Shown here: one piece after another, positions 1-64,000 of the stretch
Layout of the letters: the number at the start of each line of letters is the position of its first letter
Position numbering within the stretch: position 1 is the first letter of the stretch
Virus record (IMG/VR): IMGVR_UViG_3300037506_000184
Location: 1 to 64,000 of that record
From: a virus
Length of the DNA: 64,000 nt
Reading direction: 5' to 3' (one strand)
Translations under genes and position numbers: made by a program
The notes under the pieces: model-generated
Database searches by the model: none
The model's input: only the letters and a program-made list of their open reading frames with translations
Told to the model about the DNA's origin: nothing

Positions 1-280
1 CTTCTCGGCGATCGCCAAGAGCGCGGCGCCGCTGTCGACCTTGGCGACCTTGGCGCAGGCCATGATCGAGGCGACGCGCGTGACGAGCGCGTAGTCGCCG
101 TTCACGGGCTTGTCCGGCAGCGCGCCGGCCACGAAGCCGGGAGGAGGATTGTGCTTCTCCATCAGCTCCTTGCCCTTCGCCTCCATCGCCTGACGATGCT
201 CGGCGAGAGCGCCGCCGATGACGTCCTTGATCGACGCATCGAGCTCTTTCTTCGTCATGTTGATGACCGGGGCTCCCATG
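1..280 (-). CDS. Probable major capsid protein, N-terminal ~93 codons only (runs off the left edge)
   Basis: ATG at 280-278 is preceded by GAGGAGAA, 29 nt downstream of the protease stop. The frame stays open to position 1 (MGAPVINMTKKELDASIKDV...). The call rests on the protease-then-capsid gene order, not on capsid motifs. Confidence 0.4.
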
Positions 281-309
281 TTTTCTCCTCCCCTCGCGGG
301 TTCGTTTCG

Positions 310-1704
310 TCAGTCGAGCCGGCCCGTAGCGCGGCGCATGAATGATTGCTCCTGCTCCGCCAGCGCGGGCAGGACGTCGGTGGCGACGAGCTCGCGCAGC
401 TCGGCGCGGAATGCCTCCTGAGTCAGCGGCTGGCCGTCGACGTGGATCACGGGTTCGTCGGCGCCGGTGCTGGTATCCGCCGCCGCCGGAATCTCGATCC
501 CTTCCTCGGCAGCGATCGCATCGGCCTCTTTCGCGAAGCCGAAGAGCCGAAGCGTGGCGACGAGCTTCTCGGCCGGCAGCGACTCGGCCTTCATCGAGCG
601 GCGGAGGCCCGCGCACGACGCAACGAACCCGTCCCACGACTCCGGCGAGCGATCCCAGGGGGCCACTTCGCCGAGGCTCCGATAGTGCTGGCCGATGAAG
701 CGGCGGATTGCGGGAAGGTCGGCAGCCGGGATGTCCTTCTCGCCGAGGCGCGCGCTTGCGACGCGTACGGACTCGATCGACTCCAGCGTGTGCGCCTTCT
801 CGTAGGCGGTCGCGCCCTCGCTCTTCGAGCAGTCGGGGCAGATCTCCTTCGGCAGGAAGGCGGTGAGCCCGTCGGCGATGACGGGGTGCTCCTCGCAAAG
901 GTCCTTCGCGTTGCTTGCCACCGGAGCCTCCTTCCCCTGCTCGGAATCGCTGCGCCGGAACTCGATGTTGCCCCCGCCGTCGACGCTGAGCGCGATCGTC
1001 TCCGGCAAGCTCGCCTGCGCGTCCTTGCCGAGCGGGATCGACCAGGCCTTCTCGGTCCGAACGACGCGGTACATCGCCTCGGCGTCGGCGCGCTTCACCC
1101 AACCGCCGGGCCCGTCGATCCGATCGAGGAGGCTCTCGGCGTAGGTCTTCAACGCCTTGACGTTGATGCCCTCGGAAGCGGCGCGGATGAGCGCGTTCGC
1201 GTTCGCCGGCACGGCGACCATGGAGTGCTCGAGCAACTCCTGGGCGTTGAAGTTGTAGCCGCCGCGCGTCTCGTCGAACATCCACTCCATCGGGTCGAAG
1301 CCAACGGACGTGGCGCGCATGAAGCGCCCGCGGTAGAGCGCGTGGATGACCTTCGCCAGCTCGAACTCGTCGACCGCGAACTGATCGATGGCGATCAACT
1401 GCCGGTCACGGACGACGACGTCGACGGCCTGGGCGACCGAGAGGCCGGCGTAGTCGTGACCGACCAGAACAACCGGGTTCGCCCGATAGTTCTCGAGCTT
1501 CCACCCGGTGAGGCTGATCACGTCCTTGTCGCGATCGACGGAATCGTCGGAGATGACGAATTCGAGAGCGTTCGGGATGCCCTCGACCTGCTTGGCGGGA
1601 TGGGCGAGGCCCTTGCGGAGACAGGCGTGGGCGGGGGCTTGGCCGCTCTTGACGAGCGTTCCCCACTCGCTTCGTTCCATGATCCCCGCGGGCTCGTTCG
1701 GCAC
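310..1704 (-). CDS. HK97-family prohead serine protease (peptidase S78-like) with a ~250-aa C-terminal extension (possible scaffold)
   Basis: The N-terminal half has the family pattern: EFVISDDSVDRDKDVI, VVLVGHDY, ATSVGF, ELLEHSMVAVPANANAL. The C-terminal half is acidic and helical, like fused scaffolds. Confidence 0.85.
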   Translation of the reverse strand: MPNEPAGIMERSEWGTLVKSGQAPAHACLRKGLAHPAKQVEGIPNALEFVISDDSVDRDKDVISLTGWKLENYRANPVVLVGHDYAGLSVAQAVDVVVRDRQLIAIDQFAVDEFELAKVIHALYRGRFMRATSVGFDPMEWMFDETRGGYNFNAQELLEHSMVAVPANANALIRAASEGINVKALKTYAESLLDRIDGPGGWVKRADAEAMYRVVRTEKAWSIPLGKDAQASLPETIALSVDGGGNIEFRRSDSEQGKEAPVASNAKDLCEEHPVIADGLTAFLPKEICPDCSKSEGATAYEKAHTLESIESVRVASARLGEKDIPAADLPAIRRFIGQHYRSLGEVAPWDRSPESWDGFVASCAGLRRSMKAESLPAEKLVATLRLFGFAKEADAIAAEEGIEIPAAADTSTGADEPVIHVDGQPLTQEAFRAELRELVATDVLPALAEQEQSFMRRATGRLD

Positions 1705-1747
1705 TTCGTTCTCTCCCGAGCCCGGGAGGGTTTGAGCAAAAGAAAAA

Positions 1748-1784
1748 GGCCGCCCGGGCTCTTGTCCCAGAGCGGCCTCTTTTT
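1748..1784. terminator. Bidirectional terminator-like hairpin between the 67-aa gene and the protease gene
   Basis: AAAAA-GGCCGCccggGCTCTtgtcccAGAGCGGCC-tcTTTTT, with an A-run on one side and a T-run on the other. The stem has an internal bulge, so its strength is uncertain. Confidence 0.35.
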
Positions 1785-1859
1785 GGGCTTGCTCTCGTGT
1801 CTTGTGATTACGCGACTACGGGTAGCACCAAACTGCGGGTGGAGTCAAGCGGCGATTCG

Positions 1860-2063
1860 TCATCGCGACGTCGAGCGACGCCGTCTTGCTGTCGCCATCA
1901 ACTCCTGAATCGACTCGTGCATCTCGGTCGTCCTTCGCAGCCTCGCCCTCGTCGCGCGGTTCAGCTCTCGGCAGAATCGTTGCAGCGTCGGGCTCGAGCC
2001 CTGGCCGTGGCGTGGAATCTTGCCGTGCTTTCGGCTGCCAATTCCGCCGCGGCCGGAGATCAT
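1860..2063 (-). CDS. Hypothetical basic 67-aa protein
   Basis: An internal ATG at 2063 overlaps the upstream stop as ATGA (MISGRGGIGSRKHGKIPRHG...). It is the tail of an otherwise implausible 169-aa ORF. Confidence 0.4.
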   Translation of the reverse strand: MISGRGGIGSRKHGKIPRHGQGSSPTLQRFCRELNRATRARLRRTTEMHESIQELMATARRRRSTSR

Positions 2064-2287
2064 CTCGGCGTCTGCACCTCGAGCACGCGCGGCACCGCTC
2101 GCACGTGCTGCTCCTCGAGCCTGACGGTTAGTTTCCCGTTCTGCGCCGCGGCCGTCAGGCAGAAGTAGTCGTGGTCGCGCATGCGCGGCAGCAGCTCGGC
2201 GATCAGCTCGACCAGCTCGGCTTCGCGATCGGTCGTGACGTGGATCAGGCGACCGTCGCGGGTGCGGATTGCGGCGGGCTGGCTCAC
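2060..2287 (-). CDS. Hypothetical 75-aa protein
   Basis: A GTG start overlaps the AAA ATPase stop (GTGA). The composition is plausible (…IHVTTDREAELVELIAELLPRMRDHDYF…). Confidence 0.5.
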   Translation of the reverse strand: MSQPAAIRTRDGRLIHVTTDREAELVELIAELLPRMRDHDYFCLTAAAQNGKLTVRLEEQHVRAVPRVLEVQTPR

Positions 2288-3291
2288 GGGGTTGCCCCTG
2301 CCGCCATCGCGAACAACTCCGCCAGCGTGCAGTTGCTATCGCTCGGCCCCTGCGCAGCGCCACGCTCACGGAGCCACGCTTCTGCTTCCGTGCCCGAGAA
2401 CCTCCCGAACTCGACCCTCCCCATGCACCTCCCCTGCCTCGTCAGCGAGTCGTCGAGCGCTTCTTCCGTCGTCGCCGTGATGAGCATCGCGAGGCGGAGG
2501 CCCTGGCCGATGAAGCCTTCGAGCGCATTCAGCACGCGCGATCTGCTCGCCCCGCCGATCTTGCCAGTCGCGATGTCGTCGGCGTCCTCGAGCACGAGCA
2601 CGCGCGGCGCGTCGTCGCCAAGCAGCACGGAGAGCATGTAGTCGGCATCGCCGAAGAACGTGTCAGGATCGACGATGTAGTGCGCCTCGATCCCGCGCTC
2701 TGCCCAGGCGCGGAGAAGCGCACGGATCGCGTACGTCTTGCCTGTTCCCGGCGGTCCGAGGAAGAGCAGCAAACGCTCCGGGCTCGCCTTCTCCAGCGCA
2801 GCGAGGGATGCACGCGTCACCTCGGGATAGTTCGTAGCGATGTCCGAGAACGTCGGCGCGTCGATCTGGCGGTAGCGCACCTGCGCCCCGAACGTCGGGT
2901 TGTACGACCAGAACGCAACACGGATCGCTCCGGCGGCGCGCGTCGGCGGCGGGAGGATGCGAGCGATGTCTCGCGCCACGCTGCGCGCCTGCTCGGCCTT
3001 CTCGCTCGCGACTGTCCACGAGACGAAGCCGTCGCCAATCTCCAGGAGCACGAGAGCGCCGTTGAACTCACTGACGATGTGCTCGTAGCCTTCGCCCTCG
3101 GTCTCGGCGATGACAGACGCGCCGTAGCGCTCGAAGAGCCAGGCTGCATCGGCTGACGTGGCGCGGCTGCCGCTCGCCATGAATACGCGGCCCGCCTCGC
3201 GGCTTCGCGCGTAGAAGATCGCGCCGGCGGCGTGGTAGAGCTGGAAGCGGGAGGTGTCGGTGATCAGGTTGGTGGTCGCGCCGCTAGGCAT
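2284..3291 (-). CDS. Classic-clade AAA+ ATPase with a ~150-aa N-terminal domain
   Basis: Walker A is LFLGPPGTGKTY and Walker B is VLVLEDADD. The segment LTRQGRCMGRVEF resembles the classic AAA RPGRFD segment. Confidence 0.8.
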   Translation of the reverse strand: MPSGATTNLITDTSRFQLYHAAGAIFYARSREAGRVFMASGSRATSADAAWLFERYGASVIAETEGEGYEHIVSEFNGALVLLEIGDGFVSWTVASEKAEQARSVARDIARILPPPTRAAGAIRVAFWSYNPTFGAQVRYRQIDAPTFSDIATNYPEVTRASLAALEKASPERLLLFLGPPGTGKTYAIRALLRAWAERGIEAHYIVDPDTFFGDADYMLSVLLGDDAPRVLVLEDADDIATGKIGGASRSRVLNALEGFIGQGLRLAMLITATTEEALDDSLTRQGRCMGRVEFGRFSGTEAEAWLRERGAAQGPSDSNCTLAELFAMAAGATP

Positions 3292-3451
3292 GTCCGACCT
3301 CGGGCGGCGCTAGCACGATCGCGCGCTCCTCGGCGGTCAGCGGCCCGCCCACCACGATCGCCATGGCCGCCAGTCGATCGTCGTCGTTTGGCGCGAATGG
3401 ACGAAGTGCTTCGTTCAACCTCTCGGTCAAGTCGCGCTCCTCGTCGGTCAT
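3284..3451 (-). CDS. Hypothetical 55-aa protein (below the ORF-track size cut-off)
   Basis: Hand translation gives [55 protein letters not shown]. Its ATG shares TGATG with the upstream stop, and its stop overlaps the ATPase ATG by 8 nt. Confidence 0.35.
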   Translation of the reverse strand: MTDEERDLTERLNEALRPFAPNDDDRLAAMAIVVGGPLTAEERAIVLAPPEVGHA

Positions 3452-3786
3452 CACGCTCGCTCCGATCGCTTCAGTTCTCCGCGCTCAACGGCGGCGTGGA
3501 GCATCTCTCCTGTCGGGTTGTCAGGCAGGGGACGCCAGAACTGCGGCGCCGAAGGCAGAACCCGAACGTCAACCCATCCCCCCCGTCCCGGTAGCACCGC
3601 CAGAAACCTACCGAGCGGAAACTCCGCTCGAACGGTCTCCGGCTCGTAGGGCTGCAGCGCATTTCTCTCGCCCACATAGACCAGGCCACGATCCCAGAAG
3701 AGGAAGAGCTGCTTCCCGGACTCCGCCGTCCGTGCTGGCGGCTCCGTCTCGGTTACGGGCCGCCATCCCTCGGGGGCGTCCATCAC
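3451..3786 (-). CDS. Hypothetical ~110-aa protein
   Basis: The ATG at 3783 forms an ATGA overlap with the stop of the Thr/Pro-repeat gene. No recognisable motif. Confidence 0.5.
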
Positions 3787-4409
3787 CGATCAACTCTCAG
3801 CCACGACGAGACAACCGCGTTCGCGCTCGACGCCGTCACCCTCACACGCATCTTCGCGCACCACTGCGTCACCTCGAACGCGCCGTCCGCTGCCGTGAGA
3901 TCCGTCGTCGATCCGCCCGGACTCGTCGGCACGGCGAACTCAGGGCCACCCCATGTGTCGATGGGCGTGCAGAGCAAGTTGACCGTCGCGCTCGTTCCCG
4001 TGCGCTTGATCGGCACCGTCTTTCGCCCACCACCGGCCGGCAGATACTCCGACGTGCAGGGTGGTGTCGGGCATGGATGCTCGACCCAGAACGAGCCGCG
4101 CTCGTCTTTCGTCGGTGTTGGCGTAGCCGTCTTGGTCGGCGTCACCGTCGGCGTGTCGGTGACCGTCGGTGTCACGGTCGGTGTTGGCGTGCGCGTTGCC
4201 GTTGGCGTTCGAGTCGGTGTCGCCGTCGGTGTGTTGGTGGGAGTGTCGGTCGGCGTCGCGGTTGGGGTTGGAGTAGCCGTCGGCGTCGCAGTGTCCGTCG
4301 CCGTCGGCGTGTCCTCCGGTGTGTCGGTCGGTGTCGGCGACTGCCCGAGCGCCGGCGACACCAGCGCGAGCAGAAGGCCCAGGCCCAGCAGAATCGTTCC
4401 CCGTCTCAT
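3783..4409 (-). CDS. Secreted protein with an N-terminal Thr/Pro repeat linker and a ~100-aa Cys-containing globular C-terminus
   Basis: The signal peptide is [24 protein letters not shown]. About 75 residues of TPTxTPT repeats follow. The start overlaps the small-terminase stop. Confidence 0.65.
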
Positions 4410-5017
4410 CCCGTCTTCCTCCTCCTCCTCGGGGCACTTTTCTCTTTCCGCTCTTTTGCCGATCCGAGCAAGTCGACGATACGGTCGCGCTTTTCCTCAA
4501 CCGTCAGGTGCGCCCACGGCTCGGACCCGTCCGGCGTCGTCGGCGCAACCTTCGTCGGCTTGTACCATCCGAAGTGACGCGTGATCTGATCGAGTGCGGT
4601 TTGCTTGTCCCAAAACTTGAACTCGATCACTTCGACGGGTTGCGCCGTCTCGCCGGTACCTTCGACACAACGCCTCACCTTGATCGAGGCGATCGCCTTC
4701 AGCGCAATCTTCGGAATGTCACTGGGCCGACGGAGAATGAAACGGTCCCCGTCGACATCGAACAACTGCGATAGGTCTGATTCGGCGATCGGCTCGAGCT
4801 GAGAGATCACTCGCTCCTGCGTCCATTCGGTCTTTTTCGACAGCGCATCGCGCGCCTTCTGGATAGCGGCGGCTATACCAGGTTTTGCCAGGTTCTCCGC
4901 CGCAATCTGATTCGCCGTTCGCTGGCTATACCCGGCGCGGATCGCCGCCTGTGTTGCGTTGAGGTCGACGAGGTACTCCTCGACGAACCGTTGCTGCTTT
5001 GCCGAGAGCTTACCCAC
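4406..5017 (-). CDS. terS: Terminase small subunit (Terminase_2 / P27-like)
   Basis: Family motifs present: [41 protein letters not shown] and a later [19 protein letters not shown] prefer the GTG at 5017, just after the upstream stop at 5023. The ORF track extends the frame to 5089. Confidence 0.8.
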
Positions 5018-5022
5018 GATTC

Positions 5023-5310
5023 CTACGCCCCCGCTTCCCCGCTCGCTGCCTCTCCGCCCACGCCGTCGATCCTGACCCGATTCCCCCACGCGCGCCGGAT
5101 CAACCGCGCGATCTCGCCGAGCAGCGGGATCTGCCGCTCGCGGTGCCAGGAGATCTGGTCGAACGCCTTGAAGAGCTTCTCTCGCGTGTCACGGTGGCGG
5201 ACGCGCTCCTCGATCAACACGAGAGCGATCTGTCTCGCTGCCGGGTCGCTCGTCTCCTTGGCGAAGCGGCGGATGATGTCGTCACTCGGAATTCGCGTTA
5301 CCTGTCCCAT
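5023..5310 (-). CDS. Hypothetical 95-aa protein
   Basis: The internal ATG at 5310 has a GAGGAGG RBS (MGQVTRIPSDDIIRRFAKETSD...). The upstream part of the 182-aa ORF is Arg-rich noise. Confidence 0.5.
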   Translation of the reverse strand: MGQVTRIPSDDIIRRFAKETSDPAARQIALVLIEERVRHRDTREKLFKAFDQISWHRERQIPLLGEIARLIRRAWGNRVRIDGVGGEAASGEAGA

Positions 5311-5372
5311 CGGTCCTCCTCGGGGTTGAAGAAGGCGGGGGCAATGCCCCCGCTCTCGTTGTCGCTCGCTCC

Positions 5373-5873
5373 TCAGCCCGCCCAACCGCTCGCGCTGCAT
5401 TCGGGCGCGGCGGCAGTCTCCATCACGAGCCCGCTCTTCAGCGCCTGCAAGAACGCGTACGTCCCGGCGTGCACGACGCTGCCCGGCTCGATGGCGTTCG
5501 TGATGTCGGCGTCGAGAGACACGAGCAGGACCTTCAGCAGCGAGAGCCCACGGCTCACGCGCTTGCCCCACTTGCCGACGGGCCGGAGCGCCGTCTCCAA
5601 TTCGGGCAGCGACGGGCTCGACGTGAGCAGCAGCGATGCCGCCGCATCGACCGATGCTCTCGCCTGCATGACCTCATCGCTGCCAAGGTCGCTGATCTCC
5701 TCGGCGGCGAACTGGCCGGCCGCCTCGCCGATCGTCGTTGCCTTCGCGATGTCCTTCGGATCGGGGTTGTCGCCGCTGAAGACGCTCCCGATCTTCGAGC
5801 CGCATCCAGAGACCATGAGCATCGCGGCGATCGCTACCGCCACCGCTTCCCTCGTCCACTTCATTCCCAACAT
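5373..5873 (-). CDS. Lipoprotein, function unknown
   Basis: Signal peptide with lipobox AAMLMVSG-C. Confidence 0.6.
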   Translation of the reverse strand: MLGMKWTREAVAVAIAAMLMVSGCGSKIGSVFSGDNPDPKDIAKATTIGEAAGQFAAEEISDLGSDEVMQARASVDAAASLLLTSSPSLPELETALRPVGKWGKRVSRGLSLLKVLLVSLDADITNAIEPGSVVHAGTYAFLQALKSGLVMETAAAPECSASGWAG

Positions 5874-5924
5874 CGTCCTACCTCCTCGTCTCGGCCGGCC
5901 GTCGCCGGCAGGTTGATTTGCTCC

Positions 5925-7625
5925 TCACTCCGGACACACGCACCGACACGGCGCCTTGCACTGGCCCGCCGTTGAAGTCTTCGTCGGGATCGGTGTTCGG
6001 GTTGGGATCGGTGTCCGTGTCGGCGTTGCCTTCGTCGCCGTTCGCGTCGCTGTTCCCATTCTCGTCGCCGTGCTCGTTGCACTCGGGGGCACGACCGTAG
6101 TCGACGTCGGGATCTGGACTGGTGCCGCTGACTCCCACACCTCGATCGCGTTCGCGGCGCAGTTTCCCGTGCGCGGATCGACGCCGGGCCCCGAGTCATC
6201 GCGGAGCACATGGAGAACGCCGTCGACAAATTCCGGGTTGAAGTACGTCGTGCCCGGATTCATCCGCTGGAGCGCTGCGCCGGTCCTCGCGTCATAGAGC
6301 GCGATGCCGTCGGAGGCGACAGCGATCACGTCGCCGCTGGCCGCGAGAACGAGCTGCTCCTGGAGGCGTTCCGGCCAGTACGGGCAACTGTCGCGGCGCG
6401 GCACGATCGGCGCCGGCGAGGACCAGAGCACGTCGAGCGTCGTTCGATCATAGGCGCGGATCTCGGGCCCGTCGATCGTCCAGGCAATGGCAACGATGCG
6501 GTCGGGACCGACGAGAGGCGCGTCCTGGATCGTGAGCGGCACCTGCCCGACGTCACGCTCGGCCACGATCTCGAGCGTCGGCAGCTCCAGCGCAGCGAAG
6601 GCGCGTGAGGCGCCACCGACCTGGATGAGCCCTTGCGGGAAGCGATCGTATTCCGTCTGCCGGTAGGTGTAGAGCCGGACCCCGTCGGTTGAGAGCGATC
6701 CCCACGATCCCGGCCGCGAGAAGAGCCGCGCATCCGCACCACGCTTGGAGGTTTCCCACGTGCAAAGCCCATCGGTGCACGGCGGTGGCGGCGCGATCAG
6801 ACGATCCGGGAAGGCCGCGCTCACGACCGTGTTGGTGACCAGGTAGCGGCCGGCGTACACGGCATCGTTGGCGATCGAATACCCGAGAGGCTCGCGGTGC
6901 TGCTCTGCCGCGGCGTTCGGGACTCTCCCGAGCCACGACCAGAGACAACCGAGGTTCGGGTTGCCGTATGGCATCGCGTAGCGGCAGAGGTACTGACCGC
7001 CGCCGTGCCACTGCCGGCGGGAGATGTGTGTGAGCTCGCTATCGTCGTCGCGGCACGTGATCGGCCCGAAAACGTCGCTCTCGCGCCGCATCGAAACGAA
7101 ATCGTTCGTGAAGCGTAGAAAGCCCGACTCCATCAGGAACCCACCAACGTGCGCGGTCCCAAGCCTGCCGGCGCTCGGCGAGACGTAGGAGCTGAACTGG
7201 CAGGGGTGGTGTCCGGAGTCGGTCTCGATGCCAGCCTTCGGTGAGTACGACTCGAGCCAGTAGAGCCGCGGCCGATAGGTCGTCGACGATGGCCCGACGT
7301 CTTTCCAGCCGCGGCAGCGGTCGACGTAGGCGAACCACTTGCCCGAACCGTGCGCGAAGCTCGGATCGCCGCCGACGACGCTGCCGCCAATCATGGCGAC
7401 GCAGTCGCGAATCGTGAGCGTGTCGATCTGCACGGCATCGGTCGGCGTCCACTCGCCGGAGAGGAAGCGTTGGATCCTGATCTCGTTCGTCCGCACGAGC
7501 GGAGCCGATACCTGCGTCTGCGCCCAACCGGAGTGCCGCTCGTCGCGGCGGAATTGGCTCCAGTCCTCGGCGAACGCGGGCGCCGGAAGCAGAGAGACCA
7601 TGAGCAGCAAGACGGCCAGCATCAT
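5925..7625 (-). CDS. Secreted PQQ/BamB-like beta-propeller protein with a C-terminal Thr/Pro-rich, Cys-ending tail
   Basis: Signal peptide MMLAVLLLMVSLLPAPAFA. The motif EDWSQFRRDERHSGW is typical of PQQ-like propeller N-termini. The tail reads TRTPIPTRTPIPTKTST...CKAPCRCVCPE. Confidence 0.65.
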   Translation of the reverse strand: MMLAVLLLMVSLLPAPAFAEDWSQFRRDERHSGWAQTQVSAPLVRTNEIRIQRFLSGEWTPTDAVQIDTLTIRDCVAMIGGSVVGGDPSFAHGSGKWFAYVDRCRGWKDVGPSSTTYRPRLYWLESYSPKAGIETDSGHHPCQFSSYVSPSAGRLGTAHVGGFLMESGFLRFTNDFVSMRRESDVFGPITCRDDDSELTHISRRQWHGGGQYLCRYAMPYGNPNLGCLWSWLGRVPNAAAEQHREPLGYSIANDAVYAGRYLVTNTVVSAAFPDRLIAPPPPCTDGLCTWETSKRGADARLFSRPGSWGSLSTDGVRLYTYRQTEYDRFPQGLIQVGGASRAFAALELPTLEIVAERDVGQVPLTIQDAPLVGPDRIVAIAWTIDGPEIRAYDRTTLDVLWSSPAPIVPRRDSCPYWPERLQEQLVLAASGDVIAVASDGIALYDARTGAALQRMNPGTTYFNPEFVDGVLHVLRDDSGPGVDPRTGNCAANAIEVWESAAPVQIPTSTTVVPPSATSTATRMGTATRTATKATPTRTPIPTRTPIPTKTSTAGQCKAPCRCVCPE

Positions 7626-7951
7626 CGCACTTCACCCGATCCACGAAGCGCTGTTTCGTGAGCCTCGACCTCGTCGAGAAACTGCTCAGCGAGCAGCGCG
7701 CACGTCGCCGTGTAGCTTGCCGTCGCCTGGGCCTGCTTGATCGCCTCAAGGTCGGCGATGAACTGCGGCGTCGCCATGATCGAGATGCGTTCTTCGTGGC
7801 CGGGATGAGTGCCGCCGCATTCGCGTGATACGATCGGCGCCGTTTTGGCGATCTCGGCGGCGACGTTGGGTGTTGCGGCGCGGTGGGCGGCGGCGCCTAT
7901 CGCGATGCCGGTCGCCATCGTCAGGGCTCCGAGCGTGATCGGTGTTCTCAT
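7622..7951 (-). CDS. Small secreted protein, 109 aa
   Basis: The ATG at 7951 forms an ATGA overlap with the upstream stop. The N-terminus is signal-like (MRTPITLGALTMATGIAIGAAA). Confidence 0.45.
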   Translation of the reverse strand: MRTPITLGALTMATGIAIGAAAHRAATPNVAAEIAKTAPIVSRECGGTHPGHEERISIMATPQFIADLEAIKQAQATASYTATCALLAEQFLDEVEAHETALRGSGEVR

Positions 7952-8409
7952 GGCTCGCACCTTTCCGGGTGTGTCAGCACCCGCAGTAGGAGCTGCCTCA
8001 CGTGCGCAGGCGCGCAGCAGCCGGCCCACGCGACCGCGGCCTCGCAGTCGGCGCGCACCAGCGCGTCACCGCCCGTCGCGTCCGCCGCTCGCGCTCCCGC
8101 CGCGTCGCGGACCGCTGGGCCCTCGGTCAGCGGCGGTAGCGGTAGCGGGTGGGTGGCGCAGCCGGTGAGCAGGGCGGCGAGTAACACCACGCACGCCGCG
8201 ACCGCCTTGCGCCGCCTCTCGGCGTGGTATTGACGCGCCGCCAGAACTCCGACCACGGCAGGAATGACAACGAATCCGCCGTGATCCCAGACGTGTTCGA
8301 GTATGCCTGCGACGGCGAAGGTGATCTCCGCCGCAAGCACGCATAAACCGGCCGCGAAAATCCCGAATCCGAACGCGTCGAGAAACCGCGCCATGGTGTT
8401 CTTGCTCAT
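7948..8409 (-). CDS. Membrane protein with two or three TM helices followed by an in-frame lipobox segment
   Basis: Only the last 153 codons of the 405-aa ORF look real (MSKNTMARFLDAFGFGIFAAGLCVLAAEI...). An internal RRRKAVAACVVLLAALLTG-C looks like a lipoprotein signal. Confidence 0.5.
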   Translation of the reverse strand: MSKNTMARFLDAFGFGIFAAGLCVLAAEITFAVAGILEHVWDHGGFVVIPAVVGVLAARQYHAERRRKAVAACVVLLAALLTGCATHPLPLPPLTEGPAVRDAAGARAADATGGDALVRADCEAAVAWAGCCAPAHVRQLLLRVLTHPERCEP

Positions 8410-8729
8410 GCGATCCTCCGAATCGGCACAACCTTCGCCGGCCTGACGTACATCCGCGCCGACACCTCGCGCCGCGACGGCAGCCGGTGGTCCCTGCGAG
8501 CCCGTGTCACGTAGTCGGCAACCTGGATCTCGGCCGCGCGCGTCCCGTCGAGCCAGCACGCAAGCGCCTCGATCCGGTCGGCGAACGAGTCTCGTGACAA
8601 CGCTCGGACGAATCGACGCCAATGCGGATCGCGCGTCGCTTCGTTGCGCTCGCGAAGACTCGCCCACGGGAGCTGGTCGACGCGGGCGAGAAACCGCCAG
8701 GCCGTCGGCGGTAGGCGTTCCCAGCGCAT
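8406..8729 (-). CDS. Hypothetical 107-aa protein
   Basis: The ORF is flanked by coupled neighbours. No motif recognised. Confidence 0.45.
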   Translation of the reverse strand: MRWERLPPTAWRFLARVDQLPWASLRERNEATRDPHWRRFVRALSRDSFADRIEALACWLDGTRAAEIQVADYVTRARRDHRLPSRREVSARMYVRPAKVVPIRRIA

Positions 8730-9119
8730 TCAGTGCCTCCCCTGCCGATCGGCCAGCGCCACCTGGTACGCGGCGGCTGCCGCCTCGCAGTCGTCGGCGT
8801 CGAGCTCGATCACCACGAGCACGTCCGACGGCGAGGCCGCGAAGATCACGCGGTTGCCGTGCACGCCTTCGACGACGATGCGCCCCGGCTCCGCTTCGAG
8901 AAGCCTCCCGCCGGCGTGGTGGCCTGAGCGGAGCGTGATTGAGACCCAGCGGCCGAGGTGCTCGGTGAGGATATCGGGGGCTTGTTGTGGAGCTTTCGCC
9001 TTGCGGGCTCGCCACCACGAGCGGATCCGCGAAGGCACATAGCCCGTGAGGGCGCTCAAGAAAACGAACCAGCAGGCGGCGACGACGAGGATCCTTGCGA
9101 TCTGGCTCGTATCGCTCAT
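8730..9119 (-). CDS. Membrane-anchored hypothetical protein
   Basis: The ATG at 9119 forms an ATGA overlap with the upstream stop. There is one N-terminal TM helix (ILVVAACWFVFLSALTGYV). Confidence 0.45.
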   Translation of the reverse strand: MSDTSQIARILVVAACWFVFLSALTGYVPSRIRSWWRARKAKAPQQAPDILTEHLGRWVSITLRSGHHAGGRLLEAEPGRIVVEGVHGNRVIFAASPSDVLVVIELDADDCEAAAAAYQVALADRQGRH

Positions 9120-9610
9120 GCACACTCCAGGCTCGCGAACTCGTTTCGCGTCGGCCGCTCTTCACCGCACTCGGAGCACTCCCAGCCCCCGCCCTTCGCG
9201 TGTTCGAGCTTGTGGCGCGGCTTGCGGTCGATCAGGTCGTAGCGCCCGGGGCCGAGCTTCCGGACCCTTTCGCCCTTTCGCGCCGCGGCGCCGAGGGTCG
9301 TGTCGACGCTCGCGGGTGTGGAGCCGATGCGTTCGGCGATCTCGGCGGCGGTGAGAGGGCCTGCCGCGAGAGCTTCGACGGCGCGGTCGGTGATCGTGCC
9401 GGTTGAGCGCGGGCGTGGTGGGGCGGTGACTTCGACCGAGGCGGTCTGGACCGCAGGAGCCGGCTCGTCGCGTCTCAGCGTTGCGATCAGGTTCTCGATG
9501 CCGTTGACGACGGACTCGAGGCGCTCGACATCGGCGCGCGCCTGGTCGAGCTTGCGACGGCAGTCGGCGCCGGCGCGCTCGAGGCTTTCGATCAGCTCGG
9601 CGTTGCTCAT
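9116..9610 (-). CDS. Coiled-coil plus winged-helix-like DNA-binding protein
   Basis: A coiled N-terminus is followed by AVEALAAGPLTAAEIAERIGSTPASVDTTLGAAARKGERVRKLGPGRYDL, which reads as wHTH-like. Confidence 0.5.
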   Translation of the reverse strand: MSNAELIESLERAGADCRRKLDQARADVERLESVVNGIENLIATLRRDEPAPAVQTASVEVTAPPRPRSTGTITDRAVEALAAGPLTAAEIAERIGSTPASVDTTLGAAARKGERVRKLGPGRYDLIDRKPRHKLEHAKGGGWECSECGEERPTRNEFASLECA

Positions 9611-9613
9611 GGC

Positions 9614-10351
9614 TCAGTGCACCGCGCCCTTCTCGATCGCCTCGCGCTGCTCACGCGGCAGGCGCTTGCGGTCCTCACGCCGGGCAATCGTCACGGCGTC
9701 TTCGACCGTGGGCGGTTCGTCCCGGCCGTCGTCGATGCGCTCAGCCGCCCCCTGCACGGCGCCACCGAGCCGCTTTCGCAGATCCCGCAGCAGCGCGGCC
9801 GTCTCGGGCCGCTTGTCCTCGAGCTCGCCGGTGATGACCTTGCCGATTTGCACGGGCTCTTTCGTCGGCGGTGCCGGGAGCTGCGGGAGCGCCCCGGCAG
9901 ACGCCGCTGATTCGCGCATGGTGCGCTCGAGGATCCCGCGGTAAAGCTGCAGAAAGTGCGCCCGGTCGGCCATCTGGTTCGTGCTCATGCAGAGCGTTCG
10001 CCAGCCCATCGAGTCGACGGCCATCCGGGTCAGCGCGTGCAGTCTCGACGGCTCGCCGTAGCTGCCGACGCGGGTGATCTCGGCGAGCACCTGGCCCCAC
10101 GCCTCGTCGGGAGCGGGGAGTGAGACACTCGAGGCCTTGGCGTGGCGCTCGACGATCATGCGCCGCAGGTCTGCGCAATCGAGGCGTTCGCTGCTCGAGC
10201 GCATCCAGTCCATCGCGACCGCCTTTGCGACGTCGAAATCGAGATCCGTGATCAGCTCGGCGTAGAGTTCGATCTGCCGCGTGGTCCACGCCGGCACCGG
10301 GTAGCGGGCAGCGACCATCAGGGTGATGTCTTCCGCTTGTTCGTAGGTCAT
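9614..10351 (-). CDS. G39P-like helicase-loader / replication protein
   Basis: From the ATG at 10351 (ATGA overlap): MTYEQAEDITLMVAARYPVPAWTTRQIELYAELITDLDFDVAKAVAMDW. This resembles the loader-and-inhibitor-of-G40P pattern. Confidence 0.55.
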   Translation of the reverse strand: MTYEQAEDITLMVAARYPVPAWTTRQIELYAELITDLDFDVAKAVAMDWMRSSSERLDCADLRRMIVERHAKASSVSLPAPDEAWGQVLAEITRVGSYGEPSRLHALTRMAVDSMGWRTLCMSTNQMADRAHFLQLYRGILERTMRESAASAGALPQLPAPPTKEPVQIGKVITGELEDKRPETAALLRDLRKRLGGAVQGAAERIDDGRDEPPTVEDAVTIARREDRKRLPREQREAIEKGAVH

Positions 10352-11295
10352 GCGTTCCCCTTGGCGGCGCGACGAGCCAGCACCTCGTCGATCGCGGCAT
10401 CGGTGGCGCCGGCGGCGAACTGCTGCCCGGGCTTCCGCGCGGAAGTGCCAGCGGCTTTCACCTCCGCGTCGATCCTGGTCAGCCGCTGTCGCTCGTTCTG
10501 GAAGAACCACCGGAGCCACGAGTACGGGTTTCCGCGGCCGTTCGATTTCGATTTCCGAATCGCCGCTTCGCCATCGGGGCCGGAGAGGCTACTGGCCGCC
10601 TCGATCAGTGTCGGAAGGAACGGGACAGTGCCGTAGCCGCGGCGGATGTCGTAGAGCGCCTGCGCTGGATCCAGCAGCTCACGCAGGTAGGGTGTTGCCT
10701 TCGCGATCTCAACCGCTTCGGCAAGTTCGCCGTCGACGACGACGGGCTTTTCCGCCCTGGTAGTAGATTCATCGTCGTCTACTTCTCCAGAAAGATTCGA
10801 TACAAAATCAGTTACTGGAGATGGAGTAGGAGAAGGAGGGTTACAAAACCCTTGGCCCGACCCTTCGGGCAGACCCTTACCGCCACCCTTACCCTGACCC
10901 TTACGGTCACCCTTATCAGTACCCTTACCCTGACCCTTACCTCCCCAGCGCTTCTCGGCCGACCTCTGGCCGCCCCTTGAGCCGCTCTCTCGGGCCTCGA
11001 TTTGGGCCTGCCTAACAGCGTAGAGCTTCGCGTTGATGAGCCGTTCCGGCCGCTCCGGGTGTGGATCGAAGCAGGCCAGGATCTCAGTCTTGAGGCGCCC
11101 CCAGCGCTGCCCAAGGGTCGACAGGTTGGCCAAGAGTCGATCGTCCCCTGGCAATGAGCAATCGTCATCCGCCCAGGCATGGCAGAGAAGGCGGATGTAG
11201 GCGCCCTGCTGCTCTAGTGTCATGAGCGCGATGCGCGTCGATCCGAGCCAGTCGGAGGCATAGAACTGGAACGCTGGAGGGAGTCCCTTCGCCAT
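10348..11295 (-). CDS. DUF1376 (YdaU-like) phage replication-associated protein with a Gly/Lys low-complexity linker
   Basis: FQFYASDWLGSTRIALMTLEQQGAYIRLLCHAWADD is the DUF1376 hallmark. The linker is GKGQGKGTDKGDRKGQGKGGGKG. Confidence 0.75.
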   Translation of the reverse strand: MAKGLPPAFQFYASDWLGSTRIALMTLEQQGAYIRLLCHAWADDDCSLPGDDRLLANLSTLGQRWGRLKTEILACFDPHPERPERLINAKLYAVRQAQIEARESGSRGGQRSAEKRWGGKGQGKGTDKGDRKGQGKGGGKGLPEGSGQGFCNPPSPTPSPVTDFVSNLSGEVDDDESTTRAEKPVVVDGELAEAVEIAKATPYLRELLDPAQALYDIRRGYGTVPFLPTLIEAASSLSGPDGEAAIRKSKSNGRGNPYSWLRWFFQNERQRLTRIDAEVKAAGTSARKPGQQFAAGATDAAIDEVLARRAAKGNA

Positions 11296-11297
11296 CG

Positions 11298-11594
11298 CTA
11301 CGCCGCCCTCCTGCGCCCGATCTCCCGATTGAGGTACCAAGCGGCCTTCTCGAGATCCGTGAGCGCGTCACCCTTGCGGTCGGCCCGGGCGACGTACTTG
11401 ACGACGTTGCCGAGATTGAACCCGAGCCCCCACGCCTCAATCGCGTCGATCACCTCAATGCCACCGGTGACGTAGTGGGCGGGATGGTTCACCGGATCGG
11501 TAGGCATCCCGTAGCGACTGTCGCGACTGCACCATTTCGGGCACGGTCCTGCCGTGAGGCCGTGCACGTGCATGGCGGTGGGGCCGATTTCCAT
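11298..11594 (-). CDS. DUF3310 phage protein
   Basis: Family pattern present: HPAHYVTGGIEVIDAIEAWGLGFNLGNVVKYVARADRKGDALTDLEKAAWYL. Confidence 0.75.
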   Translation of the reverse strand: MEIGPTAMHVHGLTAGPCPKWCSRDSRYGMPTDPVNHPAHYVTGGIEVIDAIEAWGLGFNLGNVVKYVARADRKGDALTDLEKAAWYLNREIGRRRAA

Positions 11595-11978
11595 CTACGC
11601 CGCCCTCCCCCCAGCCCGATCCTCGCCCTTGCGCTCCCGCGGCTGCGGTGGATGCGTCCGCGCGCATTCCCCCTCGTGCCCAAGGAGCCGCCCGCACGCC
11701 GGGTTCTCGCAGAGCCCAATCGATCGCCGACGCGCCCTGTCGCCGGCGCCGAACGGATGGAGCGGCTCTTTCGAGGGCAGCAGATCGACCTTGATCCGCC
11801 CTGCGGTGGCGAGCTTCACGAGGTCGCTGACCCGCATACCCTGGCCGCCCTTCTCGATGTTTCGGAGCCAGCTCTCGCCGACGCCGGCCAGGATCGCGAA
11901 GCCTTTCACGCTGAAGCCGCACCGGAGCCGGAGCTCGCGGACGCGCTGACCGAGACGCACGTTGAACTCGTGCTCTGC
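11595..11978 (-). CDS. XRE-family HTH transcriptional regulator
   Basis: From the ATG at 11978: NVRLGQRVRELRLRCGFSVKGFAILAGVGESWLRNIEKG. Confidence 0.65.
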   Translation of the reverse strand, partial: AEHEFNVRLGQRVRELRLRCGFSVKGFAILAGVGESWLRNIEKGGQGMRVSDLVKLATAGRIKVDLLPSKEPLHPFGAGDRARRRSIGLCENPACGRLLGHEGECARTHPPQPRERKGEDRAGGRAA

Positions 11979-11983
11979 CGGCG

Positions 11984-12187
11984 TCATTCCCACACCTCGG
12001 CCCGAGCCTGGGCCCGCGCCGTCTCGAGCATCGAGTTGAACTTGCCTGGCGGGAGCTGCATCCCGGCGAGCGTGACGAACTTCGCGTTGACGGCGCTGTC
12101 GTCGCTGAGATCCGGATCGATCCAGAGGGGCAGCGCGACAGCACAACCGGCGCCGAGGATGAAGCCGACGATGCCGGCGGCGATCAC
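11984..12187 (-). CDS. Small single-TM protein, 67 aa
   Basis: GTG at 12187 with a GGAGG RBS and a GTGA overlap with the upstream stop (VIAAGIVGFILGAGCAVALPLW...). Confidence 0.4.
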   Translation of the reverse strand: MIAAGIVGFILGAGCAVALPLWIDPDLSDDSAVNAKFVTLAGMQLPPGKFNSMLETARAQARAEVWE

Positions 12188-12597
12188 GAGACACCTCCCC
12201 ACCACTTCTTGCCGCAGGCCTCGCAGTCGATCCCGAGCCCACCGGTGAGCACGAGGTCTCGCACCTCGCCGGCGACATCGATCCCGAATCGACCAAGCCA
12301 CGAGCGAAACCGCTTCGACGGCCAGACTGGGAGCCCGGTGGCCTCGTCATCGTCCCAGGCGCCCGAGAGCGCAGCGCAGAACGGACAGCGGCAGCGGATG
12401 AGCCCGCGGGCGAGCAGCTCCGGCAGGGCGGCACCGAGGGCCGTCAGGCGACCGAATAGGCCGTCGGCAGCGAGAAGGCGCACCGGGGGCGCCGGGGTCT
12501 CTGCCGCCTCTTCCTTCCTCTCCACTCCCTCGTCCACTTCCTTCTCCGCCCCCGGATTCTGCTTGCACGAGTCCGGGGCTTCAGGTACGATTTCCAT
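12184..12597 (-). CDS. Hypothetical Cys-containing protein
   Basis: ATG at 12597 (MEIVPEAPDS...). CRCPFC and CEAC pairs suggest a zinc site. Confidence 0.45.
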   Translation of the reverse strand: MEIVPEAPDSCKQNPGAEKEVDEGVERKEEAAETPAPPVRLLAADGLFGRLTALGAALPELLARGLIRCRCPFCAALSGAWDDDEATGLPVWPSKRFRSWLGRFGIDVAGEVRDLVLTGGLGIDCEACGKKWWGGVS

Positions 12598-12669
12598 CGT
12601 TGAGCCTTTCTCGCCCGGATCGGACGCCGCCAAGCTGGCCGATCCGGGCGTTGCTGTTTTGTGGGCCTG

Positions 12670-12972
12670 CTACTCGGTCGGGTTCGGGTTCTCCTCGTTC
12701 GCCGGGTTCTCCGGTGCCGGCGGCTCCCCTCCCGGCGCCGCGATCGCCGCCGCGAGCTTCTCGGTCATCCCGTCGATCTGCGCCTGATGCGCGTCGAAGA
12801 GCGCCTTCTGCTCGTCGGTGAGTCCACCGGCCGCCTCTTCGAGCTGCTGGCGCAGATTCGCCTCCGAGGCGCGGAGAACGCCGAACGCGGCCACGGCCGA
12901 ATCGACCACGCCCGCCAGCCGTTCCACCTTCTGCAGGGATTCCTGCAGCTCGTCGTCACGAAGTCCCATCAT
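12670..12972 (-). CDS. Coiled-coil hypothetical protein
   Basis: 100-aa ORF with acidic, helical composition. Confidence 0.5.
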   Translation of the reverse strand: MMGLRDDELQESLQKVERLAGVVDSAVAAFGVLRASEANLRQQLEEAAGGLTDEQKALFDAHQAQIDGMTEKLAAAIAAPGGEPPAPENPANEENPNPTE

Positions 12973-13193
12973 CCACCTCCTGGTTTGTTGCCGCCGCGGC
13001 GTGCGGTTTTTTCGTCGCGACGGACGGCCGCGTCGAGTTTGTCCGTCGATTCATCGAGCAGTTCGTTGATGCGCCGCTTCGTTGCCGCCTCGCGCTCATG
13101 GCGCCGGCGCCGGTCGTCGAGCGCGGTGTGGATCAGCGCCAGGACGAGCGCGAGAGCGACGCAAGCGGCGACGATGGCGAGGGCGGTCAGCAT
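12969..13193 (-). CDS. Small single-TM protein, 74 aa
   Basis: Internal ATG at 13193 (MLTALAIVAACVALALVLALIH...). Confidence 0.45.
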   Translation of the reverse strand: MLTALAIVAACVALALVLALIHTALDDRRRRHEREAATKRRINELLDESTDKLDAAVRRDEKTARRGGNKPGGG

Positions 13194-13329
13194 CGAGCCT
13201 CCGCTGGCCGGCGCAACACGTACCACCACGGCACCACGGACGACGGCCGATGCGAGCACGAGACGACGTGCCAGCCGACGAGGACGAGGCGCACGGCGCG
13301 CGTGTAGTCGGTGATGGCGTAGTCGTAGG

Positions 13330-13886
13330 TCATGCGGTGGCCTCTTCCTGTTCGGCACTCGACCCAATCAGGTCGAACAGCGTCGGCGTGGCGATCTCGC
13401 GATCGACGGAACGTACGTGTTCAACGCCGTCGTCGAAGTAACTTCCGTTCAATTCGACGCCGATCGAGCGGCGACCGAGCTTCGTTGCGCAGTAGGGCAC
13501 GGTCATGAGGCCGCCGAACGGATCGAGCACGTGATGCTGAGGCCCAGCTTCTCCGCGTCGCGGCGGAATTCCTGGCGGACGCCGAGCGGCGCAACGATCA
13601 GCGCACGGCCGCCGACGCGTTCGGTGATCAGCCGCAGGATCTCGAGCTGCATGAACGTCTTGCCGAGCCCGAAAGCGGCGAAGATGGCCCGCCTTCCTCC
13701 CTCGACCGCCCAGCGAACGATCGCCCGCTGGTGCGGCTTCAGCATCGGGTTGATGTCCGACTCCTCGATCGAGAAGCCGTACGAGTGATCAAGCTTCACC
13801 TTGGCGCGGAGGAAGGCCTCGTAGGCGTCGATCGTGACAGTCTCGGCCGCGAGCCCGGCGCCGGCGGATGTCTCGGCGTACCTCAC
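13330..13886 (-). pseudogene. Deletion remnant of a phage SNF2/DEAD helicase - DNA methyltransferase fusion gene
   Basis: The 127-aa N-terminal piece carries KPHQRAIVRWAVEGGRRAIFAAFGLGKTFMQLE...LIVAPLGVRQEF. It abuts, in a different frame, a 66-aa C-terminal methylase piece (VLDPFGGLMTVPYCATKLGRRSIGVELNGSYF). The junction lies around 13528-13545. Confidence 0.6.
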
Positions 13887-14401
13887 GGCTGCTCCTCGAT
13901 CGGCTCGACCGTGACGACCACCTCGGGCGGCGCGCCCTGTGCGGCAATCCGCTTTCGGATCCGCACGTCCGCCACCTGCGAATCGTCGATCCAGAGAACG
14001 CCCTTGCCGCTATCTTTGACGGCCTTCAAAACGTTGTCGGCATCGGGCTTCTTCGCGTGCGGCCGCTCTGGCCGGGGTTTGGTTTTCCGCCACTCCGACC
14101 GAGGGCAGGTGAAGCGAGCGATGACGTCGACGCGCACGGGCCCGGTGAACGGTCGCAGACCGGCGGCTGCCATGCCGGCGCGCAGATGGTCTTGCGCCAT
14201 AGCCTTCCAGTTCCGCGACTTCGTTGGGTCGAAGACCGTCGTGATCGTCTGGCCGCTCTTGAGCCGCACCTTGCCGACCCGGCCGCGGCCCTGGGCGTGC
14301 GGTTCGCCAGGGATGGTGATGGTGACGCGCGTGTGAGGTTTCGCCGGCGCGCCGTACGCAGGCGCCTCGTCGCAGCGGAGAAGGCCAAGCTGCTCGTTCA
14401 T
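13883..14401 (-). CDS. rusA: RusA-family Holliday-junction resolvase
   Basis: Family pattern present: IPGEPHAQGRGRV..., KKPDADNVLKAVKDSGKGVLWIDDSQV. I prefer the ATG at 14401. Confidence 0.8.
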   Translation of the reverse strand: MNEQLGLLRCDEAPAYGAPAKPHTRVTITIPGEPHAQGRGRVGKVRLKSGQTITTVFDPTKSRNWKAMAQDHLRAGMAAAGLRPFTGPVRVDVIARFTCPRSEWRKTKPRPERPHAKKPDADNVLKAVKDSGKGVLWIDDSQVADVRIRKRIAAQGAPPEVVVTVEPIEEQP

Positions 14402-14727
14402 GCCGGCGCTCCACAGCGGCAGCTCACGTGCTCCTGCCCGCAATCGTCGCAGGTCGCCGCGCGCAGCCGCTTGTAATCGTCGAGGTGCGGGCGCTGCTCG
14501 TCTCGCAGCCGCTCCGCCGTCGCGCGATCTCCGGCCTTCACGGCGGCGCAGATCGGCGCGACGTAGGCGGCGGCGCGGTCACGGGCGGCGAGGGCGGCCG
14601 TCATGCTGCTGCGCGCCTCCGGTACAGTGTCGAGCCGAAGATGCGCGCCAACGTGCCTCGCTGCTCGCTGGGCGTCTTCTCGGATTTCCCCCGCCGCTTC
14701 CACGCTGCCCTGGTCGTCGGCAGCCAT
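14398..14727 (-). CDS. Hypothetical 109-aa protein
   Basis: The stop overlaps the RusA start. The C-terminal CDDCGQEHVSCRC is a Cys cluster. It overlaps the next ORF by 127 nt, so one of the two may be wrong. Confidence 0.4.
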   Translation of the reverse strand: MAADDQGSVEAAGEIREDAQRAARHVGAHLRLDTVPEARSSMTAALAARDRAAAYVAPICAAVKAGDRATAERLRDEQRPHLDDYKRLRAATCDDCGQEHVSCRCGAPA

Positions 14728-14942
14728 GCGCGGGTCCTCAGCAGGCGGAGCGCTTCCCTGACCGGCACGCGGACGACTTCGCGCGCGCCGATCTTGCGGA
14801 GGGTGAAGAGCTTGCCGAGATTTCGACTCACCGACGGCGGACGTACGGCCCGGAGCGTTCGCGCCAGGACCTTCGCTGCGTGACGTCGCTCCTGGCGGAT
14901 CTCGAGCGGCGGCCTTGGATGACGGTTGTAGAGCGTGCTCAT
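14601..14942 (-). CDS. Possible excisionase/MerR-type HTH protein (only the first ~70 codons are convincing)
   Basis: VSRNLGKLFTLRKIGAREVVRVPVREALRLL resembles the excisionase-type HTH tail. The C-terminal third is Arg-rich and overlaps the neighbouring ORF. Confidence 0.3.
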   Translation of the reverse strand: MSTLYNRHPRPPLEIRQERRHAAKVLARTLRAVRPPSVSRNLGKLFTLRKIGAREVVRVPVREALRLLRTRAWLPTTRAAWKRRGKSEKTPSEQRGTLARIFGSTLYRRRAAA

Positions 14943-14964
14943 CGGCTCACCCCGGAGAGGGGCG

Positions 14965-14990
14965 CACGGAGGCCGCGGAGCCTCCGTGCT
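14965..14990. other. Perfect 10-bp stem-loop in an intergenic region
   Basis: GCACGGAGGC-cgcgga-GCCTCCGTGC. A weak TTT follows on the plus strand only. Confidence 0.3.
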
Positions 14991-15147
14991 TTGGGAGTAG
15001 TCCCGGGCGGAAGGGGGAAAAGCACCGCCGGGACGCGGGGCAGAGGGATCGGCGCGGAGCGGAAGGTCCCATCCAAGCGGCCGTCCCTCACGGCCCGGTC
15101 CACTCCTGTTGCCCGCAACTGAGGTGACGTCGCGACGCCGAAGTCGA

Positions 15148-15309
15148 TCATTCCGCCGGCTCCATGAACAGGCCCAGGTGCTTGCCCATCAACATCGCAG
15201 CCGCGTAGATCGCCATGATGATCGCGGCCCAGCCCTTGCCCTCGTCGAAGAAGTGCAAGGCGAGCATCGCTGAGGCGCCGAACGCCATGCCGTAGACGAA
15301 ATCCGTCAC
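15148..15309 (-). CDS. Small membrane protein, 53 aa
   Basis: The GTG at 15309 forms a GTGA overlap with the HNH gene stop (VTDFVYGMAFGASAMLALHFF...AIIMAIYAAAMLMG). Confidence 0.4.
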   Translation of the reverse strand: MTDFVYGMAFGASAMLALHFFDEGKGWAAIIMAIYAAAMLMGKHLGLFMEPAE

Positions 15310-15605
15310 GCGGCCTCCCTGATCCTGCGGCGGCGCGGCATGGGATCGACCGGAACAGCCTCGCGCCGATAGCGGTTGCGGAAGCGTTCGGCGGGCTCGC
15401 CTTCCAGCGGCGCCTCGACAGCGGAACCCTTGAAGCGATTGCACCGACCGTGCACGGCCTGGAGATTCGAGAGACGGTTGCTGCCGCCGTGCGCGCGCGG
15501 AACGATGTGGTCGAGCGTCGCGTCCTTCCAGCGGAGCCCGCCACCGCAGAGCGCGCAGCGGTAGCGCTGACGTCGCCAGAGGACCTTGCGGCGATGCTTC
15601 AGCAT
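15306..15605 (-). CDS. HNH endonuclease
   Basis: HNH signature present: CALCGGGLRWKDATLDHIVPRAHGGSNRLSNLQAVHGRCNRFK. Confidence 0.8.
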   Translation of the reverse strand: MLKHRRKVLWRRQRYRCALCGGGLRWKDATLDHIVPRAHGGSNRLSNLQAVHGRCNRFKGSAVEAPLEGEPAERFRNRYRREAVPVDPMPRRRRIREAA

Positions 15606-16250
15606 CTATGCAGCCTCCTGGACGCGGACGTAGTGACCGCCTCGGCCGACGCCACGGCCACCATGGGCGAAGCTGTGGTGATCGCGGCAAAGCCAGACGA
15701 CCTCGAGCGGCTTGCTATGGTCGGGATGGTGGGCGTGAACGAGGAGCGCGCCGCAGGCCTCGAGTTCGCACGGCTGAGGGACGAGCTTGCCCGAACGGAT
15801 CGCATTGCGGACGGCGTTCCGCGCCGCGACGTGAACCGGATCGCGTCGCTTGACGTATCGGCTGTTGTCGGTGCTGACCCCGCCCTTCCAATTCGCATTC
15901 AGCTCGCCGCGCTGGTCGCGCTTGGTCGCGCCGACGCCACCTGCAACGTTCCGGCAATGCTCGCCGCAGAACCGGCTCGTCTTCACCCGGTCGGTGCGCG
16001 GGAAGTAGGACTCGCCACACTGCTCGCAGATCTTGGCGACCTTCGAGAGGTAGCGGCGCTGGGGGCGAGGCGCGCGAAGGGGATGGGCTAGCGCTTCCTC
16101 GTCGGATACGAGGTCGGCACCGGTAGTCTTGCTACCGATTTGAGGCGAAAACGCCCCGATATAGCCCCCGGTGCCGGCAGCTCTGGCAGGCTCAACAAGG
16201 GCACTCTCCGACGAGAAAGCCTTAGAACGATAGCTATTTGCGGCGTCCAC
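15606..16250 (-). CDS. HNH-like zinc-finger nuclease
   Basis: CEQCGESY...FCGEHC, followed by HAHHPDHSKPLEVVWLCRDHH, a typical phage HNH tail. The annotated start overlaps the integrase stop by 17 nt, so the true start may be internal. Confidence 0.7.
   Translation of the reverse strand: MDAANSYRSKAFSSESALVEPARAAGTGGYIGAFSPQIGSKTTGADLVSDEEALAHPLRAPRPQRRYLSKVAKICEQCGESYFPRTDRVKTSRFCGEHCRNVAGGVGATKRDQRGELNANWKGGVSTDNSRYVKRRDPVHVAARNAVRNAIRSGKLVPQPCELEACGALLVHAHHPDHSKPLEVVWLCRDHHSFAHGGRGVGRGGHYVRVQEAA
16119..16139. repeat. Imperfect inverted repeat ACCGGTAG-tcttg-CTACCGaT
   Basis: Read directly from the DNA. It uses the same 8-mer as the inverted repeat at 16340-16372. Confidence 0.5.
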
Positions 16251-17529
16251 GAAGAGGTTGGGTCAACGATGGGCGTTCCGTTCGAGACCCATCGCTCACC
16301 CTCTCCTTTCCCTTCAGATTTCCACCACTTGCAGCGGCTGACCGGTAGACTTTCGCCTCGGTGCTACCGGTCAGCCAGGCCAGCGGGTCCGTCGTCGAGC
16401 GCGGCATGTACCTGGCGTAGTGCTTCTGGAGCATGTCCAGGCTCGTGCCCGTGTAGTCGCAAACCCACTGCGGCGGGGCCGGTCGCGTCTCGTCCGAGAG
16501 CGCGAGCGAGATGAAGCTGTGGCGAAGCTGGTACATGCGCCGCGGCCGGATACCCAACGCCCGGAGCGCCGGTAGCCACTTCCGTTCGTAGACGCGCGCC
16601 TGCCTGATCGGCCGGCCCGACGCCGCGAGGAACACCGGCATCTCCGGCGTTACGTGCAGCGGCTTCAGGTCGGCCAGCACGGTCCGCAGGCGGGATGACA
16701 GCGGGCGTAGGACGCGCTCGCTCTTGTCCGTCTTCGGCGCCGCCCGCTTGCCATCGACGACGCTGCTGCGGATCGAGATGAGACCGTCGCCCTTCGTGTC
16801 GACCTCGCCCCAGCAGATCCCAGCCGCCTCGCCCGGGCGCATGCCGGTATCGGCGAGCGCGAGGATGAACACGTACGCGTGCCAGTCCTTCTTGGCGATG
16901 TAGTCGAGAATGGCTTCGATCTCATCGCGCGTGAACGGGTCCACCTTTTGCCGTAACTGACGCTGCCAGGCGATACCGTCGGCCGGATTCTCGGAGATGA
17001 GCTTTCGCGCCTTGGCTTCACCGAGCAGCATGTGAAGCGTGCCGATGATGTTGCGGGCGTACTTTGCCGAGTAGGTCGCCGCTGTCTTCTTCGTCGGCTT
17101 GGCCGAGGAGAGAATCTTCGTTTGCAGCGCGATCACGTCCTCGCGGCGGATCGACTCGAGCGGCTTCTTGCCGAGCGCCGGCCGAATCCACTTCTTTAGA
17201 TGCGTGGCGAGCTGCTTCGCGTAGCGATGGCGAACAGCCGGCGGCTTCCGCTCGGCCTGGATCGCATCGGCGAAGGCGGCAAACGTACCGGCCGCGGGAC
17301 GGTAGCGCTCGAAGCGCCGGATATGGTTGCCGTGCGGGAAGAACCGCACGTAGTCCTGATCGAACGTGCCCTGCTCCATCGACTCGACGATGAGCACGCG
17401 AAGCGCCTCGACCTTGGCGCGCGTGCGGTCGCCGTCCTTCACGCCCGCCGACTCCCACCACTTCTTGCCGCGCCACGCGATGATGAACGTGAGCGTGCCC
17501 GCCTTGTTCTTGGTGACCCAGCAGCCCAT
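16234..17529 (-). CDS. int: Tyrosine recombinase (phage integrase)
   Basis: Motifs present: ALADTGMRPGEAAGICWGEVD, a second box LRHSFISLAL, and the C-terminal HYARY catalytic Tyr region. A tail of roughly 40-50 aa follows the Tyr. Confidence 0.9.
   Translation of the reverse strand: MGCWVTKNKAGTLTFIIAWRGKKWWESAGVKDGDRTRAKVEALRVLIVESMEQGTFDQDYVRFFPHGNHIRRFERYRPAAGTFAAFADAIQAERKPPAVRHRYAKQLATHLKKWIRPALGKKPLESIRREDVIALQTKILSSAKPTKKTAATYSAKYARNIIGTLHMLLGEAKARKLISENPADGIAWQRQLRQKVDPFTRDEIEAILDYIAKKDWHAYVFILALADTGMRPGEAAGICWGEVDTKGDGLISIRSSVVDGKRAAPKTDKSERVLRPLSSRLRTVLADLKPLHVTPEMPVFLAASGRPIRQARVYERKWLPALRALGIRPRRMYQLRHSFISLALSDETRPAPPQWVCDYTGTSLDMLQKHYARYMPRSTTDPLAWLTGSTEAKVYRSAAASGGNLKGKERVSDGSRTERPSLTQPLRGRRK
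16340..16372. repeat. Perfect 9-bp inverted repeat GACCGGTAG-N15-CTACCGGTC inside the integrase 3' end
   Basis: Read directly from the DNA. A separate 7-bp hairpin (CGATGGG...CCCATCG) lies at 16267-16294. Confidence 0.5.
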
Positions 17530-17840
17530 CAGAGCCCACCTACCAGATCGAAGTCGCAGCGGGGGCGTCGAGCGCGGGCGGCGGGCTTTCGGAGCTCGCC
17601 ATCGTCGCCGGCGAGCCAGCGAATGAAAGCCGACTTGACGATGATCGTGTGCGCGCCGTGCGGGCGAGTGTAGTGAACGCCTTCGACGAGGATGCCGTCT
17701 TTGATCTTGCGGCGGATATCCCGCGGCGAGAATGGGCCGAGCTTCGAGGCTTCGACGACGCTGATGTAGTCGCGATCGTCAAGGGGGCGCACGTCTCCCG
17801 CCCCCTTCCCTGCCCTCTCATCGCGTCCCAACTCTGCCAC
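17529..17840 (-). CDS. Excisionase-like DNA-binding protein
   Basis: ISVVEASKLGPFSPRDIRRKIKDGILVEGVHYTRPHGAHTIIVKSAFIRWL. It lies directly upstream of int and overlaps it. Confidence 0.6.
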   Translation of the reverse strand: MAELGRDERAGKGAGDVRPLDDRDYISVVEASKLGPFSPRDIRRKIKDGILVEGVHYTRPHGAHTIIVKSAFIRWLAGDDGELRKPAARARRPRCDFDLVGGL

Positions 17841-18174
17841 CTTCCACCTCTGTCCGGCGGTCCCATCACCCGACCGCCCGGCTCCCCCTTGCGGCGATCA
17901 GCCCATGCGCCGCTTACGTCTCAGTTTCTTCCGTTCGCGCTCCCGTTCAGCCCGTTCGAGTTTCTCTCTGTTCTGCTTCCGCGCTACCCGGCGGACATGT
18001 CCTGATGGTCGCCGTCGATGCCACCGCCGAGGTCCGGATCGGAGCCCTTCGGGCACACTGGGACTTCCGGCCGAAGTCGCCAGGGCTCCAGACGGCCGTC
18101 GGTGAACTCTTGGCGGATCGCCCGCTTTCGTCCGCCGCCGTGCGTGTCGCCAGGGTCCTCATGAAGCAGGCGTC

Positions 18175-18366
18175 CTAGCGAGCAGCGGCGGCCTTATCGT
18201 AGGCGACTTCTTCGCGCCGGATTAGGTCACGGAGCCACTCCGAGACGCTCGACCTGCGTCGCCAGGCGGCCAGGTCGGGCAGCCGGCGATACTGATCGTC
18301 GCTGATCCTGATTTGCAGAGGCTTGCTGAGGTTTTCCACCCTTCGAGACTTCTGCCGCCGTGACAT
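18175..18366 (-). CDS. Ribbon-helix-helix (CopG/Arc-like) regulator, 63 aa
   Basis: KPLQIRISDDQYRRLPDLAAWRRRSSVSEWLRDLI has an RHH beta-alpha-alpha pattern. Confidence 0.6.
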   Translation of the reverse strand: MSRRQKSRRVENLSKPLQIRISDDQYRRLPDLAAWRRRSSVSEWLRDLIRREEVAYDKAAAAR

Positions 18367-18374
18367 GGCGTGGA

Positions 18375-18397
18375 GTGTAATATAGGTGTCATTACAC
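18375..18397. promoter_or_regulatory. Candidate operator GTGTAAT-N9-ATTACAC
   Basis: The inverted repeat lies between the two RHH genes, 9 nt upstream of the 18366 start. It contains GTGTCATTAC, which recurs inverted at 18813-18822. Confidence 0.5.
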
Positions 18398-18399
18398 TG

Positions 18400-18681
18400 T
18401 CAATCCTGATCCTTGGATTTTTTCTCGGCGGCCTGGTCGATCTCATCTAATTCGACTCCACGGAACTTCATGTAGTCGAGAGCGGCTTGATCGGCCGCTT
18501 TGTCGCACGCTTCGATGATCCACCGGGACAGGTTGCCGCGCGTCAGCTTGTCCGCAACCCGCTGCCATCGGGCCTTCGACTCGAGCGGAACCCTTATCTG
18601 CGTAAGCTCGGTGCGGCTATTCCGAGTCGTCTTCTTCTTCGCCTTTGGGGTTTTCACGCCCCACTCTGACAAGTCCGGCAT
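18400..18681 (-). CDS. Second RHH-like regulator, 93 aa
   Basis: TQIRVPLESKARWQRVADKLTRGNLSRWIIEACDK. The region has lower GC than its surroundings. Confidence 0.5.
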   Translation of the reverse strand: MPDLSEWGVKTPKAKKKTTRNSRTELTQIRVPLESKARWQRVADKLTRGNLSRWIIEACDKAADQAALDYMKFRGVELDEIDQAAEKKSKDQD

Positions 18682-18784
18682 GCGCTCGCCTAGATGGAAA
18701 AGGGGGCGAACCAGGCGGGCTAATGCCGCCCTCCTCGAGCGACTGCCGCGTCGAGCGTGAAAATTTCCGAACTTCGGACTTGAC

Positions 18785-18822
18785 GTGTAATTACACTTCC
18801 ATTACAGTCCCCGTAATGACAC
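18785..18822. promoter_or_regulatory. Candidate operator cluster: 12-bp palindrome GTGTAATTACAC plus CATTAC-N7-GTAATGACAC
   Basis: Lies in the 235-nt AT-richer intergenic region upstream of the 18681 start. It has the same half-site family as 18375-18397. Confidence 0.5.
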
Positions 18823-18916
18823 TTGGTGGCGAACGGGCAGAGGGGGGGCCGGATCGGCTGGGCGAATCTCCCCCCACCGCAACACGGGAGTCCGCGTGAC
18901 CTATTCGGTCCGCACG

Positions 18917-19390
18917 TCATTTCCGTGCCCCGGGCCTCTGGTCAATGAGTTGACCAAACGCCCTGACGCCCCAGATCAGCGCGGCCAAGCCTCCGAAGAT
19001 GGCGAACACGACGAGCACATCGGCCGCGGTCGCGGGTTTTGCGGGACGCCTCGGTGGAACGTCCCCCCTTTTCGTCCCTGCCCCGAACAGTCCCTCGATC
19101 TCATCCGCCGTCGTCCAGCCAGTACCCGTCACGCCACGCGGCCGGATCTCGACCAGCCCCCAGTCGAAGCCCATGACGAAGACTTCGGCGCCGGATCTGG
19201 TCGCTCCACATCGGCCGGCGTCGATCAGGCGCTGCGCGGCGACCCTGTCGCCCTGCTGGGTCAGCTTCACCATCAGCGCCATCTCGTCCTTGGTCGCGCA
19301 GGTGAAGCCCTGCCCCTTCAAGCGGTAGGGACCGTTCTGAGCCAGGACAGTGGCGGCGGCGAGCAAGAGCGCAATGCCGGGCATCGTCAT
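18917..19390 (-). CDS. Secreted protein with a C-terminal membrane anchor
   Basis: Signal peptide MTMPGIALLLAAATVLAQ. C-terminal TM helix VLVVFAIFGGLAALIWGV. Confidence 0.5.
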   Translation of the reverse strand: MTMPGIALLLAAATVLAQNGPYRLKGQGFTCATKDEMALMVKLTQQGDRVAAQRLIDAGRCGATRSGAEVFVMGFDWGLVEIRPRGVTGTGWTTADEIEGLFGAGTKRGDVPPRRPAKPATAADVLVVFAIFGGLAALIWGVRAFGQLIDQRPGARK

Positions 19391-19444
19391 CTACTGGTAC
19401 CGATTGCGGGGCAGACAGAGGGAGTCGGCACTACGCGATCTCCC

Positions 19445-19843
19445 TCAGTAGACCCCATCGTCGCACCGAGTCTCCCCGCCGCTCACCGCGCAGCGGAACC
19501 GCGGCTCGAGGCACACCCGGCACGCCATGCACCGGAGCCCCGCCAGCCTGCCGTTGACGCAGCGGTCGTACTCCGCCCCGCTGGCCTCGCCAGCCGTGCA
19601 CGGGCTGCAAGCGGTGGGGCGTCGGTCCTCGGCATCGACTCGGCATCCTCCGAGAAGGCCGAACAGGAGCAGCGCCAGGAACGGCAGCGTGAACAGCAGC
19701 GTCATGGCACAGCCGATACGGGTCATCTGGTCGCCGGTCTGCTGAAGCCGAAGAGCTGCCGTCGGCGGCCCGCCACATCTCGGGCAGACCTTCGCGAGCG
19801 AGCTGATCTCAGCCCCGCATTCTCGGCAGGTGATCAAGGGCAT
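19445..19843 (-). CDS. Zinc-ribbon membrane protein
   Basis: N-terminal CRECG...CPRCG, one TM helix, and a Cys-rich C-terminal domain. It is the first gene of the leftward block. Confidence 0.55.
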   Translation of the reverse strand: MPLITCRECGAEISSLAKVCPRCGGPPTAALRLQQTGDQMTRIGCAMTLLFTLPFLALLLFGLLGGCRVDAEDRRPTACSPCTAGEASGAEYDRCVNGRLAGLRCMACRVCLEPRFRCAVSGGETRCDDGVY

Positions 19844-19856
19844 GGCTCTCCCCTAT

Positions 19857-19902
19857 CCCGAACCGCAGCACATTCCCCCGTCGCCGCCGCCGTTGGTTCG
19901 GG
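19857..19902. promoter_or_regulatory. Inverted repeat CCCGAACC-N30-GGTTCGGG in the divergent control region
   Basis: Read directly from the DNA. It sits between the first leftward gene (start 19843) and the first rightward gene (start 19945). Confidence 0.35.
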
Positions 19903-19944
19903 CGGCCGGACGCTACCACCGGCAGTGACGGGAGCGCAAATCCG

Positions 19945-20193
19945 ATGATCTCCGAGCGCGCCCGTCGATTCCATTTCTACGCGGGCTTCCTCTCCGGCCT
20001 TCGCGGCAACCCTCCGACGATGGCCCGTGCCGGCGCGCCGGCCGACGTCAAGGCCGCGTTCGCCGATGGGCATGCAGCCGGGCGGGAGAGGCGGGAAGCG
20101 CGCGAGCACGCGGAGAGCGTTCCGCCGTGCGAGCGCACGGGCATCGAGTCGGACGAGTGCGACTGCATCGACCAGGAGGACCGTCGCGTATGA
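19945..20193 (+). CDS. Hypothetical 82-aa protein
   Basis: First ORF of the rightward block. No motif recognised. Confidence 0.45.
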   Translation: MISERARRFHFYAGFLSGLRGNPPTMARAGAPADVKAAFADGHAAGRERREAREHAESVPPCERTGIESDECDCIDQEDRRV

Positions 20194-20405
20194 CCGACCA
20201 GGCAACCGCAGAGGCCATCATCGAGGCCGCGAACGTCGCCGACGAGGCGATCCGCGACGGCTTGGAACTCCTTGCCGCCGCCGTGCTGTACGCGGACTGC
20301 CGCGACGAGGAGACGGCCGCGCGGCGGGTCGTGACGCTCAAGCAGTCGCTCCTCGTCGCGCGGGTCGAGCACGTCGAGAAGGCGAGAAAGGCGGCGGCCC
20401 AATGA
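20190..20405 (+). CDS. Hypothetical 71-aa protein
   Basis: ATGA overlap with the upstream stop (MTDQATAEAIIEAANVADEA...). Confidence 0.45.
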   Translation: MTDQATAEAIIEAANVADEAIRDGLELLAAAVLYADCRDEETAARRVVTLKQSLLVARVEHVEKARKAAAQ

Positions 20406-20584
20406 CGCTGCGCGAGCTGGCGCTGTTCTTCCTGACGGTTGTGCTCGCGGCCGTCGCGATCACCGCCGTCTGGCACGGCACGACAACGCCGGCGGGGCCG
20501 AGCACGGAGAGCGCCGTCGAGTTTTACCTGTTCGGCGAGGACGTGTGCCCGACGCCGACGTCGGTCGTTTGGATGGAGGTCTAA
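20402..20584 (+). CDS. Small single-TM protein, 60 aa
   Basis: ATGA overlap with the upstream stop (MTLRELALFFLTVVLAAVAITAVW...). Confidence 0.4.
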   Translation: MTLRELALFFLTVVLAAVAITAVWHGTTTPAGPSTESAVEFYLFGEDVCPTPTSVVWMEV

Positions 20585-20820
20585 TGCGCCACCTCACCAA
20601 GGGAATCGTCGTCGACGATGCCGGCCACTACTACTTCTCGCCTGTTCTGATCGCCGCCGCCGTCGCCGAGCTGTTCAACGAGGGCCAGACGCCGACCGGT
20701 CAGGCCGTCTCGCGGCTCCTGATCGAGCGCGCGCTCAATGCCGAGGCCGCCGGGGCCGATTCCGTCGGCGAGATTATGGAGCGACGCGGCAAGGCGCCGT
20801 TCACAAGGAGAGCGGCATGA
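20584..20820 (+). CDS. Hypothetical 78-aa protein
   Basis: TAATG overlap with the upstream stop (MRHLTKGIVVDDAGHYYFSP...). Confidence 0.45.
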   Translation: MRHLTKGIVVDDAGHYYFSPVLIAAAVAELFNEGQTPTGQAVSRLLIERALNAEAAGADSVGEIMERRGKAPFTRRAA

Positions 20821-20987
20821 TCGACGCGGCCACCCATGCGGATTCGATGATCCGCGCCTCCGGTGTCGAGCTCGCGCTCTCGCTGGCCCGCCTCAACGTG
20901 CAGCTCCGGCCGCGCGAGCGCGCAGGGTTCTGGCGGGACGTGGCGGCGGAGATCGAGAAGCGGCGGGAGAAGGAGACGGCGTCATGA
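20817..20987 (+). CDS. Hypothetical 56-aa protein
   Basis: ATGA overlap with the upstream stop (MIDAATHADSMIRASGVELAL...). Confidence 0.4.
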   Translation: MIDAATHADSMIRASGVELALSLARLNVQLRPRERAGFWRDVAAEIEKRREKETAS

Positions 20988-21250
20988 GAATCGTCGATCC
21001 CCAGCGGGACGCATCGCTGCTCGCCTTCGCGAAACGCGCGCACGCGCACTTCGCGGAATGTCCCAATCACTACTCGTATACCGATCAGGTCGAACGGCCC
21101 GACGACGGGCTCGCCTATGCCGCCATCCGACCGGGCGAACTGCTCGCGCTCAGGTGGAACGAGGTTACCGTCCTCGTCCTTCGCGTGAGCGACGTCGACG
21201 AGGTGCTGCTCTACGACGAGAGCAGCCTACAGCCGAAGATGGGAGAGTAG
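20984..21250 (+). CDS. Hypothetical 88-aa protein
   Basis: ATGA overlap with the upstream stop (MRIVDPQRDASLLAFAKRAHAHF...). Confidence 0.45.
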   Translation: MRIVDPQRDASLLAFAKRAHAHFAECPNHYSYTDQVERPDDGLAYAAIRPGELLALRWNEVTVLVLRVSDVDEVLLYDESSLQPKMGE

Positions 21251-21252
21251 CC

Positions 21253-22182
21253 ATGTTGACCGCGGAAGAACGCGCCCAGCGACGTCCCTACCTCGGCTCC
21301 TCCGACGCTGCGGCTATCCTCGGGCTCAGCCCGTTTGCGACCGCGCGCGACGTCTGGTGGGACAAGTGCGGCCCCGAGATCCCCGACGACGAGCTGAAGG
21401 AGCAGCAGTTCGGGAGCCTGCTCGAGGATGCCGTCTGCGCGTACGCCTCGAAGCGCCTCGGCCTTCCGATCACGCGGAAGGTGTTCGTTGTCGCCGATCG
21501 CGGACCCGGCGCCGGTGTTCTCGCCGCGAGCCTCGACGCCGTCGTCGACGGTCGCCCGGAAGGGGTCGAGGCGAAGACGGCGGGTAGCTCCGCAGGTTGG
21601 GGCGACGAGGGAAGCGACGAGGTGCCCGAGCACGTGCTGATCCAGTGCCAGCACCAAGCGTACGTCGCGAACCTGGAGCGCGTCTGGGTGCCGGCGCTCG
21701 TCGTCGGCTACCGCGCAGAGTTCCGCCTCTACTGCGTCAACCGGCACGAGGGGCTCATCAACGCGATCGTCGACGCGGAGATGCGCTTCTACCGCGAGCA
21801 CATCGAGCCGCGGATCCCGCCCGACGGCTACACCGTACCGCCGATCGAGTACGTGAAGCATGCGCGTCGGACGGCGGCAAAGACGGTCGAGCTCGACGCC
21901 GACGCAATCGCCGCGTGGAACGGGCTCGAGGAAGCGAAGGCAGAGGCGAAGCGGATCGAGAACCTCTGCGACGATCGGAAGGCGGCGGTTCTGGCACTGC
22001 TCGGCGATGCCGAGGCCGGCAAGCTGCCCGACGGCCGCACGATCACCTACTTCGAGCAGAACAGCGCGCCGCGCTGCGACTACACGCGGCTCCGCGCGCT
22101 TCACCCGGGCGCGTATCTCGAGTGCGTCTCGCAGGGGACGCACCGCACGCTCCGAATTCAGAAAGCCAAAGGAGGAAAGTGA
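21253..22182 (+). CDS. YqaJ-like (lambda Exo-type, PD-(D/E)XK) recombination exonuclease
   Basis: RPYLGSSDAAAILGLSPFATARDVWWDK is the YqaJ hallmark. Later motifs ASLDAVV...GVEAKT and QCQHQAY are also present. Confidence 0.8.
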   Translation: MLTAEERAQRRPYLGSSDAAAILGLSPFATARDVWWDKCGPEIPDDELKEQQFGSLLEDAVCAYASKRLGLPITRKVFVVADRGPGAGVLAASLDAVVDGRPEGVEAKTAGSSAGWGDEGSDEVPEHVLIQCQHQAYVANLERVWVPALVVGYRAEFRLYCVNRHEGLINAIVDAEMRFYREHIEPRIPPDGYTVPPIEYVKHARRTAAKTVELDADAIAAWNGLEEAKAEAKRIENLCDDRKAAVLALLGDAEAGKLPDGRTITYFEQNSAPRCDYTRLRALHPGAYLECVSQGTHRTLRIQKAKGGK

Positions 22183-22185
22183 ATC

Positions 22186-23172
22186 ATGGCAGACTCTCTC
22201 GAGCAGATGGCGGGGGTTCCCGCCGTGGCAAGGCCGACCGGCCCGGCTTCGTCGTTCCTCGACCCGGCGAGCTTCGAGCTGATCCAGCGCGTGGCGGGCA
22301 TGTTCGCCAAGGCCGAGGTCGTTCCGCAGCGTTTCCGCGGCAAGGTCGGGGACTGCGTGATCGCGATCGACATGGCGAACCGGCTCGACGCCTCGATCCT
22401 GCAGGTCATGCAAGCGCTCTATTCCGTGCACGGCAATCCGAGCTGGTCGGCAAAGTTCTTGATCGCCTCGTTCAACCAGTGCGGGCGCTTCTCCTCGATT
22501 CACTACAGGTGGATCGGAGAGAGGGGCAAGGATACGTGGGGCTGCGTCGCCTGGGCGACCGAGAAAGCGACCGGCGAGACCATCGAGGGCCCGGAGATCA
22601 CGATCGCCCTCGCGAAGAGCGAGGGCTGGTACAACAAGAACGGCTCCAAGTGGCAGACGATTCCCCAGCTCATGCTGATGTACCGCGCCGCGGCGTGGCT
22701 CGTGAACACGCACGCGCCGGAGATCAGCATGGGACTCCGGACCGTGGAGGAGAACGAGGAGATCGAGCTCGAGCCCCGCGGTGACGGATCGTACGGGGCA
22801 CCGAACGGAAACGGCGAGGCGAAGAGCCGCTCGGACGCGCTGGCCAACCGCCTCGGCCTGAAGGACGCGGACAGCAACGGGAACAGCGACGGCGGCACGG
22901 TTGTCGTCGAGCAGGACCCCGCCCTCGTCGAGCGCTGCAACGACCTGATCCTTTCGATCAACAGCTTCCACGTCGACGAGCCCGACGCGGGCGTCGACGC
23001 CCTCGAGGCGGCCGAGAACCAGCGCGACCTCGCCGGCATGGACAACGAGCGTCTGGCCGGCGTCGAGAAGTACCTCCGCAATGTGCTCGCGCAGAAGGAG
23101 AAGCTGAGCGGCGCGAAGAAGCCCGCCGGCAAGAGCGAGCAGCTCGGCCTCGGTGGGAAGTCGGAGATCTGA
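22186..23172 (+). CDS. recT: RecT-family single-strand annealing protein
   Basis: RecT-like core present: IAIDMANRLDASILQVMQALYSVHGNPSWSAKFLIASFN...AKSEGWYNKNGSKWQTIPQLMLMYRAAAWL. It sits next to the YqaJ exonuclease. Confidence 0.85.
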   Translation: MADSLEQMAGVPAVARPTGPASSFLDPASFELIQRVAGMFAKAEVVPQRFRGKVGDCVIAIDMANRLDASILQVMQALYSVHGNPSWSAKFLIASFNQCGRFSSIHYRWIGERGKDTWGCVAWATEKATGETIEGPEITIALAKSEGWYNKNGSKWQTIPQLMLMYRAAAWLVNTHAPEISMGLRTVEENEEIELEPRGDGSYGAPNGNGEAKSRSDALANRLGLKDADSNGNSDGGTVVVEQDPALVERCNDLILSINSFHVDEPDAGVDALEAAENQRDLAGMDNERLAGVEKYLRNVLAQKEKLSGAKKPAGKSEQLGLGGKSEI

Positions 23173-23247
23173 ACACCACGAGCCGTTAGGCGGCAGCGGT
23201 GAGAGCGCGGGGTGCCGCCATACAATCCCGCGTTTCGGAGCACCCAC

Positions 23248-25575
23248 ATGACCATGCACATCCACACCACGGGCATGAAGGCCCGCGACCTTGACCTGGA
23301 TCTTCCGGGGCCGTGCGTCTTGCTCGTCGGCTGCACCGGCTCAGGCAAGAGCACGATCCTCGATGCAATCCGCATCGCCGCCCTTCGCCACGTCCCTGCC
23401 CTCGGAAAAACCGAGGCGGCAACGGCGCAGCTCATGTCGGGCCGCGAGCTCTCCGTGACGTTGGCGCTCCCCGGCAAGCGCGTGATCCGCCAGAAGCTCA
23501 CCAAGGGCGCGCGGGGCAATCTCTCATGGGCGACCGAGTGCTCCTGGCTCGGCCCCGAAGCGAAGGATACCGAGCATGCGGCCGAGGCGCTCCGCCTCTT
23601 CGGCGAGGACGCAACCGCCGTCGCCGAGTGTCTCGACCTCCGGTCTCTGCTCGCCCTCTCCGGCCCACAGCGCACGGCCCGGATCGAGCAGCTCATGGCC
23701 ACCGAGACCGACCCGGACGCCCAAGCGCTCAGGCTTGCCCGTTACGCCTTCCAGCGCCTGGCCGATGTCGACGACCAGCGCATGAAGGACGTCGCCGATC
23801 ACACCACACTCCGGCCGCTCATCAACGGTTGGGACAAGGACGGCGCCCACGCCGGCCAGTACGCGAGCCTCGCTGAGGTCTGGCCGATGGTGAAAGCGAA
23901 GCTCACGGCCGAAGGCGGGCTCACCAGCGCCGCGGCGTGGGTGAACGAGGAGAAGCGCGCCGGCGCATTGGACCTCGCGAAGAAGGAGCGGGCCCGCGAC
24001 GAGCTCGCCCTTCGGCTCCAGGAGATCGCCGATCCCGACGCCGACGAGATCGCCCGCCTCGAAGAGACGCGCGCAGCACTCGACCAGCACATCGGCGCCG
24101 CCGGCGAGCGGGCGTCGGAAGCGATGCGACGCCGAAACGAGATCGGCAAGGCCGATGCGGCGCTCAGCCGTGCCAAGGCGGAGGCCGCAACGGCGCTGAC
24201 CGCGCGCCAGCGCTACGAGCAGGACGCCGCGGCCGCCGGCGATTGGAAGGCACGGCTCGAGGAGATCGAGGCCGAGCTCGAGGCCATCGTCACCGGCGCC
24301 ACGCCGGACCCGGGCGCTTCGGTCGAAGCCGAGCGGCGCGCTCAGATCGAGGAGCGGCTCTCTGCTCTCGCGGAGGAGATCGCCACGGCCGAGGGTGCCA
24401 TCCCGGCCGAGCCGATCAGCACGGACGCCCTGGCCGCCGAGATCGCCTCCCTGATGCGCCAGCTCCAGGCCGCGCGCGCGAACCCGTGGGCGGAGGTGCG
24501 GATGCTCGCCGCCGATATCCGGGAGCAGGCGAGCCGCATCCCGAAGGCCAAGGAGATCAGCAAGAAGGCCGATCGCCTCGTCGAGATCGCCGGCGCCAAC
24601 GTTGACGATCCCGCGGCGCTCACGGCCGCGATCGAGGCGAAGGAGGCCGAGAAGGCGCGCGCCGAGAAGGAAGCGAGCGGCATCCGCGAGAAGCGACGCT
24701 ACGCGCAGGAGGCCCTCGCCAAGCTCCTCGGCGAACGCGACGAGCTACGGCTGGAAGCGCACCAGGTGAAAGAGCAGATCGACGCCGCGAAGCGACAGGC
24801 CGACTCCGCCACCTTCGACCGCCGAACGAAGCTCACGGTCGAGCGCACCGACCTCCGCCACAAGCTGGAGATGCTCTCCAGGCGCGACCGCGAGACGGAG
24901 AAGGCCGCCGTCACCACCGGCGAAGCCCTACGCTCCGCTGAGGCTCTCAGGCTTCAGCTCGGCGACGCACCCGAAGACGTTGCAGGCGTCGATGAAGCGT
25001 TGACCGCCGAGCGCGACGAGGTGGCCGGTCGGCTTTCGCGAATGCTGGATGCCCGTGCGCAGCACCGGCAGCTCGCCGACGTCATCGCCGAGATCAACCG
25101 CCTCGGTGCGCGGCATGCCGTGCTGCTCGCGATCGAGGATGCGTGCAAGCGGCTCCGCGCCGATGAGGTGGCCGCGCAGGGCGGCCCGCTCCTGGAGATC
25201 CTGACGACGTACCTTCGCGCGGCGGGACGCACCGAGACGCCGTACATCGTGGCCAACCGGACGAGCTGCGACTTCGGATGGGTGCGCGGCGACAAGCAGG
25301 TATCGATCGCCGCGATGTCGGGAGGTGAGTGGGGACTCTTCGCGGCTGGTCTCACGGCGGCGCTCCTCATTCTCAGGGCCGCGCCCGTGCGGATTTTGCT
25401 CGTCGAGAGCGCCGAGCTCGACACGCCCACACTGCAGCAGATGCTCCGCGGCATCGCGGCGCTGAAGAGCGAGCTGACCGCGTGTCTCGCCGCTGCATGG
25501 CACGGCGAGAGCGTGAAGGTTGACGGTTGGACGGTGCTGCGGGCGAGCGGCGAGCGTATCGCTGAGGCCGCATGA
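23248..25575 (+). CDS. SMC/Rad50/SbcC-like coiled-coil ATPase
   Basis: Walker A is VGCTGSGKST. About 500 aa of coiled coil follow. The ABC signature MSGGEWGL and a degenerate Walker B RILLVESAELD lie near the C-terminus. Confidence 0.7.
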   Translation: MTMHIHTTGMKARDLDLDLPGPCVLLVGCTGSGKSTILDAIRIAALRHVPALGKTEAATAQLMSGRELSVTLALPGKRVIRQKLTKGARGNLSWATECSWLGPEAKDTEHAAEALRLFGEDATAVAECLDLRSLLALSGPQRTARIEQLMATETDPDAQALRLARYAFQRLADVDDQRMKDVADHTTLRPLINGWDKDGAHAGQYASLAEVWPMVKAKLTAEGGLTSAAAWVNEEKRAGALDLAKKERARDELALRLQEIADPDADEIARLEETRAALDQHIGAAGERASEAMRRRNEIGKADAALSRAKAEAATALTARQRYEQDAAAAGDWKARLEEIEAELEAIVTGATPDPGASVEAERRAQIEERLSALAEEIATAEGAIPAEPISTDALAAEIASLMRQLQAARANPWAEVRMLAADIREQASRIPKAKEISKKADRLVEIAGANVDDPAALTAAIEAKEAEKARAEKEASGIREKRRYAQEALAKLLGERDELRLEAHQVKEQIDAAKRQADSATFDRRTKLTVERTDLRHKLEMLSRRDRETEKAAVTTGEALRSAEALRLQLGDAPEDVAGVDEALTAERDEVAGRLSRMLDARAQHRQLADVIAEINRLGARHAVLLAIEDACKRLRADEVAAQGGPLLEILTTYLRAAGRTETPYIVANRTSCDFGWVRGDKQVSIAAMSGGEWGLFAAGLTAALLILRAAPVRILLVESAELDTPTLQQMLRGIAALKSELTACLAAAWHGESVKVDGWTVLRASGERIAEAA

Positions 25576-25952
25576 AGCTCACCGACCTCCGTCCCTGCGA
25601 CGCGTGCAACGGCCCGCTGCAAGGTAAGCCGGGCGGTGTCCGCTCGGCGACGTGGTACGTGGTCCGCGTCACGCAGGCGATGCTGAACCCGAAGGCCGCC
25701 GGCCGGACCCTCGGGCTGGCACAGTTCTTCGGCCAGGGCTCCATCAGCCCGGCCGCACTCAACCTCGCCGAGGTCATGGGCGACTGCGGTGATGACGCGG
25801 TGATGATCCTCGGCGACAAAGAACCGGCGCTCACGACCGAGCTGTTCATCTGCTTCGACTGCTACTGCGGCCCGCTCGATCTAGCGTCCGTCGTCGAGCG
25901 GCGTGCCCGGGCGACCGAAGAAGCGGGGGACGGACGGCGGGAAGCGGAATGA
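25572..25952 (+). CDS. Hypothetical Cys-containing 126-aa protein
   Basis: ATGA overlap with the upstream stop. CDAC near the N-terminus and CFDCYC later suggest a zinc site. Confidence 0.45.
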   Translation: MKLTDLRPCDACNGPLQGKPGGVRSATWYVVRVTQAMLNPKAAGRTLGLAQFFGQGSISPAALNLAEVMGDCGDDAVMILGDKEPALTTELFICFDCYCGPLDLASVVERRARATEEAGDGRREAE

Positions 25953-26042
25953 TCCCGATGCCCGAGCTGCCCGACGATACCGACTTCGCCGTCGGCATCG
26001 GGTGGGCGGACGGAATCGGAAGCTGGTCAACGATTTGGAGGG

Positions 26043-26552
26043 ATGGGGATGGGAACGACCTACAGCGAATCGCCACACATTCACGGCCTCGCGATGGACG
26101 TGATGAAGCAGTACCACGGCAAGCTGCTCGAAGCCGGGGTGACGGTCGGCGTCCTGCTGGCAAGTGACGAGGATGAAGACGGCTTCAATCAACCGGCGCT
26201 GAAACGCAGCGGCTATCCTGCCGCCGCCAAGGTGCAAATCGCCAGTCTGGCGGATCGTGCCCGCGGCATCGCCGACGTGAAGCTCGTCGTCGACGAGTAC
26301 GCCTGGGAGCAGTTGCCCGAAGCGTCGCGCCTCGCGCTGCTCGATCACGAGCTGGAGCACGTCGTTCTCGTCTTCGACAACAAGACCGGCGAGCTGAAAC
26401 GCGACGACCTCGGGCGGCCGAAGCTCAAGATCCAGCCGCACGACTTCGAAGTCGGCGTGTTCATCTCGGTCGCCGAGCGGCATCGAGAAGCGGCGGTCGA
26501 AGTGCGGGAGCTGAAGCGGTTTCGCAGCGAGCAGATGGATCTGTTCGGCTGA
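26043..26552 (+). CDS. Putative phage metallopeptidase-like protein
   Basis: LALLDHELEHVVLVFD is an HExxH-type motif. The true start is uncertain because 25949-26042 is covered by a different frame. Confidence 0.5.
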   Translation: MGMGTTYSESPHIHGLAMDVMKQYHGKLLEAGVTVGVLLASDEDEDGFNQPALKRSGYPAAAKVQIASLADRARGIADVKLVVDEYAWEQLPEASRLALLDHELEHVVLVFDNKTGELKRDDLGRPKLKIQPHDFEVGVFISVAERHREAAVEVRELKRFRSEQMDLFG

Positions 26553-26812
26553 TGCTCGACCCCGACGCCACCTACATCGTCTGCATCCCCGCATCCTGGC
26601 GCGCATCACCCGTGCCGGGAGCGGAGACCCGCGAGTGCAGCGAATGCGCGGACGATGTGTGGCTCGCACCGTCTGGGCAGGCGATCGTCGACCGAGAGAA
26701 GGCGGCGATCGTCTGCATCGTGTGCGCGGCGACGGCGAAGGGCGAGCATTCGGTGATCGGGCCGAACCCGGAGCAGGTCAGGGAGATTCTCGCGGCGCTG
26801 ATGGCGTCGTGA
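26552..26812 (+). CDS. Hypothetical zinc-ribbon-like 86-aa protein
   Basis: The start overlaps the upstream stop. Contains CSEC and CIVC pairs. Confidence 0.45.
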   Translation: MLDPDATYIVCIPASWRASPVPGAETRECSECADDVWLAPSGQAIVDREKAAIVCIVCAATAKGEHSVIGPNPEQVREILAALMAS

Positions 26813-26831
26813 GGGGACGGAGGAGGCGGCG

Positions 26832-28748
26832 GTGGACGGACCGAAGGCACTTCACTTGTTCTCTGGCGTGGGCGGCGCGGCACTCGGTTTTCAACGCGCC
26901 GGCTTTCGTAGTGTTGGCGCTTTCGATTCAGACGCGTTGGCCTGCAAGGCGTTCGAGTATCTGACCGGCGATACACCAACGCGCGCCGACCTCTCGACGA
27001 TGAGTCCGGAGGAAATGCGGCAGGCCTGCCTCGATCGCCCTGACGTCGTGTTTCTGAGTCCACCGTGTAAGGGCCATTCGGGCTGTCTGCCGCAGGCGAT
27101 GGCGGACAGCGAGCGCTACCAGGAAATGAACGCGCTTTCGCTCCGCGGCATCTTCCTCGCCGTCGAGGCCTGGAAGACACCACCGCCGCTGATCGTCATG
27201 GAGAACGTACCGCGCATCACGTCGCGCGGGCGTCATTGGCTCGACCAGGTGAAGGGTCTGCTCGAGGGCTACGACTACGCCACGCGAGAGACGGTGCACG
27301 ACGCGGGCGAGCTCGGCGGCCTCGGACAGCGACGCAAGCGCTTCCTCCTCGTCGCACGCCACACGAAGCAGGTGCCGGCCTTCATGCGCGTCCCGCCGAA
27401 GAAGCCGCTCCGCGGCGTGGGTGAGATCCTCGGCCTGCTGCCGGTGCCGGTACCCGGTTCGACAGACGGCGGGCCCATGCACAAGCTGCCGCGGCTCTCG
27501 CCGAAGAACTGGGTGCGGCTCGCGCTCATCCCTGCCGGCGGCGACTGGCGCGATCTGCCGTCCTCGGTGGCGATCGTCGCAGGACCACACCGGCACTACG
27601 GCGGCCTCGGCGTGAACGCTTGGGACGATCCGAGCAAGACTGTCGTCGGCGCCGCCGATCCGAAGAACAAGCCGGTGAGCGTACAGGATCCGCGCCTCGG
27701 TCCGCGCGCTGCGCGACAGAATGGAGGCTTCGGGGTCAACGAGTGGAAGGACCCGAGCCATGCCGTGATCGCGGAGGGCAGCGTTCGCAACACGTGGTCC
27801 TCGGTTTCCGATCCGCGCATCGAAGGCTCGCCGCATCGCCACAACGGCAAGTACGGCGTCGAGAGCTGGGACGATCCGGCGCATGCGGTGATCGGGCAGG
27901 CGCGCACCGGTAAGGGCTGGGCTGGGGTGTCCGATCCGCGGGTGAATACTGCGGGGCCATCGGCCCACAACGGCCGCTTGGGCGTCGAGGATTGGGACGC
28001 GCCTTCGCATACGATCACGGGCCGCCTCGACGCGCGCACCCGCTGGGGATCGGTCAACGACCCTCGCCTCATGTGCTCGCCGCGCGCCGGCGTCTACGGC
28101 GTCGGCGACTGGAGCGAACCGGCCGGCGCAGTGATCGGCTCTGCGAGCCACGACAACGGCCGGCACAGTGTCGCCGACCCGCGGGTCACCTGCGAGCGCC
28201 GCGAGGGCTCGCTCGGTGTCACGGGCTGGGACGAGCCGAGCACCTCGGTGATCGCGAACGGGCGCATCCACAACGGCCCGTGGCAGGTTGCCGACCCGCG
28301 CCTCGACCACGAACCGCGCCGTGGCAGCTACGGTGTTACGGGCTGGGCTGAAGCGACGCACTGCGTCCGTGGCGTGCAGAAGATCCAGAACGGTGAGGCG
28401 AGCGTCGCGGACCCGCGCGTTCCCGAGATCGTCGGCCCCTACTTCGACATCGAGGACAACCGACCGCGCTACCTCGTGATCGTTGCCGCCGACGGTACCT
28501 GGCACCGGCCGATGACGACGCTGGAGCTCGCCGCGCTGCAGAACTTCCCGGTGCAGCATCGCGGCGGCTGGCTGCTACTTCCCGGCAACGATGCCGAGCG
28601 CCGTGAGCTGATCGGAAACGCCGTGCCTCCCGCGGCTGCGGAAGCGATCGCGCTTGCCTGTCTCGAGGTCCTCGCCGGCGCCGGCACGTTCAGGCTCTCG
28701 TCGGAGCCGATCTGGGTCGGGCCGGGAGAGAGGCTGATCGAGGCATGA
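26832..28748 (+). CDS. DNA (cytosine-5) methyltransferase with seven tandem ~40-aa repeats in the variable region
   Basis: C5 motifs in canonical order: LFSGVGG (I), SPPCKGHS (IV), ENVPR (VI), QRRKRFLLV (VIII), TTLELAALQNFP (IX), GNAVPP (X). Seven GxxGVxxWxxPSxxVxx...DPR units occupy residues ~256-531. Confidence 0.85.
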   Translation: MDGPKALHLFSGVGGAALGFQRAGFRSVGAFDSDALACKAFEYLTGDTPTRADLSTMSPEEMRQACLDRPDVVFLSPPCKGHSGCLPQAMADSERYQEMNALSLRGIFLAVEAWKTPPPLIVMENVPRITSRGRHWLDQVKGLLEGYDYATRETVHDAGELGGLGQRRKRFLLVARHTKQVPAFMRVPPKKPLRGVGEILGLLPVPVPGSTDGGPMHKLPRLSPKNWVRLALIPAGGDWRDLPSSVAIVAGPHRHYGGLGVNAWDDPSKTVVGAADPKNKPVSVQDPRLGPRAARQNGGFGVNEWKDPSHAVIAEGSVRNTWSSVSDPRIEGSPHRHNGKYGVESWDDPAHAVIGQARTGKGWAGVSDPRVNTAGPSAHNGRLGVEDWDAPSHTITGRLDARTRWGSVNDPRLMCSPRAGVYGVGDWSEPAGAVIGSASHDNGRHSVADPRVTCERREGSLGVTGWDEPSTSVIANGRIHNGPWQVADPRLDHEPRRGSYGVTGWAEATHCVRGVQKIQNGEASVADPRVPEIVGPYFDIEDNRPRYLVIVAADGTWHRPMTTLELAALQNFPVQHRGGWLLLPGNDAERRELIGNAVPPAAAEAIALACLEVLAGAGTFRLSSEPIWVGPGERLIEA

Positions 28749-29422
28749 TCCCTCGCCTGCAAATACTGGACGCCGCTGGCCTCGCCCACGCCCAAGCCGT
28801 CGTCGCGCGCCATCACTATCTCCGAAAGCCGGTCGACGTCCGCTGCATGCCCGAGGCGTACGCCATCCGCCTCGATTCCGTTCCGGGCCCGGTCGGCTTC
28901 TTCATCCTCGGGCGCCCGCAGGCCACGAAGTGTTTCCCTTGGTACGGATCGCTCGAGGAGACCGCGCGCGGCCGGGCCGAGGTGACCCGGTGGCAGGTTC
29001 TGAATCTCGCCCGGGTGTACTTCGACCCGCGCGTCCAGCCGGGCGGCGAGCGCTTCGGGGCCGGTTATCTGCCGGGCTTCGTCGACCGTCGGCACGCCTT
29101 CCGCTCGACGCTCGGCTCGGCGGCGATCACCGAACTCGCCCACCAGGTCGTGCGCGATTACCTGATCCGGCGGCCGCCCTGCTTTCTGGAGGAGCCGTAC
29201 GAGCTCCGCTGGCTGCTGTCCTATTGCGACACGCGGCTGCATCGCGGGACCCTCTATCGCGCCGCAGGCTTCGAGCTCTGGCGCACGAACGCGGCGGGCA
29301 TCCAAACGTGGCGCCGGCCACTACGGGCGCTGACGCCGGCGGAGGACGCGGAGGTGCGGGCGGCGGCGGAGAGTCACCCGCGATCGATTCGGTTTCGGGA
29401 GCAGCGGCGGAGGGCCGCCTGA
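28745..29422 (+). CDS. GNAT-fold-like HHYL-motif protein (Mom / XF1762 / DUF4338-like pattern); candidate DNA base-modifying enzyme
   Basis: ARHHYLRKP, GFFILGRPQA, VLNLARVYF and LLSYCDTRLHRGTLYRAAGFE match the pattern I associate with Mom-like and DruA-like acyltransferase-fold domains. This is recognition by pattern only. Confidence 0.4.
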   Translation: MIPRLQILDAAGLAHAQAVVARHHYLRKPVDVRCMPEAYAIRLDSVPGPVGFFILGRPQATKCFPWYGSLEETARGRAEVTRWQVLNLARVYFDPRVQPGGERFGAGYLPGFVDRRHAFRSTLGSAAITELAHQVVRDYLIRRPPCFLEEPYELRWLLSYCDTRLHRGTLYRAAGFELWRTNAAGIQTWRRPLRALTPAEDAEVRAAAESHPRSIRFREQRRRAA

Positions 29423-29760
29423 TGCGCTGCATCTCCTTCGCCGCCACGACTCCCCAGATCCGCGCCCGCACCAAGACCGTCACGCGCCGGATCGGCTGGT
29501 GGGATCTGAAGCCAGGAGATCGCCTGCTCGCCGTCGAGAAGTACCGTGGCGTGCGGCGAGAGAATCGCGTCGAGCTCGGCGTGATCGAGGTCGTGTCGGT
29601 GCGGAAGGAACGCCTGGACGCGATCACGCAAGAGGACGTCGAGCGCGAGGGCTTTCTCGGGATGTCGCCGGCCGAATTCGTCGAGTTCTTCTGTCGGCTG
29701 AATCGTTGCCGTTCGGACGCGAGGCCGAACCGGATCGAGTTTCGGTACGTGGAGGAGTGA
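29422..29760 (+). CDS. ASCH (PUA-like) domain protein
   Basis: TGATG overlap with the upstream stop. Motifs: MRCISFAATTPQIRARTKTVTRRIGW...LKPGDRLLAVEK. Confidence 0.6.
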   Translation: MRCISFAATTPQIRARTKTVTRRIGWWDLKPGDRLLAVEKYRGVRRENRVELGVIEVVSVRKERLDAITQEDVEREGFLGMSPAEFVEFFCRLNRCRSDARPNRIEFRYVEE

Positions 29761-30060
29761 ATGAGCCATCGAGACAACTGCCCTGACCGCTACACCGCAC
29801 GCCGCGAAGGCGAGCGCGCCTTCGACTACGGCCGCGGGATCTACAGCAACCCCTACGACGGCGGCTGCGACGAAGCCTCCGAGGAGTGGCGCCGCGGCTA
29901 CCGTGAAGCCGAGGACCGGCGGGGGGAAGAGGAAGCGGCCGAACGCACGGCAGAGCGTCGGCACCAGGAGTACCTCGACGAGCAGCGCTACCTCGAAGAG
30001 CGGTTCTACGCCGAGCAGTGTCCGGAGCAGCCGATGCCGGAAGAGGAGCCGCAAAAATGA
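29761..30060 (+). CDS. Hypothetical acidic 99-aa protein
   Basis: The ORF abuts the previous stop. No motif recognised. Confidence 0.4.
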   Translation: MSHRDNCPDRYTARREGERAFDYGRGIYSNPYDGGCDEASEEWRRGYREAEDRRGEEEAAERTAERRHQEYLDEQRYLEERFYAEQCPEQPMPEEEPQK

Positions 30061-30482
30061 ACGATCCACAGATCGGCACCGTGGCAGTCCTGAACGTCGG
30101 CGAGGGTGACCTGACGCTGACCTTCGACAAGTCGAAGCCCGCCGAGCGCGAGCGCGCCAAGAAGATCATCACCGACATGCTGGCGCGCGGCTATGCGATC
30201 CTCGTGCAGGTGGGCGAGCACGACGGCGAGCCGGTCTACCAGCGCGCCAAGGGCTTCGATCCCGAGACGTGCGAATATCTGATCGTCGGGGTTGCCGAGG
30301 ACGAGGCGCGCGTCACGACCGAAGGCAATGTGATCGTCCCCGAAGTGGTCGAAGCGGAGTTAGCCCCCGACATTCCGCCACCGGCACCTCTCAAGCGTGG
30401 TCGCCCCCGGAAACTGACGACCGAGCGCATCCCGGCCGAGAAGACGCGCACGGTCGCAGTGGCCCGGACGGCTGGCGGGTGA
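30057..30482 (+). CDS. Hypothetical protein with a C-terminal AT-hook-like KRGRPRK
   Basis: ATGA overlap at 30057 (MNDPQIGTVAVLNVGEGDLTLTF...). Confidence 0.45.
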   Translation: MNDPQIGTVAVLNVGEGDLTLTFDKSKPAERERAKKIITDMLARGYAILVQVGEHDGEPVYQRAKGFDPETCEYLIVGVAEDEARVTTEGNVIVPEVVEAELAPDIPPPAPLKRGRPRKLTTERIPAEKTRTVAVARTAGG

Positions 30483-30483
30483 G

Positions 30484-31302
30484 ATGGCGACCGCTGCTCA
30501 AAAGCGACGCGAGAAGAAGCGAAGCCGTCGACGACGGCGAATCGAGCGCGCCGGGAACCCGCCGCAAGGGCAGCGCCCCTCCTTCCGCGCCGGCGACAGC
30601 TTCGGCAAGGTGCGTCAGACGCTTCGCGGCATCGCCGCCATGTCGGGCGAGTGGGCCGGGATCCCGATGCCGCTCGACCACGCGAGACTCGTGGTTGAGC
30701 CAAATTATCCGTACGCGAAAGGGCTCGAATCTATCGCCCCGTCGCTGCCGATGTATGAGCGACCGAACGACGACGGCGAAGACTACGGCAAGTGGAAGGT
30801 CCGCAATCGGTTCTGGTCGGTGCGCAAGAGCTCCACCATAGTCGTCATGGAGAAGCCGGACGGATCGATCACGTGGGGAATCGACCCTGGCATCCACCAT
30901 CTCGGCCACGACCTCTCGACACTTGGCTGCGCGGAAGCCTGGGGCTTCGAGCAGGAGGCCAAGGCGCTGAAGCTGCTGGAGTCGATGGTCCGCCCGCACA
31001 AGTTCAAACAGTACGTGATGACGGGCATGTTCATGGACAAGAGCGACCGATCGGGCGTGATCTACCTGTTCCGCAGGCTGAAGCCGACGGTCGCAATGAC
31101 GCCGCATCGCCCGGACGGACGAATGGGCATCCTGGCCGCGCTCTGCATGCACCCGATCGCTTACTACGAGGGGTCCTGGGGCGGCTCGATGACGCCGACG
31201 GACGATGTAGTGGCGCATCTCGCTTTGATGCGGGGAGACGAGGCGATGTTCTGGCGGCGATCGAATCAGCACCCGCCGCATCGACCGGAGGCGGGGTTGT
31301 GA
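30484..31302 (+). CDS. Hypothetical 272-aa protein
   Basis: Basic N-terminus and globular remainder. No family recognised. Confidence 0.5.
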   Translation: MATAAQKRREKKRSRRRRRIERAGNPPQGQRPSFRAGDSFGKVRQTLRGIAAMSGEWAGIPMPLDHARLVVEPNYPYAKGLESIAPSLPMYERPNDDGEDYGKWKVRNRFWSVRKSSTIVVMEKPDGSITWGIDPGIHHLGHDLSTLGCAEAWGFEQEAKALKLLESMVRPHKFKQYVMTGMFMDKSDRSGVIYLFRRLKPTVAMTPHRPDGRMGILAALCMHPIAYYEGSWGGSMTPTDDVVAHLALMRGDEAMFWRRSNQHPPHRPEAGL

Positions 31303-31476
31303 GCGGCTCTTCCAACCTCGGCCCGTGCTGCGCCTGTCGCGGTACCGAGGTTCGCACGATGGTCGCGATCGAGCGCCTCTCACCGCACAACAGCCAATGC
31401 TCGCCGCGGTTCACGACCGGGAGTCACGATACATGCTCCGCGTGGACGGCGACGACGCCGGGCGAGGAGGATTGAG

Positions 31477-32247
31477 ATGAAGCTAGACCGCGTGACGATC
31501 ACGGGCGCCGACGATTCGGTCGACCCGGTCGACCTGCTGAAGCTCTCGGCGGAATTTCCGTTCGTCGAGTGGGCACTGCTGTTCAAGCACCAGAACGACG
31601 AGTCGCCGCGCCCGCGCTGGCCTCGTTTGCGCTGGTTCGAGACGCTCTTCGAGCTGGTGCGTGGGCGCAGCACGACTCCGCAATTCGCCCTGCATCTCTG
31701 CGGCATGCCGTGCGTGCGCTTTCTGGAGTCGTCGCCTTCCCTCTTCAGCGGTGACCACGAGAGCGTCCCGGGTGGCCTGCTTCAGCTCTGCCGACGCATC
31801 CAGCTGAACACGCACGGGGAACCACACGGTTGGGCTCCGCCGACGGCGATCGCGCTTGTTTCCTTCGAACGTCTGCCGCTCACCGAGATCATCTGCCAGA
31901 TCGACGGCGGCTGTGGCATTAGCCTCTTTCGTGCCCTCGCAGCCGAAGAAATGTACGTGTTCCCGTTCTACGACCTGAGCCACGGCGCGGGCGTGCTGCC
32001 GAAGGAGTGGCCAGCGAACTATCTCGACAAAGACGGTTCCGTTGAAGTCACCTACTGCGGCTACGGCGGAGGCCTCGGTCCCGAGAACGTCGAGCAGGAG
32101 CTGCCGCGCATCGCCGAAGCGGCCGGCGGTCGGTTCTGGATCGACATGGAGACGAAGGTGCGCAGCCAGGTCGACGGCCGCGACGTCTTCGACCTGGAGA
32201 AGGTGCGGCGGGTGCTGGAGATCTGCGCGCCGTACGTGGAGGGGTGA
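31477..32247 (+). CDS. TIM-barrel protein resembling phosphoribosylanthranilate isomerase (TrpF-like)
   Basis: ITGADD at the N-terminus, then ALHLCG, RIQLNTHG, and the C-terminal GYGGGLGPENV...WIDMETKVR...D..KV. These parallel PRAI blocks. This is pattern recognition only. Confidence 0.45.
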   Translation: MKLDRVTITGADDSVDPVDLLKLSAEFPFVEWALLFKHQNDESPRPRWPRLRWFETLFELVRGRSTTPQFALHLCGMPCVRFLESSPSLFSGDHESVPGGLLQLCRRIQLNTHGEPHGWAPPTAIALVSFERLPLTEIICQIDGGCGISLFRALAAEEMYVFPFYDLSHGAGVLPKEWPANYLDKDGSVEVTYCGYGGGLGPENVEQELPRIAEAAGGRFWIDMETKVRSQVDGRDVFDLEKVRRVLEICAPYVEG

Positions 32248-32693
32248 TGCGCGCCCTATCGCTCTGGCAGCCGTGGGCGTCGTACATGGCCTGCGGCTTC
32301 AAGCTCGTTGAAACGCGCCCCTGGGCGACGCCGTACAAGGGCCTCGTCGCGATCCATGCTGCGAAGACGCGCGAGGACCTCGACATGACCCAGGACCTCT
32401 GGGAGCTGCTCTCCGAGGACGCTCGCCGTCGCGGGTTTCTCACGCCCGATCCGCTGCCGCTCGGCGCCATCGTCGCCGTCGGTAAGCTGACCGGCTGCGC
32501 GAGGACTACGAGCCTGGTTCGGTCGATCAGCGACGACGAGAAGACGCTCGGCAACTACGAGCCCGGCCGGTGGGGATGGGTGTTCGAGGACATTCGGCGG
32601 CTGCCGGAGCCGATGCCGTACAAGGGCGAGCGCGGGTTGTGGGAGCTGCCGGCGGAGATCAGGGGGCGGCTGAAGGAAGCGGTTGGGCTGTGA
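32244..32693 (+). CDS. ASCH domain protein (second copy)
   Basis: ATGA overlap with the upstream stop. ALSLWQPWASYMACGFKLVETRPW is the classic ASCH opening. Confidence 0.65.
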   Translation: MMRALSLWQPWASYMACGFKLVETRPWATPYKGLVAIHAAKTREDLDMTQDLWELLSEDARRRGFLTPDPLPLGAIVAVGKLTGCARTTSLVRSISDDEKTLGNYEPGRWGWVFEDIRRLPEPMPYKGERGLWELPAEIRGRLKEAVGL

Positions 32694-32914
32694 TGAGACC
32701 GCACACCTGCCACGCGCGCGGCTGCCCGGTTGCCGTGCCGCCGAAGATGCTCATGTGCCGCCGGCACTGGTTCATGGTGCCGAAGCTGCTCCGGGATCGT
32801 GTCTGGGCGACATACCGGACCGGCCAGGAAGAGGGCAACGCCGACGTCACAAGGGAATACCTCGACGCGGCAGACGCGGCGATCGAAGCGGTGGCGGCGA
32901 AGGAAAAGCGGTGA
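32693..32914 (+). CDS. Small zinc-binding protein, 73 aa
   Basis: TGATG overlap with the upstream stop (MRPHTCHARGCPVAVPPKMLMCRRHW...). Confidence 0.45.
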   Translation: MRPHTCHARGCPVAVPPKMLMCRRHWFMVPKLLRDRVWATYRTGQEEGNADVTREYLDAADAAIEAVAAKEKR

Positions 32915-33738
32915 TGCAGCACCGCCTCCCGATCCCGACCAAGCCGGAGCTGTCCCAATGGTGGACGCCTGAATGGGCGGCTGCCCTCCTGGTCGAGCAC
33001 CACTTCGCCGATCTCTCGGAGAGCGATCGCGTCCTCGAGCCGACGTGTGGCCGCGGCGCCTGGCTGAAGGCCGTCCCGGCGAACGTGCCGGCGATCGGCG
33101 TCGAGATCGACGAGGACGTCGCGCGGCGCGCCGCCGAGGACACCGGGCGCCAGGTGCTCATCGGCGACTTCCGCCGGGTCGAGCTGCCGTGGGATCCTAC
33201 GCTCGTTGTCGGCAATCCGCCGTTCGTCACCGACCTGGTTGACGAGCTCCTCGAGCACGCGCGCCGCTGGCTCCCGTCGAACGGCCGCTGCGGGCTTCTG
33301 CTCCCGGCGTACACCTTTCAGACGCCGCGGCGCGTGACTAGGTGGGCGCGCGACTGGTCGATCGCGACCGAGCTGGTACCGAGGACGCTCTTCATGCGGT
33401 CGCGGCTGCCGCTCGTCTTTGCGCTGTTCACCAAGAGCGAGATGCGCACGATGACCGGGCTCGCCCTCTACCGCGAGTGCTCCGACCTCGAGCGGGTGAG
33501 CGCCGGGGCGCGCCTCGTTCTCGTGCACGGGCGATCGAGACAGAGCGTCTGGCGTGCCCTGGTGGCGGCGACGCTGGCTGAGCTGGGCGGCGAGGCGTCC
33601 CTCCCCGAGCTCTACGCGGCGATCGAGCCGCGCCGGCCGACGCCGAACGGGTTCTGGCGGGAGAAGGTCCGCCAGGTGGTGCAGATCGATTGCGAATCGC
33701 CGTCGCGCGGGGTTTGGCGGCTGAGAGGTGCGGCATGA
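32914..33738 (+). CDS. N6-adenine-type DNA methyltransferase (NPPF)
   Basis: Motif I is VLEPTCGRGAW and motif IV is VVGNPPF. TGATG overlap with the upstream stop. Confidence 0.75.
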   Translation: MQHRLPIPTKPELSQWWTPEWAAALLVEHHFADLSESDRVLEPTCGRGAWLKAVPANVPAIGVEIDEDVARRAAEDTGRQVLIGDFRRVELPWDPTLVVGNPPFVTDLVDELLEHARRWLPSNGRCGLLLPAYTFQTPRRVTRWARDWSIATELVPRTLFMRSRLPLVFALFTKSEMRTMTGLALYRECSDLERVSAGARLVLVHGRSRQSVWRALVAATLAELGGEASLPELYAAIEPRRPTPNGFWREKVRQVVQIDCESPSRGVWRLRGAA

Positions 33739-34817
33739 GCGACAACAGCAAGATTTCGTGGTGCGATGCCTCGTGGAATCCTATTCGGGGCTGCTCCCGC
33801 GTCTCTCCCGGCTGCGGCGATAGCCACGGCGGCGGATGCTACGCCGAGCGCCAGGCGCACCGCTTCTCCGGCCCCGGCAAACCGTACGAGGGGCTGACCA
33901 AACTCACCGCACACGGCCCGCGATGGACGGGCAAGGTGCGGCTCGTGCCGGAGCTGCTCGACTGGCCGCTGCGGAAGAAGAAGCCGCTGCGTGTGTTCGT
34001 GAACTCGATGAGCGATCTGTTCCACGAGGGACTGAGCGACGAGGAGATCGCCGTCGTGTTCGCCGTGATGGCCCTCGCGCCGCAACACTGCTTTCAAGTG
34101 CTGACAAAACGTCCTGAGAGAATGCGCCGCTGGTTCGAGTGGCTACGTTCCGGCGACCTGCGCGAGGCTCCGGAGCAGCGGACCCTCGGACTGGCCCTTG
34201 CGCACGCCTGGCGCGAGGGGGCGGCCGGCATCGTCGGTCCGCTCGTGCGCGGCGAGTTGGAGTGGCCGCTGCCGAACGTGTGGCTCGGCGTCTCGGTCGA
34301 GAACCAAGCGACCGCCGACGAACGCATTCCGCTGCTGCTCGACACGCCGGCAGCGGTGCGGTGGATCAGTGCGGAGCCGCTATTGGAGGTGGTGCGGCTG
34401 GAGTCGAATCTGGTCGACCCGGAATATTGCTGCTGGCACTGTGGCGCGCAGATCATTCGCGGCCCTGGCAATAGCTACCAGGATGAGCGAAGGCTCCTCC
34501 GCAACTGTGTCGTGTGCAAGGCATCTCTCGACGGCAGGCGCCGGCTCGATTGGGTGGTAGCTGGCGGCGAAAGCGGCCCATCGGCCAGGCCCTGCGACGT
34601 GCGGTGGATTCGCTCGCTGCGCGACCAGTGCCAGGCGGCGGGAACGAAGGTGTTCGTCAAGCAGCTCGGGTCGCGGCCGGTCTTCCAGGGTGCCGACGTC
34701 GACATGAGCCTGCAGATCGACGGCCCGAGCCTGAGACTGCGCCACAAGGCCGGCGCCGATCCTTCCGAATGGCCGGAGGATCTCAGGGTGCAGGAGTTTC
34801 CCGACTCTGCGGGATGA
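33735..34817 (+). CDS. Phage Gp37/Gp68 family protein (DUF5131) with an inserted zinc ribbon
   Basis: Family motifs present: ISWCDASWNPIRGCSRVSPGC, VFVNSMSDLFH, VLTKRPERM, WLGVSVENQ, WISAEPLL, WVVAGGESGPSARP, FVKQLG. The insert is CCWHCG...CVVC. Confidence 0.85.
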   Translation: MSDNSKISWCDASWNPIRGCSRVSPGCGDSHGGGCYAERQAHRFSGPGKPYEGLTKLTAHGPRWTGKVRLVPELLDWPLRKKKPLRVFVNSMSDLFHEGLSDEEIAVVFAVMALAPQHCFQVLTKRPERMRRWFEWLRSGDLREAPEQRTLGLALAHAWREGAAGIVGPLVRGELEWPLPNVWLGVSVENQATADERIPLLLDTPAAVRWISAEPLLEVVRLESNLVDPEYCCWHCGAQIIRGPGNSYQDERRLLRNCVVCKASLDGRRRLDWVVAGGESGPSARPCDVRWIRSLRDQCQAAGTKVFVKQLGSRPVFQGADVDMSLQIDGPSLRLRHKAGADPSEWPEDLRVQEFPDSAG

Positions 34818-34842
34818 AGGTCGTGGAGCCGGAGAGGAGAGG

Positions 34843-35253
34843 TTGATGGAAAAGGTCGAGTCGACGCTTCAGGAGCAGGTGCGGTTTGTCATCCGCCAGG
34901 AGCTGGCCAAGCAGATGTTCAAGGGCCGCATGCCATCACTTTCAGCGATGGCCCGGCGTATCGGTTGGAAGCCGCAGGAGGTCGACGCCTTTCTCGATGG
35001 CAAGCCGGTAAGGCACCTTCGTCAGATTTCCGATCTGTTTCTCGCCCTCGGCGGCGAGCCAAGGCTGACGCCGCATCCGGTCGTGCCGCCGTCGCTGATG
35101 TGGATCACACCAACCGCGCCGCTGGTCTGCTCGACTTCCCGTCTCGGACTCCGCTGCTTGTCGCCAACCGGATTCACCCTCGTATCGGTTGGCCCGTTCG
35201 TCGCTCGCTGCTCGTGTGGCGCGCGGTACGAGTTCGAGGTCGGCCGTGTCTGA
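34843..35253 (+). CDS. Hypothetical protein, possible N-terminal HTH
   Basis: 136-aa ORF. SLSAMARRIGWKPQEVDAFLDGK is HTH-like. Confidence 0.4.
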   Translation: MMEKVESTLQEQVRFVIRQELAKQMFKGRMPSLSAMARRIGWKPQEVDAFLDGKPVRHLRQISDLFLALGGEPRLTPHPVVPPSLMWITPTAPLVCSTSRLGLRCLSPTGFTLVSVGPFVARCSCGARYEFEVGRV

Positions 35254-36196
35254 CCTTACCGACAAGAAGGACACCAAGCTCGCCACGGCGGCTGAGCTGC
35301 GGGCAGAGTATGATTTCATGCGCAACGAACTGGAAGCGGGGACGGCAGTCGTTAGCTTCGGCTATCTCGATGGATTAGCCTCACGCGCCATCGCCGCTCT
35401 CGCCGCCGCCGAACAGCGCGTCGGCGAGTTGGAGAAGGCACACCGCCGTTTTCCGCTGACGACAGGTGGCAGCGTGCCGTGGCTTCTCGGCGAGGAAGGA
35501 TACCGCACCTACGCTAAGTTCAACGGGAACGACCAGTCCATCGAGCGCATGGCGCAGCGCGGCGGGTTTGCCTTCGAGGAGTTGGCGTGCCTGGTTCAGG
35601 GTCACACGGGCTACGGACAGCCGCAACACCTCGACTGCATCGAAGCCCTCAGGCGGCGCCTGTCGGCTGAAGAAGCCGAGCGTCAACGCGCGGTAGCCGC
35701 CGAGGCGGAAGTGGCGCGGCTGCGCGCGGAGAACCAACAACTCGCAAACGACATCGAGCCGATGCGCCGAGCGATCTACGATGCCGAGGAGGAACTGGAG
35801 GAAGCCGGGCGGCCCGAAGGGGAGTACCTGCAGACCGGGATTGCAGCACTGCGCGGGCAGGTGGCGGCGCTGCGGGAGTTGGTGGAACGCGAAGCCGCAT
35901 GGTGGTGCAAGACTTCCAAAACGAACCGGCTGGCGGGATCGAACATCTTGACGCTGCAGCTCACGGTGAACGGCAGCGCAGCGCATGCTTCCAATCTGCA
36001 AGCCGCTGTCGCTACTGCTCTCGGCACCGCCGCCGCCCACGACGCCCGCATCCGCACCGAGGGACACGCGGCAGGCGTCGCCGAGGAGCGGGCACGAGCG
36101 CTGGACATCGCGCGGGCGCACTTCTCCGACGTGTACTGCGTCGACAAGCTGCGGGCGTTCGAGGAAGAGTTGGCGACGGAGGAGCCGACGACGTGA
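35246..36196 (+). CDS. Coiled-coil protein, 316 aa
   Basis: An in-frame GTG at 35246 overlaps the upstream stop. Contains long heptad-like segments. Confidence 0.45.
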   Translation: MSDLTDKKDTKLATAAELRAEYDFMRNELEAGTAVVSFGYLDGLASRAIAALAAAEQRVGELEKAHRRFPLTTGGSVPWLLGEEGYRTYAKFNGNDQSIERMAQRGGFAFEELACLVQGHTGYGQPQHLDCIEALRRRLSAEEAERQRAVAAEAEVARLRAENQQLANDIEPMRRAIYDAEEELEEAGRPEGEYLQTGIAALRGQVAALRELVEREAAWWCKTSKTNRLAGSNILTLQLTVNGSAAHASNLQAAVATALGTAAAHDARIRTEGHAAGVAEERARALDIARAHFSDVYCVDKLRAFEEELATEEPTT

Positions 36197-37980
36197 TGAT
36201 CAAACTCGCCGAAGACCTTTCTTTCCCCATCGACCTCGCCGGCCAGACTCTGCTCATCGTCGGCAAGCGCGGCAGCGGCAAGTCTACGACCTGCGTCCGC
36301 ATCGCCGAGGAGTTCTTCGCGGCGCAGGTGCCGTTCGTCGTGATCGATCCGACGGATACGTGGTGGGGTCTCAAGTCCTCTCGCGACGGCAAGGCGCCCG
36401 GGCTCGGCGTCTACGTCTTCGGCGGCCGTCACCAGGATCTGCCGCTCGAGCCAACCGGCGGCATGCTCGCTGCCGACGTCGTGATCGACAACGGCATCTC
36501 GGCCGTGTTCTCGACGAAGCACTTCACCGGCAAGGATCGGAGCCGCTTCGTCACCGACTTTGCCGGCCGGCTGCTACAGCGCAACGCGTCGTCGCTGCAT
36601 GTCTTCCTCGAAGAGGCGCACGAGGCCGCGCCCCAGAATCCGTTCAAGGCCGACCGCGAGCACGAGATGCTCTCCCGCGTGACGCGCATTTGGAAGCTTG
36701 GCCGCGCTTCCGGGCTCGGTGGTAGCGCCATCACTCAGCGTCCGGCATCGCTGTCGAAGGACATCACGACGCAGGCCGAAATCCTCATCGTCCATCGCAT
36801 GCTCGGCCCGCAGGACGTCGCCGCGGTGAAGGAGTGGATCAAGTACCACGGCGAGCGCGACGACATCCTGGCGCAGCTCTCGACGCTCAGAACGGGCGAA
36901 GCGTTCGTCTGGGCGCCAGACTTCCCGGAGGACAAGCCGATCGGGCTCAGGCGCGTGCGCATCCTGCCGCGCACTACGTTCGATTCGTCGGCCACTCCGA
37001 AGGCCGGGCAGCGGCGTGCTGAGCCGAAGGAGCTGGCGCCCGTCGACCTCGAACGACTCAGCGCCGCGATGGCCGCGACCATCGAGCGCGCGAAGGCAGA
37101 CGATCCGAAGGAGCTGCGCCGGCGGATCCAGCAGCTCGAGCGCGAGCTCGCCGCGGCGAAGAAGGCGGCGCCGGCGGCCGAGCGCGTCGAGGTACCGGTG
37201 CTGAGCGCCACGCAGACCGAGCTACTCAATGGGCTCACGAGCCGCGTCGAGCTGGCGCTCGATCAGATCTCCGGGCTCCGTAGGGGAATCGCTGCCACTG
37301 ACGAGCACTGCCTGGCGGTCAAGGATGAGGTGGGCCGCCTCTGGGCCGAGATCGCCGCAGCTACGGGCGCGCGCCCGGTAGCGACCGCCTGCTCCGTCCC
37401 TGCCCGCCCCGAGACGCGGCGCGCGGTGGCGAAGATGGCGGAGCATGCGGCGAGCAACGGCCGCAAGCCTACTGCGACACCGCCCGATGGCCCGCTCACC
37501 GGCCCGGAACAGCGCATCCTCGACGCGATCGCCTGGCTCGAAGGCATCGGCGTCACCGAGCCCGAGCAAACGGCCGTCGCGTTTCTCGCCGGCTACGCGT
37601 ACGGCGCCGGCTCATTCAACAATCCGAAGGGCCGACTCCGCGCCCGCGGCTTCGTTGACTACCTGCCGCAGAATCGAATCCGGCTGACCGACGCAGGCCG
37701 CCCGTACGCGAATCATCCCGACGCGCCGCTTACCGCTGAGGCGATGCACGAGCATGTGCTCGGCCGCCTGCCAGGACCGGAGCAACGAGTGCTGCGTCCG
37801 CTGCTCGACGCCTACCCGAACAGGGTGGCAAAGGATGCGCTGGCGGTGGCTGCGGGTTACACGCCGGGCGCAGGCTCGTTCAACAATCCCTGCGGCCGCC
37901 TGCGATCGCTTGGGCTGATCGACTACCCGGAGCCGGGGTTCGCGGTGGCGCGGGGGATTTTGTTTTTGCGGTTCGAGTGA
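36196..37980 (+). CDS. HerA/FtsK-superfamily (DUF87-like) P-loop ATPase with two C-terminal winged-helix repeats
   Basis: Walker A is IVGKRGSGKST and Walker B is LHVFLEEAHE, followed by ITQRPASL. The tail has duplicated PGPEQR(I/V)L...AGY..GAGSFNNP.GRLR..G units. Confidence 0.7.
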   Translation: MIKLAEDLSFPIDLAGQTLLIVGKRGSGKSTTCVRIAEEFFAAQVPFVVIDPTDTWWGLKSSRDGKAPGLGVYVFGGRHQDLPLEPTGGMLAADVVIDNGISAVFSTKHFTGKDRSRFVTDFAGRLLQRNASSLHVFLEEAHEAAPQNPFKADREHEMLSRVTRIWKLGRASGLGGSAITQRPASLSKDITTQAEILIVHRMLGPQDVAAVKEWIKYHGERDDILAQLSTLRTGEAFVWAPDFPEDKPIGLRRVRILPRTTFDSSATPKAGQRRAEPKELAPVDLERLSAAMAATIERAKADDPKELRRRIQQLERELAAAKKAAPAAERVEVPVLSATQTELLNGLTSRVELALDQISGLRRGIAATDEHCLAVKDEVGRLWAEIAAATGARPVATACSVPARPETRRAVAKMAEHAASNGRKPTATPPDGPLTGPEQRILDAIAWLEGIGVTEPEQTAVAFLAGYAYGAGSFNNPKGRLRARGFVDYLPQNRIRLTDAGRPYANHPDAPLTAEAMHEHVLGRLPGPEQRVLRPLLDAYPNRVAKDALAVAAGYTPGAGSFNNPCGRLRSLGLIDYPEPGFAVARGILFLRFE

Positions 37981-38012
37981 GGCTGCTATGAGCGTCGGCC
38001 GCGGAAGGGCTT

Positions 38013-38077
38013 TGCACAGAAACCCCCCGTCTGCACAGAAACCCTAGCTGACGGGTGACGGCTGCACAAAAACCCCC
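38013..38077 (+). repeat. Three direct repeats TGCACA(G/A)AAACCC(CC)
   Basis: Copies at 38013-38028, 38032-38044 and 38063-38077. They lie in the convergent gap just after the ATPase stop. An inverted pair CTGACGGG / CCTGTCAG is interleaved with them. Confidence 0.6.
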
Positions 38078-38079
38078 TG

Positions 38080-38238
38080 TCAGTCCTTGCGAGCCTTCCC
38101 GAAGAACATCTGGATCGCGAAGGGGCCGTAGTCCTCCGTCCTGTCGATCATCTTTGGCGTGAACGGCGCGTCGTCCGGCCCTTCCGGGGTAAGTTTCTCG
38201 ATCGGCTGGCCGAGGAATCCCTTCCGTTCCTTTTCCAT
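38080..38238 (-). CDS. Hypothetical 52-aa protein (below the ORF-track cut-off)
   Basis: Hand translation gives MEKERKGFLGQPIEKLTPEGPDDAPFTPKMIDRTEDYGPFAIQMFFGKARKD. The ATG lies 4 nt after the upstream stop. Confidence 0.3.
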   Translation of the reverse strand: MEKERKGFLGQPIEKLTPEGPDDAPFTPKMIDRTEDYGPFAIQMFFGKARKD

Positions 38239-38242
38239 GAGA

Positions 38243-38530
38243 TCACCTTGGCACAAGCCCGCCGTCCCCGTCGAACCGGAGCACCGTTGCCGGTCCCCAA
38301 TCGATCGGCTGCTTCCACTTCAACTGCTCCAGCGCCGTGCCGAGCGCCTGCTGGAGCAGTTCCGCCTGCTTCGCCGTGAGCGGCAGCGTCAGGACGCTTT
38401 GCGGCTGCCCTAGCTGGTCTCGTTCCGTGATGACCAGGGCAACCGGGTTTTCGTCGAGCTGAACCGACCAGCGGACCGACCAGCGGCCGTCGACCAGCTC
38501 GTTACCGTAGGGGGCGGGATCTTCCGACAT
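38243..38530 (-). CDS. Hypothetical 95-aa protein
   Basis: ORF with plausible composition. No motif recognised. Confidence 0.45.
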   Translation of the reverse strand: MSEDPAPYGNELVDGRWSVRWSVQLDENPVALVITERDQLGQPQSVLTLPLTAKQAELLQQALGTALEQLKWKQPIDWGPATVLRFDGDGGLVPR

Positions 38531-38935
38531 GGGCGGTCCCTACCTCGCCATGGGGCGGCCCGCAACCCGAAAGCGGGAGAAAAGATCACCGGGTCGAAGT
38601 TGGTCGGCGTCGGCGTGTTCGTCGGTGTCGTCCCCTTGCGAGCTCGTCCGGGAAAGCCACGGGACTTCCCTCGCAGTGCGCAGGATTGAACGGACCCAGC
38701 TCAAATTCGCCTCGAATGCTGACGTCAAATTCTTGACGATCGTAGTCGTCGACACGTCCCTCTAGCCCAACAGATGTTGTGCTTTCCGCCATTTCTGCGC
38801 GCATGCGAGCCCGCAGGAACCGGTCAAAGATCGTGGTTTCATTCTTGCTCGATGACCATTCAGCACCTCTTTGCGCGCTTCGGACAGCAACGAAGGCGCG
38901 GCAGGGGCGCGAATACATCGAGAGAGGAGGTCGCC

Positions 38936-39016
38936 ATGTTCGAGACGGTGGTGTTGGCGGTAGCGCTGCCAGCCGTGCTCATCGCGATCACGTGCTACGT
39001 GACGCGTCGGGCGTAA
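38936..39016 (+). CDS. Candidate 26-aa hydrophobic peptide (type I toxin-like)
   Basis: AGAGAGGAGG lies 5 nt upstream of the ATG. The peptide is MFETVVLAVALPAVLIAITCYVTRRA. The hairpin at 39037-39058 follows it. Confidence 0.3.
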   Translation: MFETVVLAVALPAVLIAITCYVTRRA

Positions 39017-39036
39017 GGCTGCAGGCAGCAGGGCTC

Positions 39037-39058
39037 GGGGACGGTGCCAGCCGTCCCC
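39037..39058 (+). terminator. Stem-loop GGGGACGG-tgccag-CCGTCCCC downstream of the small peptide ORF
   Basis: Perfect 8-bp GC-rich stem with no clear U-run. Confidence 0.3.
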
Positions 39059-39181
39059 GGCCTCCCTACTCGCGATTCTGTGGAGCAATCGACGTACCTG
39101 ATCGCCGTCAAAGCGACAAGCGAAAAGGATTCCCGATCCATCGTCCCCTCGCGCACTTTTGGACGTAACGAAGTGGCGAAA

Positions 39182-39376
39182 ATGCACCGGGTGCGCTACG
39201 TCTGGGCCGTGCGCGCCACCCCCTACGACCAGGCCCTCCGGGCCGAGCTCCGCGAGCTTCAACGCAAGCGCTGGTCGGTGCGACGGATGGCCGATCGCTA
39301 CAAGGTGACCGAGGTCGATATGGCGCGCCAGCTCCGGCGCCTCGGCCTCCTCGAGACGGCCACCCGCAAGGCGTAG
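39182..39376 (+). CDS. Small HTH-like protein, 64 aa
   Basis: Internal ATG at 39182. WSVRRMADRYKVTEVDMARQLRRLGL is HTH-like. Confidence 0.4.
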   Translation: MHRVRYVWAVRATPYDQALRAELRELQRKRWSVRRMADRYKVTEVDMARQLRRLGLLETATRKA

Positions 39377-39423
39377 CCACCCCGTTCCGGCCCCACTTTT
39401 TTGCGCGCCCACCATCTTTTCGC

Positions 39424-39452
39424 TTGCGCCGCGTCGTTGCGGAGTATATATA
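39424..39452 (+). promoter_or_regulatory. Sigma70-like promoter upstream of ardC
   Basis: TTGCGC, a 17-nt spacer, then TATATA, within a conspicuous TATATATATATT tract in otherwise GC-rich DNA. Confidence 0.45.
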
Positions 39453-39458
39453 TATTCC

Positions 39459-40370
39459 ATGACGACAACAAACGAGGGGCAAAAAATGACAGCCTACGAG
39501 ATCGTGACCGAGCAGATCCTGTCCCAGCTCGAAAACGGTACCGTTCCTTGGCGGAAGCCGTGGCGCGGAAGCGGCTGGACGCCGCGCAATCTGATCAGCC
39601 GCAAGCCGTATCGCGGGATCAACGTTCTGATCCTCGCTTCGCGCGGCTTCGCTTCGCCGTACTGGCTGACGCTGAACCAGGCGAACAAGCTGGGCGGTCG
39701 CATCCGCAAGGGCGAGAAGTCGACCGCCGTCGTGTTCTGGAAGCAGATCAAGGTCGAAGACGTCGACGCCGTGACGGGTGAGAGGACGAAGAAGTCGATT
39801 CCCCTGCTCCGCTACTACCGCGTGTTCAACGTCGAGCAGACTGACGGAATCGTGGTTCCCGAGTCGTACGCTCCCGCAACCGTCGAGCCGATCATCGAGG
39901 CCGAGAAGATCGTGGGCACCATGCCGGCGCGTCCGGTGATCCAGCACGGCGGCGACGTCGCCTGCTACTCGCCGCGCCGTGACGTGGTGACGATGCCGCC
40001 GCGCGCCTCCTTCGACGGCGGCGAGCACTACTACGCGACCCTGTTCCACGAACTCGGCCATTCGACTGGCCATGCAAGCCGCCTCGGCCGCAAGGGCGTG
40101 GACGGCGAAACTCTCGCCCCCTTCGGTTCGCCCGACTACTCGCACGAGGAACTGGTCGCTGAGATCACCTCGGCGTTCCTCTGCAGTGAGTCCGGGATCG
40201 GCTCGGTCATCATCGAGAACTCGGCCGCCTACATCGCAAGCTGGCTCAAGGCGCTGCGCGACGATCGCCGCATGGTCGTGATCGCCGCCGCGCAGGCCCA
40301 GAAGGCCGCCGACTTCATCCTCGATCGGAAGGCCGGCGAGGAATCGGAGGACGAGGCCTCGAACGGCTGA
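39459..40370 (+). CDS. ardC: ArdC-like antirestriction protein (N-terminal ssDNA-binding domain plus zincin metalloprotease)
   Basis: Family motifs present: ILSQLENGTVPWRKPW, YRGINVLIL, YWLTLNQANKLGG.IRKGEK, and the HExxH motif LFHELGHSTGH. The likelier start is the ATG at 39486, which has a GAGGGG RBS. Confidence 0.85.
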   Translation: MTTTNEGQKMTAYEIVTEQILSQLENGTVPWRKPWRGSGWTPRNLISRKPYRGINVLILASRGFASPYWLTLNQANKLGGRIRKGEKSTAVVFWKQIKVEDVDAVTGERTKKSIPLLRYYRVFNVEQTDGIVVPESYAPATVEPIIEAEKIVGTMPARPVIQHGGDVACYSPRRDVVTMPPRASFDGGEHYYATLFHELGHSTGHASRLGRKGVDGETLAPFGSPDYSHEELVAEITSAFLCSESGIGSVIIENSAAYIASWLKALRDDRRMVVIAAAQAQKAADFILDRKAGEESEDEASNG

Positions 40371-40383
40371 GAGAGAACCGGGA

Positions 40384-40408
40384 GCGGGGGGCTTCGGCCC
40401 CCTGCTTT
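40384..40408 (+). terminator. Intrinsic terminator-like hairpin after ardC
   Basis: GCGGGGGGC-TTCG-GCCCCCTGC (9-bp stem, UUCG loop) followed by TTT. Confidence 0.5.
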
Positions 40409-40423
40409 CATGGGGAGGATGCG

Positions 40424-40627
40424 ATGGTGAAGCTCGGAACGATCAAGGTGTCGAGGCGGGTGCAAACGAAGGGCACTGGTCGCAACAAGAAGAAGTACGA
40501 GACGGTCGCCGTCTACCTGAGTGGGCAGCGGCTCGAGGCCGCGGGATTCGAGGTCGGCGACGAGCTTGACGTCGAAGTGGAGCTGGGAGAAATTCGGCTC
40601 AGGCGACGCTCCAAGCGCCGCGGCTGA
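40424..40627 (+). CDS. SymE-like / AbrB-fold small protein
   Basis: A basic N-terminus is followed by VYLSGQRLEAAGFEVGDELDVEVELGEIRLRR. This matches the SymE/SpoVT-AbrB pattern (L.G.WL..AGF..G..V.V). A GGGGAGGA RBS is present. Confidence 0.55.
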   Translation: MVKLGTIKVSRRVQTKGTGRNKKKYETVAVYLSGQRLEAAGFEVGDELDVEVELGEIRLRRRSKRRG

Positions 40628-40644
40628 AACTCCTGGGGGAACCC

Positions 40645-41580
40645 ATGCGTCTTGCGCTGATAAAACAAACTCTTGAGACAGCCTCGCCTCGACTAGTTGC
40701 CCACAAAGTACAGAGTTCCGCCGGAATGACCCGCATCTCCGGCGTGCAAGGCGCCATGCGCGCTGTTCGTGAAATTCAGCGAACCGGTGTGTTGCGTAAC
40801 GAGGTAGGGGGCGTTCTTGAAATACGCGCAGTGGCAGAGGCGGTGCAGCAAGATATCTCAGTGGAGAACGAGCTTGCGAACTCCTTCTCGCGAGCCCTTG
40901 GGACGTTGAAGGATCGAGCCGAATGTCTTGTCGCCGCCCTTCAGGACATCGCCCTACGGGAGGAACCCGAGAGCCTAATCGTACGCATACCAGATGAACT
41001 CGACATCAAGGACCTGGTGTCGCTGTTGCAGAAGATTGGTCTCGCCCTCGAGCAGTCACTTATCGGGTACACCGACGCCCAACTAAAAATCGGTCACTTC
41101 GACTACGGTTCAAATTGGATCGAGTTTTCCCTTCGTTCCTTGACTGCGATTACGATCATGAGCCGTCTCATTCTGCTAGTTGAGCAGGGAGACATTGCGG
41201 TCACGAAAGCCATGGCCCGACGGGTTCAGTTGCAGGAGTTGACTCAGGAAGCTCGCCTGGAGAAGGAGGTGGCTGAGCAACTCCTGGGGACATTTGACCG
41301 AAAGATACGGGACGAGCAGGAAGCCGCACTCTGTGAAATAGCCAATTTGGCCGGTGTTCCCGCCGAGCAACAACCCGACTACATCGTCAAGCTAAAACTC
41401 ACGATGAATGTACTCTCAGAATTGAAGCAGAAGGGTGTCGAACTTCATCCCTCACTGACGGCACCGACAGAGATAGTCGACGTCTTTTCATCGATTCGCG
41501 AGCTCATCCAGGAAGTCGCGCAGCTTCCAGGGACTGCAAGGCTGACCGACGGCCGCCAAGGGTCGGGAGAGGCCGATTGA
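40645..41580 (+). CDS. Orphan 311-aa all-helical protein in a low-GC patch
   Basis: The long ORF has good coding composition. By eye, many of its 60-nt lines are about 45-55% GC, clearly below the flanks. No motif recognised. Confidence 0.55.
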   Translation: MRLALIKQTLETASPRLVAHKVQSSAGMTRISGVQGAMRAVREIQRTGVLRNEVGGVLEIRAVAEAVQQDISVENELANSFSRALGTLKDRAECLVAALQDIALREEPESLIVRIPDELDIKDLVSLLQKIGLALEQSLIGYTDAQLKIGHFDYGSNWIEFSLRSLTAITIMSRLILLVEQGDIAVTKAMARRVQLQELTQEARLEKEVAEQLLGTFDRKIRDEQEAALCEIANLAGVPAEQQPDYIVKLKLTMNVLSELKQKGVELHPSLTAPTEIVDVFSSIRELIQEVAQLPGTARLTDGRQGSGEAD

Positions 41581-41592
41581 CGGCTAAGGAGA

Positions 41593-42387
41593 CTACGTCA
41601 CCACCCTCGCGCGCCTCAGTGTCTGATCCGTGAATAGCCGCCCAGCGTTGACGGTCCCGCCGGCCAGGACTCCCGCCGGCAGCGCGATCCGCTTCAGCGT
41701 TCCGCCGTTGACCGTGAACTGACCGGCGCCGAGCGTCGCGACAACTCCGTCGACGTCGACCCCATACGGGCCGTCGCACTTGAGAACGATGCCGCCGCCG
41801 GCGCCGTGCCCCGCATTGACGTCGCCCTCGGGCGCGCCGTGCGCGAGGATGATGCCCGACGACGGCACGAAGATCCGCGCGGCGGAGAAGAGCCGGATGA
41901 GACCGCCGCCGTCGCCTCCTGACGCACCGTCGGCCACGGTCGAGCCGCCGCCGCCTGATCCCTTCACACCGCTGTCGTCTGTCGTTGCGTCGCCCTGCCC
42001 TGCGGTCGCCAGATAGCCTCCGTCCTGCCCGGCCGCGCCGCCGAAGGGGCCCTCGCCGGCAACCTGCGCGACGCCGCCGCGATAGCCGACGCCGGAGGAG
42101 AGCAGCGCGCCGCCGATCTCGACGTCCTGGGCGTGGAGCTCGAGCGCGCCGAAGGTTGAGCCGTCGTAGTCGAGCACGGTCACGGTGACATCGGCGACGA
42201 TCTCGAATCGGCCGACGTTCAGATGAACGCCGGCGACGATCAAATCCTCGGCGATGATCCAGTCGGCGCCGCCGTGGTTCCCGCCGCCGGTCGGCGTCCA
42301 GGAGATCGCCTCGACGGGAACGGGCGGGGTCGTTTCGCCGTAGCGGTGGCCGGTGCCGTAGCGCGCGCCTGTGCCGTACTTGGCCAT
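41593..42387 (-). CDS. Glycine-rich beta-helix-like protein (tail-fibre-tip-like)
   Basis: GGGGSTVADGASGGDGGGLIRLF and GHGAGGGIVLKC segments resemble the Gly-rich C-terminus of the 561-aa fibre-like protein at 56758-58443. Confidence 0.55.
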   Translation of the reverse strand: MAKYGTGARYGTGHRYGETTPPVPVEAISWTPTGGGNHGGADWIIAEDLIVAGVHLNVGRFEIVADVTVTVLDYDGSTFGALELHAQDVEIGGALLSSGVGYRGGVAQVAGEGPFGGAAGQDGGYLATAGQGDATTDDSGVKGSGGGGSTVADGASGGDGGGLIRLFSAARIFVPSSGIILAHGAPEGDVNAGHGAGGGIVLKCDGPYGVDVDGVVATLGAGQFTVNGGTLKRIALPAGVLAGGTVNAGRLFTDQTLRRARVVT

Positions 42388-42390
42388 CCC

Positions 42391-42579
42391 CTACCGCACG
42401 TCGTATCCGGTCAGCCAGCCAGCCGCTGCGCCGATCACCAGAACCGCCGCGGCGCGCCACGGATGGCGTAACAGGGAGGCCAACAGACAGGCAGACCACC
42501 AGCGGCAGTCGAACGGGCGGGGCGGTCCCCCATCCAGTTGGAAGATCAGTCTCTTCATCGACTGGTACTGCTCAGCCAC
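42391..42579 (-). CDS. Small membrane protein, 62 aa
   Basis: ORF with two hydrophobic segments. Weak support. Confidence 0.35.
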   Translation of the reverse strand: MAEQYQSMKRLIFQLDGGPPRPFDCRWWSACLLASLLRHPWRAAAVLVIGAAAGWLTGYDVR

Positions 42580-42781
42580 GGCCGTGCTCCCGCATGCGTG
42601 CCAGTAGCTTCTCCACCTCGGCGCCGGAGTCCACCGGGGCGGGTCGGGGGCGGTGAATCATGACGATCTTCCCGTCCAGCGCAACGCGATCTGCCTCCCC
42701 GTTGCAGTCGCATCCCTCGGTGAACACCTCGCAGTCCTGCGGCATCTTCGCGAGCGCCTCGATCAGCTCTGAGACTTTCAT
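42572..42781 (-). CDS. Hypothetical 69-aa protein
   Basis: The start overlaps the upstream stop (MKVSELIEALAKMPQDCEVFTEGCDCNGE...). Confidence 0.45.
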   Translation of the reverse strand: MKVSELIEALAKMPQDCEVFTEGCDCNGEADRVALDGKIVMIHRPRPAPVDSGAEVEKLLARMREHGRG

Positions 42782-43812
42782 CCCCGCGACCGTTTCCAGG
42801 CCACAAACTCATCCCATTCCGCCTCGCCCACCAGCATCCCCTCGATCGCCTCGACGTTGCGCGCGTCGCCCTCGATGAACTCCAGCTCCGGGCCGTTCTT
42901 CTCGGCGTTCACGCGGACCGGCTCCGCGACCTTCTCGATGCGGAGGACGGTCCTCAATCCGCCATCCTCGTTGATGTGATTTCGCAGCACGAAGCCGCGC
43001 AGCTTCGGGATGCGTTCGCCGTTCAACTCGATAAATGCAGGGGTTCGCTCGGCGCCGAGGCGGATGCGGACGCGGGAGGGTTCGGTCAGGCGGTGCGTCT
43101 TGCCGATTGCCGCAACTTCGTCCTTGACGATCTGCGCGGCGCGCTCCCGGAGCCGGTCGCCGTAGCGCTCCATGACCTTGCCCAGGAATCCGGTCATGGG
43201 ACTCGCGGGCATACGCACGTCGACCGTGACGCCCTGGTCGGCGCCCGGGCGCGCTGAGTCGATCATTGGGGCGACCGACCCCGCACGCTTCGCTATGACA
43301 TGATCCTCGATCTCGCTAAAAGTTGGGAATGCCGGCGGCAACCCGAACACTCCGGCGTTGTCGAACTTGCGACGGCACCTGTTTGCATCCTCGTTGGCGG
43401 TCGTCACCTGCTCCCGCAGCGATCTGATGCGCGGGTCGGCGTTCTCGCGGCAGAGCAGAAGATGCGTTACGTGGTACTCGGTCATCTCCTTCGCTGGCTG
43501 TCCGGCGGAGAAAATGAACTTCGCGATCGAGAGGCATGGTGCAAACCCGAGAATTGATTCGCGCCATTCCGCACCCCCGCCCAACTTCAGCTCGGCGGCG
43601 TACACGACCGCCCCAGTCTCCCCGGCCGCGATCGGTACCGGGTAGGACTTCACCAGCGTGGCAAAGCCGATAGGCTGCGTATTCTGGTTTCCGGCAAGCA
43701 AAATCGGGACGATTTCACCGTGCGGGATTTTGACCAGCGTGGGATCGACCGCTAGCCCGTTGCGATCCGGCTTCCCATCGAGGATCTCGACCAGAACATC
43801 CTTGATCAACAT
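42778..43812 (-). CDS. Hypothetical 344-aa protein
   Basis: Long ORF with good composition, divergent from terL. No motif recognised. Confidence 0.5.
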   Translation of the reverse strand: MLIKDVLVEILDGKPDRNGLAVDPTLVKIPHGEIVPILLAGNQNTQPIGFATLVKSYPVPIAAGETGAVVYAAELKLGGGAEWRESILGFAPCLSIAKFIFSAGQPAKEMTEYHVTHLLLCRENADPRIRSLREQVTTANEDANRCRRKFDNAGVFGLPPAFPTFSEIEDHVIAKRAGSVAPMIDSARPGADQGVTVDVRMPASPMTGFLGKVMERYGDRLRERAAQIVKDEVAAIGKTHRLTEPSRVRIRLGAERTPAFIELNGERIPKLRGFVLRNHINEDGGLRTVLRIEKVAEPVRVNAEKNGPELEFIEGDARNVEAIEGMLVGEAEWDEFVAWKRSRG

Positions 43813-43829
43813 CGGCCCCGCCTCCTCGG

Positions 43830-45374
43830 TTGCCGCGAGTCTACACCAGCAAGCCCATGTGCTACAAGGCGCGCATGGCCACCGCGGCCGAAGCCGAGGC
43901 GCTCACCGAGGACCTCGACGAGCTGGTCAAGCACCTGACGCCCGAGGAGCGCGCCGAGCTGGACGGGCTCATGCTGTCGCTGCCCGTGAGCCTCCGGACG
44001 TTCGTTCGCGGCGCGTGGTCGATCATCGAGCCGGGGACGGAGATCACTTGGGGGTGGCATCTCGACGCCATCTGCGACCACCTGGAAGCGGTCACTCGTG
44101 GTGAAATCCGCGATCTTCTGATCTGCGTCCCGCCTCGATTCTCGAAGTCGACCGTGGCGTCGGTGTGCTGGCCGGCTTGGGCATGGACCATCAACCCTGC
44201 ATGGCGGTTCCTCTGCTCCAGCTACAGCTCAGATCTCTCCATGCTTCACGCCGTGGCATCGCGGCGCGTGATCGAGCATCCCTGGTTTCAGGCGCGATGG
44301 GGCCAGCAGTTTCGCCTCACCACCGACCAGAACGTAAAGATGAACTTCGAGAACGATCGGCGCGGCATGCGCATCTCGACATCGACCGGCGCCACGGTGA
44401 CCGGGCTGGGCGGTGACTTTTTGGCCTGCGATGATCCGCACAACATCATCAAGGTACAGAGCGACGCGATCCGCGAAGCCGACGTCCGCTGGTTCAAGAG
44501 CGCATGGACGACCCGGCGAAACGATCCGAAGAAGAGCGCGCGCGTCGTGATCCTCCAGCGTGCGCACGAAAAGGATGTCGCCGCCGAGTGCATCAGCCAA
44601 GGCTTCGCGCAGCTCGTGCTCGCCAACGAATACGACGGGCGAAAGTGGTCGAGTCCGGTGCTGAACCGCGACACGGGGAAGCCGTGGAAGGATCCGCGAA
44701 CGAAGAAGGGCGAGCTGCTCTGCCCTGCCCGCCTGGACGCGGCGGCAACGAAAGCGCTCAAGACGAAGGAGCTCGGAAGCTACGGATACGCCAGCCAATT
44801 TCAGCAGCAGCCGCAGCCCCCCGGCGGCGGCATCTTCAAGCGGAAGAACTGGCAGTATTACCGGATCGCCCCCGCCGACCTAGAGCTCATCATTCATTCC
44901 TGGGACATGAGCTTCAAGGACCTGGAGACGTCCGACTACGTCGTCGGTCAGGTCTGGGGGAAGCGGCGCGCCGATGCCTTCCTGCTCGATCAGGTGCGCG
45001 AGCAGATGGGAATCACCGCCAGCCTCGCCGCCGTGCGGGCGCTCCGCGCCAAGTGGCCGGCGACGTCGGGAATCTACGTCGAGGACAAGGCCAACGGCCC
45101 GGCGGTGATCGAGCTGCTGAAGCGCGAGATCCCCGGCATCGTCGCCGTCCAGGCCGAGATCTCGAAAGTCGCCCGTGCCCGCGCCGTCGAGCCGTTCCAG
45201 CAGTCGGGCAACGTCTTCCTGCCGTTCGAGGCCCCGTGGCTCGAGGACTATCTCGACGAGCTGGCCAAGTTCCCGCGCGGCCAGAACGACGACCAGGTCG
45301 ACGCGACGACGCAGGCGCTCAGGGTGCTCTTTCTCCGCGAGGCGGCAGTGGAGCAGAAGGCAAACCTTTGGTAG
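43830..45374 (+). CDS. terL: Terminase large subunit
   Basis: Motifs present: FVRGAWSIIEPGTEITWGWHLDAICDHLEAV, LLICVPPRFSKST, and the C-terminal nuclease-domain pattern ending FPRGQNDDQVDATTQAL. The start may instead be the ATG at 43875. Confidence 0.85.
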   Translation: MPRVYTSKPMCYKARMATAAEAEALTEDLDELVKHLTPEERAELDGLMLSLPVSLRTFVRGAWSIIEPGTEITWGWHLDAICDHLEAVTRGEIRDLLICVPPRFSKSTVASVCWPAWAWTINPAWRFLCSSYSSDLSMLHAVASRRVIEHPWFQARWGQQFRLTTDQNVKMNFENDRRGMRISTSTGATVTGLGGDFLACDDPHNIIKVQSDAIREADVRWFKSAWTTRRNDPKKSARVVILQRAHEKDVAAECISQGFAQLVLANEYDGRKWSSPVLNRDTGKPWKDPRTKKGELLCPARLDAAATKALKTKELGSYGYASQFQQQPQPPGGGIFKRKNWQYYRIAPADLELIIHSWDMSFKDLETSDYVVGQVWGKRRADAFLLDQVREQMGITASLAAVRALRAKWPATSGIYVEDKANGPAVIELLKREIPGIVAVQAEISKVARARAVEPFQQSGNVFLPFEAPWLEDYLDELAKFPRGQNDDQVDATTQALRVLFLREAAVEQKANLW

Positions 45375-45514
45375 TGTCCCTGGGGCCACTCACCCACGCA
45401 TGGCGGCGCCGCTGCTGCACCGTTTGGCTAGAACGGAAGCGGCGCCGCACCCGCCCCTAGTGCCGCAACCGTGCCGGGGTTATTCTGGCCTGCGCCCGTC
45501 GCCTTTGGTAGTGT
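45365..45514 (+). repeat. 13-bp direct repeat CCTTTGGTAGTGT (x2) flanking a structured 124-nt insert between terL and the portal gene
   Basis: Copies at 45365-45377 (includes the terL stop) and 45502-45514. Between them the palindromic GCGGCGCCGC occurs twice (45403, 45439) around CCGTT...AACGG, giving a compound hairpin of about 15 bp. Confidence 0.6.
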
Positions 45515-45546
45515 AAGCCCGGCCCCGAGGAAGAAAGGCGGCAGCA

Positions 45547-48225
45547 ATGCCGAGGGCTGCGGTGGCGAGGAAGGGGAAGCCGGGGGCGGTTTCTTCCGGT
45601 ACCCGTGCGCTCGCGAGAGCGGGGCAGGCATCAGGAAGAGGGTCGAAGCAGTCGAACGCGGCCCAGGCGGAACGAGTCATCTCGGGACTCTTCCCGGGCT
45701 GGATGCGCGAGCCTCCTGTGCGCGGCACGCTCGACCACCTGAAGGCCTACCTGACCATGCCGGTACTCCGCGCCGCGGTCTACCGGATCGCCTCGGCAGA
45801 GGCGTCGGTGATCTGGCACCTCTACGGGATCCGCGAGCCCGGGCGTGGTGGTCGGTTCATCCGCGACGTCAGGATCCAGCGCTCGAACAGCAAGGTCACA
45901 CGCTCCCACCTGATCGAGCAGGCGCGCGAGCGTTTCGACGTGACCGAGATCGTCGAACACCCGATGCTCGACCTTCTCTACAACGCCAACGACTTCATGA
46001 TCGGCTCCAACCTGCGCATGCTGACCGGGGCACACATCGAGCTCGCCGGCGAGAGCTTCTGGTTCTTGCAGTTCATGCCCGTGCAGATCGGTAGTCGAAC
46101 CTTCGAAGTGCCGACGCAGGCATGGCCGGTGCCGCCCAACTGGGTAAGCGACGTGCCCCGCGCCGGCAAGCCGAAGTTCGAAATCACCCACGATGGAATC
46201 AGCGAGCCGGTCGAAGCGAGCCAGATGATCTGGTTCCGCGACCCGAACCCCGTGAATCCGTACGGCCGCGGCTCCGGTTTCACGATGGCGCTCAGCCGCG
46301 ATCTCGACATCGAGCAATTCGGAGCGGACACGCAGATCCGCCGCTTCTATAACCGCGGCCGCCCGGATCTGTTGATCAGCGGGCCTGGGCTTGGTGGCCC
46401 CGAGAACACGAAGACGCTCGAGCGGAAGATGCGCCGCAAGGTCGGCGGCTTCATGGACGCGTTCAAGGCGTTCTTTCTCGGCGCCGAGGTCGAGGTCCAT
46501 CACCTGTCGGAGAGCCTGGCCGATCTGCAGCTCCTCGAGCTGCGGAAAGACGAGCGGGATGCCGTCCTGCAAACCTTCGGCATCTCGCCCGAGATCCTCG
46601 GAATCCTCTCGAACTCGAACCGGGCGACGATCGCCGAGGCCGAGCGCATCTTTGCCCGTTACGTCCTCGAGCCGCGCCTCGAGGTCATCCGCGAGACGCT
46701 GCAAGAGAGACTCGCTCCGCTCTACGACGATCGCCTGATCGTCGACTACGAGTCACCGGTCCCGCAGGACAAGGAGCACCAGTTGAACGCCATGAAGGCT
46801 GCGCCGTGGACAGCCGATGGCAACGAGTGGCGCAAGGTGCAGGGGCTTCCGCCAGACGACTCCTTGGCCGGGATCCGCATGGTGCCGATCAACCTAACGC
46901 CGGCGCGCTCGCTCGAGCCGGAGCCGCCTGCCGATCCGATGCCGCCGGCATTGCCGGCCCCGAACGATCCGGCCCCGGCAGACGGCGGCGGTGGCCCCGC
47001 CGTCGATGAGGGCAAGGGCGCGAGCCGCGCCGCCAAGGACGAGACCGTTCCCGTGAGCGGTCTCTGGCTCTCGATCAGCGGCATGAACGTCGACGTCTAC
47101 CTCGAGACCGAGGGCGCGTGGCGCTGGCCCATCCACGAGGAGGTCGTCCTCGAGGAGGGCGGTATCGGTCCAGTCTCTCACATCGTCGAGCCGGCCGGCA
47201 TCCTCGGCGCACCGGCGCTGCGCGGCAAGGTCCACCCGCTGAAGACCGGACGCGAGCCTTGGAAGAGCTGCGGCCACGTGGATCTCGGGCTCTGCACCCG
47301 CTGCAAGCTCGAGGTGCTCACGGCGGACGCGCACGAATGGGCAACCAAGCAGGGGGACGCCGAGGACCTACTCGTCCATCGCGTCGTCGATCGCCTCGAG
47401 CCGAGCACGCGTCAGGCGTTCATCCGCGCCATGATGGAAGTCCAGCTCGAGACTGATCTCGAACGGCTCCGCGCCATGCTGATTCAGCAGAACGTCCTCG
47501 GCGCCGAGGAAGTCGTCCCGTGGAAGGCGCTCGAGGCGCGGCTCCGCGACTTCGAGGAGGCGCACATCCGCCCCGGGCACCTGGCCGTGGCCGACGGTGC
47601 GGCCGACAACCTGAACGACCAGCTCGGGATCACGCTGCGCTTCGACCGGACAAACCCGCGCGCAGTGCAATGGGCGAGCAGCAACGCGGCGCGCCTGGTG
47701 ACCGAGGTTGCCGAACAGACGAAGCTCGCCATCCGCGAAACGATCGTCGACTCGTTCCGGAACCAGATCACGGCCGATGAGACGGCACGAAACCTCCGCT
47801 CGATGATCGGCATCCACAGCCGCCAGGCGGCGACGTTACGCAAGTTCCGGCTGAGTCTCGTCGAGCAGGGAATCACCGGCGAGGCGCTCGAAACGCGTGT
47901 CGCGAAAGTCGCTGCCGCGATGCTTCGCAAGCGCGCCACGCTGATCGCCCGCACGGAGCTGATCACGAGCTCCAACATGGGGCAGCAGCTTCTGTGGGAG
48001 CAGGGAATTCAGAAGAATCTGATCGACGACGACAGGGCGCGGAAGATCTGGATCACGACGCCAGACGACAGATTGGATTTTCTGGTCTGTGAACCCATGC
48101 CCACGATGCCCGAGAATCAAGACCTTCACGTCAACGAGGAGTTCACCACGGGCGAGGCCGAGAAGATCCTGCAGCCGACGGCTCACCCGGACTGTCGCTG
48201 CACGACCGGGCTCGTCTTCAAGTGA
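45547..48225 (+). CDS. Portal protein fused to a Mu F / SPP1 gp7-like head-morphogenesis domain
   Basis: The N-terminal ~430 aa are HK97-type portal-like (EHPMLDLLYNANDFM..., GESFWFL). A Pro-rich linker and a Cys-containing insert follow. The C-terminal MuF pattern ends LIARTELITSSN...PTAHPDCRCT. Confidence 0.85.
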   Translation: MPRAAVARKGKPGAVSSGTRALARAGQASGRGSKQSNAAQAERVISGLFPGWMREPPVRGTLDHLKAYLTMPVLRAAVYRIASAEASVIWHLYGIREPGRGGRFIRDVRIQRSNSKVTRSHLIEQARERFDVTEIVEHPMLDLLYNANDFMIGSNLRMLTGAHIELAGESFWFLQFMPVQIGSRTFEVPTQAWPVPPNWVSDVPRAGKPKFEITHDGISEPVEASQMIWFRDPNPVNPYGRGSGFTMALSRDLDIEQFGADTQIRRFYNRGRPDLLISGPGLGGPENTKTLERKMRRKVGGFMDAFKAFFLGAEVEVHHLSESLADLQLLELRKDERDAVLQTFGISPEILGILSNSNRATIAEAERIFARYVLEPRLEVIRETLQERLAPLYDDRLIVDYESPVPQDKEHQLNAMKAAPWTADGNEWRKVQGLPPDDSLAGIRMVPINLTPARSLEPEPPADPMPPALPAPNDPAPADGGGGPAVDEGKGASRAAKDETVPVSGLWLSISGMNVDVYLETEGAWRWPIHEEVVLEEGGIGPVSHIVEPAGILGAPALRGKVHPLKTGREPWKSCGHVDLGLCTRCKLEVLTADAHEWATKQGDAEDLLVHRVVDRLEPSTRQAFIRAMMEVQLETDLERLRAMLIQQNVLGAEEVVPWKALEARLRDFEEAHIRPGHLAVADGAADNLNDQLGITLRFDRTNPRAVQWASSNAARLVTEVAEQTKLAIRETIVDSFRNQITADETARNLRSMIGIHSRQAATLRKFRLSLVEQGITGEALETRVAKVAAAMLRKRATLIARTELITSSNMGQQLLWEQGIQKNLIDDDRARKIWITTPDDRLDFLVCEPMPTMPENQDLHVNEEFTTGEAEKILQPTAHPDCRCTTGLVFK

Positions 48226-48240
48226 GCCCTGGGAGCAGCG

Positions 48241-48284
48241 CCGGAGCGGCCAGGAAGGCTCCACACCAGTCTGGCCGTTTCCGG
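48241..48284. terminator. Imperfect hairpin in the convergent gap after the portal gene
   Basis: CCGGAgcGGCCAG-N17-CTGGCCgttTCCGG. No strong U-run. Confidence 0.3.
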
Positions 48285-48338
48285 CGCGACACTCGCGAGA
48301 GTGCAACCGTAGGACGCCGCCAGGCGCGTGTCGAGCGC

Positions 48339-48686
48339 TCAGGCGGCCTTCTTCTCTTCGGTCGTGGAGGCGTCCGCAGGCGCAGCTTCGCCGCTGGTCC
48401 CGTTGGTCGCGGCCGCGGTCTTCTCCTTGACCGCCTGCAGCGCACCGAGGGCCCCGCGCATGCGCTCGATCCCCATCGCGATCTCGCCGAGTTGGTTGTC
48501 GATCGCGGCGCGCGCCTGAAGGAGACGTTGCTGCTCCGCGCGTGCTCCGTCCAGCTCGGCGCGCCACCTGGTCTCGAGCTCGCCGATCACGTTCGTGACC
48601 GGGGGGGCGGCGACGGCTTCTTCCGAATGCTCGCCGTTCTGCGATCGGTCTTGGCCCTGATCCACCATCCTCGGGTCTCCCTTCAT
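48339..48686 (-). CDS. Coiled-coil 115-aa protein, last gene of the two-component block
   Basis: ORF with heptad-like ELETRWRAELDGARAEQQRLLQARAAIDNQL. Confidence 0.45.
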   Translation of the reverse strand: MKGDPRMVDQGQDRSQNGEHSEEAVAAPPVTNVIGELETRWRAELDGARAEQQRLLQARAAIDNQLGEIAMGIERMRGALGALQAVKEKTAAATNGTSGEAAPADASTTEEKKAA

Positions 48687-48750
48687 CCCAAGATCTGGAC
48701 TCGTAATTGACTTATCACATCAGTCCGCCAGAAGCCCGGCCACGGCGTGA

Positions 48751-49305
48751 TCAGACGGGAGGCGCAACGAGCGCACCCACCTTCGCAGCGATCCCGGCCA
48801 CGTCGAACGGCTTGGAGATCACCTCGACAGCGCCGCAACCGATCGCATCCCGTACGTTTTGGGGGTCCGCATGCCCGGTCAGCACGAGTACGCGAACACC
48901 GCGGCGCGTCAGCTCGCGGACCAGCGGCAGACCGTCGAGGCCGGCTCCGATGCGTAGATCGACGATCGCGACGTTGATGACGATGTTTCGCGCGAACCAC
49001 CTGGCCCGCTCCACCGTCTCGGCGGCGAGGTAGCTGCACGAGCTGCCCCAATAGTGCTCGGCGACCTGACGCAGCGACTCGCGCACGCCGAATTCATCGT
49101 CGACGATCAGCAAGGTAAATCGACGGCGGGTCAGCGTTGCTGTCGAATCGTGGCCGTTGCCGCGATCGTGACCGTTGGCGCCTGATTGACGCCCGACTTC
49201 CCCCCCTGCTACTGCCCCGCCAGCCATCGCCAGACCTCCGTTGTCTGGTGTGGTCAGGGTGGCCGTCGCGGGCTGTACTCCGCGGCGGCTGCCCGTCCGC
49301 CTCAC
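48751..49305 (-). CDS. Stand-alone response-regulator receiver protein
   Basis: LLIVDDEFGVRESL, the phospho-acceptor VAIVDLRI, VLVLTGHAD and VISKPFD. An alternative start lies at 49227. Confidence 0.75.
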   Translation of the reverse strand: MRRTGSRRGVQPATATLTTPDNGGLAMAGGAVAGGEVGRQSGANGHDRGNGHDSTATLTRRRFTLLIVDDEFGVRESLRQVAEHYWGSSCSYLAAETVERARWFARNIVINVAIVDLRIGAGLDGLPLVRELTRRGVRVLVLTGHADPQNVRDAIGCGAVEVISKPFDVAGIAAKVGALVAPPV

Positions 49306-49352
49306 ATCTCGTTATGGTGGCTACCACGCTACTGTGTGAGTATCAACCGGAA

Positions 49353-50483
49353 TCACCCGCCGCCGGCCAGTGTGAACCGGAACGCCGCTCCTCTTCCCGG
49401 CTCCGACTCTGCCCATACCCGGCCGCCGTGCCGATGCACGATGCGGCGCACCGTTGCCAGCCCAACCCCGCTTCCGGCGTACTCGTTGCCGTGCAGCCGG
49501 ACGAACGGCGAGAACAGCTTGCCGGCGGTCGACGGGTCGAATCCAATGCCGTTGTCGGCGACGAAGAACGCGCCGTCAGCCGTCCCGATCTCGATGCGCG
49601 CCGCCACCCGATCGCGCGAGTACTTCATCGCATTGCCGATTAGGTTGGTCATCAGCACGCGCATGAGAGCGCTATCGGCCTGCACGGTCAGCCCATCGGC
49701 CACGGCACACTCCACGTCGCGCTCGATCTCTCGCTCTCGCAGCTCCGCAGCCACGGACCTGGCCAGTGCTGAGAGGTCAACCGGCTCAAGTCGCAGATCC
49801 TGCGTCCCGACCCGCGACAGCACCAGCAAGCCGGAGACGATCTCCTCGCAGCGCGACACCGCGACCCGGATTCGCCCCACGTGCCCCTGCGTCTCGGCGC
49901 TGAGAGTGGCGTCTTCCACGATGAGCCGCGCATAGCCGGCGATCACCCGTAGCGGCGCGCGCAGATCATGGCTCACGGCGTAGGCGAACGCCTCCAGCTC
50001 GGTTGCAATTGCCCGTAGCTGTTCGTTGGCCGCCGCCAACTCTTGCCCGCGCCGGACGATCTCCCGCTCGTGCTCGCCCTGGAGCTCGACGAAGGCGGTC
50101 ACGTCCTCGACCCGGTGCAGCACATACGCGACACGGCCATCGATCCAGACCGGCGAGTTGTGCGGCGACCAATGGCGGGTTTCCCACGTGCCGTCGGGCC
50201 GGCGGATCGCGTAACGCTGCACGGCCATCGTATCCGGCTCACCCGACGCCGCTCGCTCGAACGATTCGCGCACGTTTCGCTCGGCGTGAATGTCGGCGTC
50301 CGATTCGGCCTCGGGGAACACGTCGAACACGCCGCGACCAAGGATGGCGTCGCGCCGTGTCATCGTCGCCGCCAGGTAGGCGTCGGAGGCGGCGACGATG
50401 GTGAACGTCGGCGCGTCGGGTAGAAGGAGCAGAAACAAGCAGGATGTCGAGTTGAAGACGTCCTCGAAGGCGACCTCGACCAT
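49353..50483 (-). CDS. Cytoplasmic PAS-domain sensor histidine kinase
   Basis: H-box is FAYAVSHDLRAPL, N-box is LIGNAMKYS, G1 is DNGIGFD and G2 is GSGVGLATV. The N-terminus is PAS-like and has no TM segment. Confidence 0.85.
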   Translation of the reverse strand: MVEVAFEDVFNSTSCLFLLLLPDAPTFTIVAASDAYLAATMTRRDAILGRGVFDVFPEAESDADIHAERNVRESFERAASGEPDTMAVQRYAIRRPDGTWETRHWSPHNSPVWIDGRVAYVLHRVEDVTAFVELQGEHEREIVRRGQELAAANEQLRAIATELEAFAYAVSHDLRAPLRVIAGYARLIVEDATLSAETQGHVGRIRVAVSRCEEIVSGLLVLSRVGTQDLRLEPVDLSALARSVAAELREREIERDVECAVADGLTVQADSALMRVLMTNLIGNAMKYSRDRVAARIEIGTADGAFFVADNGIGFDPSTAGKLFSPFVRLHGNEYAGSGVGLATVRRIVHRHGGRVWAESEPGRGAAFRFTLAGGG

Positions 50484-50490
50484 CGCCCCC

Positions 50491-50670
50491 CTATTCGAGA
50501 TTCTTCAAGGCCTGCTCCATCTCGGTCAGTACCTTGAGGACCGTCTCCTGCAGCCGGTCGTACCGCTTCATGAGCGGCCGGGCGACGAAGACGTAGACAA
50601 TCGCCATGCCGATCACCAGCGTGAGCACGTGGGAGTTTGGATGCTCGAGGAACGGTAGCACCTTCTCCAT
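50491..50670 (-). CDS. Small single-TM protein, 59 aa
   Basis: TGATG overlap with the receiver gene stop (MEKVLPFLEHPNSHVLTLVIGMAIVYVFVARPL...). Confidence 0.4.
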   Translation of the reverse strand: MEKVLPFLEHPNSHVLTLVIGMAIVYVFVARPLMKRYDRLQETVLKVLTEMEQALKNLE

Positions 50671-51125
50671 CAGCGTCCCATCGCGACGAGCTTCTTGCAC
50701 TCGCGCACGCGGCAGAGGAGCTGGCGCGCGAAGGTTCGCCGCTGGTGCTCGTGCCGGACCTTGACCGCCAGCGCATCGATCAGTTGCGCGAGGCCGGTCT
50801 CGTTTATGTCGCCCTTGTACATCACGAGATCCGCGCCGCGCGACATCAGGTCGTCCGACATCGCCTTGTCGACGTGGCCGGTCAGAACGAGAAGCGCCGC
50901 CGGTCCGATCAGCGGGTAGATCCGGTTGAAGGTCTCCGGGTACTCGCCGTTCAGCACGTGGTTGTCGAGCACGACCGCATCGTAGGCGTTGCAGATGAGA
51001 CGTTCCTCGGCCGCAGCAATGGTATCGACGGCGTCGATGTCCATCGAGCGACGGGCGATGCGTGAGCCGAGCTTCAGGTCGTCGGGGTCGTCCTCGATCC
51101 AGAGGATTCGGAGCCGTTCGCTCAT
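50670..51125 (-). CDS. Stand-alone response-regulator receiver protein
   Basis: LRILWIEDDPDD, AVVLDNHV, LLVLTGH and MYKGD. Its ATG overlaps the stop of the transglycosylase-like gene (ATGA). Confidence 0.7.
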   Translation of the reverse strand: MSERLRILWIEDDPDDLKLGSRIARRSMDIDAVDTIAAAEERLICNAYDAVVLDNHVLNGEYPETFNRIYPLIGPAALLVLTGHVDKAMSDDLMSRGADLVMYKGDINETGLAQLIDALAVKVRHEHQRRTFARQLLCRVRECKKLVAMGR

Positions 51126-51604
51126 GCGAGACTCGCCCATCCTGTCGCCCAGCTCGCCGGCCAATCCTTCTTTCGCGGCAAGCCCGGGTTCCAGCATCGC
51201 AAATAATACCTCCACGCCACCTCGCGCTCGTCCGGCAACGGCAGCGGCGCCGGGTCCGTCCATAGCAGGAGCCGCGCAAATCCGGCGGCAAGCGTGTCGC
51301 AGTATTCGACCGCCTGGTACACGGCCGCCGTCGTCGGCTCGACATCCAGAGCGGCGCAGAGCTGGCGCGCGAGATCGCGTGACGCGGGATGCCCGAGGAC
51401 GCCGGAGATCGCCTGCTTCGGCTTCCCTTCGAACTGCCAGTACGAACGGCCTACGCCATTGCCGAGCTGCCGACGGTGGGCGATGTGGGTCTCCTGGAAG
51501 GCGCACGCGACGAGCAGCGCCCGCGCCGCCCGCGAATCCATGCGCGGCGGCAGGAGCGACAGCGCCGGCGTGATGGCGGAGCGTATGAGGACGGCAGGGA
51601 TCAC
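51122..51604 (-). CDS. Putative lytic transglycosylase-like endolysin
   Basis: ACAFQETHIAHRRQLGNGVGRSYWQFE resembles the E...G.xxxWQFE pattern of a phage transglycosylase-like family as I remember it. It lies directly after a holin-like gene. I prefer the GTG at 51604. Confidence 0.45.
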   Translation of the reverse strand: MIPAVLIRSAITPALSLLPPRMDSRAARALLVACAFQETHIAHRRQLGNGVGRSYWQFEGKPKQAISGVLGHPASRDLARQLCAALDVEPTTAAVYQAVEYCDTLAAGFARLLLWTDPAPLPLPDEREVAWRYYLRCWNPGLPRKKDWPASWATGWASLA

Positions 51605-51611
51605 GCCCCAG

Positions 51612-52112
51612 CTACCCCTGCGGCGCGGCCGGCGGCGCCGTCGCTGCCGCCTCCAGCTTGCTGATTGCCGCCCCGACGTCGGCGCCCTTCTGGTAGGCCA
51701 AGACGACCTTCTTCGCATGCTCGGCGACGACAGCGGTCGGCAATGCCTCACCCGGCGCCGCGCTTCTTTCGCCGAGCAGGAAGTGCAGCGACGTCGGCAA
51801 GTACGTCTTGCCGAGCTTGAACATCACCCCGGGCACGCACCCGGCGAGCAGAACCTTCGTCAGTAGCTGGTCGCCGCGGAAGTTGGGCGTGCTCAGCTCC
51901 GTCAAGAGCCCGACGATGAAACCGAGCCCGAGCACGAAGAAGATGTAGTTGTCCGGGTCCTCGAAGGGGCCCTGATACCAGCGCGGCGGGGCACCCGGCT
52001 TACTGATCATGACCGGCTTCAGCAGGCTCGTCAGGACGAACGTGAGCAGGATCATCGGCATGTTGGCGAGCGCCAGCAGGGCGCTCACGGCGTCGGTGAA
52101 GATCTTGTCCAT
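51612..52112 (-). CDS. Holin-like protein with three TM helices
   Basis: Three hydrophobic helices and a charged C-terminal tail, positioned upstream of the lysin-like gene. No family motif recognised. Confidence 0.45.
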   Translation of the reverse strand: MDKIFTDAVSALLALANMPMILLTFVLTSLLKPVMISKPGAPPRWYQGPFEDPDNYIFFVLGLGFIVGLLTELSTPNFRGDQLLTKVLLAGCVPGVMFKLGKTYLPTSLHFLLGERSAAPGEALPTAVVAEHAKKVVLAYQKGADVGAAISKLEAAATAPPAAPQG

Positions 52113-52133
52113 CGCTATCTCTCCTCCCCTCCC

Positions 52134-52508
52134 TCAAAGCTTCGTATCGCGCACGATCACCTGCCCGTCGCACGAGAACTTGTGACCGTTCACGTCCGTG
52201 GCGTTCACGTGGATCTGGTAGCGCGCCTTGTTGGTCCTGCCCGCCGCCTCGAAGATCCAGCAGAACTTCTTCGGGTCGCCCGCGCAGATCGCTGCATTCG
52301 AGACGAGCGAATCCTTGCCGGCGTCGACACCTTCGCGGACGTCGACAGCGATCGTCGCGGTCGCGATGTTCGCCGCACCGCGCGGCGCAAAATCGCAATC
52401 CCAGAGCCAACGCTCGTCTCGCTGGATGACGAGGGTTCCGTTGTCGGCGTGTACGACCGCGGGCGCGAGTAGCGCGGCAAGGATGATCCCGCAAAGTGCA
52501 TTTCTCAT
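52134..52508 (-). CDS. Secreted 124-aa protein
   Basis: ATG at 52508 with a GGGAGG RBS and an ATGA overlap. Signal peptide [21 protein letters not shown]. Confidence 0.5.
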
Positions 52509-53317
52509 GGTGAAGCCTCCCATGGCGCCCCCTTGGCTGGCGCCTCCCATCGGTCTGGCACCGCGTCCGATTCCCAACCGGAAGGCCGCGCCTCTGCCTC
52601 CCATGATCCTCGAGGCAGGATGGGCGTGCTCGATGGCGTTGCCGTTGCCGTGTTCGTCGCCCCCGGCAACGGCGTGCTCGTAGCCGTCGCGGTAGGCGTC
52701 CGGGTAGCCGTCGGCGTCGCCGTTCGGGTCTCCGTCGCCGTCGGCGTCCTCGTTGGAGTCAAGGTGTCGGTCGGTGTGCGCGTCGGCGTCGAGCTCGGCG
52801 TCGGCGTCGACGTCGGGGTCTCCGTAGGTGTGCGCGTTGCCGTCGGAGTCCGTGTCGGCGTGTCCGTCTCCGTCGGCGTCACGGTCGGTGTCGACGTCCT
52901 GGTCGGCGTGTCGGTGGCCGTGGGCGTGCGCGTCGGGGTTGTCGTGGGTGTGTCGGTCGGTGTGTCCGTTCTCGTAGGCGTGGGCGTCGATGTCCTGGTC
53001 GGCGTGCTCGTCGCGGTCGGGGTCGACGTCGGCGTCACGGTGTGGGTCGGTGTCGCCGTAGGCGTGCTGGTCCTCGTCGGCGTGACAGTAGGCGTATCCG
53101 TCTCCGTCGCGGTCGGCTGCGTGCCCGTCGGTGTGGATGTTGGCGAAGCAGTCGGCGTGACCGTGCCCTGATCGCGCAGCAGCAGCGAGACCGCCCCGGC
53201 AGGAGCGGGGGAGAGTAGGACAAGGATGAGGATCAGCCACACGCGCGCTCCGTCAGATCTGGCAATACTTCTGAGCCCCACCGCCCGGCCAATCCTTGCA
53301 GGTCGTGCCCGTGGCAC
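52505..53317 (-). CDS. Secreted Thr/Pro-repeat protein (about 170 residues of TPT repeats) with a Trp-rich tail
   Basis: The frame gives (V)[16 protein letters not shown] followed by TPTxTPT repeats, the same style as 3783-4409. The start is either the ATG at 53317 or the GTG at 53242. Confidence 0.55.
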
Positions 53318-56291
53318 CGGCCGACGTGCAGCTCGCGTCGTTCGTGCACGGGATCAGGATCGGCCGGCAGTCGATCGCTGGGTCATGCTCTGCGCGAAGA
53401 CAAGTTGCGAACATATCGGCGAGCGTCGGCTGCCCCTCGCTGCTCGACAGGTGGATGCCCAGAAAGTCGCTCGCTGGATAGTAGTCGGCGTCGCCCGTCG
53501 GGCTGCGCTCCTGAAACCACTTCTCTTGATCCGCCCAAGCGAGCCCCATCTCGATCGCAAGCTCCCGCTCCCAGGCGCCGAACGTTCTGAACTCGTTGTA
53601 CTGACAGGACCAGCCGGCGCCGAAGTCCTCGTGCGGCGCGTAGGTCGGAGAGATCACCACCCGGACATCTTTTCCGCCCGTGCGCGCGTCCCAGGTCTGC
53701 ACCATCGTGCGAAAGACGTTGCGTACGTAGCTCTGAGACGTCCGCTGCAGACAGATGCCACCCGGGCAGCCCGGCGAGGCGTAGTAGTCCAGCACCTCGC
53801 ACCAGCCGGAGGTCGATCCCTCATTGTCGCACGGACCCGCCGACGACGACGCGATACACGAACCGCCGCCGCTCGTGCAGCTCTCGCCGCACGGCAGGCT
53901 CTTGTTGTTCGAGCAGTAGCTGCAGTCGGTCGCAGACCCACACGCCGTGCCCGCGTTGAAGCCCTTGGTGGCGAACTTGTCGCCGTCGACGCAGAGCGCG
54001 GCGGTCGGAGCTTCCTGCCGGAGCCAGTTGGTTCCATCCGGCAGGTTACATGCTCCGTCGTTGTTCGGACCGCCGCAGGTGCCGCTACACTCCGAGTCGA
54101 TCGCGCAAGGCTTGATGCACTGCCCGAGTCGGCACTTCTCGCCGCCCGAACAGTTGGCGTCGATCGTACACGCCGCGAGGCTCGACTCCGAGCACCACGG
54201 CTGGTAGCAGCGGCCAGCGCGCGGGAACTCCTCCACCCAATCGTTCGCCGCGCAGTCGGCGAAGAGGACGTCGCAGTCCTGGTTGACCGAGCCCTTGTAA
54301 GCCTTGCGGTAGCTCGATGTCCCGTCGGCAATTGCGGTCGTCTGCGCGGCGAAGTCTGCGCACTTTCTTCCGCCCGCGGCCTGCCCGATGATGTCGTCGA
54401 CAGCGATGTCCGCCAGGCGCTCGACGAGCCGCGTGCCGATGTCGTCGCCGTTCCACCGCGAGTCGTTCATGAAGCAGACGGTTCGCCTGCCGTTCCCGTC
54501 GACGTCGGGGAAGGTGACGGCTTTCACGACGCTCGGCAACGTGTAGGTGACGGCAACGAAACCGCTCGTGAAAGCGACCTTGCCGGAGTTGCCGCTGTCT
54601 CCGGTCTGCTTCACCCCCCAATCCATTGTGCCGAAGTTGGAGGTCGTCCAACTGCCGCCGCCTGGTGCAACGTCGAAGATTGCCGTGGGCAGTCCGGCAT
54701 AGTCGTCTTCGGCGGTGTTGTTCACGTTGAAGCTGATCGACTGCGCGCTGCCACCGTCCGCGATCCCATACGAGACTGTTTTGTTCGCGTCCGTCGTGCT
54801 GTTCTCTCGGTACGCTGCCGAGACCGCGACCCAGGCATCACTTTCGAGCGTACCGGCGACCGGCGAGGGCGACGGCCACGGGCTGTGCGTGACGCGCTCC
54901 TCTTCGTTCAGCGCGCAGACGAGGCGTGTCGTTTGGCCGTCGGCTCGGCCGACTCCACCACTCGTGTCGTCGACGCAGGCGCCGTGATCGGTGCAGCCCG
55001 TTGCCTCGCAGGAGTTGATGCCGGCTGCCGCCACCAAATCGCTCACAAGCCAGCGTCGATCGAGGGCCTTTTGCAAGTCCCCCGGCGTCGCGTTCAAATC
55101 GTAGTGCTCGATGTTGTCGAAGCGGATGAACATATCCTGCGCGGCCTTCGACGAGTCGGCTACGCCCCAACGCGAGCGCGCGACGTTTGCGATCACACTC
55201 GACGGGTTCGTGCACGTGCCGCCTCCGTCGCAGTCTCCGTTGATGCTGCATGCGGTGCCGGCCTCGGTGCCCCCCGTGCACGATCCCTGGGGCCGCTGCC
55301 CGCCGCCGATCTCGACCGCGCCCTTGTTCGGGAGACTCGTCGGGTTGTCGGCGTACAGGGTACACTGTACGTTGTATCCACCGAGGCCGAGGAAGTTGCG
55401 CGTCTCGACACAGACCTTGCGCCGCTGGCCGATGGTGAGGGTCAACTTCGAGTAGGTCGCCTTGCTGCACTTCGGTACGCCGCCGACCTCGGCGGGACAC
55501 TGCCCCCCTGAGGGCGCGCAGGAGTCGTCATTACCAGCGCACTTCGTGCAATGCGTTCCGTCAGTGAACGACTCCTCACACTCGAATTGGTCCTCGTCGT
55601 TGAAGTGAACCCGGAGAGTCCGTCGGGTGAAGTGCTGTGGCCCCCCACCGAACGCCGCCGGTGGGCAGTAGGTGGCGTTGTTGTCGCAGCCCACCGTAAT
55701 CACGCACTGGCGCACGCCGCCGCTCGACTCGGTGATGATGATCGGCACCTCGCCGAGTCCCATCCCGCACGCGCCGCCAGCACAATCTGCATTGCTCGCG
55801 CACGGCACGGTGGTGTTGTTGGTGCAGCGGCCGAGAAGCGTGACGTCGGCGCAGTCGAGAGAGCGCGGCGTTGCCGTGAAGTTGACGGGCATCGTCGCGC
55901 TTCGCCCCTGCTCAACGGCCATGTCGGCCTGGAAGTGGGACCACGGATTCGTGTCGTTTACGATCTCGAACGGCAGCTCGCAATTCTCAGTGCCGGCGCA
56001 GTCGTCATCCTCGTCGCAGGTGGTTCCCGAGAGCGCGACGCAGTAGCCGCGATTGAGATTGCAGGTCTGGCCGCCGCCGCAATCCCCGTCGACGACGCAA
56101 GGGCGGGCGCAGAAGCCAGCGCTGATCGCTCCGAGTGTCGGAATCTCCAGCTCACCGTCGACGATGATGCCGGACGTCGCGCCGAGTGGAGCGGTCGCAC
56201 CGAGCTCGAAGGGGATGACCACCGTAGGCTTCGCCCAGGCGGGGACCGCAACGAGCGCAATCGCGATCGTCAGGGCAGAAGTCCGTCGCAT
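53253..56291 (-). CDS. 1012-aa secreted cysteine-rich protein
   Basis: Signal peptide [20 protein letters not shown]. Repeated D(G/D/A)DC..G..C knots occur ([49 protein letters not shown]). The C-terminal region has MNDS and D..GIH, faintly SGNH-hydrolase-like. Confidence 0.7.
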
Positions 56292-56785
56292 GCGATCCCC
56301 GGGCTTGTCGGCCCGTCGCTCATACTCTCGGGCGCGTCTGGCGCGCCGCCGTAGATCCAGTGCCGAGGGTTGCTCGGGTCACGGGTCCAGAGCACCGACC
56401 AGTGCTGCGGCACCTCGAACAGGCGCTCGTCGGGTCCGAGGGTCCGGCCTGTGATCGGGTCGCGGTAGCCGGTCGTGTGCATGACGCACGGCAGCGTGTA
56501 CCGCACGTCGAATCCTTTCGGCGCCGCCTTCGGATCGCTCGCGGTCACGATCTCGCACGAGGTGTTGTCGGCCGCGACGGTCACCGTCCCGTGGTGCTGG
56601 ATGCCGTGGATGGTCGGAGAGACCGAGCAGGCGATCTTGGCCAGCGAAGCGCGACGTTCTGCTTTCTCGGCGCGGGCACGAAGAGTCCGTTTCGCGCGAG
56701 GCTCCGAGCGGCGCTCCAAACGCTCGACCGCATGGGTCGCCATCGGCAGGAGCGCGATCAGTAGGACGAGCAGTTTCCGTGACAC
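56270..56785 (-). CDS. Secreted 171-aa protein
   Basis: GTG at 56785 with a GGAGGAA RBS. Signal peptide VSRKLLVLLIALLPMATHA. Confidence 0.5.
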   Translation of the reverse strand: MSRKLLVLLIALLPMATHAVERLERRSEPRAKRTLRARAEKAERRASLAKIACSVSPTIHGIQHHGTVTVAADNTSCEIVTASDPKAAPKGFDVRYTLPCVMHTTGYRDPITGRTLGPDERLFEVPQHWSVLWTRDPSNPRHWIYGGAPDAPESMSDGPTSPGIACDGLLP

Positions 56786-58443
56786 GCGTTTCCTCCGGTC
56801 AGGCTGTAGGTGATCACCATTCCGGCACCGCCGGCGCCGCCGGTGCCGCACGTCGAGACAGCGCTGCCGCCCGTGCCTCCGGAGCACGTCGTGGTCACCG
56901 AGTTCCAGGTGACGGCAGACGCGATGATGAGGGCGTTGCCGCTTCCACCGCCGCCCGCCGATCCAGACGTCGAGCCGTTGCCAGCAGCATTGCCTGATAG
57001 GTCAATCGTCGCGCCGTCGAAGGTGGCCGTGCCCATACAAGCCACGACCAAGCCCCCACCACCGAAGCCGCCAGCACCAACCGTCCCGGAGGCGCCTGAC
57101 GGGCAACCACCTCCACCACCTCCGGTGCTTCCGAGTGCCGGCCGCTCGAACCAGAGGGTGTCCGCACCCGTGCCGGCGCCGCTCACTGGCGCAGCACCTC
57201 CACCAGAGCCGCCAAGAAATGGTAAAGCCTGTCCTGGAGCCCAACTGAACCAGGCTGTACGATTGCCAGCACCACCGTTCACGGAAGAAGTCGTACCCGC
57301 CGCGCCACCACCGAGCATCGTTGAGTGGCCCGGCTTCCCTGCCTGGTTGGCTGCGAGAGTGCCCCCAGCCACCGAGCACCCACCCAAGCCCTTGAGGTTG
57401 ATCTTCCCGTTTACCGTACAGTCGCCTCGAACGTAGAGCTGGAGCTGCGACGCCGCTGCGTTCAGGCAACCGGCGGTCACCGTGCGATCGATGGTGACGG
57501 TCCAGTCCGACGCAATGCTGAGCGACGAGAACTGCTTCAGGAAGCTCGGGGTGTTGTAGGTGTTGATCGAGTTGAACGCGCCGATGTGGGAGTTGGGAGT
57601 GAGCTTGCAGGTGCAGGAGTAGGAGTTGTCCGGGGTGTTGGTTCCGCTACAGCCCCCGGTGCAGGCCGCAGGGCAGTTGCCGGACCCTGGGGTCGTCCCG
57701 CAGCTTGCCCCCGAGCTTACGTCGGGCAGCGTGAACGCACCATCGGCACCGCTCCCCCAGAAAGTCGGGTCTGGGCCGGTTTCCTTGTAGGTGTCGGGAA
57801 TATGGGTGTTGGTGTGCACGGCGCTGATTGCGGCGTTCTCGTCCTCGTACATGGTCTCGTCGATCGTGCAGGTCTTGCCGACCGAGTTCCCGCAGAGGGT
57901 GAAGGTGGAACCGGCAGAAACGTCGCACTCGCCAGCGGAGCAGGTGACGTCGAACTCCAGGCCGAAGTCGATGAGCGATCCAACGCCTTGCAAGCTGTTG
58001 TTCCGCTTGACGCTCATCGGCGCGATCCGCTTCCACTCGCTCGCGATGTTGCAGGTGCCGTCGCCCGTCAGGCAGAGCCAACACTTCCAGTCATCCTCGT
58101 CGCAACAGACTTCGCGGGGCTTGCCGTCGGTAATGGTCGTGCAATCCGTGTCGTGGCTGCGCCAGCCGAGGATGTTCGAGCCGCTTGGCCGCGTTGTGTC
58201 GGTGCCTGAGTCGCCGCCGTCGATCGTCTTGTTGGTGAGCGTCTGCGCGCTGCTGAGATCCGCCGCGACGAAGCACGCGGTCCCCGTGTCGGTCCCGTTG
58301 TTCTTGACGCTCTCGTTCGCGGCGCAGTTGGGAACCGCAATTGCACCGTTGGCGCAGGTCGCGAAATCGCCCGAGCAGGTGAGCGCGTGCGCCGTCGACG
58401 CCGAGAGGAGCGCCAGCAGGGCGAGTGAGAACCAGCGCTTCAT
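56758..58443 (-). CDS. Tail-fibre-like protein with a signal peptide, a Cys-rich middle and a Gly-rich C-terminus
   Basis: Signal peptide MKRWFSLALLALLSASTAHA. SAQTLTNKTI is a motif common in phage fibres. The C-terminus has GGGGGCPSGASGTVGAGGFGGGG and GGGGSGNALII tracts. Confidence 0.65.
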   Translation of the reverse strand: MKRWFSLALLALLSASTAHALTCSGDFATCANGAIAVPNCAANESVKNNGTDTGTACFVAADLSSAQTLTNKTIDGGDSGTDTTRPSGSNILGWRSHDTDCTTITDGKPREVCCDEDDWKCWLCLTGDGTCNIASEWKRIAPMSVKRNNSLQGVGSLIDFGLEFDVTCSAGECDVSAGSTFTLCGNSVGKTCTIDETMYEDENAAISAVHTNTHIPDTYKETGPDPTFWGSGADGAFTLPDVSSGASCGTTPGSGNCPAACTGGCSGTNTPDNSYSCTCKLTPNSHIGAFNSINTYNTPSFLKQFSSLSIASDWTVTIDRTVTAGCLNAAASQLQLYVRGDCTVNGKINLKGLGGCSVAGGTLAANQAGKPGHSTMLGGGAAGTTSSVNGGAGNRTAWFSWAPGQALPFLGGSGGGAAPVSGAGTGADTLWFERPALGSTGGGGGGCPSGASGTVGAGGFGGGGLVVACMGTATFDGATIDLSGNAAGNGSTSGSAGGGGSGNALIIASAVTWNSVTTTCSGGTGGSAVSTCGTGGAGGAGMVITYSLTGGNACHGNCSSY

Positions 58444-59450
58444 CAGGCGATGCGCTCCGCCGTGCACGAGATCGTCGCATTCGCCGCCGTGGCCGATGCG
58501 ACAGCCCTGATCGCCACGCACTGGCCGGCCGTCGTCGAGCTGGTGGAGGCACCCGAATCACAGGTCGTTCCCGACGCGCTGATCTGGCACTGCGCCTTGG
58601 TCGTGTAGGAGATCGACCCGCAAGTGCCGGTGCCGATCGTGATCGTGAACGTATCCGAGCCGCCCGGCGCCGTGCTCGATCGGCAGTTGATGTTCTCGAA
58701 GGTCGCTGCCGCGTCGGTGGGAGCCGCCACGTTGGCCTCGGTCGCGTCGACCAGCCCCGGCCAGATGTAGACCGTGGAGCCGGACGTGAGCGGCATGCCC
58801 GTGCCGAAGCCGATCAGCGGCTTGATCTGCGTCGTCGTCGTGTCGAGATCGGAGGCGACGCCGTCCTGGCACTTCTTGAGCTTGTTCTCGGAGAGGTCGG
58901 CGAAGATGTTGTAGTTGCCGGTAGTGCAGCCGGGGTTGGTATCCGACTCGTCGAACTCGATGCCGAGGTTGTCGGTAACGAGCTGGCCGGTCAGGGTGCC
59001 GCCGGCGAGAGGGAGATAGCTGCTCGCCGTGATGTTGTCCGGCACGTCGTTGTCGCTGATCGTGCCGACGCTGACGGTGCCGCCGACGGACGATTGCTTG
59101 AGAAACTGGTTCGCGCCGCCCGTCGCCGAGAGGTCCGCTCCCGTGCCGCCCTTCCCGACCGGCACCTGCGCCGAGATCGACCACGTTCCGGTGTTGATCG
59201 TTGGCACGCCCGTCGAGGCAGAGGTATCGAGTCCGGTGCCGCCGTTGGCCGCCGGAACCTGGCCCGTGAGCGCGCAGCTCCCGTTTTGACAGGTGATGTT
59301 TTGCCCGCCGGTGATGGCACGCGCGGGAAGCGTGTTCAGCGAAAGGCTCGCCGTCCACATCAGCAGCCAGCCAAGCAGCGCCACGATGCCAGGCCGTGAC
59401 GGCCGACGCTTCGTGAATCGCCCTCGTGCGTCTCTCGGTTGATCGTTCAT
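58443..59450 (-). CDS. Tail-fibre-like protein with an N-terminal signal/anchor
   Basis: VPAANGGTGLDTSA, VGKGGTGADLSATG and YLPLAGGTLTGQL are classic fibre N-terminal motifs. They are preceded by RRPSRPGIVALLGWLLMWTASLSL. Confidence 0.65.
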   Translation of the reverse strand: MNDQPRDARGRFTKRRPSRPGIVALLGWLLMWTASLSLNTLPARAITGGQNITCQNGSCALTGQVPAANGGTGLDTSASTGVPTINTGTWSISAQVPVGKGGTGADLSATGGANQFLKQSSVGGTVSVGTISDNDVPDNITASSYLPLAGGTLTGQLVTDNLGIEFDESDTNPGCTTGNYNIFADLSENKLKKCQDGVASDLDTTTTQIKPLIGFGTGMPLTSGSTVYIWPGLVDATEANVAAPTDAAATFENINCRSSTAPGGSDTFTITIGTGTCGSISYTTKAQCQISASGTTCDSGASTSSTTAGQCVAIRAVASATAANATISCTAERIA

Positions 59451-59460
59451 CGCATCCTCC

Positions 59461-59919
59461 TCACTGCACTTCGAGTCTGAACGTTGGGACCGAGGTCGCT
59501 GCCCCGGACGAATAGGTGACCTTGACCGCGCCGCACTCGGCGACGAGGACGGAGGCGCTTCCGCTGCCTTCCTTCGCGGCGTTGGTGATCGAACAGGCGA
59601 GCGACGTCGGGGACGCCGCGCCCAAGGTGCCGCAGTCGCCGCTCACGACGGCGAGAGTCACCGTCTCCCCGGTGCCGGGTGCCGTCGTCACCGTGCAGCG
59701 CATGGTGCGCAGACGAAGCCCGTCGACCGGCACCTGTACCTCGTCGGGATCGAGGCTCACGTTGTCGCCGTCGAGCGGCATCCAGACGACGGTGCTGGAC
59801 GTGATCGGCGTGACCGCGCTGCCCGAGAGCGGCACTCGACGAGGTGGCCGCTCGGGTGGTTCGATCGCCCCGGCAGCCAAGGCGACCATGAGCAGGGCGA
59901 GGCAGAGGAAGCGCCTCAC
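59461..59919 (-). CDS. Secreted 152-aa protein
   Basis: The GTG at 59919 forms a GTGA overlap. Signal peptide VRRFLCLALLMVALAAGA. Confidence 0.5.
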   Translation of the reverse strand: MRRFLCLALLMVALAAGAIEPPERPPRRVPLSGSAVTPITSSTVVWMPLDGDNVSLDPDEVQVPVDGLRLRTMRCTVTTAPGTGETVTLAVVSGDCGTLGAASPTSLACSITNAAKEGSGSASVLVAECGAVKVTYSSGAATSVPTFRLEVQ

Positions 59920-60299
59920 GTGCCTTCCTCCTCGTCCTCCGCGTCCTCGAGCCGGTCGTGGGCAAGCTCGATCTGGGTGTAGACTTGGCCCTTCCGGACG
60001 TGGGCCAGCTCGGGTCGACTGCGCACGTAGATCCAGATCCGCTCGAACGCTGCGGCTCGTTTGTCTGGGACCGGCGGGTCGGCGTTCTCGACGTCGAGCA
60101 CGGTGTTCTCGACGACGGCGACGAAGACCTCCCACTCCCGGTTCCTCTCCTCGTCGGTGGCGTCGGGCATGCCGCGCTCGATCGATTTGGCTAGCCACTT
60201 GACCGAGACGACGAGCAGCTCGACGACCGACTTCGCGAGCTGTGGCGCAAGCGAGATCAGGGCCTCGGCGAAGGCGTCTTTTGCGGCGTCCTTCTTCAT
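59916..60299 (-). CDS. Hypothetical 127-aa protein without a signal peptide
   Basis: ATG at 60299 with an ATGA overlap (MKKDAAKDAFAEALISLAPQLAK...). Confidence 0.45.
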   Translation of the reverse strand: MKKDAAKDAFAEALISLAPQLAKSVVELLVVSVKWLAKSIERGMPDATDEERNREWEVFVAVVENTVLDVENADPPVPDKRAAAFERIWIYVRSRPELAHVRKGQVYTQIELAHDRLEDAEDEEEGT

Positions 60300-60883
60300 C
60301 CGCCGCACTCGATGTTGAGCGTCTCGCCCGACGTCCCCACCACGTAGATCGAGGACGCGTCGCGGCGATCCGATGGGCTGGTCGATCCCGACCACGGCAC
60401 CTTCACGCCAGTGTCGCAGTCGGTATCCAGGGTCGCGGGGCCGTAGCAGAACGGGCCTGCGTCCTCCGGATCGAGCCAGAGGGCGCACGAATAGGCGGGG
60501 GTGTAGGCGCCGCCGAAGAGCTGCTGGACCGATCCCGTGAGCGTCAGGCGCGCGCGCCAGGGACCGACGACGGGAACGAGGTACATGCCCTCCGCGCGCC
60601 GCTCCTCGCACGTACACGTGCCAGCGCCAGCGCCCGTGCAGCAGAGCCCTGGATCACCGGAGCCGACGCAAGCCGCATCGCAATCCCCATCGGTAGCGCA
60701 GAGGATCGAGGTGTCGCCCCAGCCGGCGCACTCGCCTTGGCTGTAGGTGTGGATCGGCACGGAGCCGACGCCCTGGTTGTCGAGCGTGCCGGTGCCGACG
60801 GACTGCGGGACGATCTGGGCGTAGGCCGGCAGCGCGGCCAGCGCTACCACCGCCACCAGAACCAGCCTCAGCCATCGCGCCAT
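60296..60883 (-). CDS. Secreted Cys-rich 195-aa protein
   Basis: Signal peptide MARWLRLVLVAVVALAALPAYA, followed by a CATDGDCDAACVGSGDPGLCC knot. Confidence 0.55.
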   Translation of the reverse strand: MARWLRLVLVAVVALAALPAYAQIVPQSVGTGTLDNQGVGSVPIHTYSQGECAGWGDTSILCATDGDCDAACVGSGDPGLCCTGAGAGTCTCEERRAEGMYLVPVVGPWRARLTLTGSVQQLFGGAYTPAYSCALWLDPEDAGPFCYGPATLDTDCDTGVKVPWSGSTSPSDRRDASSIYVVGTSGETLNIECGG

Positions 60884-60901
60884 GCGTCGCCCTCCGACTT
60901 C

Positions 60902-60962
60902 CCGGGCGGCATGTGTCGGCGGGCCTCCGAAGAGGGCGGCTCGACGCGGGCCGGTTCGCTAT
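60902..60962 (-). repeat. Copy A of a conserved ~62-nt intergenic element
   Basis: CCGGGCGGCATGTGTCG...GGCTCGACGCGGGCCGGTTCGCTAT. It aligns with 63120-63182 with conserved flanks around a variable central hairpin. It lies between an upstream stop and the next start. Confidence 0.6.
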
Positions 60963-60983
60963 GTTTCCCTTATCAGCTCTTGG

Positions 60984-63107
60984 TCAATGATTCACGTCCG
61001 AGCCCATGCCGGTGCTGGGCGTCTCCAGTACCAGATCGACCACGTTGGTGTTGATCGAGTTCGTGGTGTTCGCCGCGTCCACCACGATCGTGAGGTTCAT
61101 CATGTCGCCGGGGTCACACTGGTAGGCCGCGCCGGCGCTGGTGGAACAGTCCAGATTCACGTGAACGCACTCCTGGGTGTTGGCCGCCAGGTAGGTGATG
61201 TCGGCGTTCACCGCGTTGCTGAGCGCCCCCCAGGCCTGCCCGAGCCCGGTGCAACGGCAGGAAACGTCCATCGCGCTCGTCTCGGTCGTGCTCGATCCGC
61301 TGTTGACGCAGATCGTGAGCCCGGCATCGACTTGCACGCCAGCCGCGTACCCGTAGCCCGAGACCGTGTAGTCGTCGGGCAGCCGATACTGCACGTCGAT
61401 CTGGCTACCGGCGTTGTCGGCGCAGACGATCGGGTTGATGTACGGCCCCGAGCCGACCTGGGTCCGGCCGCCGAGCACGCAATTGGTTCCGTCGAGCACG
61501 GCGGACGGCATGAGCGAGACGGCACGGCCGGGAATCGGCGCGTCCGGCTCACCACGAATGACGGCCGTCGAAGAGTTCTCGTCGACGAGAGTTTCCCTCA
61601 CCGTGATCGAGGTCGACGCGACGGAGGCGACGGTCTTTCTCCCGTTGTTTCCCGCGTTCGCTGCCTCGAAGATGTTGATCTTCTGCCCGACGTTGAACCT
61701 GTATCCCTCATCGGTGTGTCCGGTCATGGTGATGGTTTTCGTCGAGGCCGTGAACTGCAGATTCCCCGACGTCCCGGCACCACGAATCGGGATCGTCCCC
61801 ACCGAGTGATACGTGACCGCAGTCGGCCGGTCCCACTCCGAGAGGCGCCAGATCGGCACGCCGCCGCCAGCCGTGTTGTTCCAGCCCATCAGGTAGACGC
61901 GGCCCCGACCGTCGAAGGCCATGTCGAACGCCTGCCGGGGAAAGGTGTCGTACCTCACCGCTTGGCGCGTGTTCGGGTCGAAACGGATCACGAAGTCGCC
62001 GAGCACCGGATTCGCGGCCGATCCGTGCCAGCCGCTCCACACGTACTGGCCGTCACAGTAGATCCCCCAGAACGAATCCGAATTCTTGCCGAAATACAGG
62101 TACTCTTGCACCTCCATTGTGTCGACGTCGATGCGCGCGAGCTGGCCGAATCTCGGGGCGCCAAGAGAGATCTCGCCGCCGACGTAGAGGTATTGCCCGC
62201 AGAGTGCGCTCTCATCGCCGGTCGCGAGCAGTGACGTCTTCTGCGCGACCACCGTCATCGTCGATGCGTCAACTTTCCACACGTCCGTCTCGTTCGTGCC
62301 CGTGCCGTCGCCGATGATCATCGCGTACAGGTAGCCGTCGCCGTATTCGAGGGTGTGGCAGCCGCGGTCGGTGCCGGTGAGTGTCGCCGAGCCTACTGAC
62401 GTCCCCGTGTCCGGATCGAGCTTGTAGATCACGGCCGGGTTTCCCCCGCAGGCGTAGAGGTATCGTTCGTCGGTGTCGCAGCTCTCGGCAACGCTCCAGT
62501 TGGTCGGGTTCACGCCCGCGAAAGGTTCGGTGTAAGTCATCGCTACGGGATCAACCGCCGTCACGCCGATCTCGTTCGGTGGCGCGTTCTCGCTGCCGGC
62601 GTGGCAGACGTACACCTTGTCAGTCCGCGCCATGTAGACGAGCTTGTCGGCGTGCTCGTGCGCGTCGTCGTTCGTGAGCGGCGGTGAGAGTTCAGTCTCT
62701 CCCGTGAGGTTTTCATCCACGCGAACCACTCGGAAGGGTCCAGACGTCGTCCCGCGATGCAGCGCGAAAAGCTTTCGGTGCTGCTCGACCCAGATCAGAT
62801 CATGCGCGAGATTGAACCCGGACGGCAGGTGATAAGTGATCGTCTTCCCCGACACGTAGGGCAGATCGAGGGCGTGCGCTGTATAGGGAGAGTTCATCGG
62901 CGAGCCGACGGCGCCCTGCCGCCGATCGAGATCCCTCCACCCGGCGTTGTCCGCGTCGACCGCTTCGAGCGACATGCCCGGGTCGAAATCGGCGCTGCGC
63001 TTCTGCATGCCGCGCTGGCGATTGTAGACGCCGTCTTCCTCCGCAACGGCCACTGACGCGACCAGCGCCAGCGCCACCACTCCCGCGATTGCTCGAACCA
63101 TGCCCAT
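60984..63107 (-). CDS. Secreted 707-aa beta-propeller-like protein
   Basis: Signal peptide MGMVRAIAGVVALALVASVAVA. Repeated YLY.../VW.. blade-like segments. The C-terminal third is Cys-containing and beta-rich. Confidence 0.6.
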   Translation of the reverse strand: MGMVRAIAGVVALALVASVAVAEEDGVYNRQRGMQKRSADFDPGMSLEAVDADNAGWRDLDRRQGAVGSPMNSPYTAHALDLPYVSGKTITYHLPSGFNLAHDLIWVEQHRKLFALHRGTTSGPFRVVRVDENLTGETELSPPLTNDDAHEHADKLVYMARTDKVYVCHAGSENAPPNEIGVTAVDPVAMTYTEPFAGVNPTNWSVAESCDTDERYLYACGGNPAVIYKLDPDTGTSVGSATLTGTDRGCHTLEYGDGYLYAMIIGDGTGTNETDVWKVDASTMTVVAQKTSLLATGDESALCGQYLYVGGEISLGAPRFGQLARIDVDTMEVQEYLYFGKNSDSFWGIYCDGQYVWSGWHGSAANPVLGDFVIRFDPNTRQAVRYDTFPRQAFDMAFDGRGRVYLMGWNNTAGGGVPIWRLSEWDRPTAVTYHSVGTIPIRGAGTSGNLQFTASTKTITMTGHTDEGYRFNVGQKINIFEAANAGNNGRKTVASVASTSITVRETLVDENSSTAVIRGEPDAPIPGRAVSLMPSAVLDGTNCVLGGRTQVGSGPYINPIVCADNAGSQIDVQYRLPDDYTVSGYGYAAGVQVDAGLTICVNSGSSTTETSAMDVSCRCTGLGQAWGALSNAVNADITYLAANTQECVHVNLDCSTSAGAAYQCDPGDMMNLTIVVDAANTTNSINTNVVDLVLETPSTGMGSDVNH

Positions 63108-63119
63108 CGTCTCCGATCT

Positions 63120-63182
63120 CCGGGCGGCATGGTGTCGAGCGGGGCCGTGAGGGCGCGGCTCGAACGCGGGCCGGTTTGCTGT
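63120..63182 (-). repeat. Copy B of the conserved ~62-nt intergenic element
   Basis: CCGGGCGGCATGGTGTCG...GGCTCGAACGCGGGCCGGTTTGCTGT. It occupies the same position relative to the flanking stop and start as copy A. Confidence 0.6.
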
Positions 63183-63185
63183 CGT

Positions 63186-63368
63186 TCAGCCTTTCTGCTG
63201 TTTCTCGGATTCCTTTTCTTCTGCCGCGAGCTTGAGAAGCCCCGTGATATGTCGGCGGCCCACCTCGCTGTTCCAAAGCACTTCGAACGCACCCTTCGCG
63301 TGACGTTTCATGTCCCGCTCGCGCTGCTCGTGCTTCTCCTGCTCGGTCGATTCAATCCTGCCGTTCAT
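63186..63368 (-). CDS. Hypothetical charged 60-aa protein
   Basis: ATGA overlap with the upstream stop (MNGRIESTEQEKHEQRERDMKRH...). Confidence 0.4.
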   Translation of the reverse strand: MNGRIESTEQEKHEQRERDMKRHAKGAFEVLWNSEVGRRHITGLLKLAAEEKESEKQQKG

Positions 63369-63994
63369 GTCGTCGGCGCCTCGTAGAGAATCACGGTGAC
63401 CGACAGGTTGATCGTCCCGCCGGTGAACGTGCCGCCACGCGGGGTGAAGATCAGGTCCGTGGCTGCGCGGATCTTCAGAAAGTCCGCCGTGCCCTTGTCG
63501 TTCGCGCGCGTGTTCACCGCCACGGGCTCGTTGTCGCCGAAGGCGCGGAGCGCGCCGCTCACGCCGAGATCCCAGCCGGTACACCCGGTCACGGTGGCCT
63601 CGACGTCATAACCGATGTCGAGAACGAGGCAGTGCGCAGGCAGGGCGTTCGTGATCGTAGCGCTTGCGCCCGAGAGGCCCGACTTCGTGAGCTCGATTAC
63701 GCGCTGGCGGAAACGGCCGCCGCCGCTGCGTCCCTGTAACGAGAGGATCTTCGACGTCTTGTCGTAGGTGAGGCCGAGATCGGCGCCGAACGAACCGCCA
63801 TCGTTGAACTGCACTTGGGTGTCGACCCCGCCGGGGGTTCCTGACCCGCCGCCGCCCGTCGAAATCTTCGACTCGTTTCCGAAATCGTCGCGGAAGTATG
63901 GGCCGTCGGCCTTGAAGTAGAACTGCCAGTAGTTCGACGGTGGAAGGCTGGACGGCGTCGACATCTCGCGCCATTCGAGCTGGCCTGGGGGCAT
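63365..63994 (-). CDS. Tail-fibre/collar-like protein
   Basis: GGVDTQVQFNDGGSFGADLGLTYDKTSKIL matches the common fibre N-terminal motif (QFN..G.FGG...TYD). No signal peptide. The start is close to the window edge. Confidence 0.55.
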   Translation of the reverse strand: MPPGQLEWREMSTPSSLPPSNYWQFYFKADGPYFRDDFGNESKISTGGGGSGTPGGVDTQVQFNDGGSFGADLGLTYDKTSKILSLQGRSGGGRFRQRVIELTKSGLSGASATITNALPAHCLVLDIGYDVEATVTGCTGWDLGVSGALRAFGDNEPVAVNTRANDKGTADFLKIRAATDLIFTPRGGTFTGGTINLSVTVILYEAPTT

Positions 63995-64000
63995 CCATCG

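Follow-up and report, generated by a model that had tools for sequence, protein, structure and literature searches.

Phage hypermodification clusters, such as the DpdA/Que clusters for 7-deazaguanine and the clusters for thymidine hypermodification, are defined by the co-occurrence of their genes across lineages. In phage Mu, the Mom enzyme, a GNAT, moves glycine from Gly-tRNA(Gly) to the N6 of adenine in double-stranded DNA: the first product, N6-glycyl-dA, is an amide, the outcome is N6-carbamoylmethyl-dA, and no partner enzyme is needed (PMC13219725). For the ASCH proteins that have been tested to date, the substrate is ac4C in nucleosides or tRNA, and not DNA (PMC6972931; bioRxiv 10.64898/2026.02.27.708502); ac4C was removed from tRNA by all 19 of the 19 ASCH proteins assayed, TRIP4-type proteins included (bioRxiv 10.64898/2026.02.27.708502).

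Here, we have analysed a stretch of viral DNA of 64,000 nucleotides, referred to as the window, where positions 26832–34817 hold 11 tightly packed genes, all on the + strand, over ~8 kb. Three approaches give this number: the ORF listing, GC3 filtering, and gene calls made independently on a second assembly of this phage; the first-pass annotation had counted twelve genes, and a twelfth was not found by any of the three within these positions. The genes are co-directional and mostly overlapping, as had been described: their junctions are ATGA, TGATG or 0–1 nt, with the sole exception of a 174-bp gap (31303–31476, without strand) between the gene of a 272-aa protein and the gene of a TIM-barrel protein, in which gene calling gave no gene, our search for promoter-like and terminator-like sites found none, and no Rfam match occurs. 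Translational coupling through ATGA and TGATG is compatible with functional linkage, yet it is the norm in phage early operons. The genes upstream encode RecT, an SbcC-like ATPase and a phage metallopeptidase, and those downstream a HerA-like ATPase, the large terminase and the portal; the phage is high-GC and tailed, and the cluster sits in its early region, with the RecT/SbcC-like genes on one side and packaging genes on the other. The dense concentration of DNA-modifying genes that had been noticed here is real, and the domain calls were mostly right. In this density the cluster resembles the DpdA/Que and thymidine hypermodification clusters; unlike in those clusters, the co-occurrence of its genes was tested and not found. 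We regard the stretch as probably a mosaic, a hotspot in a phage early operon that has collected anti-restriction and accessory genes working in parallel.

The first gene (26832–28748, +) encodes an orphan C5 cytosine DNA methyltransferase of 638 aa, as had been called (PF00145 3.2e-23, phrog_116 5e-53, PADLOC MTase_II 1e-41). It shares its catalytic motifs with orf41 of Pseudomonas phage phiCTX and with other orphan phage C5 methyltransferases of the phrog_116 type and, as with these enzymes, no cognate restriction enzyme is found near it; over parts of the gene, the DNA is ~70% identical to the C5 methyltransferase genes of Pseudomonas phages phiCTX and Dobby. Its variable region, which separates motifs IX/X from the catalytic core, consists of seven tandem units of ~41 aa, which span aa 286–529 and each carry DPR at the end; the homologs have 6–9 or more units.

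The second gene, the start of which overlaps the methyltransferase stop codon (ATGA), encodes a divergent GNAT of the Mom family, 225 aa long (28745–29422, +), known from its HHYL motif. The Mom-like assignment holds mainly through the family: the protein itself scores 21.4 bits against PF25680 (Mom), under the Pfam cut-off of 27.1, while 49 of 50 of its homologs match this model, Mom is the sole Pfam family that it matches, and phrog_1384 is matched at 3e-7. In the hhalign comparison with Mu Mom, a weak match (E 1.2e-3, probability 19%), H24 Y25, R90, S125, D162, R164 and Y171 are aligned to essential residues of Mu Mom; counterparts of Mu Mom H58, Y59, R111, S124, D149, R151 and Y159 are present, and they are mostly invariant across the HHYL family. 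Judged from its sequence, the protein is a distant relative of the Mu enzyme. Each is the product of a single phage gene with anti-restriction genes around it, but the window protein is very distant, its conserved motifs are separated by extra insertions and its C-terminal region differs; a Com-like regulator is absent, the gene being instead translationally coupled to the C5 methyltransferase. A tblastn search of GenBank phages with the protein gave no match. The label “DruA-like”, which had also been attached to it, is unsupported, with no PADLOC match.

Two ASCH proteins are encoded in the cluster. ASCH1 (29422–29760, +; 112 aa; PF04266 at 21.2 bits, equal to the cut-off) is coupled to the HHYL gene by TGATG, as had been reported, and a likeness to E. 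coli YqfB, which the first-pass annotation had named as an example of the ASCH amidohydrolases, is evident: the identity is 28% (BLASTP, E 2e-4), and K18/T21/R22-23/E76 are aligned to the catalytic YqfB K21/T24/R26/E74, i.e. the protein has the K-x-x-T-x-R pattern of the GKTR type together with the Glu that corresponds to E74. The substrate-recognition residues H70 and Y89 of YqfB are not conserved. ASCH2 (32247–32693, +; 148 aa; phrog_3193 8e-35) carries the motif GFKLVETR and follows the G-x-K-x-x-E-x-R pattern of the GKER type, shared with TRIP4/ASC-1, EOLA1 and TthASCH; phmmer aligns it to the TRIP4 ASCH domain in the PDB (E 7e-8). Unlike the known ASCH amidohydrolases, both are phage-encoded and known here from sequence.

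ASCH2 follows a TIM-barrel protein of 256 aa (31477–32247, +) that belongs to an uncharacterised phage family with at least 1711 homologs and has no match in Pfam, PHROGs or NCBIfam. A second ASCH gene next to a barrel gene is confirmed, but the junction is GTGA/TGATG and not ATGA. The AF2 model (pLDDT 90.3) matches DUF1341 aldolase-like structures and PRAI (1nsj/1lbm/1v5x) in a Foldseek search of the PDB, with E 3e-5 to 1e-3 and TM 0.5–0.64 (0.62–0.64 for PRAI when normalised to the PRAI length). The earlier comparison to PRAI/TrpF is correct for the fold and for the phosphate-binding motif, (A)GGL-x-P-x-N, where AGGLGP-N of the window protein is aligned to PRAI, but the likeness ends there: the sequence matches to PRAI are non-significant (E 2 and 0.012), the window protein is ~50 residues longer, its family is phage-borne, and no tryptophan genes occur among the scanned downstream neighbours of the family in 78 loci.

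The three proteins between ASCH1 and the gap had been regarded as orphans, a description that fits only in part. The 99-aa protein (29761–30060, +; phrog_1757) is weakly similar to ribosome modulation factor (PF04957, 23.6 bits, below the cut-off of 27.9), and the other two belong to large conserved families. A 141-aa protein (30057–30482, +; start ATG at 30057), in which the reported AT-hook is present as RGRPRK, is followed by the 272-aa protein (30484–31302, +), of which at least 848 homologs exist at 50–60% identity, with no Pfam match among them; of the 56 viral loci with this family, 53 have an AT-hook homolog directly upstream of it, and this pair is the only conserved unit of the cluster. 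The confident model of the 272-aa protein (AF2, pLDDT 86.6, pTM 0.76) has no fold match in a Foldseek search of the PDB (best E 0.45).

At the end of the cluster, a small Cys/His-rich protein of 73 aa (32693–32914, +; phrog_18063 9e-22), with C-x4-C and C-x2-H in its sequence, is a putative zinc ribbon. The earlier calls for the last two genes stand: the N6-adenine DNA methyltransferase (32914–33738, +; 274 aa) has motif I EPTCGRG followed by motif IV NPPF and matches PADLOC mad2 (3e-15), Type II methyltransferase models, and phrog_799 and phrog_6263 (both “DNA methyltransferase”), its Pfam matches being weak; the 360-aa DUF5131 (Gp37/Gp68) protein (33735–34817, +; PF07505 2e-76, phrog_2045 5e-92) also matches PADLOC PDC-M41B and PDC-M30B. 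DUF5131 has been placed in radical SAM megacluster 5-2, i.e. in the radical SAM superfamily (PMC9477430).

We have searched for conservation of this gene neighbourhood around homologs of four cluster proteins: 80 loci of the TIM barrel, drawn from roughly 1700 homologs, ~64 non-redundant Mom-like loci, from roughly 440, 56 loci of the 272-aa protein and four of ASCH1, with neighbours detected by simple ORF calling and within the sensitivity of Pfam or phmmer. None of them has the full composition, and co-occurrence of the genes is not seen in the related phages. In a set of 28 non-redundant Mom-like loci, each flanked by 3 kb or more of sequence on both sides, DUF5131 occurs in 6, a C5 methyltransferase of the window type in 3, and the TIM barrel and ASCH2 in 2 each, while ASCH1, the AT-hook protein, the 272-aa protein, the 73-aa zinc protein and the N6 methyltransferase are all absent. 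DNA methyltransferases of three different families account for 15 of the 125 genes that immediately flank Mom-like genes; PAPS-reductase-like, Lar and TGT (DpdA-like) genes are also found there, the last recalling the DpdA/Que clusters.

The first-pass annotation had suggested an undescribed base-modification pathway, where a writer-like enzyme is coupled to an ASCH reader or eraser and the sugar-phosphate isomerase-like barrel adds to the impression of unusual chemistry. Read as one pathway, the Mom-like enzyme and the methyltransferases would be the writers, the barrel would provide or rearrange a sugar-phosphate moiety, and the product would be an undescribed base. The co-directional, coupled genes, the acyl-type chemistry of Mom-family enzymes on adenine, the YqfB catalytic residues of ASCH1 and the phosphate-binding motif of the barrel are in keeping with such a multi-step pathway; we nevertheless consider it very improbable, given that its composition is repeated at no other locus examined, that Mu Mom works by itself, and that sub-sets of the genes occur apart. 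On one contig (L176), the C5 methyltransferase, Mom-like and DUF5131 genes are contiguous, without intervening window genes; in a related phage (L100–L102), the order is ASCH1-x-TIM-x-ASCH2-x-DUF5131, with no homologs of Mom, of the C5 methyltransferase or of the N6 methyltransferase. The TIM family lacks a conserved neighbour: the genes downstream are heterogeneous in 78 loci, no ASCH is among the 25 commonest families there, and Mom occurs in one of the 80 viral loci, ASCH2 in four (never adjacent), DUF5131 in 7–8 and ASCH1 in none; ASCH1 homologs are also absent from 17 Mom loci. A narrower, lineage-specific partnership, in which ASCH1 would hydrolyse mis-placed or intermediate N-acyl adducts in DNA, RNA or nucleotides, lessening toxicity or altering the product, is suggested by the TGATG overlap, by the conserved triad and oxyanion-hole set K/T/R/E and by the amide nature of the first Mu Mom product. 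We find it quite unlikely: of 64 loci, 0 have an ASCH gene downstream of the Mom-like gene, and of 61, only 1 has one upstream (Pfam), a 78%-identical ASCH1 is located in the related phage that lacks Mom, the four further ASCH1 loci contain no other gene of the cluster, Mom included, and H70 and Y89 of YqfB are not retained.

It is also conceivable, but unlikely, that both ASCH proteins, the TIM barrel and DUF5131 act on RNA or nucleotides, e.g. by removing ac4C from host tRNA, by taking part in nucleotide salvage or by disturbing host defence signalling, and that only the C5 methyltransferase, the Mom-like protein and the N6 methyltransferase concern DNA modification. The uniform ac4C activity of the assayed ASCH proteins, the presence of DUF5131 models among PADLOC candidate systems, and TIM-family neighbours that include TyrRS, nucleoside deoxyribosyltransferase-like, SLOG, PfkB kinase and RNA-repair domains agree with this division, but these neighbours are too heterogeneous to indicate one process, and DUF5131 is the commonest family near Mom-like genes and DNA methyltransferases. 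This division overlaps with the mosaic explanation and is compatible with it. Some observations count against a mosaic: ASCH1, with its predicted amidohydrolase catalytic set, directly follows an acyl-transferring enzyme; the related phage keeps ASCH1, TIM and ASCH2 close, and one contig holds TIM, C5 methyltransferase, Mom and DUF5131 inside 6 kb; and the match to Mu Mom is weak. The genes occur separately in other phages, and we therefore favour a patchwork, in which the anti-restriction and accessory genes are independent of one another, over one new base-modification pathway.

As a mosaic, the stretch would be the accessory, fast-evolving portion of an early (recombination/replication) operon in a high-GC tailed phage or prophage; its cassettes would be mobile independently of each other and share one transcript as a tightly coupled unit. 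From the family assignments, we infer biochemical activities and an anti-restriction role: three cassettes (the C5 methyltransferase, the Mom-like protein and the N6 methyltransferase) would modify the DNA of the phage in parallel, so that host restriction is evaded, and the Mom-like GNAT would most likely move an aminoacyl group from a charged tRNA to the N6 of adenine in double-stranded DNA, a transfer for which Mu Mom uses glycyl-tRNA. ASCH1, ASCH2, the TIM barrel, the AT-hook/272-aa pair, the zinc protein and DUF5131 would provide separate accessory functions at the same insertion hotspot, and would not be steps of a common pathway. Membership of the HHYL protein in the Mom family makes plausible the chemistry beyond plain methylation that had been suspected here; the Mom-like enzyme alone would suffice for it, and the mechanism of Mom, a glycyl-tRNA-dependent adenine modification, is already described.

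The genes at positions 26832-34817 of the window are best read as a set of anti-restriction and modification genes of a phage, with a Mom-family enzyme among them; this is a cluster of a known kind and not a new system. The window, with a G+C content of 63-70%, has the gene content of a tailed phage or of a prophage. On the plus strand, the cluster is preceded by the genes of a YqaJ-like exonuclease, of a protein resembling RecT (22186-23172), of an ATPase resembling SbcC (23212-25575) and of a phage metallopeptidase (26043-26552); downstream, a HerA/FtsK-like ATPase is encoded at 36196-37980, the large terminase at 43830-45374 and the portal protein at 45547-48225. The HerA/FtsK-like ATPase has a long C-terminal extension and matches phrog_2666 (“terminase large subunit”, 1.7e-14); the canonical large terminase is located 6 kb beyond it. 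The portal protein has 892 residues, and its C-terminal domain matches the head-morphogenesis families phrog_3517 and phrog_2468; from these matches, it looks like a portal-morphogenesis fusion.

Three gene-finding approaches (a listing of ORFs, a filter on GC by codon position and independent gene calls on a separate assembly of the same phage) concur on 11 co-directional genes in the cluster, one fewer than the first-pass annotation had counted, while its description of the genes as co-directional and mostly overlapping is otherwise correct. The genes are joined by ATGA or TGATG overlaps or by a spacing of 0-1 nt, the sole exception being a 174-bp gap (31303-31476), in which no gene is called, Rfam finds nothing and neither a promoter-like nor a terminator-like signal is present. 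The whole window contains no Rfam family and no tRNA, and promoter-like and terminator-like signals in the cluster are not above chance. In the comparison with GenBank phages at the DNA level, the genes of the C5 methyltransferase and of the DUF5131 protein alone find matches, at about 70% identity, and there is thus no related annotated phage for the assessment of synteny.

Both of the proposed methyltransferases are borne out. The C5 methyltransferase (26832-28748, 638 residues) matches PF00145 in two stretches (3.2e-23) and phrog_116 (5e-53), and motifs I (FSGVGG), IV (PPCKG), VI (ENVP) and X (GNAVPP) can be read in its translation. Between its catalytic core and motif IX, at residues ~247-529 (27570-28420), there are seven tandem units of ~41 residues, of the form G-x-x-G-V-x-x-W-D-x-P-S-x-x-V-x-G ... 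V-x-D-P-R, which are discernible in the protein only, the gene having no tandem repeat at the DNA level; the number of units varies, with six to nine or more in the homologs of the comparison loci L163, L013, L041 and L176. A separate C5 methyltransferase family, with its own tandem “EPL-x-TVTA...VVAP” units, adjoins the Mom-like genes of loci L161 and L162. In the N6 methyltransferase (32914-33738), motif I (EPTCGRG) is followed by motif IV (NPPF), which fits the order of a SAM motif and a (D/N)PP(Y/F) motif; the protein matches the PADLOC model mad2 (3e-15) and several Type II methyltransferase models, and a search of PDB sequences returned no match. The two enzymes would be expected to methylate the phage DNA. 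The identity of the last protein of the cluster (33735-34817) as DUF5131 (Gp37/Gp68) is unambiguous (PF07505, 2e-76; 257 bits, the cut-off being 28.9). DUF5131 is listed inside the radical SAM superfamily (PMC9477430), and the protein, which may be a radical-SAM-related enzyme, strongly matches the PADLOC candidate defence components PDC-M41B (1e-57) and PDC-M30B (1e-55).

The protein encoded at 28745-29422 (225 residues), previously compared with both Mom-like and DruA-like domains on account of its HHYL pattern, belongs with the former. By itself, it scores 21.4 bits against the Mom family PF25680, under the Pfam gathering cut-off of 27.1 and with the match confined to residues 153-183, but 49 of 50 homologs (53-68% identity) match PF25680 at E <= 0.01 (best 1.5e-9), and the protein itself matches phrog_1384 (“Mom-like DNA modification protein”, 3e-7). 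The DruA-like label is unsupported, as there is no PADLOC match at E <= 0.01, and Pfam yields only Mom and one chance-level reovirus match. Mom enzymes have a GNAT fold with an HTH-like insertion on which activity depends; for the protein of the window, the profile search of the PDB sequences returned nothing. The alignment of the family with Mom of phage Mu by hhalign is weak (E 1.2e-3, probability 19%); at this low probability, it pairs H24-Y25, R90, S125, D162, R164 and Y171 with H58-Y59, R111, S124, D149, R151 and Y159 of Mu Mom, all of which are active-site or essential residues according to a structural and mutational study of 2026 (PMC13219725). H24, R90 and Y171 are invariant in the family, Y25, S125 and D162 are conserved in at least 90% of the homologs, and R164 is variable in some of them. 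Because the counterparts of the Mu residues are mostly invariant or nearly so, the protein is probably an active, distant member of the Mom family. In Mu, Mom uses Gly-tRNA(Gly) as the donor for the modification of the adenine N6 of duplex DNA, and the adduct then undergoes a rearrangement on the base in which no second enzyme takes part (PMC13219725); by analogy, the Mom-like protein would carry the aminoacyl group of a charged tRNA to the same position, and together with the methyltransferases it may blunt host restriction.

The clade is located far from Mu Mom and comprises 440 homologs or more, the majority of them in high-GC phages from the environment, with the aligned catalytic residues conserved. 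The six loci found in a scan of a genome collection are all from metagenome-assembled genomes (Gemmatimonadota, Chloroflexota and Roseobacter), and so they assign no host to the window. Two Mom-like paralogs occur 4.2 kb apart on one viral contig (L082:7920-8669 and L082:12123-12839), and the same is seen in L083.

The presence of two ASCH proteins has been confirmed. ASCH1 (29422-29760) scores exactly at the Pfam ASCH cut-off and is 28% identical to YqfB of E. coli (BLASTP, E 2e-4), while PDB sequences gave nothing significant. The residues K18, T21, R22/R23 and E76 are located opposite K21, T24, R26 and E74 of YqfB, i.e. the Lys-Thr-Glu triad and the arginine of the oxyanion hole; in contrast to this shared catalytic set, the substrate-framework residues H70 and Y89 of YqfB are lost in ASCH1, where they are aligned with D72 and an arginine. 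ASCH2 (32247-32693) scores just 14 bits with Pfam ASCH by itself; its residues 5-144 match the ASCH domain of human TRIP4 (8yxw, 2e5o; E 7e-8), and its octapeptide GFKLVETR has the G-K-E-R form of the ASCH motif. Since the 19 ASCH proteins tested include both motif types and all remove ac4C (bioRxiv 10.64898/2026.02.27.708502), ASCH1 and ASCH2 are more likely to be N-acyl amidohydrolases that act on ac4C in tRNA or nucleosides.

The protein encoded at 31477-32247 (256 residues), described by the first-pass annotation as a barrel like that of phosphoribosylanthranilate isomerase (PRAI, TrpF), has no Pfam, NCBIfam or PHROG match at E <= 0.1, nothing significant among PDB sequences and no relative among the viral structures of BFVD, and it belongs to a family of at least 1711 homologs. 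Its AlphaFold2 model, built with 60 homologs, is a TIM barrel (pLDDT 90.3, pTM 0.90), for which Foldseek finds generic similarity only in the PDB (TM about 0.5), the top matches being DUF1341/aldolase-like proteins, PRAI (1nsj, 1lbm and 1v5x; E 1e-4 to 1e-3), CutC and KDO8P/DAHP synthases. In the profile search of the PDB, PRAI 1v5x is aligned at E 2 through its C-terminal phosphate-binding motif only, and hhalign of the family with the PRAI domain of E. coli covers 31 columns (E 0.012, probability 3.5%); the motif Y-A-G-G-L-G-P-D-N is aligned, non-significantly, with the phosphate-binding motif of PRAI. PRAI has a catalytic cysteine on strand 1 and a catalytic aspartate on strand 6; by eye, with no alignment spanning strand 1, the place of the cysteine is taken in this family by an invariant threonine in “VTITGAD”, and strand 6 has D166, which is likewise invariant. 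Because the structural similarity is generic and the profile alignment is non-significant and limited to the motif, the “PRAI-like” label is a fair description of the predicted fold and the putative phosphate site, and it does not extend to membership of TrpF. The ligand of the barrel is probably a phosphorylated sugar or similar to a nucleotide. The family is also found in very large uncultured phages (GenBank LR756501/LR756503, 735 kb; LR745206, 635 kb), and at three of the loci L001-L080 the gene that directly follows it encodes a tyrosyl-tRNA synthetase.

Three proteins had been regarded as orphans, a description that fails for the AT-hook protein (30057-30482) and for the 272-residue protein (30484-31302) that follows it. 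The latter has at least 848 homologs, of 50-60% identity, and an AT-hook homolog is encoded immediately upstream of it in 53 of 56 viral loci; the two genes form the sole conserved multi-gene unit within the cluster. The genes that flank the pair are heterogeneous, and encode integrases, DUF5131, C5 methyltransferases, ParB, YqaJ and RecT. An apparent third conserved gene after the 272-residue protein was rejected, as it consisted of shadow-frame ORFs fused with unrelated downstream genes. The model of the 272-residue protein (pLDDT 86.6, pTM 0.76) has no fold match in the PDB (best E 0.45), and the sequence search of the PDB gave nothing significant. Invariant histidine, cysteine and aspartate residues occur in this family, and they could bind a metal. 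The third orphan (99 residues, 29761-30060) is weakly RMF-like: nearly the whole profile of PF04957 is covered at 23.6 bits, slightly under the cut-off.

The proposal that the cluster encodes one undescribed base-modification pathway, with a writer, ASCH proteins and a sugar-phosphate isomerase-like barrel, can be weighed by the company that its genes keep. For the Mom-like gene, the loci compared came from viral sequences (17), contig look-ups (3), genomes (6) and metagenomes (66), and duplicates among them were then removed. The gene that follows it encodes an ASCH protein in none of 64 non-redundant loci; the gene that precedes it does so in one of 61 loci by Pfam, and is an ASCH2 homolog in two by phmmer. 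An ASCH2-type gene directly upstream of the Mom-like gene (L210:4465-4971, L231:687-1184 and perhaps L095:7161-7742, i.e. two or three of ~61 loci) is the sole ASCH-Mom recurrence that we have found, and the instances are too few for a linkage. An iterative HMM had placed ASCH1 in 10 of the 17 viral loci, which was an artefact: the ASCH1 ORF used was over-long and extended back across the Mom gene in a different frame, and the profile had thereby learned out-of-frame Mom sequence; with trimmed queries, the count is 0 of 17. In the 28 loci that extend for 3 kb or more to either side of the gene, DUF5131, the commonest family of the cluster near Mom-like genes, occurs in six (it is also found near the 272-residue pair in 14 of 56 loci), this type of C5 methyltransferase in three, and the TIM barrel and ASCH2 in two each; ASCH1, the AT-hook protein, the 272-residue protein, the small Cys/His-rich protein (73 residues, 32693-32914) and the N6 methyltransferase occur in none. 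Homologs of ASCH1 on four viral contigs have no other gene of the cluster within 5 kb. A partnership of Mom and ASCH1 that is specific to this lineage, where the two genes are adjacent, is unlikely in our estimation. The proposal that the divergent Mom clade uses another aminoacyl-tRNA or acyl donor, and that the resulting amide is processed in this phage by the translationally coupled ASCH1, possibly along with the PRAI-like barrel, into an undescribed DNA base appears quite improbable.

The TIM barrel has been followed in 80 viral loci, where BLAST clustering reveals no conserved neighbour, the only recurrent clusters being antisense shadows of the TIM gene itself. The downstream genes, read in 78 of these loci, encode tyrosyl-tRNA synthetase, DUF1643, SSB, deoxyribosyltransferase-like proteins, SLOG and others, and ASCH is absent from the 25 commonest families. 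Sub-sets of the cluster are found apart: in L176, the C5 methyltransferase (41% identity), the Mom-like protein (65%) and DUF5131 (45%) are contiguous, with a TIM homolog 3.5 kb upstream, and L176 lacks every gene that the window has between Mom and DUF5131; the phage contigs L100-L102 carry, in this order, ASCH1 (78%), a 107-residue gene, TIM (61%), a 107-residue gene, ASCH2 (76%), an 87-residue gene and DUF5131 (59%), with no homolog of Mom, the C5 methyltransferase, the N6 methyltransferase or the AT-hook/272-residue pair; and a prophage beside an integrase and smpB carries the TIM gene (60%) and no other gene of the cluster. These sub-sets are what modular exchange at a hotspot predicts, and not what a pathway predicts. 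The components fail to co-occur across the genomes examined, with the AT-hook/272-residue pair alone being kept, and a single pathway that spans the whole cluster, despite its compact arrangement here, is therefore very improbable.

The surroundings of the Mom-like genes provide the preferred reading. These genes are often accompanied by others for DNA modification. On the flanks of the three closest homologs that were looked up, C5 and N6/N4 or Dam methyltransferases are encoded, and 15 of the 125 immediate flanking genes encode DNA methyltransferases of three unrelated families, others encoding PAPS-reductase-like proteins, DUF5131, TGT and Lar; in 15 viral loci, the 3.5 kb around the Mom-like gene contain PAPS_reduct six times and N6_N4_Mtase five times. 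By comparison, methyltransferases account for 6 of the 150 genes that flank the 272-residue pair, and they are not among the commonest families downstream of TIM. The cluster thus exemplifies a hotspot for modification and anti-restriction, where different enzymes are stacked in parallel, and we consider it likely that the whole is such a mosaic of parallel functions. PAPS-reductase-like genes (e.g. L162:4846-5823), which form the most frequent Pfam family in the 3.5 kb around Mom-like genes, do not occur in the window.

If the mosaic reading is true, the cluster is one more variable region in which a phage collects anti-restriction modification enzymes, a result that is useful for annotation and unsurprising, and the attention belongs to its parts. 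The copy-number variation of the 41-residue units of the C5 methyltransferase may bear on the evolution of target recognition. The barrel represents a large phage-borne family with a putative PRAI-like phosphate site and no annotation in the libraries searched, and the AT-hook and 272-residue proteins form a strictly conserved two-gene module, the latter with a confident model that has no match among solved folds; this TIM family (at least 1700 members) and this pair (at least 850) could be new nucleic-acid enzymes. Lastly, with the tRNA-dependent mechanism of Mom having been published only in 2026 (PMC13219725), the amino acid that is transferred by the divergent Mom clade would probe the generality of this chemistry.

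What the first reader, a model, noticed from the sequence alone, without database searches (positions are those of the whole stretch)
27597..28424. C5 methyltransferase with a seven-fold tandem amplification of the WDxPSxT...DPR module
Seven consecutive ~39-42-aa units lie between motif VIII (QRRKRF) and motif IX (TTLELAALQNFP). Their consensus is G.(Y/L/F)GV..W..P(S/A).(T/A)V....(7-10)...(V/S).DPR(V/L/I). In ordinary Dcm-type enzymes this element occurs once, immediately before the target-recognition domain. The units are diverged rather than recent DNA duplicates, which argues that they are maintained. Known multispecific phage methyltransferases carry several recognition domains in series, but I do not recognise this repeat architecture from them.
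Basis: seen in the sequence. Interest (0 to 1): 0.7.

Follow-up and report, generated by a model that had tools for sequence, protein, structure and literature searches.

The report
Phage cytosine methylase with seven reading heads
A phage DNA cytosine methyltransferase carries seven different copies in a row of the small element that normally reads the target sequence, so one enzyme probably methylates many different sites to shield the phage from host restriction enzymes.

Summary
ORF 26832-28748 (+) is an intact C5 DNA methyltransferase. Between motifs VIII and IX it has seven 33-residue cores with no indels, joined by 6-9-residue linkers. Each unit is a copy of the 'TL motif', the DNA-contacting core of the target-recognition domain (TRD).

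The protein belongs to a large, uncharacterised family. It includes Pseudomonas phage phiCTX orf41 and Sinorhizobium phage PBC5 gp34. The unit profile finds 497 clusters in 1.84 billion proteins, and IMG/VR holds at least 581 viral loci. Members carry 2-12 units.

Units fall into conserved types that are gained, lost and swapped like cassettes. Proteins with 98% identical cores differ in unit content.

AlphaFold models only one unit per protein with moderate confidence and leaves the others unmodelled.

Best reading (about 0.55): a multispecific anti-restriction methylase, the same principle as the Bacillus phage SPR/phi3T enzymes but a separate lineage with a more regular and much longer array. 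Specificity was not measured. I rate it a new variant of a known kind.

The parts
26832..28748 (+). Complete C5 DNA methyltransferase gene (638 aa plus stop)
   Evidence: ORF list. PF00145 at 83 bits against a cutoff of 22. Fold matches to MET1, DNMT1, HhaI and HaeIII at E about 1e-11.
26832..27386 (+). Catalytic lobe with motifs I (FSGVGG, aa 10-15), IV (PPCKG, Cys79), VI (ENV, aa 124-126) and VIII (QRRKR, aa 166-170)
   Evidence: Motif positions. AlphaFold pLDDT above 90. Sequence matches to DNMT1, HaeIII and HhaI over aa 3-186.
27387..27596 (+). Constant N-terminal part of the small (TRD) domain, including NWVRLALIPAGGDWRDLP (aa 226-243)
   Evidence: Nearly invariant in the family. Aligns to the start of the DNMT1 TRD, 'SxLxxxRxxxIP..PGSDWRDLP'. 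pLDDT 66-93.
27600..27698 (+). Unit 1 core (type J): GGLGVNAWDDPSKTVVGAADPKNKPVSVQDPRL
   Evidence: Best match 82% in P0010.
27723..27821 (+). Unit 2 core (type B, usually the first unit in the family): GGFGVNEWKDPSHAVIAEGSVRNTWSSVSDPRI
27846..27944 (+). Unit 3 core (type E): GKYGVESWDDPAHAVIGQARTGKGWAGVSDPRV
   Evidence: Best match 88% in P0002.
27972..28070 (+). Unit 4 core (type H): GRLGVEDWDAPSHTITGRLDARTRWGSVNDPRL
28089..28187 (+). Unit 5 core (type C, 'HDNG' loop): GVYGVGDWSEPAGAVIGSASHDNGRHSVADPRV
   Evidence: It is the only unit AlphaFold models with moderate confidence, pLDDT about 66-69 with two strands. It is 64% identical to the last unit of phiCTX orf41.
28206..28304 (+). Unit 6 core (type A, the commonest type): GSLGVTGWDEPSTSVIANGRIHNGPWQVADPRL
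28323..28421 (+). Unit 7 core (type G, a terminal type): GSYGVTGWAEATHCVRGVQKIQNGEASVADPRV
28422..28514 (+). Constant connector after the array (PEIVGPYFDIEDNRPRYLVIVAADGTWHRPM), including the family signature DGTWHRP
   Evidence: Invariant D554, W557, H558, R559 and P560. pLDDT 63-80. HRP aligns with DNMT1 'HRV' just before motif IX.
28515..28631 (+). Motif IX (TTLELAALQNFP, aa 562-573) through motif X (GNAVPP, aa 595-600)
28745..29422 (+). Downstream gene whose ATG overlaps the methylase stop (ATGA). It has weak Mom-family similarity and may be a second DNA-modification function.
   Evidence: phrog_1384 at E 3.3e-7. PF25680 at 21.4 bits, below the 27.1 cutoff. Overlap seen in sequence.

Best explanation
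This is a phage-encoded orphan multispecific C5 cytosine methyltransferase. One catalytic core (motifs I-VIII, IX-X) and one constant small-domain scaffold are shared by seven alternative miniature target-recognition heads. Each head is a 33-residue TL-motif unit. It has a fixed framework (G-x-[YLF]-G-V-x-x-W-x-x-P-S-x-T-V ... V-A-D-P-R) and type-specific residues before and after the T-V dipeptide. In HhaI, HaeIII and DNMT1 those positions form the two base-contacting loops. Inferred mechanism: one head at a time docks into the single TRD slot beside the active site while the others loop out on flexible Pro/Gly/Arg linkers. Each head directs methylation of its own short motif. The enzyme therefore marks many motifs and protects phage DNA from many host restriction systems. 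Units are gained, lost and exchanged as cassettes, which retunes the protected set. Shown here: the anatomy, the homology of the unit to the TL motif, conservation of unit types, cassette turnover and the phage context. Inferred: one specificity per unit, alternate docking and the anti-restriction role.
For: (1) The enzyme is intact. All catalytic motifs are present, PF00145 is matched, and the fold is that of C5 methyltransferases. (2) A unit is a TRD core. It keeps the spacing of the published TL motif, (YFW)X(RK)X5P(STCA)PT(ILV)(TASV)X5-16H(PFYWL), whose residues contact DNA and which Trautner used to delimit TRDs of multispecific enzymes (PMC2413257). A relaxed pattern with the same spacing matches 7 times against 0.0025 expected. 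A characterised monospecific enzyme has exactly one such element, 'YGRMEWDKPSPTIT..GHPEQDR', directly before motif IX, and the unit profile hits it. The 5' and 3' halves of the target are read by Loop 1 and Loop 2 flanking the TL dipeptide (PMC2790894), and DNMT1 TRD loops I and II lie at the corresponding places (PMC6316889). (3) The pattern of conservation fits specificity modules. Eleven framework columns are near-invariant. The other columns are 44-58% identical within a unit type and 21.5% between types. In total, 99.5% of 552 units have their best match in another protein, at 79% against 47% in their own protein. (4) Units turn over like cassettes. There are 93 architectures among 123 proteins. 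Only 22 of 97 protein pairs with at least 80% identical cores share an architecture. Cores that are 98% identical differ by one unit (BHAF vs BAF), and cores 94% identical show unit swaps (BEAI vs BMAe). The same type is duplicated in 11 proteins against 65 expected by shuffling. (5) Copy number runs from 2 to 12. (6) AlphaFold models only one unit with moderate confidence in each of two proteins: unit 5 of 7 in the query and unit 1 of 4 in P0021. The rest stay below pLDDT 50. The P0021 model covers the whole HhaI/HaeIII enzyme, with target-normalised TM 0.73-0.76. (7) The context is phage, with no nuclease partner seen: RecE, RecT, an SbcC-like ATPase, a phage metallopeptidase and terminase in the window, phage replication modules around the homologues, and at least 581 IMG/VR loci. 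(8) There is precedent. Bacillus phages array multiple TRDs in one polypeptide to protect against many restriction systems (PMC12707154; PMC8936443). A second Gram-negative phage lineage with 5-11 tandem TL-type elements is said to include Paracoccus prophage enzymes that partially protect against 16 restriction enzymes of different specificity.
Against: No member of this family has a measured specificity that I could find. The strict published TL motif is not matched: Val replaces Arg/Lys, the Pro before Thr is variable, and Asp-Pro replaces His-Pro. The Arg/Lys position is one that has been linked to reading the 5' base. The unit profile finds nothing in PDB sequences or in the phi3T multispecific enzyme. 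Some types have preferred positions: B first, C-A in the middle, D/F/G/I last. That would also fit structural roles. The AlphaFold evidence is indirect. No coordinates were available, pLDDT of the modelled unit is only 57-76, and low confidence elsewhere could be a modelling failure. The Paracoccus data show partial protection and were read by their authors as relaxed specificity, not as discrete specificities. Those enzymes are not sequence relatives of this one, and I did not see their sequences.
Confidence: 0.55

Rival explanations
1. Relaxed-specificity or high-avidity methylase. The array as a whole loosens or broadens recognition, for example to any C in a 2-bp context, or tethers the enzyme to DNA for processive methylation. 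Individual units do not encode separable motifs.
For: [quoted passage not shown] The framework lacks the Arg/Lys of the canonical TL motif. AlphaFold sees most of the array as unstructured.
Against: Type-specific loop residues are conserved across proteins that share only about 63% core identity. The same type is almost never repeated within a protein, 11 observed against 65 expected. Neither is expected if units were interchangeable avidity elements. Unit swaps between near-identical cores suggest selection on which units are present, not just how many.
Confidence: 0.2
2. Only one or a few units are active. The others are pseudo-TRDs, meaning silent or reserve cassettes, or spacers.
For: AlphaFold models a single unit with moderate confidence. 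Types B, A and the terminal types are near-universal, while others come and go. From my own recollection, not checked here, inactive 'pseudo-domains' were reported in the Bacillus phage enzymes.
Against: All seven query units keep the full invariant framework with no indels. Every one has a 71-88% identical counterpart in other proteins. Silent units would be expected to decay.
Confidence: 0.13
3. Composite reader. The units bind side by side along the DNA, like zinc-finger or TALE modules, and together specify one long or bipartite site.
For: The period is regular, the linkers are short, and copy number is variable.
Against: Each unit is homologous to the element that sits at the flipped cytosine next to the active site, not to a distal reader. 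A long rare site has no obvious use for a phage methylase. No extended fold was predicted.
Confidence: 0.05
4. The array is a non-functional disordered linker or low-complexity expansion.
For: pLDDT is below 50 over most of aa 249-534.
Against: Columns are invariant across 552 units. Unit types are conserved across phages of Pseudomonas, Marinobacter and Sinorhizobium. The unit profile finds 497 clusters in 1.84 billion proteins.
Confidence: 0.02

Closest known systems
Multispecific C5 methyltransferases of Bacillus temperate phages (M.SPRI, M.phi3TI, M.rho11sI, M.H2I) and M.(phi)BssHII
   Same: They have one catalytic core and several TRDs in tandem between motifs VIII and IX, each delimited by its own TL motif. 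They are phage-borne orphan enzymes that protect against many restriction systems (PMC12707154; PMC8936443; PMC2413257). The two TRDs of phi3T, 'RVYSPEGLSPTLTTMGGGHREPKI' and 'RRFKENGEPAFTVNTIDRHGVAI', have the same general layout.
   Different: It is a different lineage. Only the N-terminal 173 aa align to phi3T, at 31.6%, and the unit profile does not hit phi3T. Here the units form a strictly periodic array, with 33-aa cores, 6-9-aa linkers and an invariant G/GV/W/VADPR framework. There are 7 here and up to 12 in the family. By my recollection the Bacillus enzymes have about 2-5 TRDs that are barely similar to each other. The hosts are Gram-negative, high-GC bacteria. No specificity has been measured.
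RR1-A / phiARM81 / Paracoccus aminophilus JCM7686_0772-type phage m5C methyltransferases ('relaxed specificity')
   Same: They are large phage or prophage C5 methylases located in replication modules. They carry 5-11 tandem '[ED]P..T[IV]T' elements spaced 32-42 aa apart. Relatives were reported to give partial protection against 16 restriction enzymes, including those cutting AGCT, GGCC, CCWGG, CCGG, GCGC and ACGT.
   Different: There is no meaningful sequence similarity: BLASTP gives E = 0.006 at the C-terminus only. Motif IV is different (SPDCKHFS) and the unit framework is different, with no GVxxW and no VADPR. I did not find that the tandem elements were noted in the papers I could read. 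The link from RR1-A to the assayed Paracoccus proteins rests on the authors' statement.
Monospecific Dcm/DNMT1-like C5 methyltransferases (e.g. M_MAGs_10 CATCGATG methylase, DNMT1, M.HaeIII, M.HhaI)
   Same: They have the same catalytic fold and motif order. They share the constant TRD start 'IP..G.DWRDLP'. They have the same TL-motif element just before motif IX.
   Different: They have one TL element rather than seven.
Type I HsdS specificity subunits
   Same: This is only a functional analogy. Recognition modules are exchanged as cassettes between closely related scaffolds, as seen here.
   Different: They are unrelated proteins. HsdS has two TRDs that read one bipartite site together.

Membership tests
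C5 DNA cytosine methyltransferase (PF00145 / TIGR00675 dcm superfamily) | Motifs I, IV (Pro-Cys), VI (ENV), VIII, IX and X present in canonical order | tested here: met
   FSGVGG at aa 10-15, PPCKG at 77-81, ENV at 124-126, QRRKR at 166-170, TTLELAALQNFP at 562-573 and GNAVPP at 595-600.
C5 DNA cytosine methyltransferase (PF00145 / TIGR00675 dcm superfamily) | Profile match above the curated threshold | tested here: met
   PF00145 scores 83.1 bits against a cutoff of 22. The TIGR00675 superfamily model scores 63.7 bits, below its 100.65 cutoff, because the array interrupts the model.
C5 DNA cytosine methyltransferase (PF00145 / TIGR00675 dcm superfamily) | Two-domain C5-methyltransferase fold | tested here: met
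   Foldseek matches HhaI, HaeIII, DNMT1 and MET1 at E 1e-11 to 1e-16. For the 4-unit homologue the target-normalised TM is 0.73-0.76.
Multispecific phage C5 methyltransferases (SPR/phi3T type) | Two or more TRDs in tandem between motifs VIII and IX of a single core | tested here: met
   Seven TL-motif units lie at aa 257-530, between aa 170 and aa 562.
Multispecific phage C5 methyltransferases (SPR/phi3T type) | Each TRD carries the TL consensus (YFW)X(RK)X5P(STCA)PT(ILV)(TASV)X5-16H(PFYWL) | tested here: inconclusive
   The strict pattern gives 0 matches. A pattern with the same spacing and relaxed residues (V for R/K, any residue for the second P, D for H) gives 7 matches against 0.0025 expected by chance.
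Multispecific phage C5 methyltransferases (SPR/phi3T type) | Each TRD confers an independent specificity, shown by deletion or swapping | not testable with these tools
   This needs expression and methylome mapping. The only indirect support is type-specific loop conservation and cassette turnover.
Multispecific phage C5 methyltransferases (SPR/phi3T type) | Sequence relatedness to the Bacillus phage enzyme group | tested here: not met
   tblastn to phi3T covers aa 2-174 only, at 31.6%. The unit profile gives no hit in either phi3T methylase.
Multispecific phage C5 methyltransferases (SPR/phi3T type) | Phage-borne, without a cognate restriction endonuclease | tested here: met
   The window holds RecE, RecT, an SbcC-like ATPase, a phage metallopeptidase, the methylase, Mom-like and ASCH-like genes and terminase. 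The contexts of the homologues are similar. No gene with a nuclease-family match lies next to the methylase, but several neighbours have no family match at all.
RR1-A / Paracoccus JCM7686_0772-type relaxed-specificity phage m5C methylases | Sequence homology across the protein | tested here: not met
   BLASTP of the query against RR1-A gives E = 0.006 at 23% identity over the C-terminal part only. RR1-A is not among the tblastn hits of the query or of PBC5 gp34.
Closed or solenoid structural repeat domain (e.g. 7-bladed propeller of ~40-aa repeats) | Confidently predicted compact repeat fold and a constrained copy number | tested here: not met
   pLDDT is below 50 for most units in two predictions. 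Copy number is 2-12 and varies between near-identical cores.

The most novel reading that the evidence does not exclude
The family is a natural combinatorial library of minimal recognition heads, each a 33-residue core. Each head is sufficient, on a shared scaffold, to direct C5 methylation to its own motif. Phages shuffle them, up to 12 per enzyme, to build near-universal anti-restriction shields. If true, these would be the smallest and most regular modular DNA-specificity cassettes known for a methyltransferase. The roughly 50 unit types on an invariant framework would give a direct route to a recognition code for C5 methylases and to designer multi-site methylases.
Probability: 0.4. Interest if true: 0.8.

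Novelty: new variant of a known kind. Interest (0 to 1): 0.6.

Why it matters
Multispecific methylases have been known only from a few Bacillus phage enzymes with a handful of TRDs. This family suggests that the tandem-TRD design is widespread in phages of Gram-negative bacteria. It has been present in phiCTX's published genome for decades, annotated as 'hypothetical protein'. The family takes the design much further, with 7-12 heads on a strictly periodic framework.

If each head has its own motif, three things follow. First, it would explain how these phages could evade many restriction systems with one gene. Second, methylomes of lysogens and metagenomes could contain many m5C motifs that trace to a single gene, which complicates matching motifs to methylases. 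Third, the fixed framework with variable loops would be an unusually clean natural data set for learning how TRD sequence encodes target sequence, and for engineering methylases. The data set here holds 552 units in about 51 types.

Tried and rejected
- Tandem Repeats Finder on the DNA found nothing, so the repeats are ancient at the nucleotide level.
- A profile of 49 diverse units against all PDB sequences at E <= 10 gave no hits. The link to solved structures had to be made through the TL-motif literature and a monospecific sequence printed in a paper.
- The unit profile against both phi3T methylases gave no hit.
- AlphaFold on the 7-unit query with a 79-sequence alignment gave low confidence across the array. 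I suspected register problems in the alignment and repeated it on a 4-unit homologue with an alignment of 52 four-unit proteins. The result was the same: one unit modelled and the rest not. No coordinates are returned, so I could not check where the modelled unit sits.
- I looked for characterisation of phiCTX orf41, PBC5 gp34 and the PS3 methylase by accession, by phage name and by 'multispecific' keywords. I found nothing on this family.
- Trautner et al. 1996 (PMC450048) is not held. The TRD sizes and counts I give for the Bacillus enzymes are from memory.
- I tried to reach the Paracoccus aminophilus sequences through a homologue search with RR1-A. They were not among the 120 listed.
- A propeller reading (seven repeats of about 40 aa containing W and D) was considered and rejected on copy-number variation and the lack of a predicted fold.
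- A Zn-site reading of the conserved Cys/His in linkers was considered and dropped, because the query's own units do not keep a consistent ligand set.
Full report
**Observation**

The window is about 66% G+C. It carries a 638-codon ORF at 26832-28748 on the + strand, with a GTG start preceded by GGAGGAGG. 'GVxxW' starts at aa 260, 301, 342, 384, 423, 462 and 501. 'DPR' is at aa 286, 327, 368, 410, 449, 488 and 527.

Each unit has a 33-residue core with no insertions or deletions relative to the others. The linkers are 8, 8, 9, 6, 6 and 6 residues. G, GV, W, V and DPR are invariant across the seven. A profile built from the units scores each at 50-68 bits.

At the DNA level the copies are old. 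Tandem Repeats Finder reports nothing. Pairwise nucleotide identity is 57-68%, and the longest shared exact word is 12 nt.

**The protein and its setting**

The N-terminal 182 residues match PF00145 at 83 bits. All catalytic motifs are present in order: FSGVGG, PPCKG with Cys79, ENV, QRRKR, then after the array TTLELAALQNFP and GNAVPP. By sequence the nearest solved structures are DNMT1/MET1, HaeIII and HhaI. The AlphaFold model of the core has pLDDT above 90 and matches those structures at Foldseek E about 1e-11.

The neighbourhood is a phage early or recombination module:
- a RecE-like exonuclease (20863-22182);
- RecT (22186-23172);
- an SbcC/AAA_23-like ATPase (23212-25575);
- a phage metallopeptidase (26043-26552);
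- the methylase;
- a gene with weak Mom similarity, whose ATG overlaps the methylase stop;
- a weak ASCH-domain gene;
- further on, a large terminase.

No neighbouring gene has a nuclease-family match, though several neighbours match no family. The contig of the closest homologue (P0002, 63% identical) has a similar gene order upstream of the methylase. Another homologue lies in a prophage-like region with an integrase.

**What one unit is**

In fact it is the conserved core of the TRD. [quoted passage not shown] Its consensus is (YFW)X(RK)X5P(STCA)PT(ILV)(TASV)X5-16H(PFYWL). Residues in and around it make critical DNA contacts, and Trautner used it to delimit the TRDs of multispecific enzymes (PMC2413257).

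The unit, [YLF]-G-V-x2-W-x2-P-S-x-T-V-...-D-P, keeps this spacing exactly but differs in three residues: Val for Arg/Lys, a variable residue for the second Pro, and Asp for His. The strict pattern therefore gives no match. The relaxed pattern gives seven matches against 0.0025 expected in shuffled sequence.

A monospecific enzyme whose sequence is printed in PMC11954522 has one such element, 'VYGRMEWDKPSPTITTQCFGFGNGRFGHPEQDR', immediately before motif IX. The unit profile finds it there.

In HhaI and HaeIII the 5' and 3' parts of the target are read by Loop 1 and Loop 2, which flank the TL dipeptide (PMC2790894). In mouse DNMT1 the TRD loops I (1501-1516) and II (1530-1537) read the CpG, and W1512 and K1537 fill the cavity left by base flipping (PMC6316889). 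I recalled the DNMT1 sequence as [40 protein letters not shown]. That is consistent with the W1512-K1537 spacing given in the paper. On this alignment the unit's G-x-Y-G...W-D...V-x-[DH]-P framework lines up, and loop II falls on the unit's variable stretch between 'TV[IV]G' and 'VADPR'. This last alignment rests on memory.

So each unit contains the equivalents of both reading loops around a TL dipeptide. Upstream of the array is a constant segment (aa 186-255) that aligns with the start of the DNMT1 TRD, '...IP..PGSDWRDLP'. Downstream is a constant connector ending in the family signature DGTWHRP.

**The family**

The gene is one member of a large family. The first homologue search returned 5192 proteins at E < 1e-5. 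Many of these are ordinary C5 methylases hit through the core. The top 120, at 44-63% identity, all carry the repeats.

Cultured phages also have the family, at about 37-41% identity to the query:
- Pseudomonas phage phiCTX orf41, annotated 'hypothetical protein': 5 DPR-terminated units by eye, 4 detected by the unit profile;
- Sinorhizobium phage PBC5 gp34: 8 units;
- Marinobacter phage PS3: 4 units;
- the Pseudomonas phages H66, LKA5 and Dobby, and an Achromobacter phage.

A profile of the seven query units, searched against 1.84 billion representative proteins, found 497 clusters at E <= 0.001 and 345 at E <= 1e-10. IMG/VR holds at least 581 loci that carry the family-specific peptides and were confirmed by tblastn. 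In the 78 of those I analysed, each had 5-8 units.

Units per protein range from 2 to 12. Examples are P0130 with 12, and P0121 and P0125 with 11 each. Seven units is therefore in the upper-middle of the range, not an outlier. Pfam has no model for the repeat region.

**Evidence that units behave as specificity cassettes**

I extracted 552 units from 123 proteins.
- Eleven framework columns are at least 60% conserved: G, GV, W, P, V and VADPR.
- For 99.5% of units the best match is in a different protein. The mean best match is 79% identity, against 47% within the same protein.
- Clustering at 50% identity gives 51 types. The non-framework columns are 44-58% identical within a type and 21.5% between types. 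The catalytic cores of the same protein pairs are about 63% identical.
- The 123 proteins show 93 different type orders. There is a loose grammar: B, or J then B, comes first; C-A sits in the middle; D, F, G or I comes last. The query reads J-B-E-H-C-A-G.

Any old repeat protein would show paralogous positions, so the discriminating result is turnover.
- Among 97 protein pairs with cores at least 80% identical, only 22 share an architecture and 45 share a unit number.
- P0039 and P0071 are 98% identical in the core but read BHAF and BAF.
- P0047 and P0045 are 94% identical but read BEAI and BMAe.
- P0003 and P0006 are 93% identical but read JBECAI and JBCAE.
- A type is duplicated within a protein in 11 cases, against 65 expected (minimum 51) in 2000 shuffles.

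This is the behaviour expected of exchangeable recognition modules, where a second copy of the same specificity is useless. It is not the behaviour of blades or turns in a structural repeat.

**Structure prediction**

With a 79-sequence alignment, AlphaFold gave high confidence for the core and the constant parts. Most of aa 249-534 came out at pLDDT 30-45. The exception was unit 5 (type C, aa 420-450), at about 66-69 with two short strands.

I suspected register noise from variable unit numbers. I therefore predicted a 4-unit homologue (P0021, architecture BCAD) with an alignment of 52 four-unit proteins. Again one unit was modelled with moderate confidence, this time the first (pLDDT 57-76, three short strands). 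Units 2-4 stayed at 30-35.

That model superposes on the whole of HhaI and HaeIII, with target-normalised TM 0.73-0.76. The query model reached only about 0.5. This would fit 'constant scaffold plus one unit' forming a complete small domain. TRD loops can also be disordered until DNA binds, as described for DNMT3A.

**Mechanism proposed**

Shown: one intact catalytic core; one constant small-domain scaffold; seven complete, different TL-motif heads; type-specific conservation of the positions that read bases in solved enzymes; cassette-like turnover; and phage context without a recognisable nuclease partner.

Inferred: the heads dock one at a time into the single slot beside Cys79, with the others looped out on Pro/Gly/Arg-rich linkers. 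Each directs methylation of its own short motif. The enzyme pre-empts many host restriction systems. I put this at about 0.55.

The main rival, at 0.2, is that the array gives relaxed or low specificity, or avidity, rather than separable motifs. That is how the only assayed enzymes of comparable design were described. Other rivals are an array with only one or a few active units and pseudo-TRDs (0.13), a side-by-side composite reader of one long site (0.05), and a mere linker (0.02, contradicted by conservation).

**Comparison with what is known**

The principle is that of the Bacillus temperate-phage multispecific methylases. [quoted passage not shown] Their TRDs are positioned in tandem (PMC8936443).

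I fetched the phi3T enzyme. Its two TRDs have the same general layout, but only the N-terminal 173 residues of the query align to it, at 31.6%, and the unit profile does not detect it. So the query works like those enzymes but is not a member of their sequence family. It also differs in regularity and in number of heads.

A second comparator turned up while I searched for data on PBC5. The authors of PMC5537653 note that about 700-aa phage m5C methylases, such as that of Rhizobium phage RR1-A, are homologues of two Paracoccus aminophilus prophage enzymes and of Aeromonas phiARM81 enzymes with relaxed specificity. The Paracoccus enzymes gave partial protection against 16 restriction enzymes, including those cutting AGCT, GGCC, CCWGG, CCGG, GCGC and ACGT, and none against 12 others (PMC3925955).

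I read the RR1-A and phiARM81ld proteins. They carry nine and about five tandem '[ED]P..T[IV]T' elements, spaced 32-42 residues apart. In 120 relatives a pattern count gives 5-11. They are not detectably related to the query outside generic C5 motifs. Tandem TL arrays therefore seem to have arisen in at least three phage methylase lineages. Where relatives were assayed, many sites were affected.

I found no paper that describes the phiCTX-type family or its repeats. The searchable library excludes most subscription journals and REBASE.

**Verdict**

It is best filed as a new variant of a known kind: a separate, widespread lineage of tandem-TRD phage C5 methylases with an unusually regular and long array. 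Specificity is unmeasured. Interest is 0.6. The concept is not new. The scale, the modularity and the clean framework are notable, and they make a long-standing problem more tractable: predicting C5-methylase specificity from TRD sequence.

Noticed in passing
L089:41579-43672 (Rhizobium phage RR1-A) and L090:25673-27337, minus strand (Aeromonas phage phiARM81ld): A second phage C5-methylase lineage, not sequence-related to the query, also has tandem TL-type elements '[ED]P..T[IV]T' every 32-42 aa. RR1-A has nine, phiARM81ld about five, and 120 relatives have 5-11. Its relatives in Paracoccus prophages were reported to partially protect against 16 different restriction enzymes. The papers I could read do not mention the repeats.
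   Followed up: partly
window 28745-29422 (+): The gene directly downstream overlaps the methylase stop codon (ATGA), so translation may be coupled. It has weak, sub-threshold similarity to the Mom DNA-modification family (PF25680 at 21.4 bits against a 27.1 cutoff; phrog_1384 at E 3e-7). It may be a second DNA-modification function.
   Followed up: partly
window 29410-29760 (+) and 29761-30060 (+): The next two small genes have borderline matches, to ASCH (21.1 bits against a 21.2 cutoff) and to ribosome modulation factor RMF (23.6 bits against 27.9). Neither is established.
   Followed up: no
window 20863-25575 (+): This is a recombination module of a RecE-like exonuclease, RecT and a 787-aa SbcC/AAA_23-like ATPase with a long coiled-coil-like Ala/Glu-rich middle. 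The contig of homologue P0002 has a similar order here (YqaJ exonuclease, an unannotated 419-aa gene, AAA_23 ATPase).
   Followed up: partly
P0010 (896 aa) and P0066 (699 aa), homologues: Some family members are fused to other domains. P0010 carries PF14528 (a LAGLIDADG/intein-type domain), and its units start only at aa 641. P0066 carries PF02086 (an N6-adenine methylase domain) after three units.
   Followed up: no
linkers of the units, e.g. window 28071-28088, 28188-28205: Many linkers in the family carry a conserved Cys or His three residues after DPR (Cys in 185 and His in 70 of 552 units), as in 'DPRVTCERREG'. Its role is unknown. The query's own units do not keep a consistent set of metal ligands.
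   Followed up: no
NC_003278.1 31617-33395 (L001:2917-4695): phiCTX orf41 is still annotated 'hypothetical protein' in RefSeq, although it is a complete C5 methyltransferase with five DPR-terminated TL-motif units.
   Followed up: yes

Follow-up and report, generated by a model that had tools for sequence, protein, structure and literature searches.

On its minus strand, the window analysed here (a whole stretch of 64,000 nucleotides of viral DNA) carries a complete two-component signalling set (one kinase and two stand-alone receivers) joined by overlapping codons to the lysis-type genes of a temperate phage (integrase at 16234-17529, phrog_1 at 2e-42). Judged from sequence comparisons, the conserved core of this set comprises a stand-alone receiver of the Rec1 type with a long helix at its C-terminus, a small bitopic membrane protein that has a cytoplasmic helix, a soluble histidine kinase with a PAS domain (HK), a structured leader and a stand-alone receiver of the Rec2 type. 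We tentatively interpret it as a self-contained signalling cassette, devoid of output domain, that is maintained by the phage and tied to lysis timing; a role as host-directed cargo is nearly as likely as such a lysis-linked post-translational control. If our interpretation is true, phosphorylation signalling may be the means by which the phage chooses when its host bursts.

The seven open reading frames (ORFs) reported by a first-pass annotation are all present on the minus strand, at the coordinates and with the ATGA and TGATG overlaps that it gave, and the gene order was found again. The first gene of the lysis-type cluster encodes a holin-like protein with three transmembrane (TM) segments (51612-52112, 166 aa) and starts with an ATG, with GGGAGGGGAGGAG before it as SD. 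The lysin-like gene, in endolysin position (51122-51604, 160 aa), begins 7 nt past the holin-like stop with a GTG, a start that is supported by the conservation of the N-terminus among homologues. The ATG of Rec1 (50670-51125, 151 aa), a stand-alone receiver followed by a C-terminal helix of ~45 aa, overlaps the lysin-like TGA by 4 nt (ATGA). One public gene caller places the Rec1 start 72 nt further upstream (175 aa), and the coupling between Rec1 and the lysin-like gene is unaffected by this choice. The start of the gene encoding a 59-aa bitopic membrane protein (TM59; 50491-50670) shares 1 nt with the Rec1 stop (TGATG), and a spacer of 7 nt separates this gene from the start of HK (49353-50483, 376 aa). 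Then come a leader of 125 nt (49228-49352), Rec2 (48751-49227, 158 aa), which is a stand-alone receiver with a Gly/Asn/His-rich N-terminal tail, and, after a gap of 64 nt, an ORF encoding an acidic coiled-coil protein (48339-48686, 115 aa).

The composition of the cassette (GC 0.58-0.69, GC3 0.75-0.88, CAI 0.56-0.72) lies within the range of the phage genes, and the high GC3 of the seven ORFs (0.75-0.92, with 0.84 for the coiled-coil ORF), like that of the other genes in the window, is evidence of coding. No sigma-70-like promoter or intrinsic terminator was detected on the minus strand between 47800 and 53400 in a scan limited to consensus sites; no such consensus thus separates the lysis genes from the signalling genes. 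The classic signature of a moron is absent, as the block has neither a promoter or terminator of its own nor a deviant composition, and is present in a syntenic relative.

Only one syntenic relative was found, represented by contigs L189-L194 from four sequencing runs, and the block occupies the same junction in it; it is therefore conserved and not a recent insertion. The homologous neighbours in this relative include a 1017-aa protein (54.5% identity), the 3-TM protein (70%) and replication genes (59-78%). The order there is holin-type genes, REC (GTGA overlap), bitopic membrane protein, PAS-HK (GTGA overlap), a leader of ~100 nt and REC. The gene just upstream of Rec1 is the endolysin here versus a Holin_LLH-like gene in L189, with a codon overlap in both cases; judging from these sequences, it is not with the endolysin itself that the cassette is conserved. 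A third phage (L023) retains the membrane protein (14-nt overlap), HK, the leader and REC, and in L023 and L192 the module adjoins a convergent early/replication-modification operon. Only two or three phage lineages were available for comparison; the catalytic residues (kinase motifs, D/T/K of the receivers) are intact in all three phages, and gene order and coupling persist at 26-70% protein identity. In addition, neither an HK nor a REC adjoins the endolysin gene in about 19 phages that share this endolysin family, which indicates that the cassette is dispensable for that lysis system.

The kinase exceeds the Pfam cut-offs for its three domains (PAS_4, 28.5 bits; HisKA, 42.2 bits for a cut-off of 26.9; HATPase_c, 76.8 bits) and has no TM segment. 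Its H-box (S171-H172-D173-L-R-A-P-L) is invariant across 11 members of the family, as are the N (N280/N284), G1 (D310-x-G312-x-G314), F (F324/F327) and G2 (G337-x-G339-x-G341) motifs in the family alignment. The orthologue in L023 is 69% identical, while that in L189 is 71% identical in the PAS domain and 49% in the kinase core. With a dN/dS of 0.28, HK is under purifying selection. The phage kinases form a clade of their own (69% identity to each other) with a shortened PAS-DHp linker. After the phospho-histidine, helix 1 of the DHp domain reads GYARLI or GYAALL in the phage kinases versus mostly GFSxAL in cellular homologues, a difference that suggests insulation of the kinase toward the phage's own receivers. 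The cellular homologues (44-51% identity over the full length, many phyla) are ordinary orphan kinases, belong to kinase + single-receiver pairs or lie in multi-kinase clusters. The orphans and pairs are compatible with a simple capture, an observation that counts against the lysis-timing reading. Complete two-component sets had been described as unusual in tailed phages, and indeed any HK match was found in only 79 of 50,697 phage records, many of which are contaminant contigs; when IMG/VR was scanned for two motifs that mark the kinase family, only three distant kinases were recovered.

Both receivers carry the residues expected for phosphotransfer. Rec2 matches Response_reg clearly (PF00072, 56.9 bits for a cut-off of 30.2) and carries D43, D44, D90, T117 and K139, D90 being the predicted acceptor. 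It has orthologues downstream of HK in L023 (36%) and L189 (40%), and its dN/dS of 0.63 denotes fast evolution. Rec1 is more divergent: its score against the same Pfam family (20.3 bits, E 6e-4) is below the cut-off, its AlphaFold2 (AF2) model is too poor to be used (pLDDT 55), and a search of 5.8e9 proteins returned only Rec1 itself. However, phmmer matched Rec1 to nine PDB entries, each of them a REC domain or response regulator, with the REC domain and linker helix of a REC-GGDEF protein as the best match (6zxc, E 2.5e-5, residues 6-138). Moreover, D12, D13, D54, T82 and K104 are kept in alignment with Rec2, D54 being the predicted phospho-acceptor, and the positional orthologue of Rec1 in L189 is a Pfam REC. 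Pfam detected no output domain in either receiver; with the analysis of hydrophobic segments, this agrees with the earlier view that the receivers lack an output domain and the kinase a membrane sensor.

The holin and lysin assignments of the first-pass annotation only partly held. Both proteins fail the curated profiles, while the lysin family occupies the endolysin slot by synteny and may have a distantly lysozyme-like fold. In the holin-like protein, three hydrophobic segments lie at 9-27, 57-75 and 83-101 and are followed by a hydrophilic C-terminal tail of ~60 aa; like holins, it is thus small, spans the membrane at least once, has a hydrophilic C-terminus and is encoded beside a gene in endolysin position. 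It has no match in Pfam, PHROG or NCBIfam and belongs to no described holin family. Neither another cluster among 1.84e9 representatives nor a relative in IMG/VR was found, and its sole known relative is the orthologue with 70% identity at the same position in L189-L194. Its putative role as a holin is suggested by topology and position.

The lysin-like protein has no match to a curated profile (Pfam, NCBIfam), and its earlier label as "transglycosylase-like" is without support from such profiles. It matches phrog_3108 (1e-37), a widespread phage family, and has 105 homologues; Q37, E38, Q46 and E59 are invariant. Matches to SLT were obtained for 5 out of 18 homologues and are weak (best E 0.013). 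The PDB gave no significant sequence match, with the single sequence or with the family profile, and the best Foldseek match of the model in the PDB has an E of 1.5. The AF2 model is all-helical (pLDDT 96.4), with the invariant E38 at the end of helix 25-39. Its weak structural neighbours are mostly lysozymes, SLT/GEWL and tail lysozymes (TM-score 0.3-0.5, probability up to 0.9); this enrichment in lysozyme and lytic-transglycosylase folds may point to a distantly lysozyme-like fold. In the ~19 other phages, the family sits by synteny in the endolysin slot, after holins and before spanins. For instance, Phage_holin_8 and Phage_holin_3_7 lie directly upstream of the lysin homologue in L021, and in L004, L010 and L018 this homologue is followed by a pair resembling an i-spanin and a lipoprotein o-spanin. 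No o-spanin candidate was found within the present block, and the cassette occupies the site of spanin-like or accessory lysis genes in other phages with this endolysin family. Three observations had been named beforehand as speaking against a link with lysis: failure of the holin and lysin calls in profile searches, a promoter and terminator between lysis and signalling genes, and absence of the block from syntenic relatives. None of them was found in full.

The 59-aa protein has one hydrophobic segment (~14-31) and a basic cytoplasmic C-terminal helix, and gave no family match in the correct frame. In L023 and L189, the same slot holds a small bitopic membrane protein, coupled to HK and not homologous to the 59-aa protein; the slot proteins of these phages are mutually non-homologous. 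The leader forms an extended hairpin whose apical loop holds the SD (GGAG) and in which the region of the start codon is paired. It contains blocks conserved in three phages. Around 49205-49263, L023 has the same letter at 27-29 of 30 nt, whereas identity is ~73% over the coding part of HK. Covariation is seen in the apical stem (CCAGAC/GTCTGG versus CGACAC/GTGTCG), and Rfam gave no match for this leader. Finally, the coiled-coil ORF has no family match and no homologue past Rec2 in L023 or L189; from this comparison, it is probably specific to the window and outside the conserved module. The seven-gene unit initially proposed is therefore retained for the kinase and the two receivers joined to lysis-type genes, but not for the coiled-coil gene.

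We propose that, in this temperate phage, the tail-fibre/lysis genes form a transcription unit that has the cassette at its promoter-distal end. Translational coupling to the last lysis-type gene would then cause it to be made along with the holin and the endolysin. The cytoplasmic PAS domain would read an intracellular cue, the kinase would autophosphorylate on H172, and the phosphate would pass to D54 of Rec1 and D90 of Rec2. As neither receiver has a DNA-binding domain, the output would occur by protein-protein contact. The most likely target would be at the membrane, through the bitopic partner, and holin triggering could thereby be delayed or licensed, thus setting the time of lysis. The hairpin of the leader may set the synthesis of Rec2 separately. 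Receivers without output domains fit a fast post-translational decision. We know of no experiment or precedent tying a two-component system to phage lysis timing.

The end of a late operon is a known hot-spot for cargo, and it is quite possible that the set resides there after its capture from a signalling cluster of bacteria, as a cargo that acts on host physiology. In the lysogen or late in infection, it would influence, for example, the stress response, motility, the cell cycle or c-di-GMP networks, through its single-domain receivers or by cross-talk with regulators of the host, and its nearness to the lysis genes would be positional, not functional. The temperate nature of the phage agrees with this, as do the cellular kinase homologues (44-51%), which often lie in clusters of several kinases or just ahead of a stand-alone receiver. 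The cassette is missing from other phages with the same endolysin family, a dCache-GGDEF signalling gene lies two genes downstream of the lysin homologue in prophage locus L021, and a promoter active in lysogens could lie within the conserved leader upstream of Rec2. In phiCDHM1, moreover, the HK AgrC of the agr3 cassette adjoins the endolysin (PMC3901668). However, consensus promoters and terminators are absent from the present block and its composition does not deviate, in contrast to that of the low-GC agr genes of phiCDHM1 (PMC3901668). Although the lysis gene upstream is not the same in the two diverged phages, both retain a codon overlap with it, and GYARLI/GYAALL in place of GFSxAL suggests, by inference, a kinase insulated toward the receivers that the phage itself encodes.

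It is unlikely that the set regulates some other decision of the phage (lysis-lysogeny or induction, superinfection exclusion, late morphogenesis) via a phage or host partner. Phage-encoded sensors that steer development are known (VP882 VqmA, arbitrium), a PAS kinase could report the energy or redox state of the host, and the module adjoins the early/replication-modification operon in L023 and L192; yet it has no DNA-binding output and no candidate partner, and its embedding in a late-type operon implies that it is made too late for an entry decision. It is highly improbable that these genes are decaying hitch-hikers or chance ORFs. The score of Rec1 under the Pfam cut-off and its sole match to itself among 5.8e9 proteins, the holin-like protein without family and the dN/dS of Rec2 (0.63) could be read in this way, but none of the three phages has lost catalytic residues, HK has a dN/dS of 0.28, gene order and coupling persist although the proteins have diverged to 26-70% identity, and GC3 is high in all ORFs.

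Compared with known systems, bacterial soluble PAS_4-HisKA-HATPase_c kinases have the same domain architecture as the phage HK (44-51% identity), and at some cellular loci a single-domain receiver of 143-150 aa lies downstream of the kinase, resembling the HK-Rec2 pair. The cellular copies have a chromosomal or signalling-cluster context, without lysis genes, upstream Rec1, bitopic protein or conserved leader. In Staphylococcus and Bacillus, LytSR/CidR is a two-component system that controls the holin-like CidA/LrgA and is tied to murein hydrolase activity. It is alike in its tie to holin-like proteins, and no sequence relationship with the phage cassette was found here; LytSR is cellular and not viral, LytS being a polytopic membrane kinase and LytR a LytTR DNA-binding regulator of transcription. 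Among phages, small membrane or accessory proteins of lysis cassettes adjust holin firing (lambda S107 antiholin, T4 RI/RIII, P1 LydB, P2 LysA). The slot of the 59-aa protein is like that of these lysis-timing regulators, with which no homology was detected; to our knowledge, none of them uses phosphotransfer. CheY, DivK, Spo0F and SdrG are receivers that act by protein-protein contact or as a phosphate sink. They show no specific relationship with Rec1 and Rec2, which they resemble in lacking output domains, and SdrG is among the weak PDB matches of Rec1. In the Clostridioides difficile phage phiCDHM1, the agrC/B/D genes (agr3 cassette) adjoin the endolysin (PMC3901668); as here, a temperate phage carries a bacterial-type HK and signalling genes beside its endolysin (PMC3901668). 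However, phiCDHM1 has no response regulator, its kinase is a membrane quorum-sensing receptor and its agr genes have a deviant GC (PMC3901668), whereas the present phage has one soluble kinase with a PAS domain and two receivers, in a cassette that has a native composition and overlaps codons with the lysis genes.

Direct reading of the minus strand bore out the gene order and the stop-start overlaps of the first-pass annotation, which had described a two-component module coupled to lysis genes. The block opens with a holin-like ORF (51612-52112), separated by 7 nt from a lysin-like ORF (51122-51604) that starts with GTG and whose stop is overlapped as ATGA by the gene of a stand-alone receiver, Rec1 (50670-51125). 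The stop of Rec1 is in turn overlapped as TGATG by a 59-aa ORF (50491-50670), followed after 7 nt by the gene of a PAS histidine kinase (HK; 49353-50483), after 125 nt by a second receiver gene, Rec2 (48751-49227), and after 64 nt by a coiled-coil ORF (48339-48686), the last gene of the block. All block ORFs are supported as coding by their GC3 (0.75-0.92). The upstream neighbour of the holin-like gene encodes a 129-aa secreted protein, with a stop-to-start distance of only 21 nt, which makes the block the last part of a long run of genes on one strand. In line with the claimed coupling, no sigma-70-type promoter or intrinsic terminator parting the lysis genes from the signalling genes was found on the minus strand from 47800 to 53400, a weak test restricted to consensus sites. 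A lipobox scan of the same region found no o-spanin, its only matches being antisense ORFs within the HK gene.

HK contains PAS_4, HisKA and HATPase_c domains, each scoring above its Pfam cut-off, and has no transmembrane (TM) segment. The family alignment shows no variation at H172 or in the N, G1, F and G2 boxes. Rec2 is a clear receiver (56.9 bits in Pfam), and Rec1 scores 20.3 bits against a Pfam cut-off of 30.2. The PDB sequence matches of Rec1 are all REC domains, the best being 6zxc (a REC-GGDEF protein; E 2.5e-5), in an alignment that spans D54, T82 and K104 and reaches the long alpha-5 linker helix. The two receivers are only distantly akin. A search for Rec1 homologues among 5.8e9 proteins returned the self-match only, and the AF2 model of Rec1, built from a two-sequence alignment, had a pLDDT of 55 and was left out of the fold search. 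Neither receiver carries an output domain. A complete two-component set with a soluble kinase and without output domains, as first proposed, is thus well supported. The 59-aa protein gave no family match, and no protein of the module was matched by PADLOC among known defence systems.

Portal-based searches for relatives gave no result in IMG/VR, metagenome contigs or GTDB genomes, and scans of IMG/VR with the single HK sequence and with the holin-like protein were equally empty. The kinase search gave 7685 matches, two of them phage-borne, and a syntenic relative was reached solely via the third-best kinase match. Cellular homologues of the kinase share at most about 51% identity with it and belong to many phyla; their genes are orphans, have a stand-alone receiver gene directly downstream or lie in multi-kinase clusters. 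Of 80 metagenomic loci, none had phage genes. No donor lineage was singled out, the best genome matches (44-48%) being scattered over Verrucomicrobiota, Acidobacteriota, Planctomycetota and Proteobacteria. Many of the HK-matching “phage” records are contaminant contigs. The HK of Burkholderia phage vB_E427 was rejected as a comparable case, as its neighbours are RND efflux genes, seemingly host DNA. That such a set is rare for phages, as already put forward in the annotation, is well supported.

The syntenic relative (contigs L189-L194, from four sequencing runs) carries homologues of window 56761-58137 (54%) and 56282-56743 (40%) and of the window's 1012-aa Cys-rich secreted protein (54.5%), followed by an orthologue of the 3-TM holin-like protein (70% identity), a 60-aa 2-TM protein and a 101-aa protein with a weak Phage_holin_6_1 match. 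The GTG of a 181-aa Pfam receiver then overlaps the previous stop as GTGA; this receiver is 26% identical to Rec1 and has the REC-plus-helix layout in common with it. A 125-aa tail-anchored coiled-coil protein precedes the kinase, which starts at a GTGA overlap, shares 71% identity with HK in the PAS and 49% in the core, and has one extra PAS inserted. Past the kinase come a leader and a receiver 40% identical to Rec2, then convergent replication genes homologous to window 29.4-34.8 kb. No endolysin was recognisable in the 16-27 kb available for this relative. In L189, the region before the receiver (3878-5104) holds three differing small membrane proteins: the 3-TM orthologue, the 60-aa 2-TM protein (PF28077) and a Holin_LLH-like protein.

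In L023, a contig of another phage, the kinase is 69% identical to HK. A gene for a 119-aa coiled-coil protein, which has its TM at the C-terminus, overlaps the kinase start by 14 nt. This protein resembles the 125-aa one (by eye, not scored) and is not similar to membrane proteins from other lysis cassettes; the contig stops just upstream of its gene. Beyond the kinase lie a leader of approximately 100 nt and a receiver 36% identical to Rec2. The order shared across phages thus defines a conserved unit made up of a receiver, a bitopic membrane protein, the PAS kinase, the leader and a second receiver. In both phages whose upstream side is visible, this unit closes the late array, and its first gene shares codon overlap with the holin- or lysis-type gene just before it. 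The syntenic relative carries the same junction, which answers in favour of the module the reading as a recent insertion missing from such relatives; neither the phrog_3108 endolysin nor the terminal coiled-coil ORF belongs to what is conserved. It is well supported that the cassette is a stable resident of a phage lineage and that it is fused, physically and translationally, to a lysis-type cluster.

The GC, GC3 and codon usage of the module are indistinguishable from those of other phage genes. The residues past the phospho-His read GYARLI or GYAALL in the phage kinases versus mostly GFSxAL in cellular homologues, from which we infer that the kinase may be insulated toward the phage's own receivers. 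The leader before Rec2 (window 49205-49352, minus strand; L023 1506-1625; L189 7390-7510) has blocks conserved in all three phages. Over roughly 60 nt around the Rec2 start, the window and L023 are identical at 27-29 of 30 positions, versus about 73% in the kinase coding sequence. Every leader folds as an extended hairpin whose apical loop holds the SD (GGAG) and in which an upstream CCCTG(A/G)CCA element pairs with the region of the start codon; two of six apical pairs covary (CCAGAC/GTCTGG vs. CGACAC/GTGTCG). The leader has no Rfam match, and its apical inverted repeat occurs once in the window. This lead from three sequences points to a separate translational control of Rec2.

The lysin-like protein, labelled transglycosylase-like in the annotation, had no match in Pfam, NCBIfam and PDB sequence searches. 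It matches phrog_3108 (1e-37), a family of unknown function, and has relatives at 18 IMG/VR loci and 105 database homologues (37-59% identity), including prophage copies from Pseudomonas, Azoarcus and Pseudoxanthomonas; two are named “Lysozyme” in UniRef. At the inspected loci, the gene comes after tail-fibre genes and small membrane proteins, and at several it precedes pairs resembling an i-spanin and a lipoprotein o-spanin. In one prophage (L021), Pfam Phage_holin_8 and Phage_holin_3_7 genes directly precede the lysin homologue. The latter is 53% identical to the window protein, and after this lysis cassette and two further genes comes a dCache_1-GGDEF signalling protein (7619-9181), a second instance of signalling beside lysis genes, although it may be host flank. 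Across the family, Q37, E38, Q46 and E59 are invariant and an ARLLLWTDPxPLP motif is strongly conserved. The AF2 model (70-sequence alignment) reached a pLDDT of 96.4. Foldseek found nothing significant in the PDB (best E 1.5), its weak matches being enriched in lysozymes, MltF, phiKZ gp144, goose lysozyme and GH19. In a viral structure library, unnamed phage proteins came on top (TM 0.7-0.8), followed by tail lysozymes and SLT/GEWL domains. Weak Pfam SLT matches were found in 5 of 18 homologues. We conclude that its position marks this protein as an endolysin and that its predicted fold is lysozyme-like, though very divergent; the transglycosylase label is plausible and not established. Phrog_3108 may be an uncharacterised endolysin family, and we flag it as widespread at the endolysin position and without a significantly matching solved structure. 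With three TM segments, a hydrophilic tail, no family match and no other cluster in 1.84e9 representatives, the holin-like protein is a putative holin by topology and position.

The window (66% GC, no tRNA genes) is a temperate phage genome or prophage, because it encodes a large terminase (43830-45374; 41% identity to the TerL of Aeromonas phage 56), a portal-MuF fusion (45547-48225, plus strand; 892-aa single ORF; phrog_2662 and phrog_3517), a tyrosine integrase (16234-17529), RusA, RecT, methyltransferases and one anti-restriction protein. One gene caller gives 840 aa for the portal with its fused MuF-like head-morphogenesis domain. The lysis and signalling block, on the minus strand, is convergent with the portal gene. 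The sole terminator-like hairpin of the region (48405-48420) is on the plus strand and falls within the 3' end of the coiled-coil ORF, 180 nt beyond the portal stop; the portal operon may end there. Two short public contigs match the block stretch at 100% identity. On the minus strand, the 1012-aa product of 53253-56291 is rich in Cys, carries a signal peptide and has neither a Pfam nor a PHROG match; it is probably a tail fibre or depolymerase-type protein. Its 1017-aa counterpart in L189 (54.5% identity) has a weak GDSL/SGNH lipase match. A degenerate 6/12-nt periodic repeat at 52505-53317 yields two long overlapping minus-strand ORFs, one Thr-Pro-rich with a signal-like N-terminus (52505-53317) and one in an Asp/His-rich frame (52134-53240); L189 has only a 42-aa ORF at this position. 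The plus-strand cluster at 26832-37980 combines DNA methyltransferases with a Mom-like protein, a DUF5131/PDC-M41B-like protein (33690-34817) and a HerA-like ATPase (35899-37980), the last of which PADLOC matches to HerA and mad8. The cluster resembles an island of DNA-modification or defence type carried by the phage, and L023 and L192 have parts of it in common with the window.

The module would be co-transcribed with the lysis genes, HK would transfer phosphate to the receivers, and the output of these would be protein-protein contact. We tentatively rank a lysis-linked role first, for four reasons: the coupling survives a change of upstream gene from phage to phage, the kinase invariably comes after a small helix protein anchored in the membrane, the slot filled by the cassette is that of lysis-accessory genes, and the block has no o-spanin candidate. 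In its full form, which we consider rather unlikely, a temperate phage clade that infects GC-rich environmental bacteria would use its own phosphorelay to time host lysis or to veto it: the condition of the infected cell would be sensed by the cytoplasmic PAS kinase, and the two output-less receivers, with the membrane-anchored helper, would hold or release the holin.

A host-directed cargo role comes close behind the lysis-linked one as a possible, slightly less favoured explanation. The end of a late operon is a hot-spot for cargo, as in phiCDHM1, where agr genes adjoin the endolysin (PMC3901668), and the cassette is absent from about 19 phages sharing the same endolysin family. Besides phiCDHM1, phrase searches of the literature on phage-encoded two-component systems gave nothing of relevance. 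Between the window and L023, dN/dS is 0.28 for the kinase and 0.63 for Rec2 (dS about 0.8-1.0), and the phospho-sites are retained in all three phages; that the cassette is a non-functional remnant appears very improbable, and its control of some other phage decision improbable.

In the current view, phage lysis is timed by holin/antiholin biophysics together with a few dedicated small proteins, and the sensing of host state by phages is known mainly through transcription factors. Each ingredient has precedents of its own: two-component proteins, kinases carried by phages, and regulators of lysis. To our knowledge, a complete cassette of one kinase and two receivers that is conserved and codon-coupled to the lysis genes of a phage is undescribed, and no such description was found in the literature searched. 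With a position-conserved, codon-coupled cassette under purifying selection, whether a virus can use phosphotransfer signalling late in infection, and whether this gates lysis, becomes a testable question, addressable with a few point mutants. If the phosphorelay reading is true, the cassette would be the first case of a viral lysis clock under two-component control.
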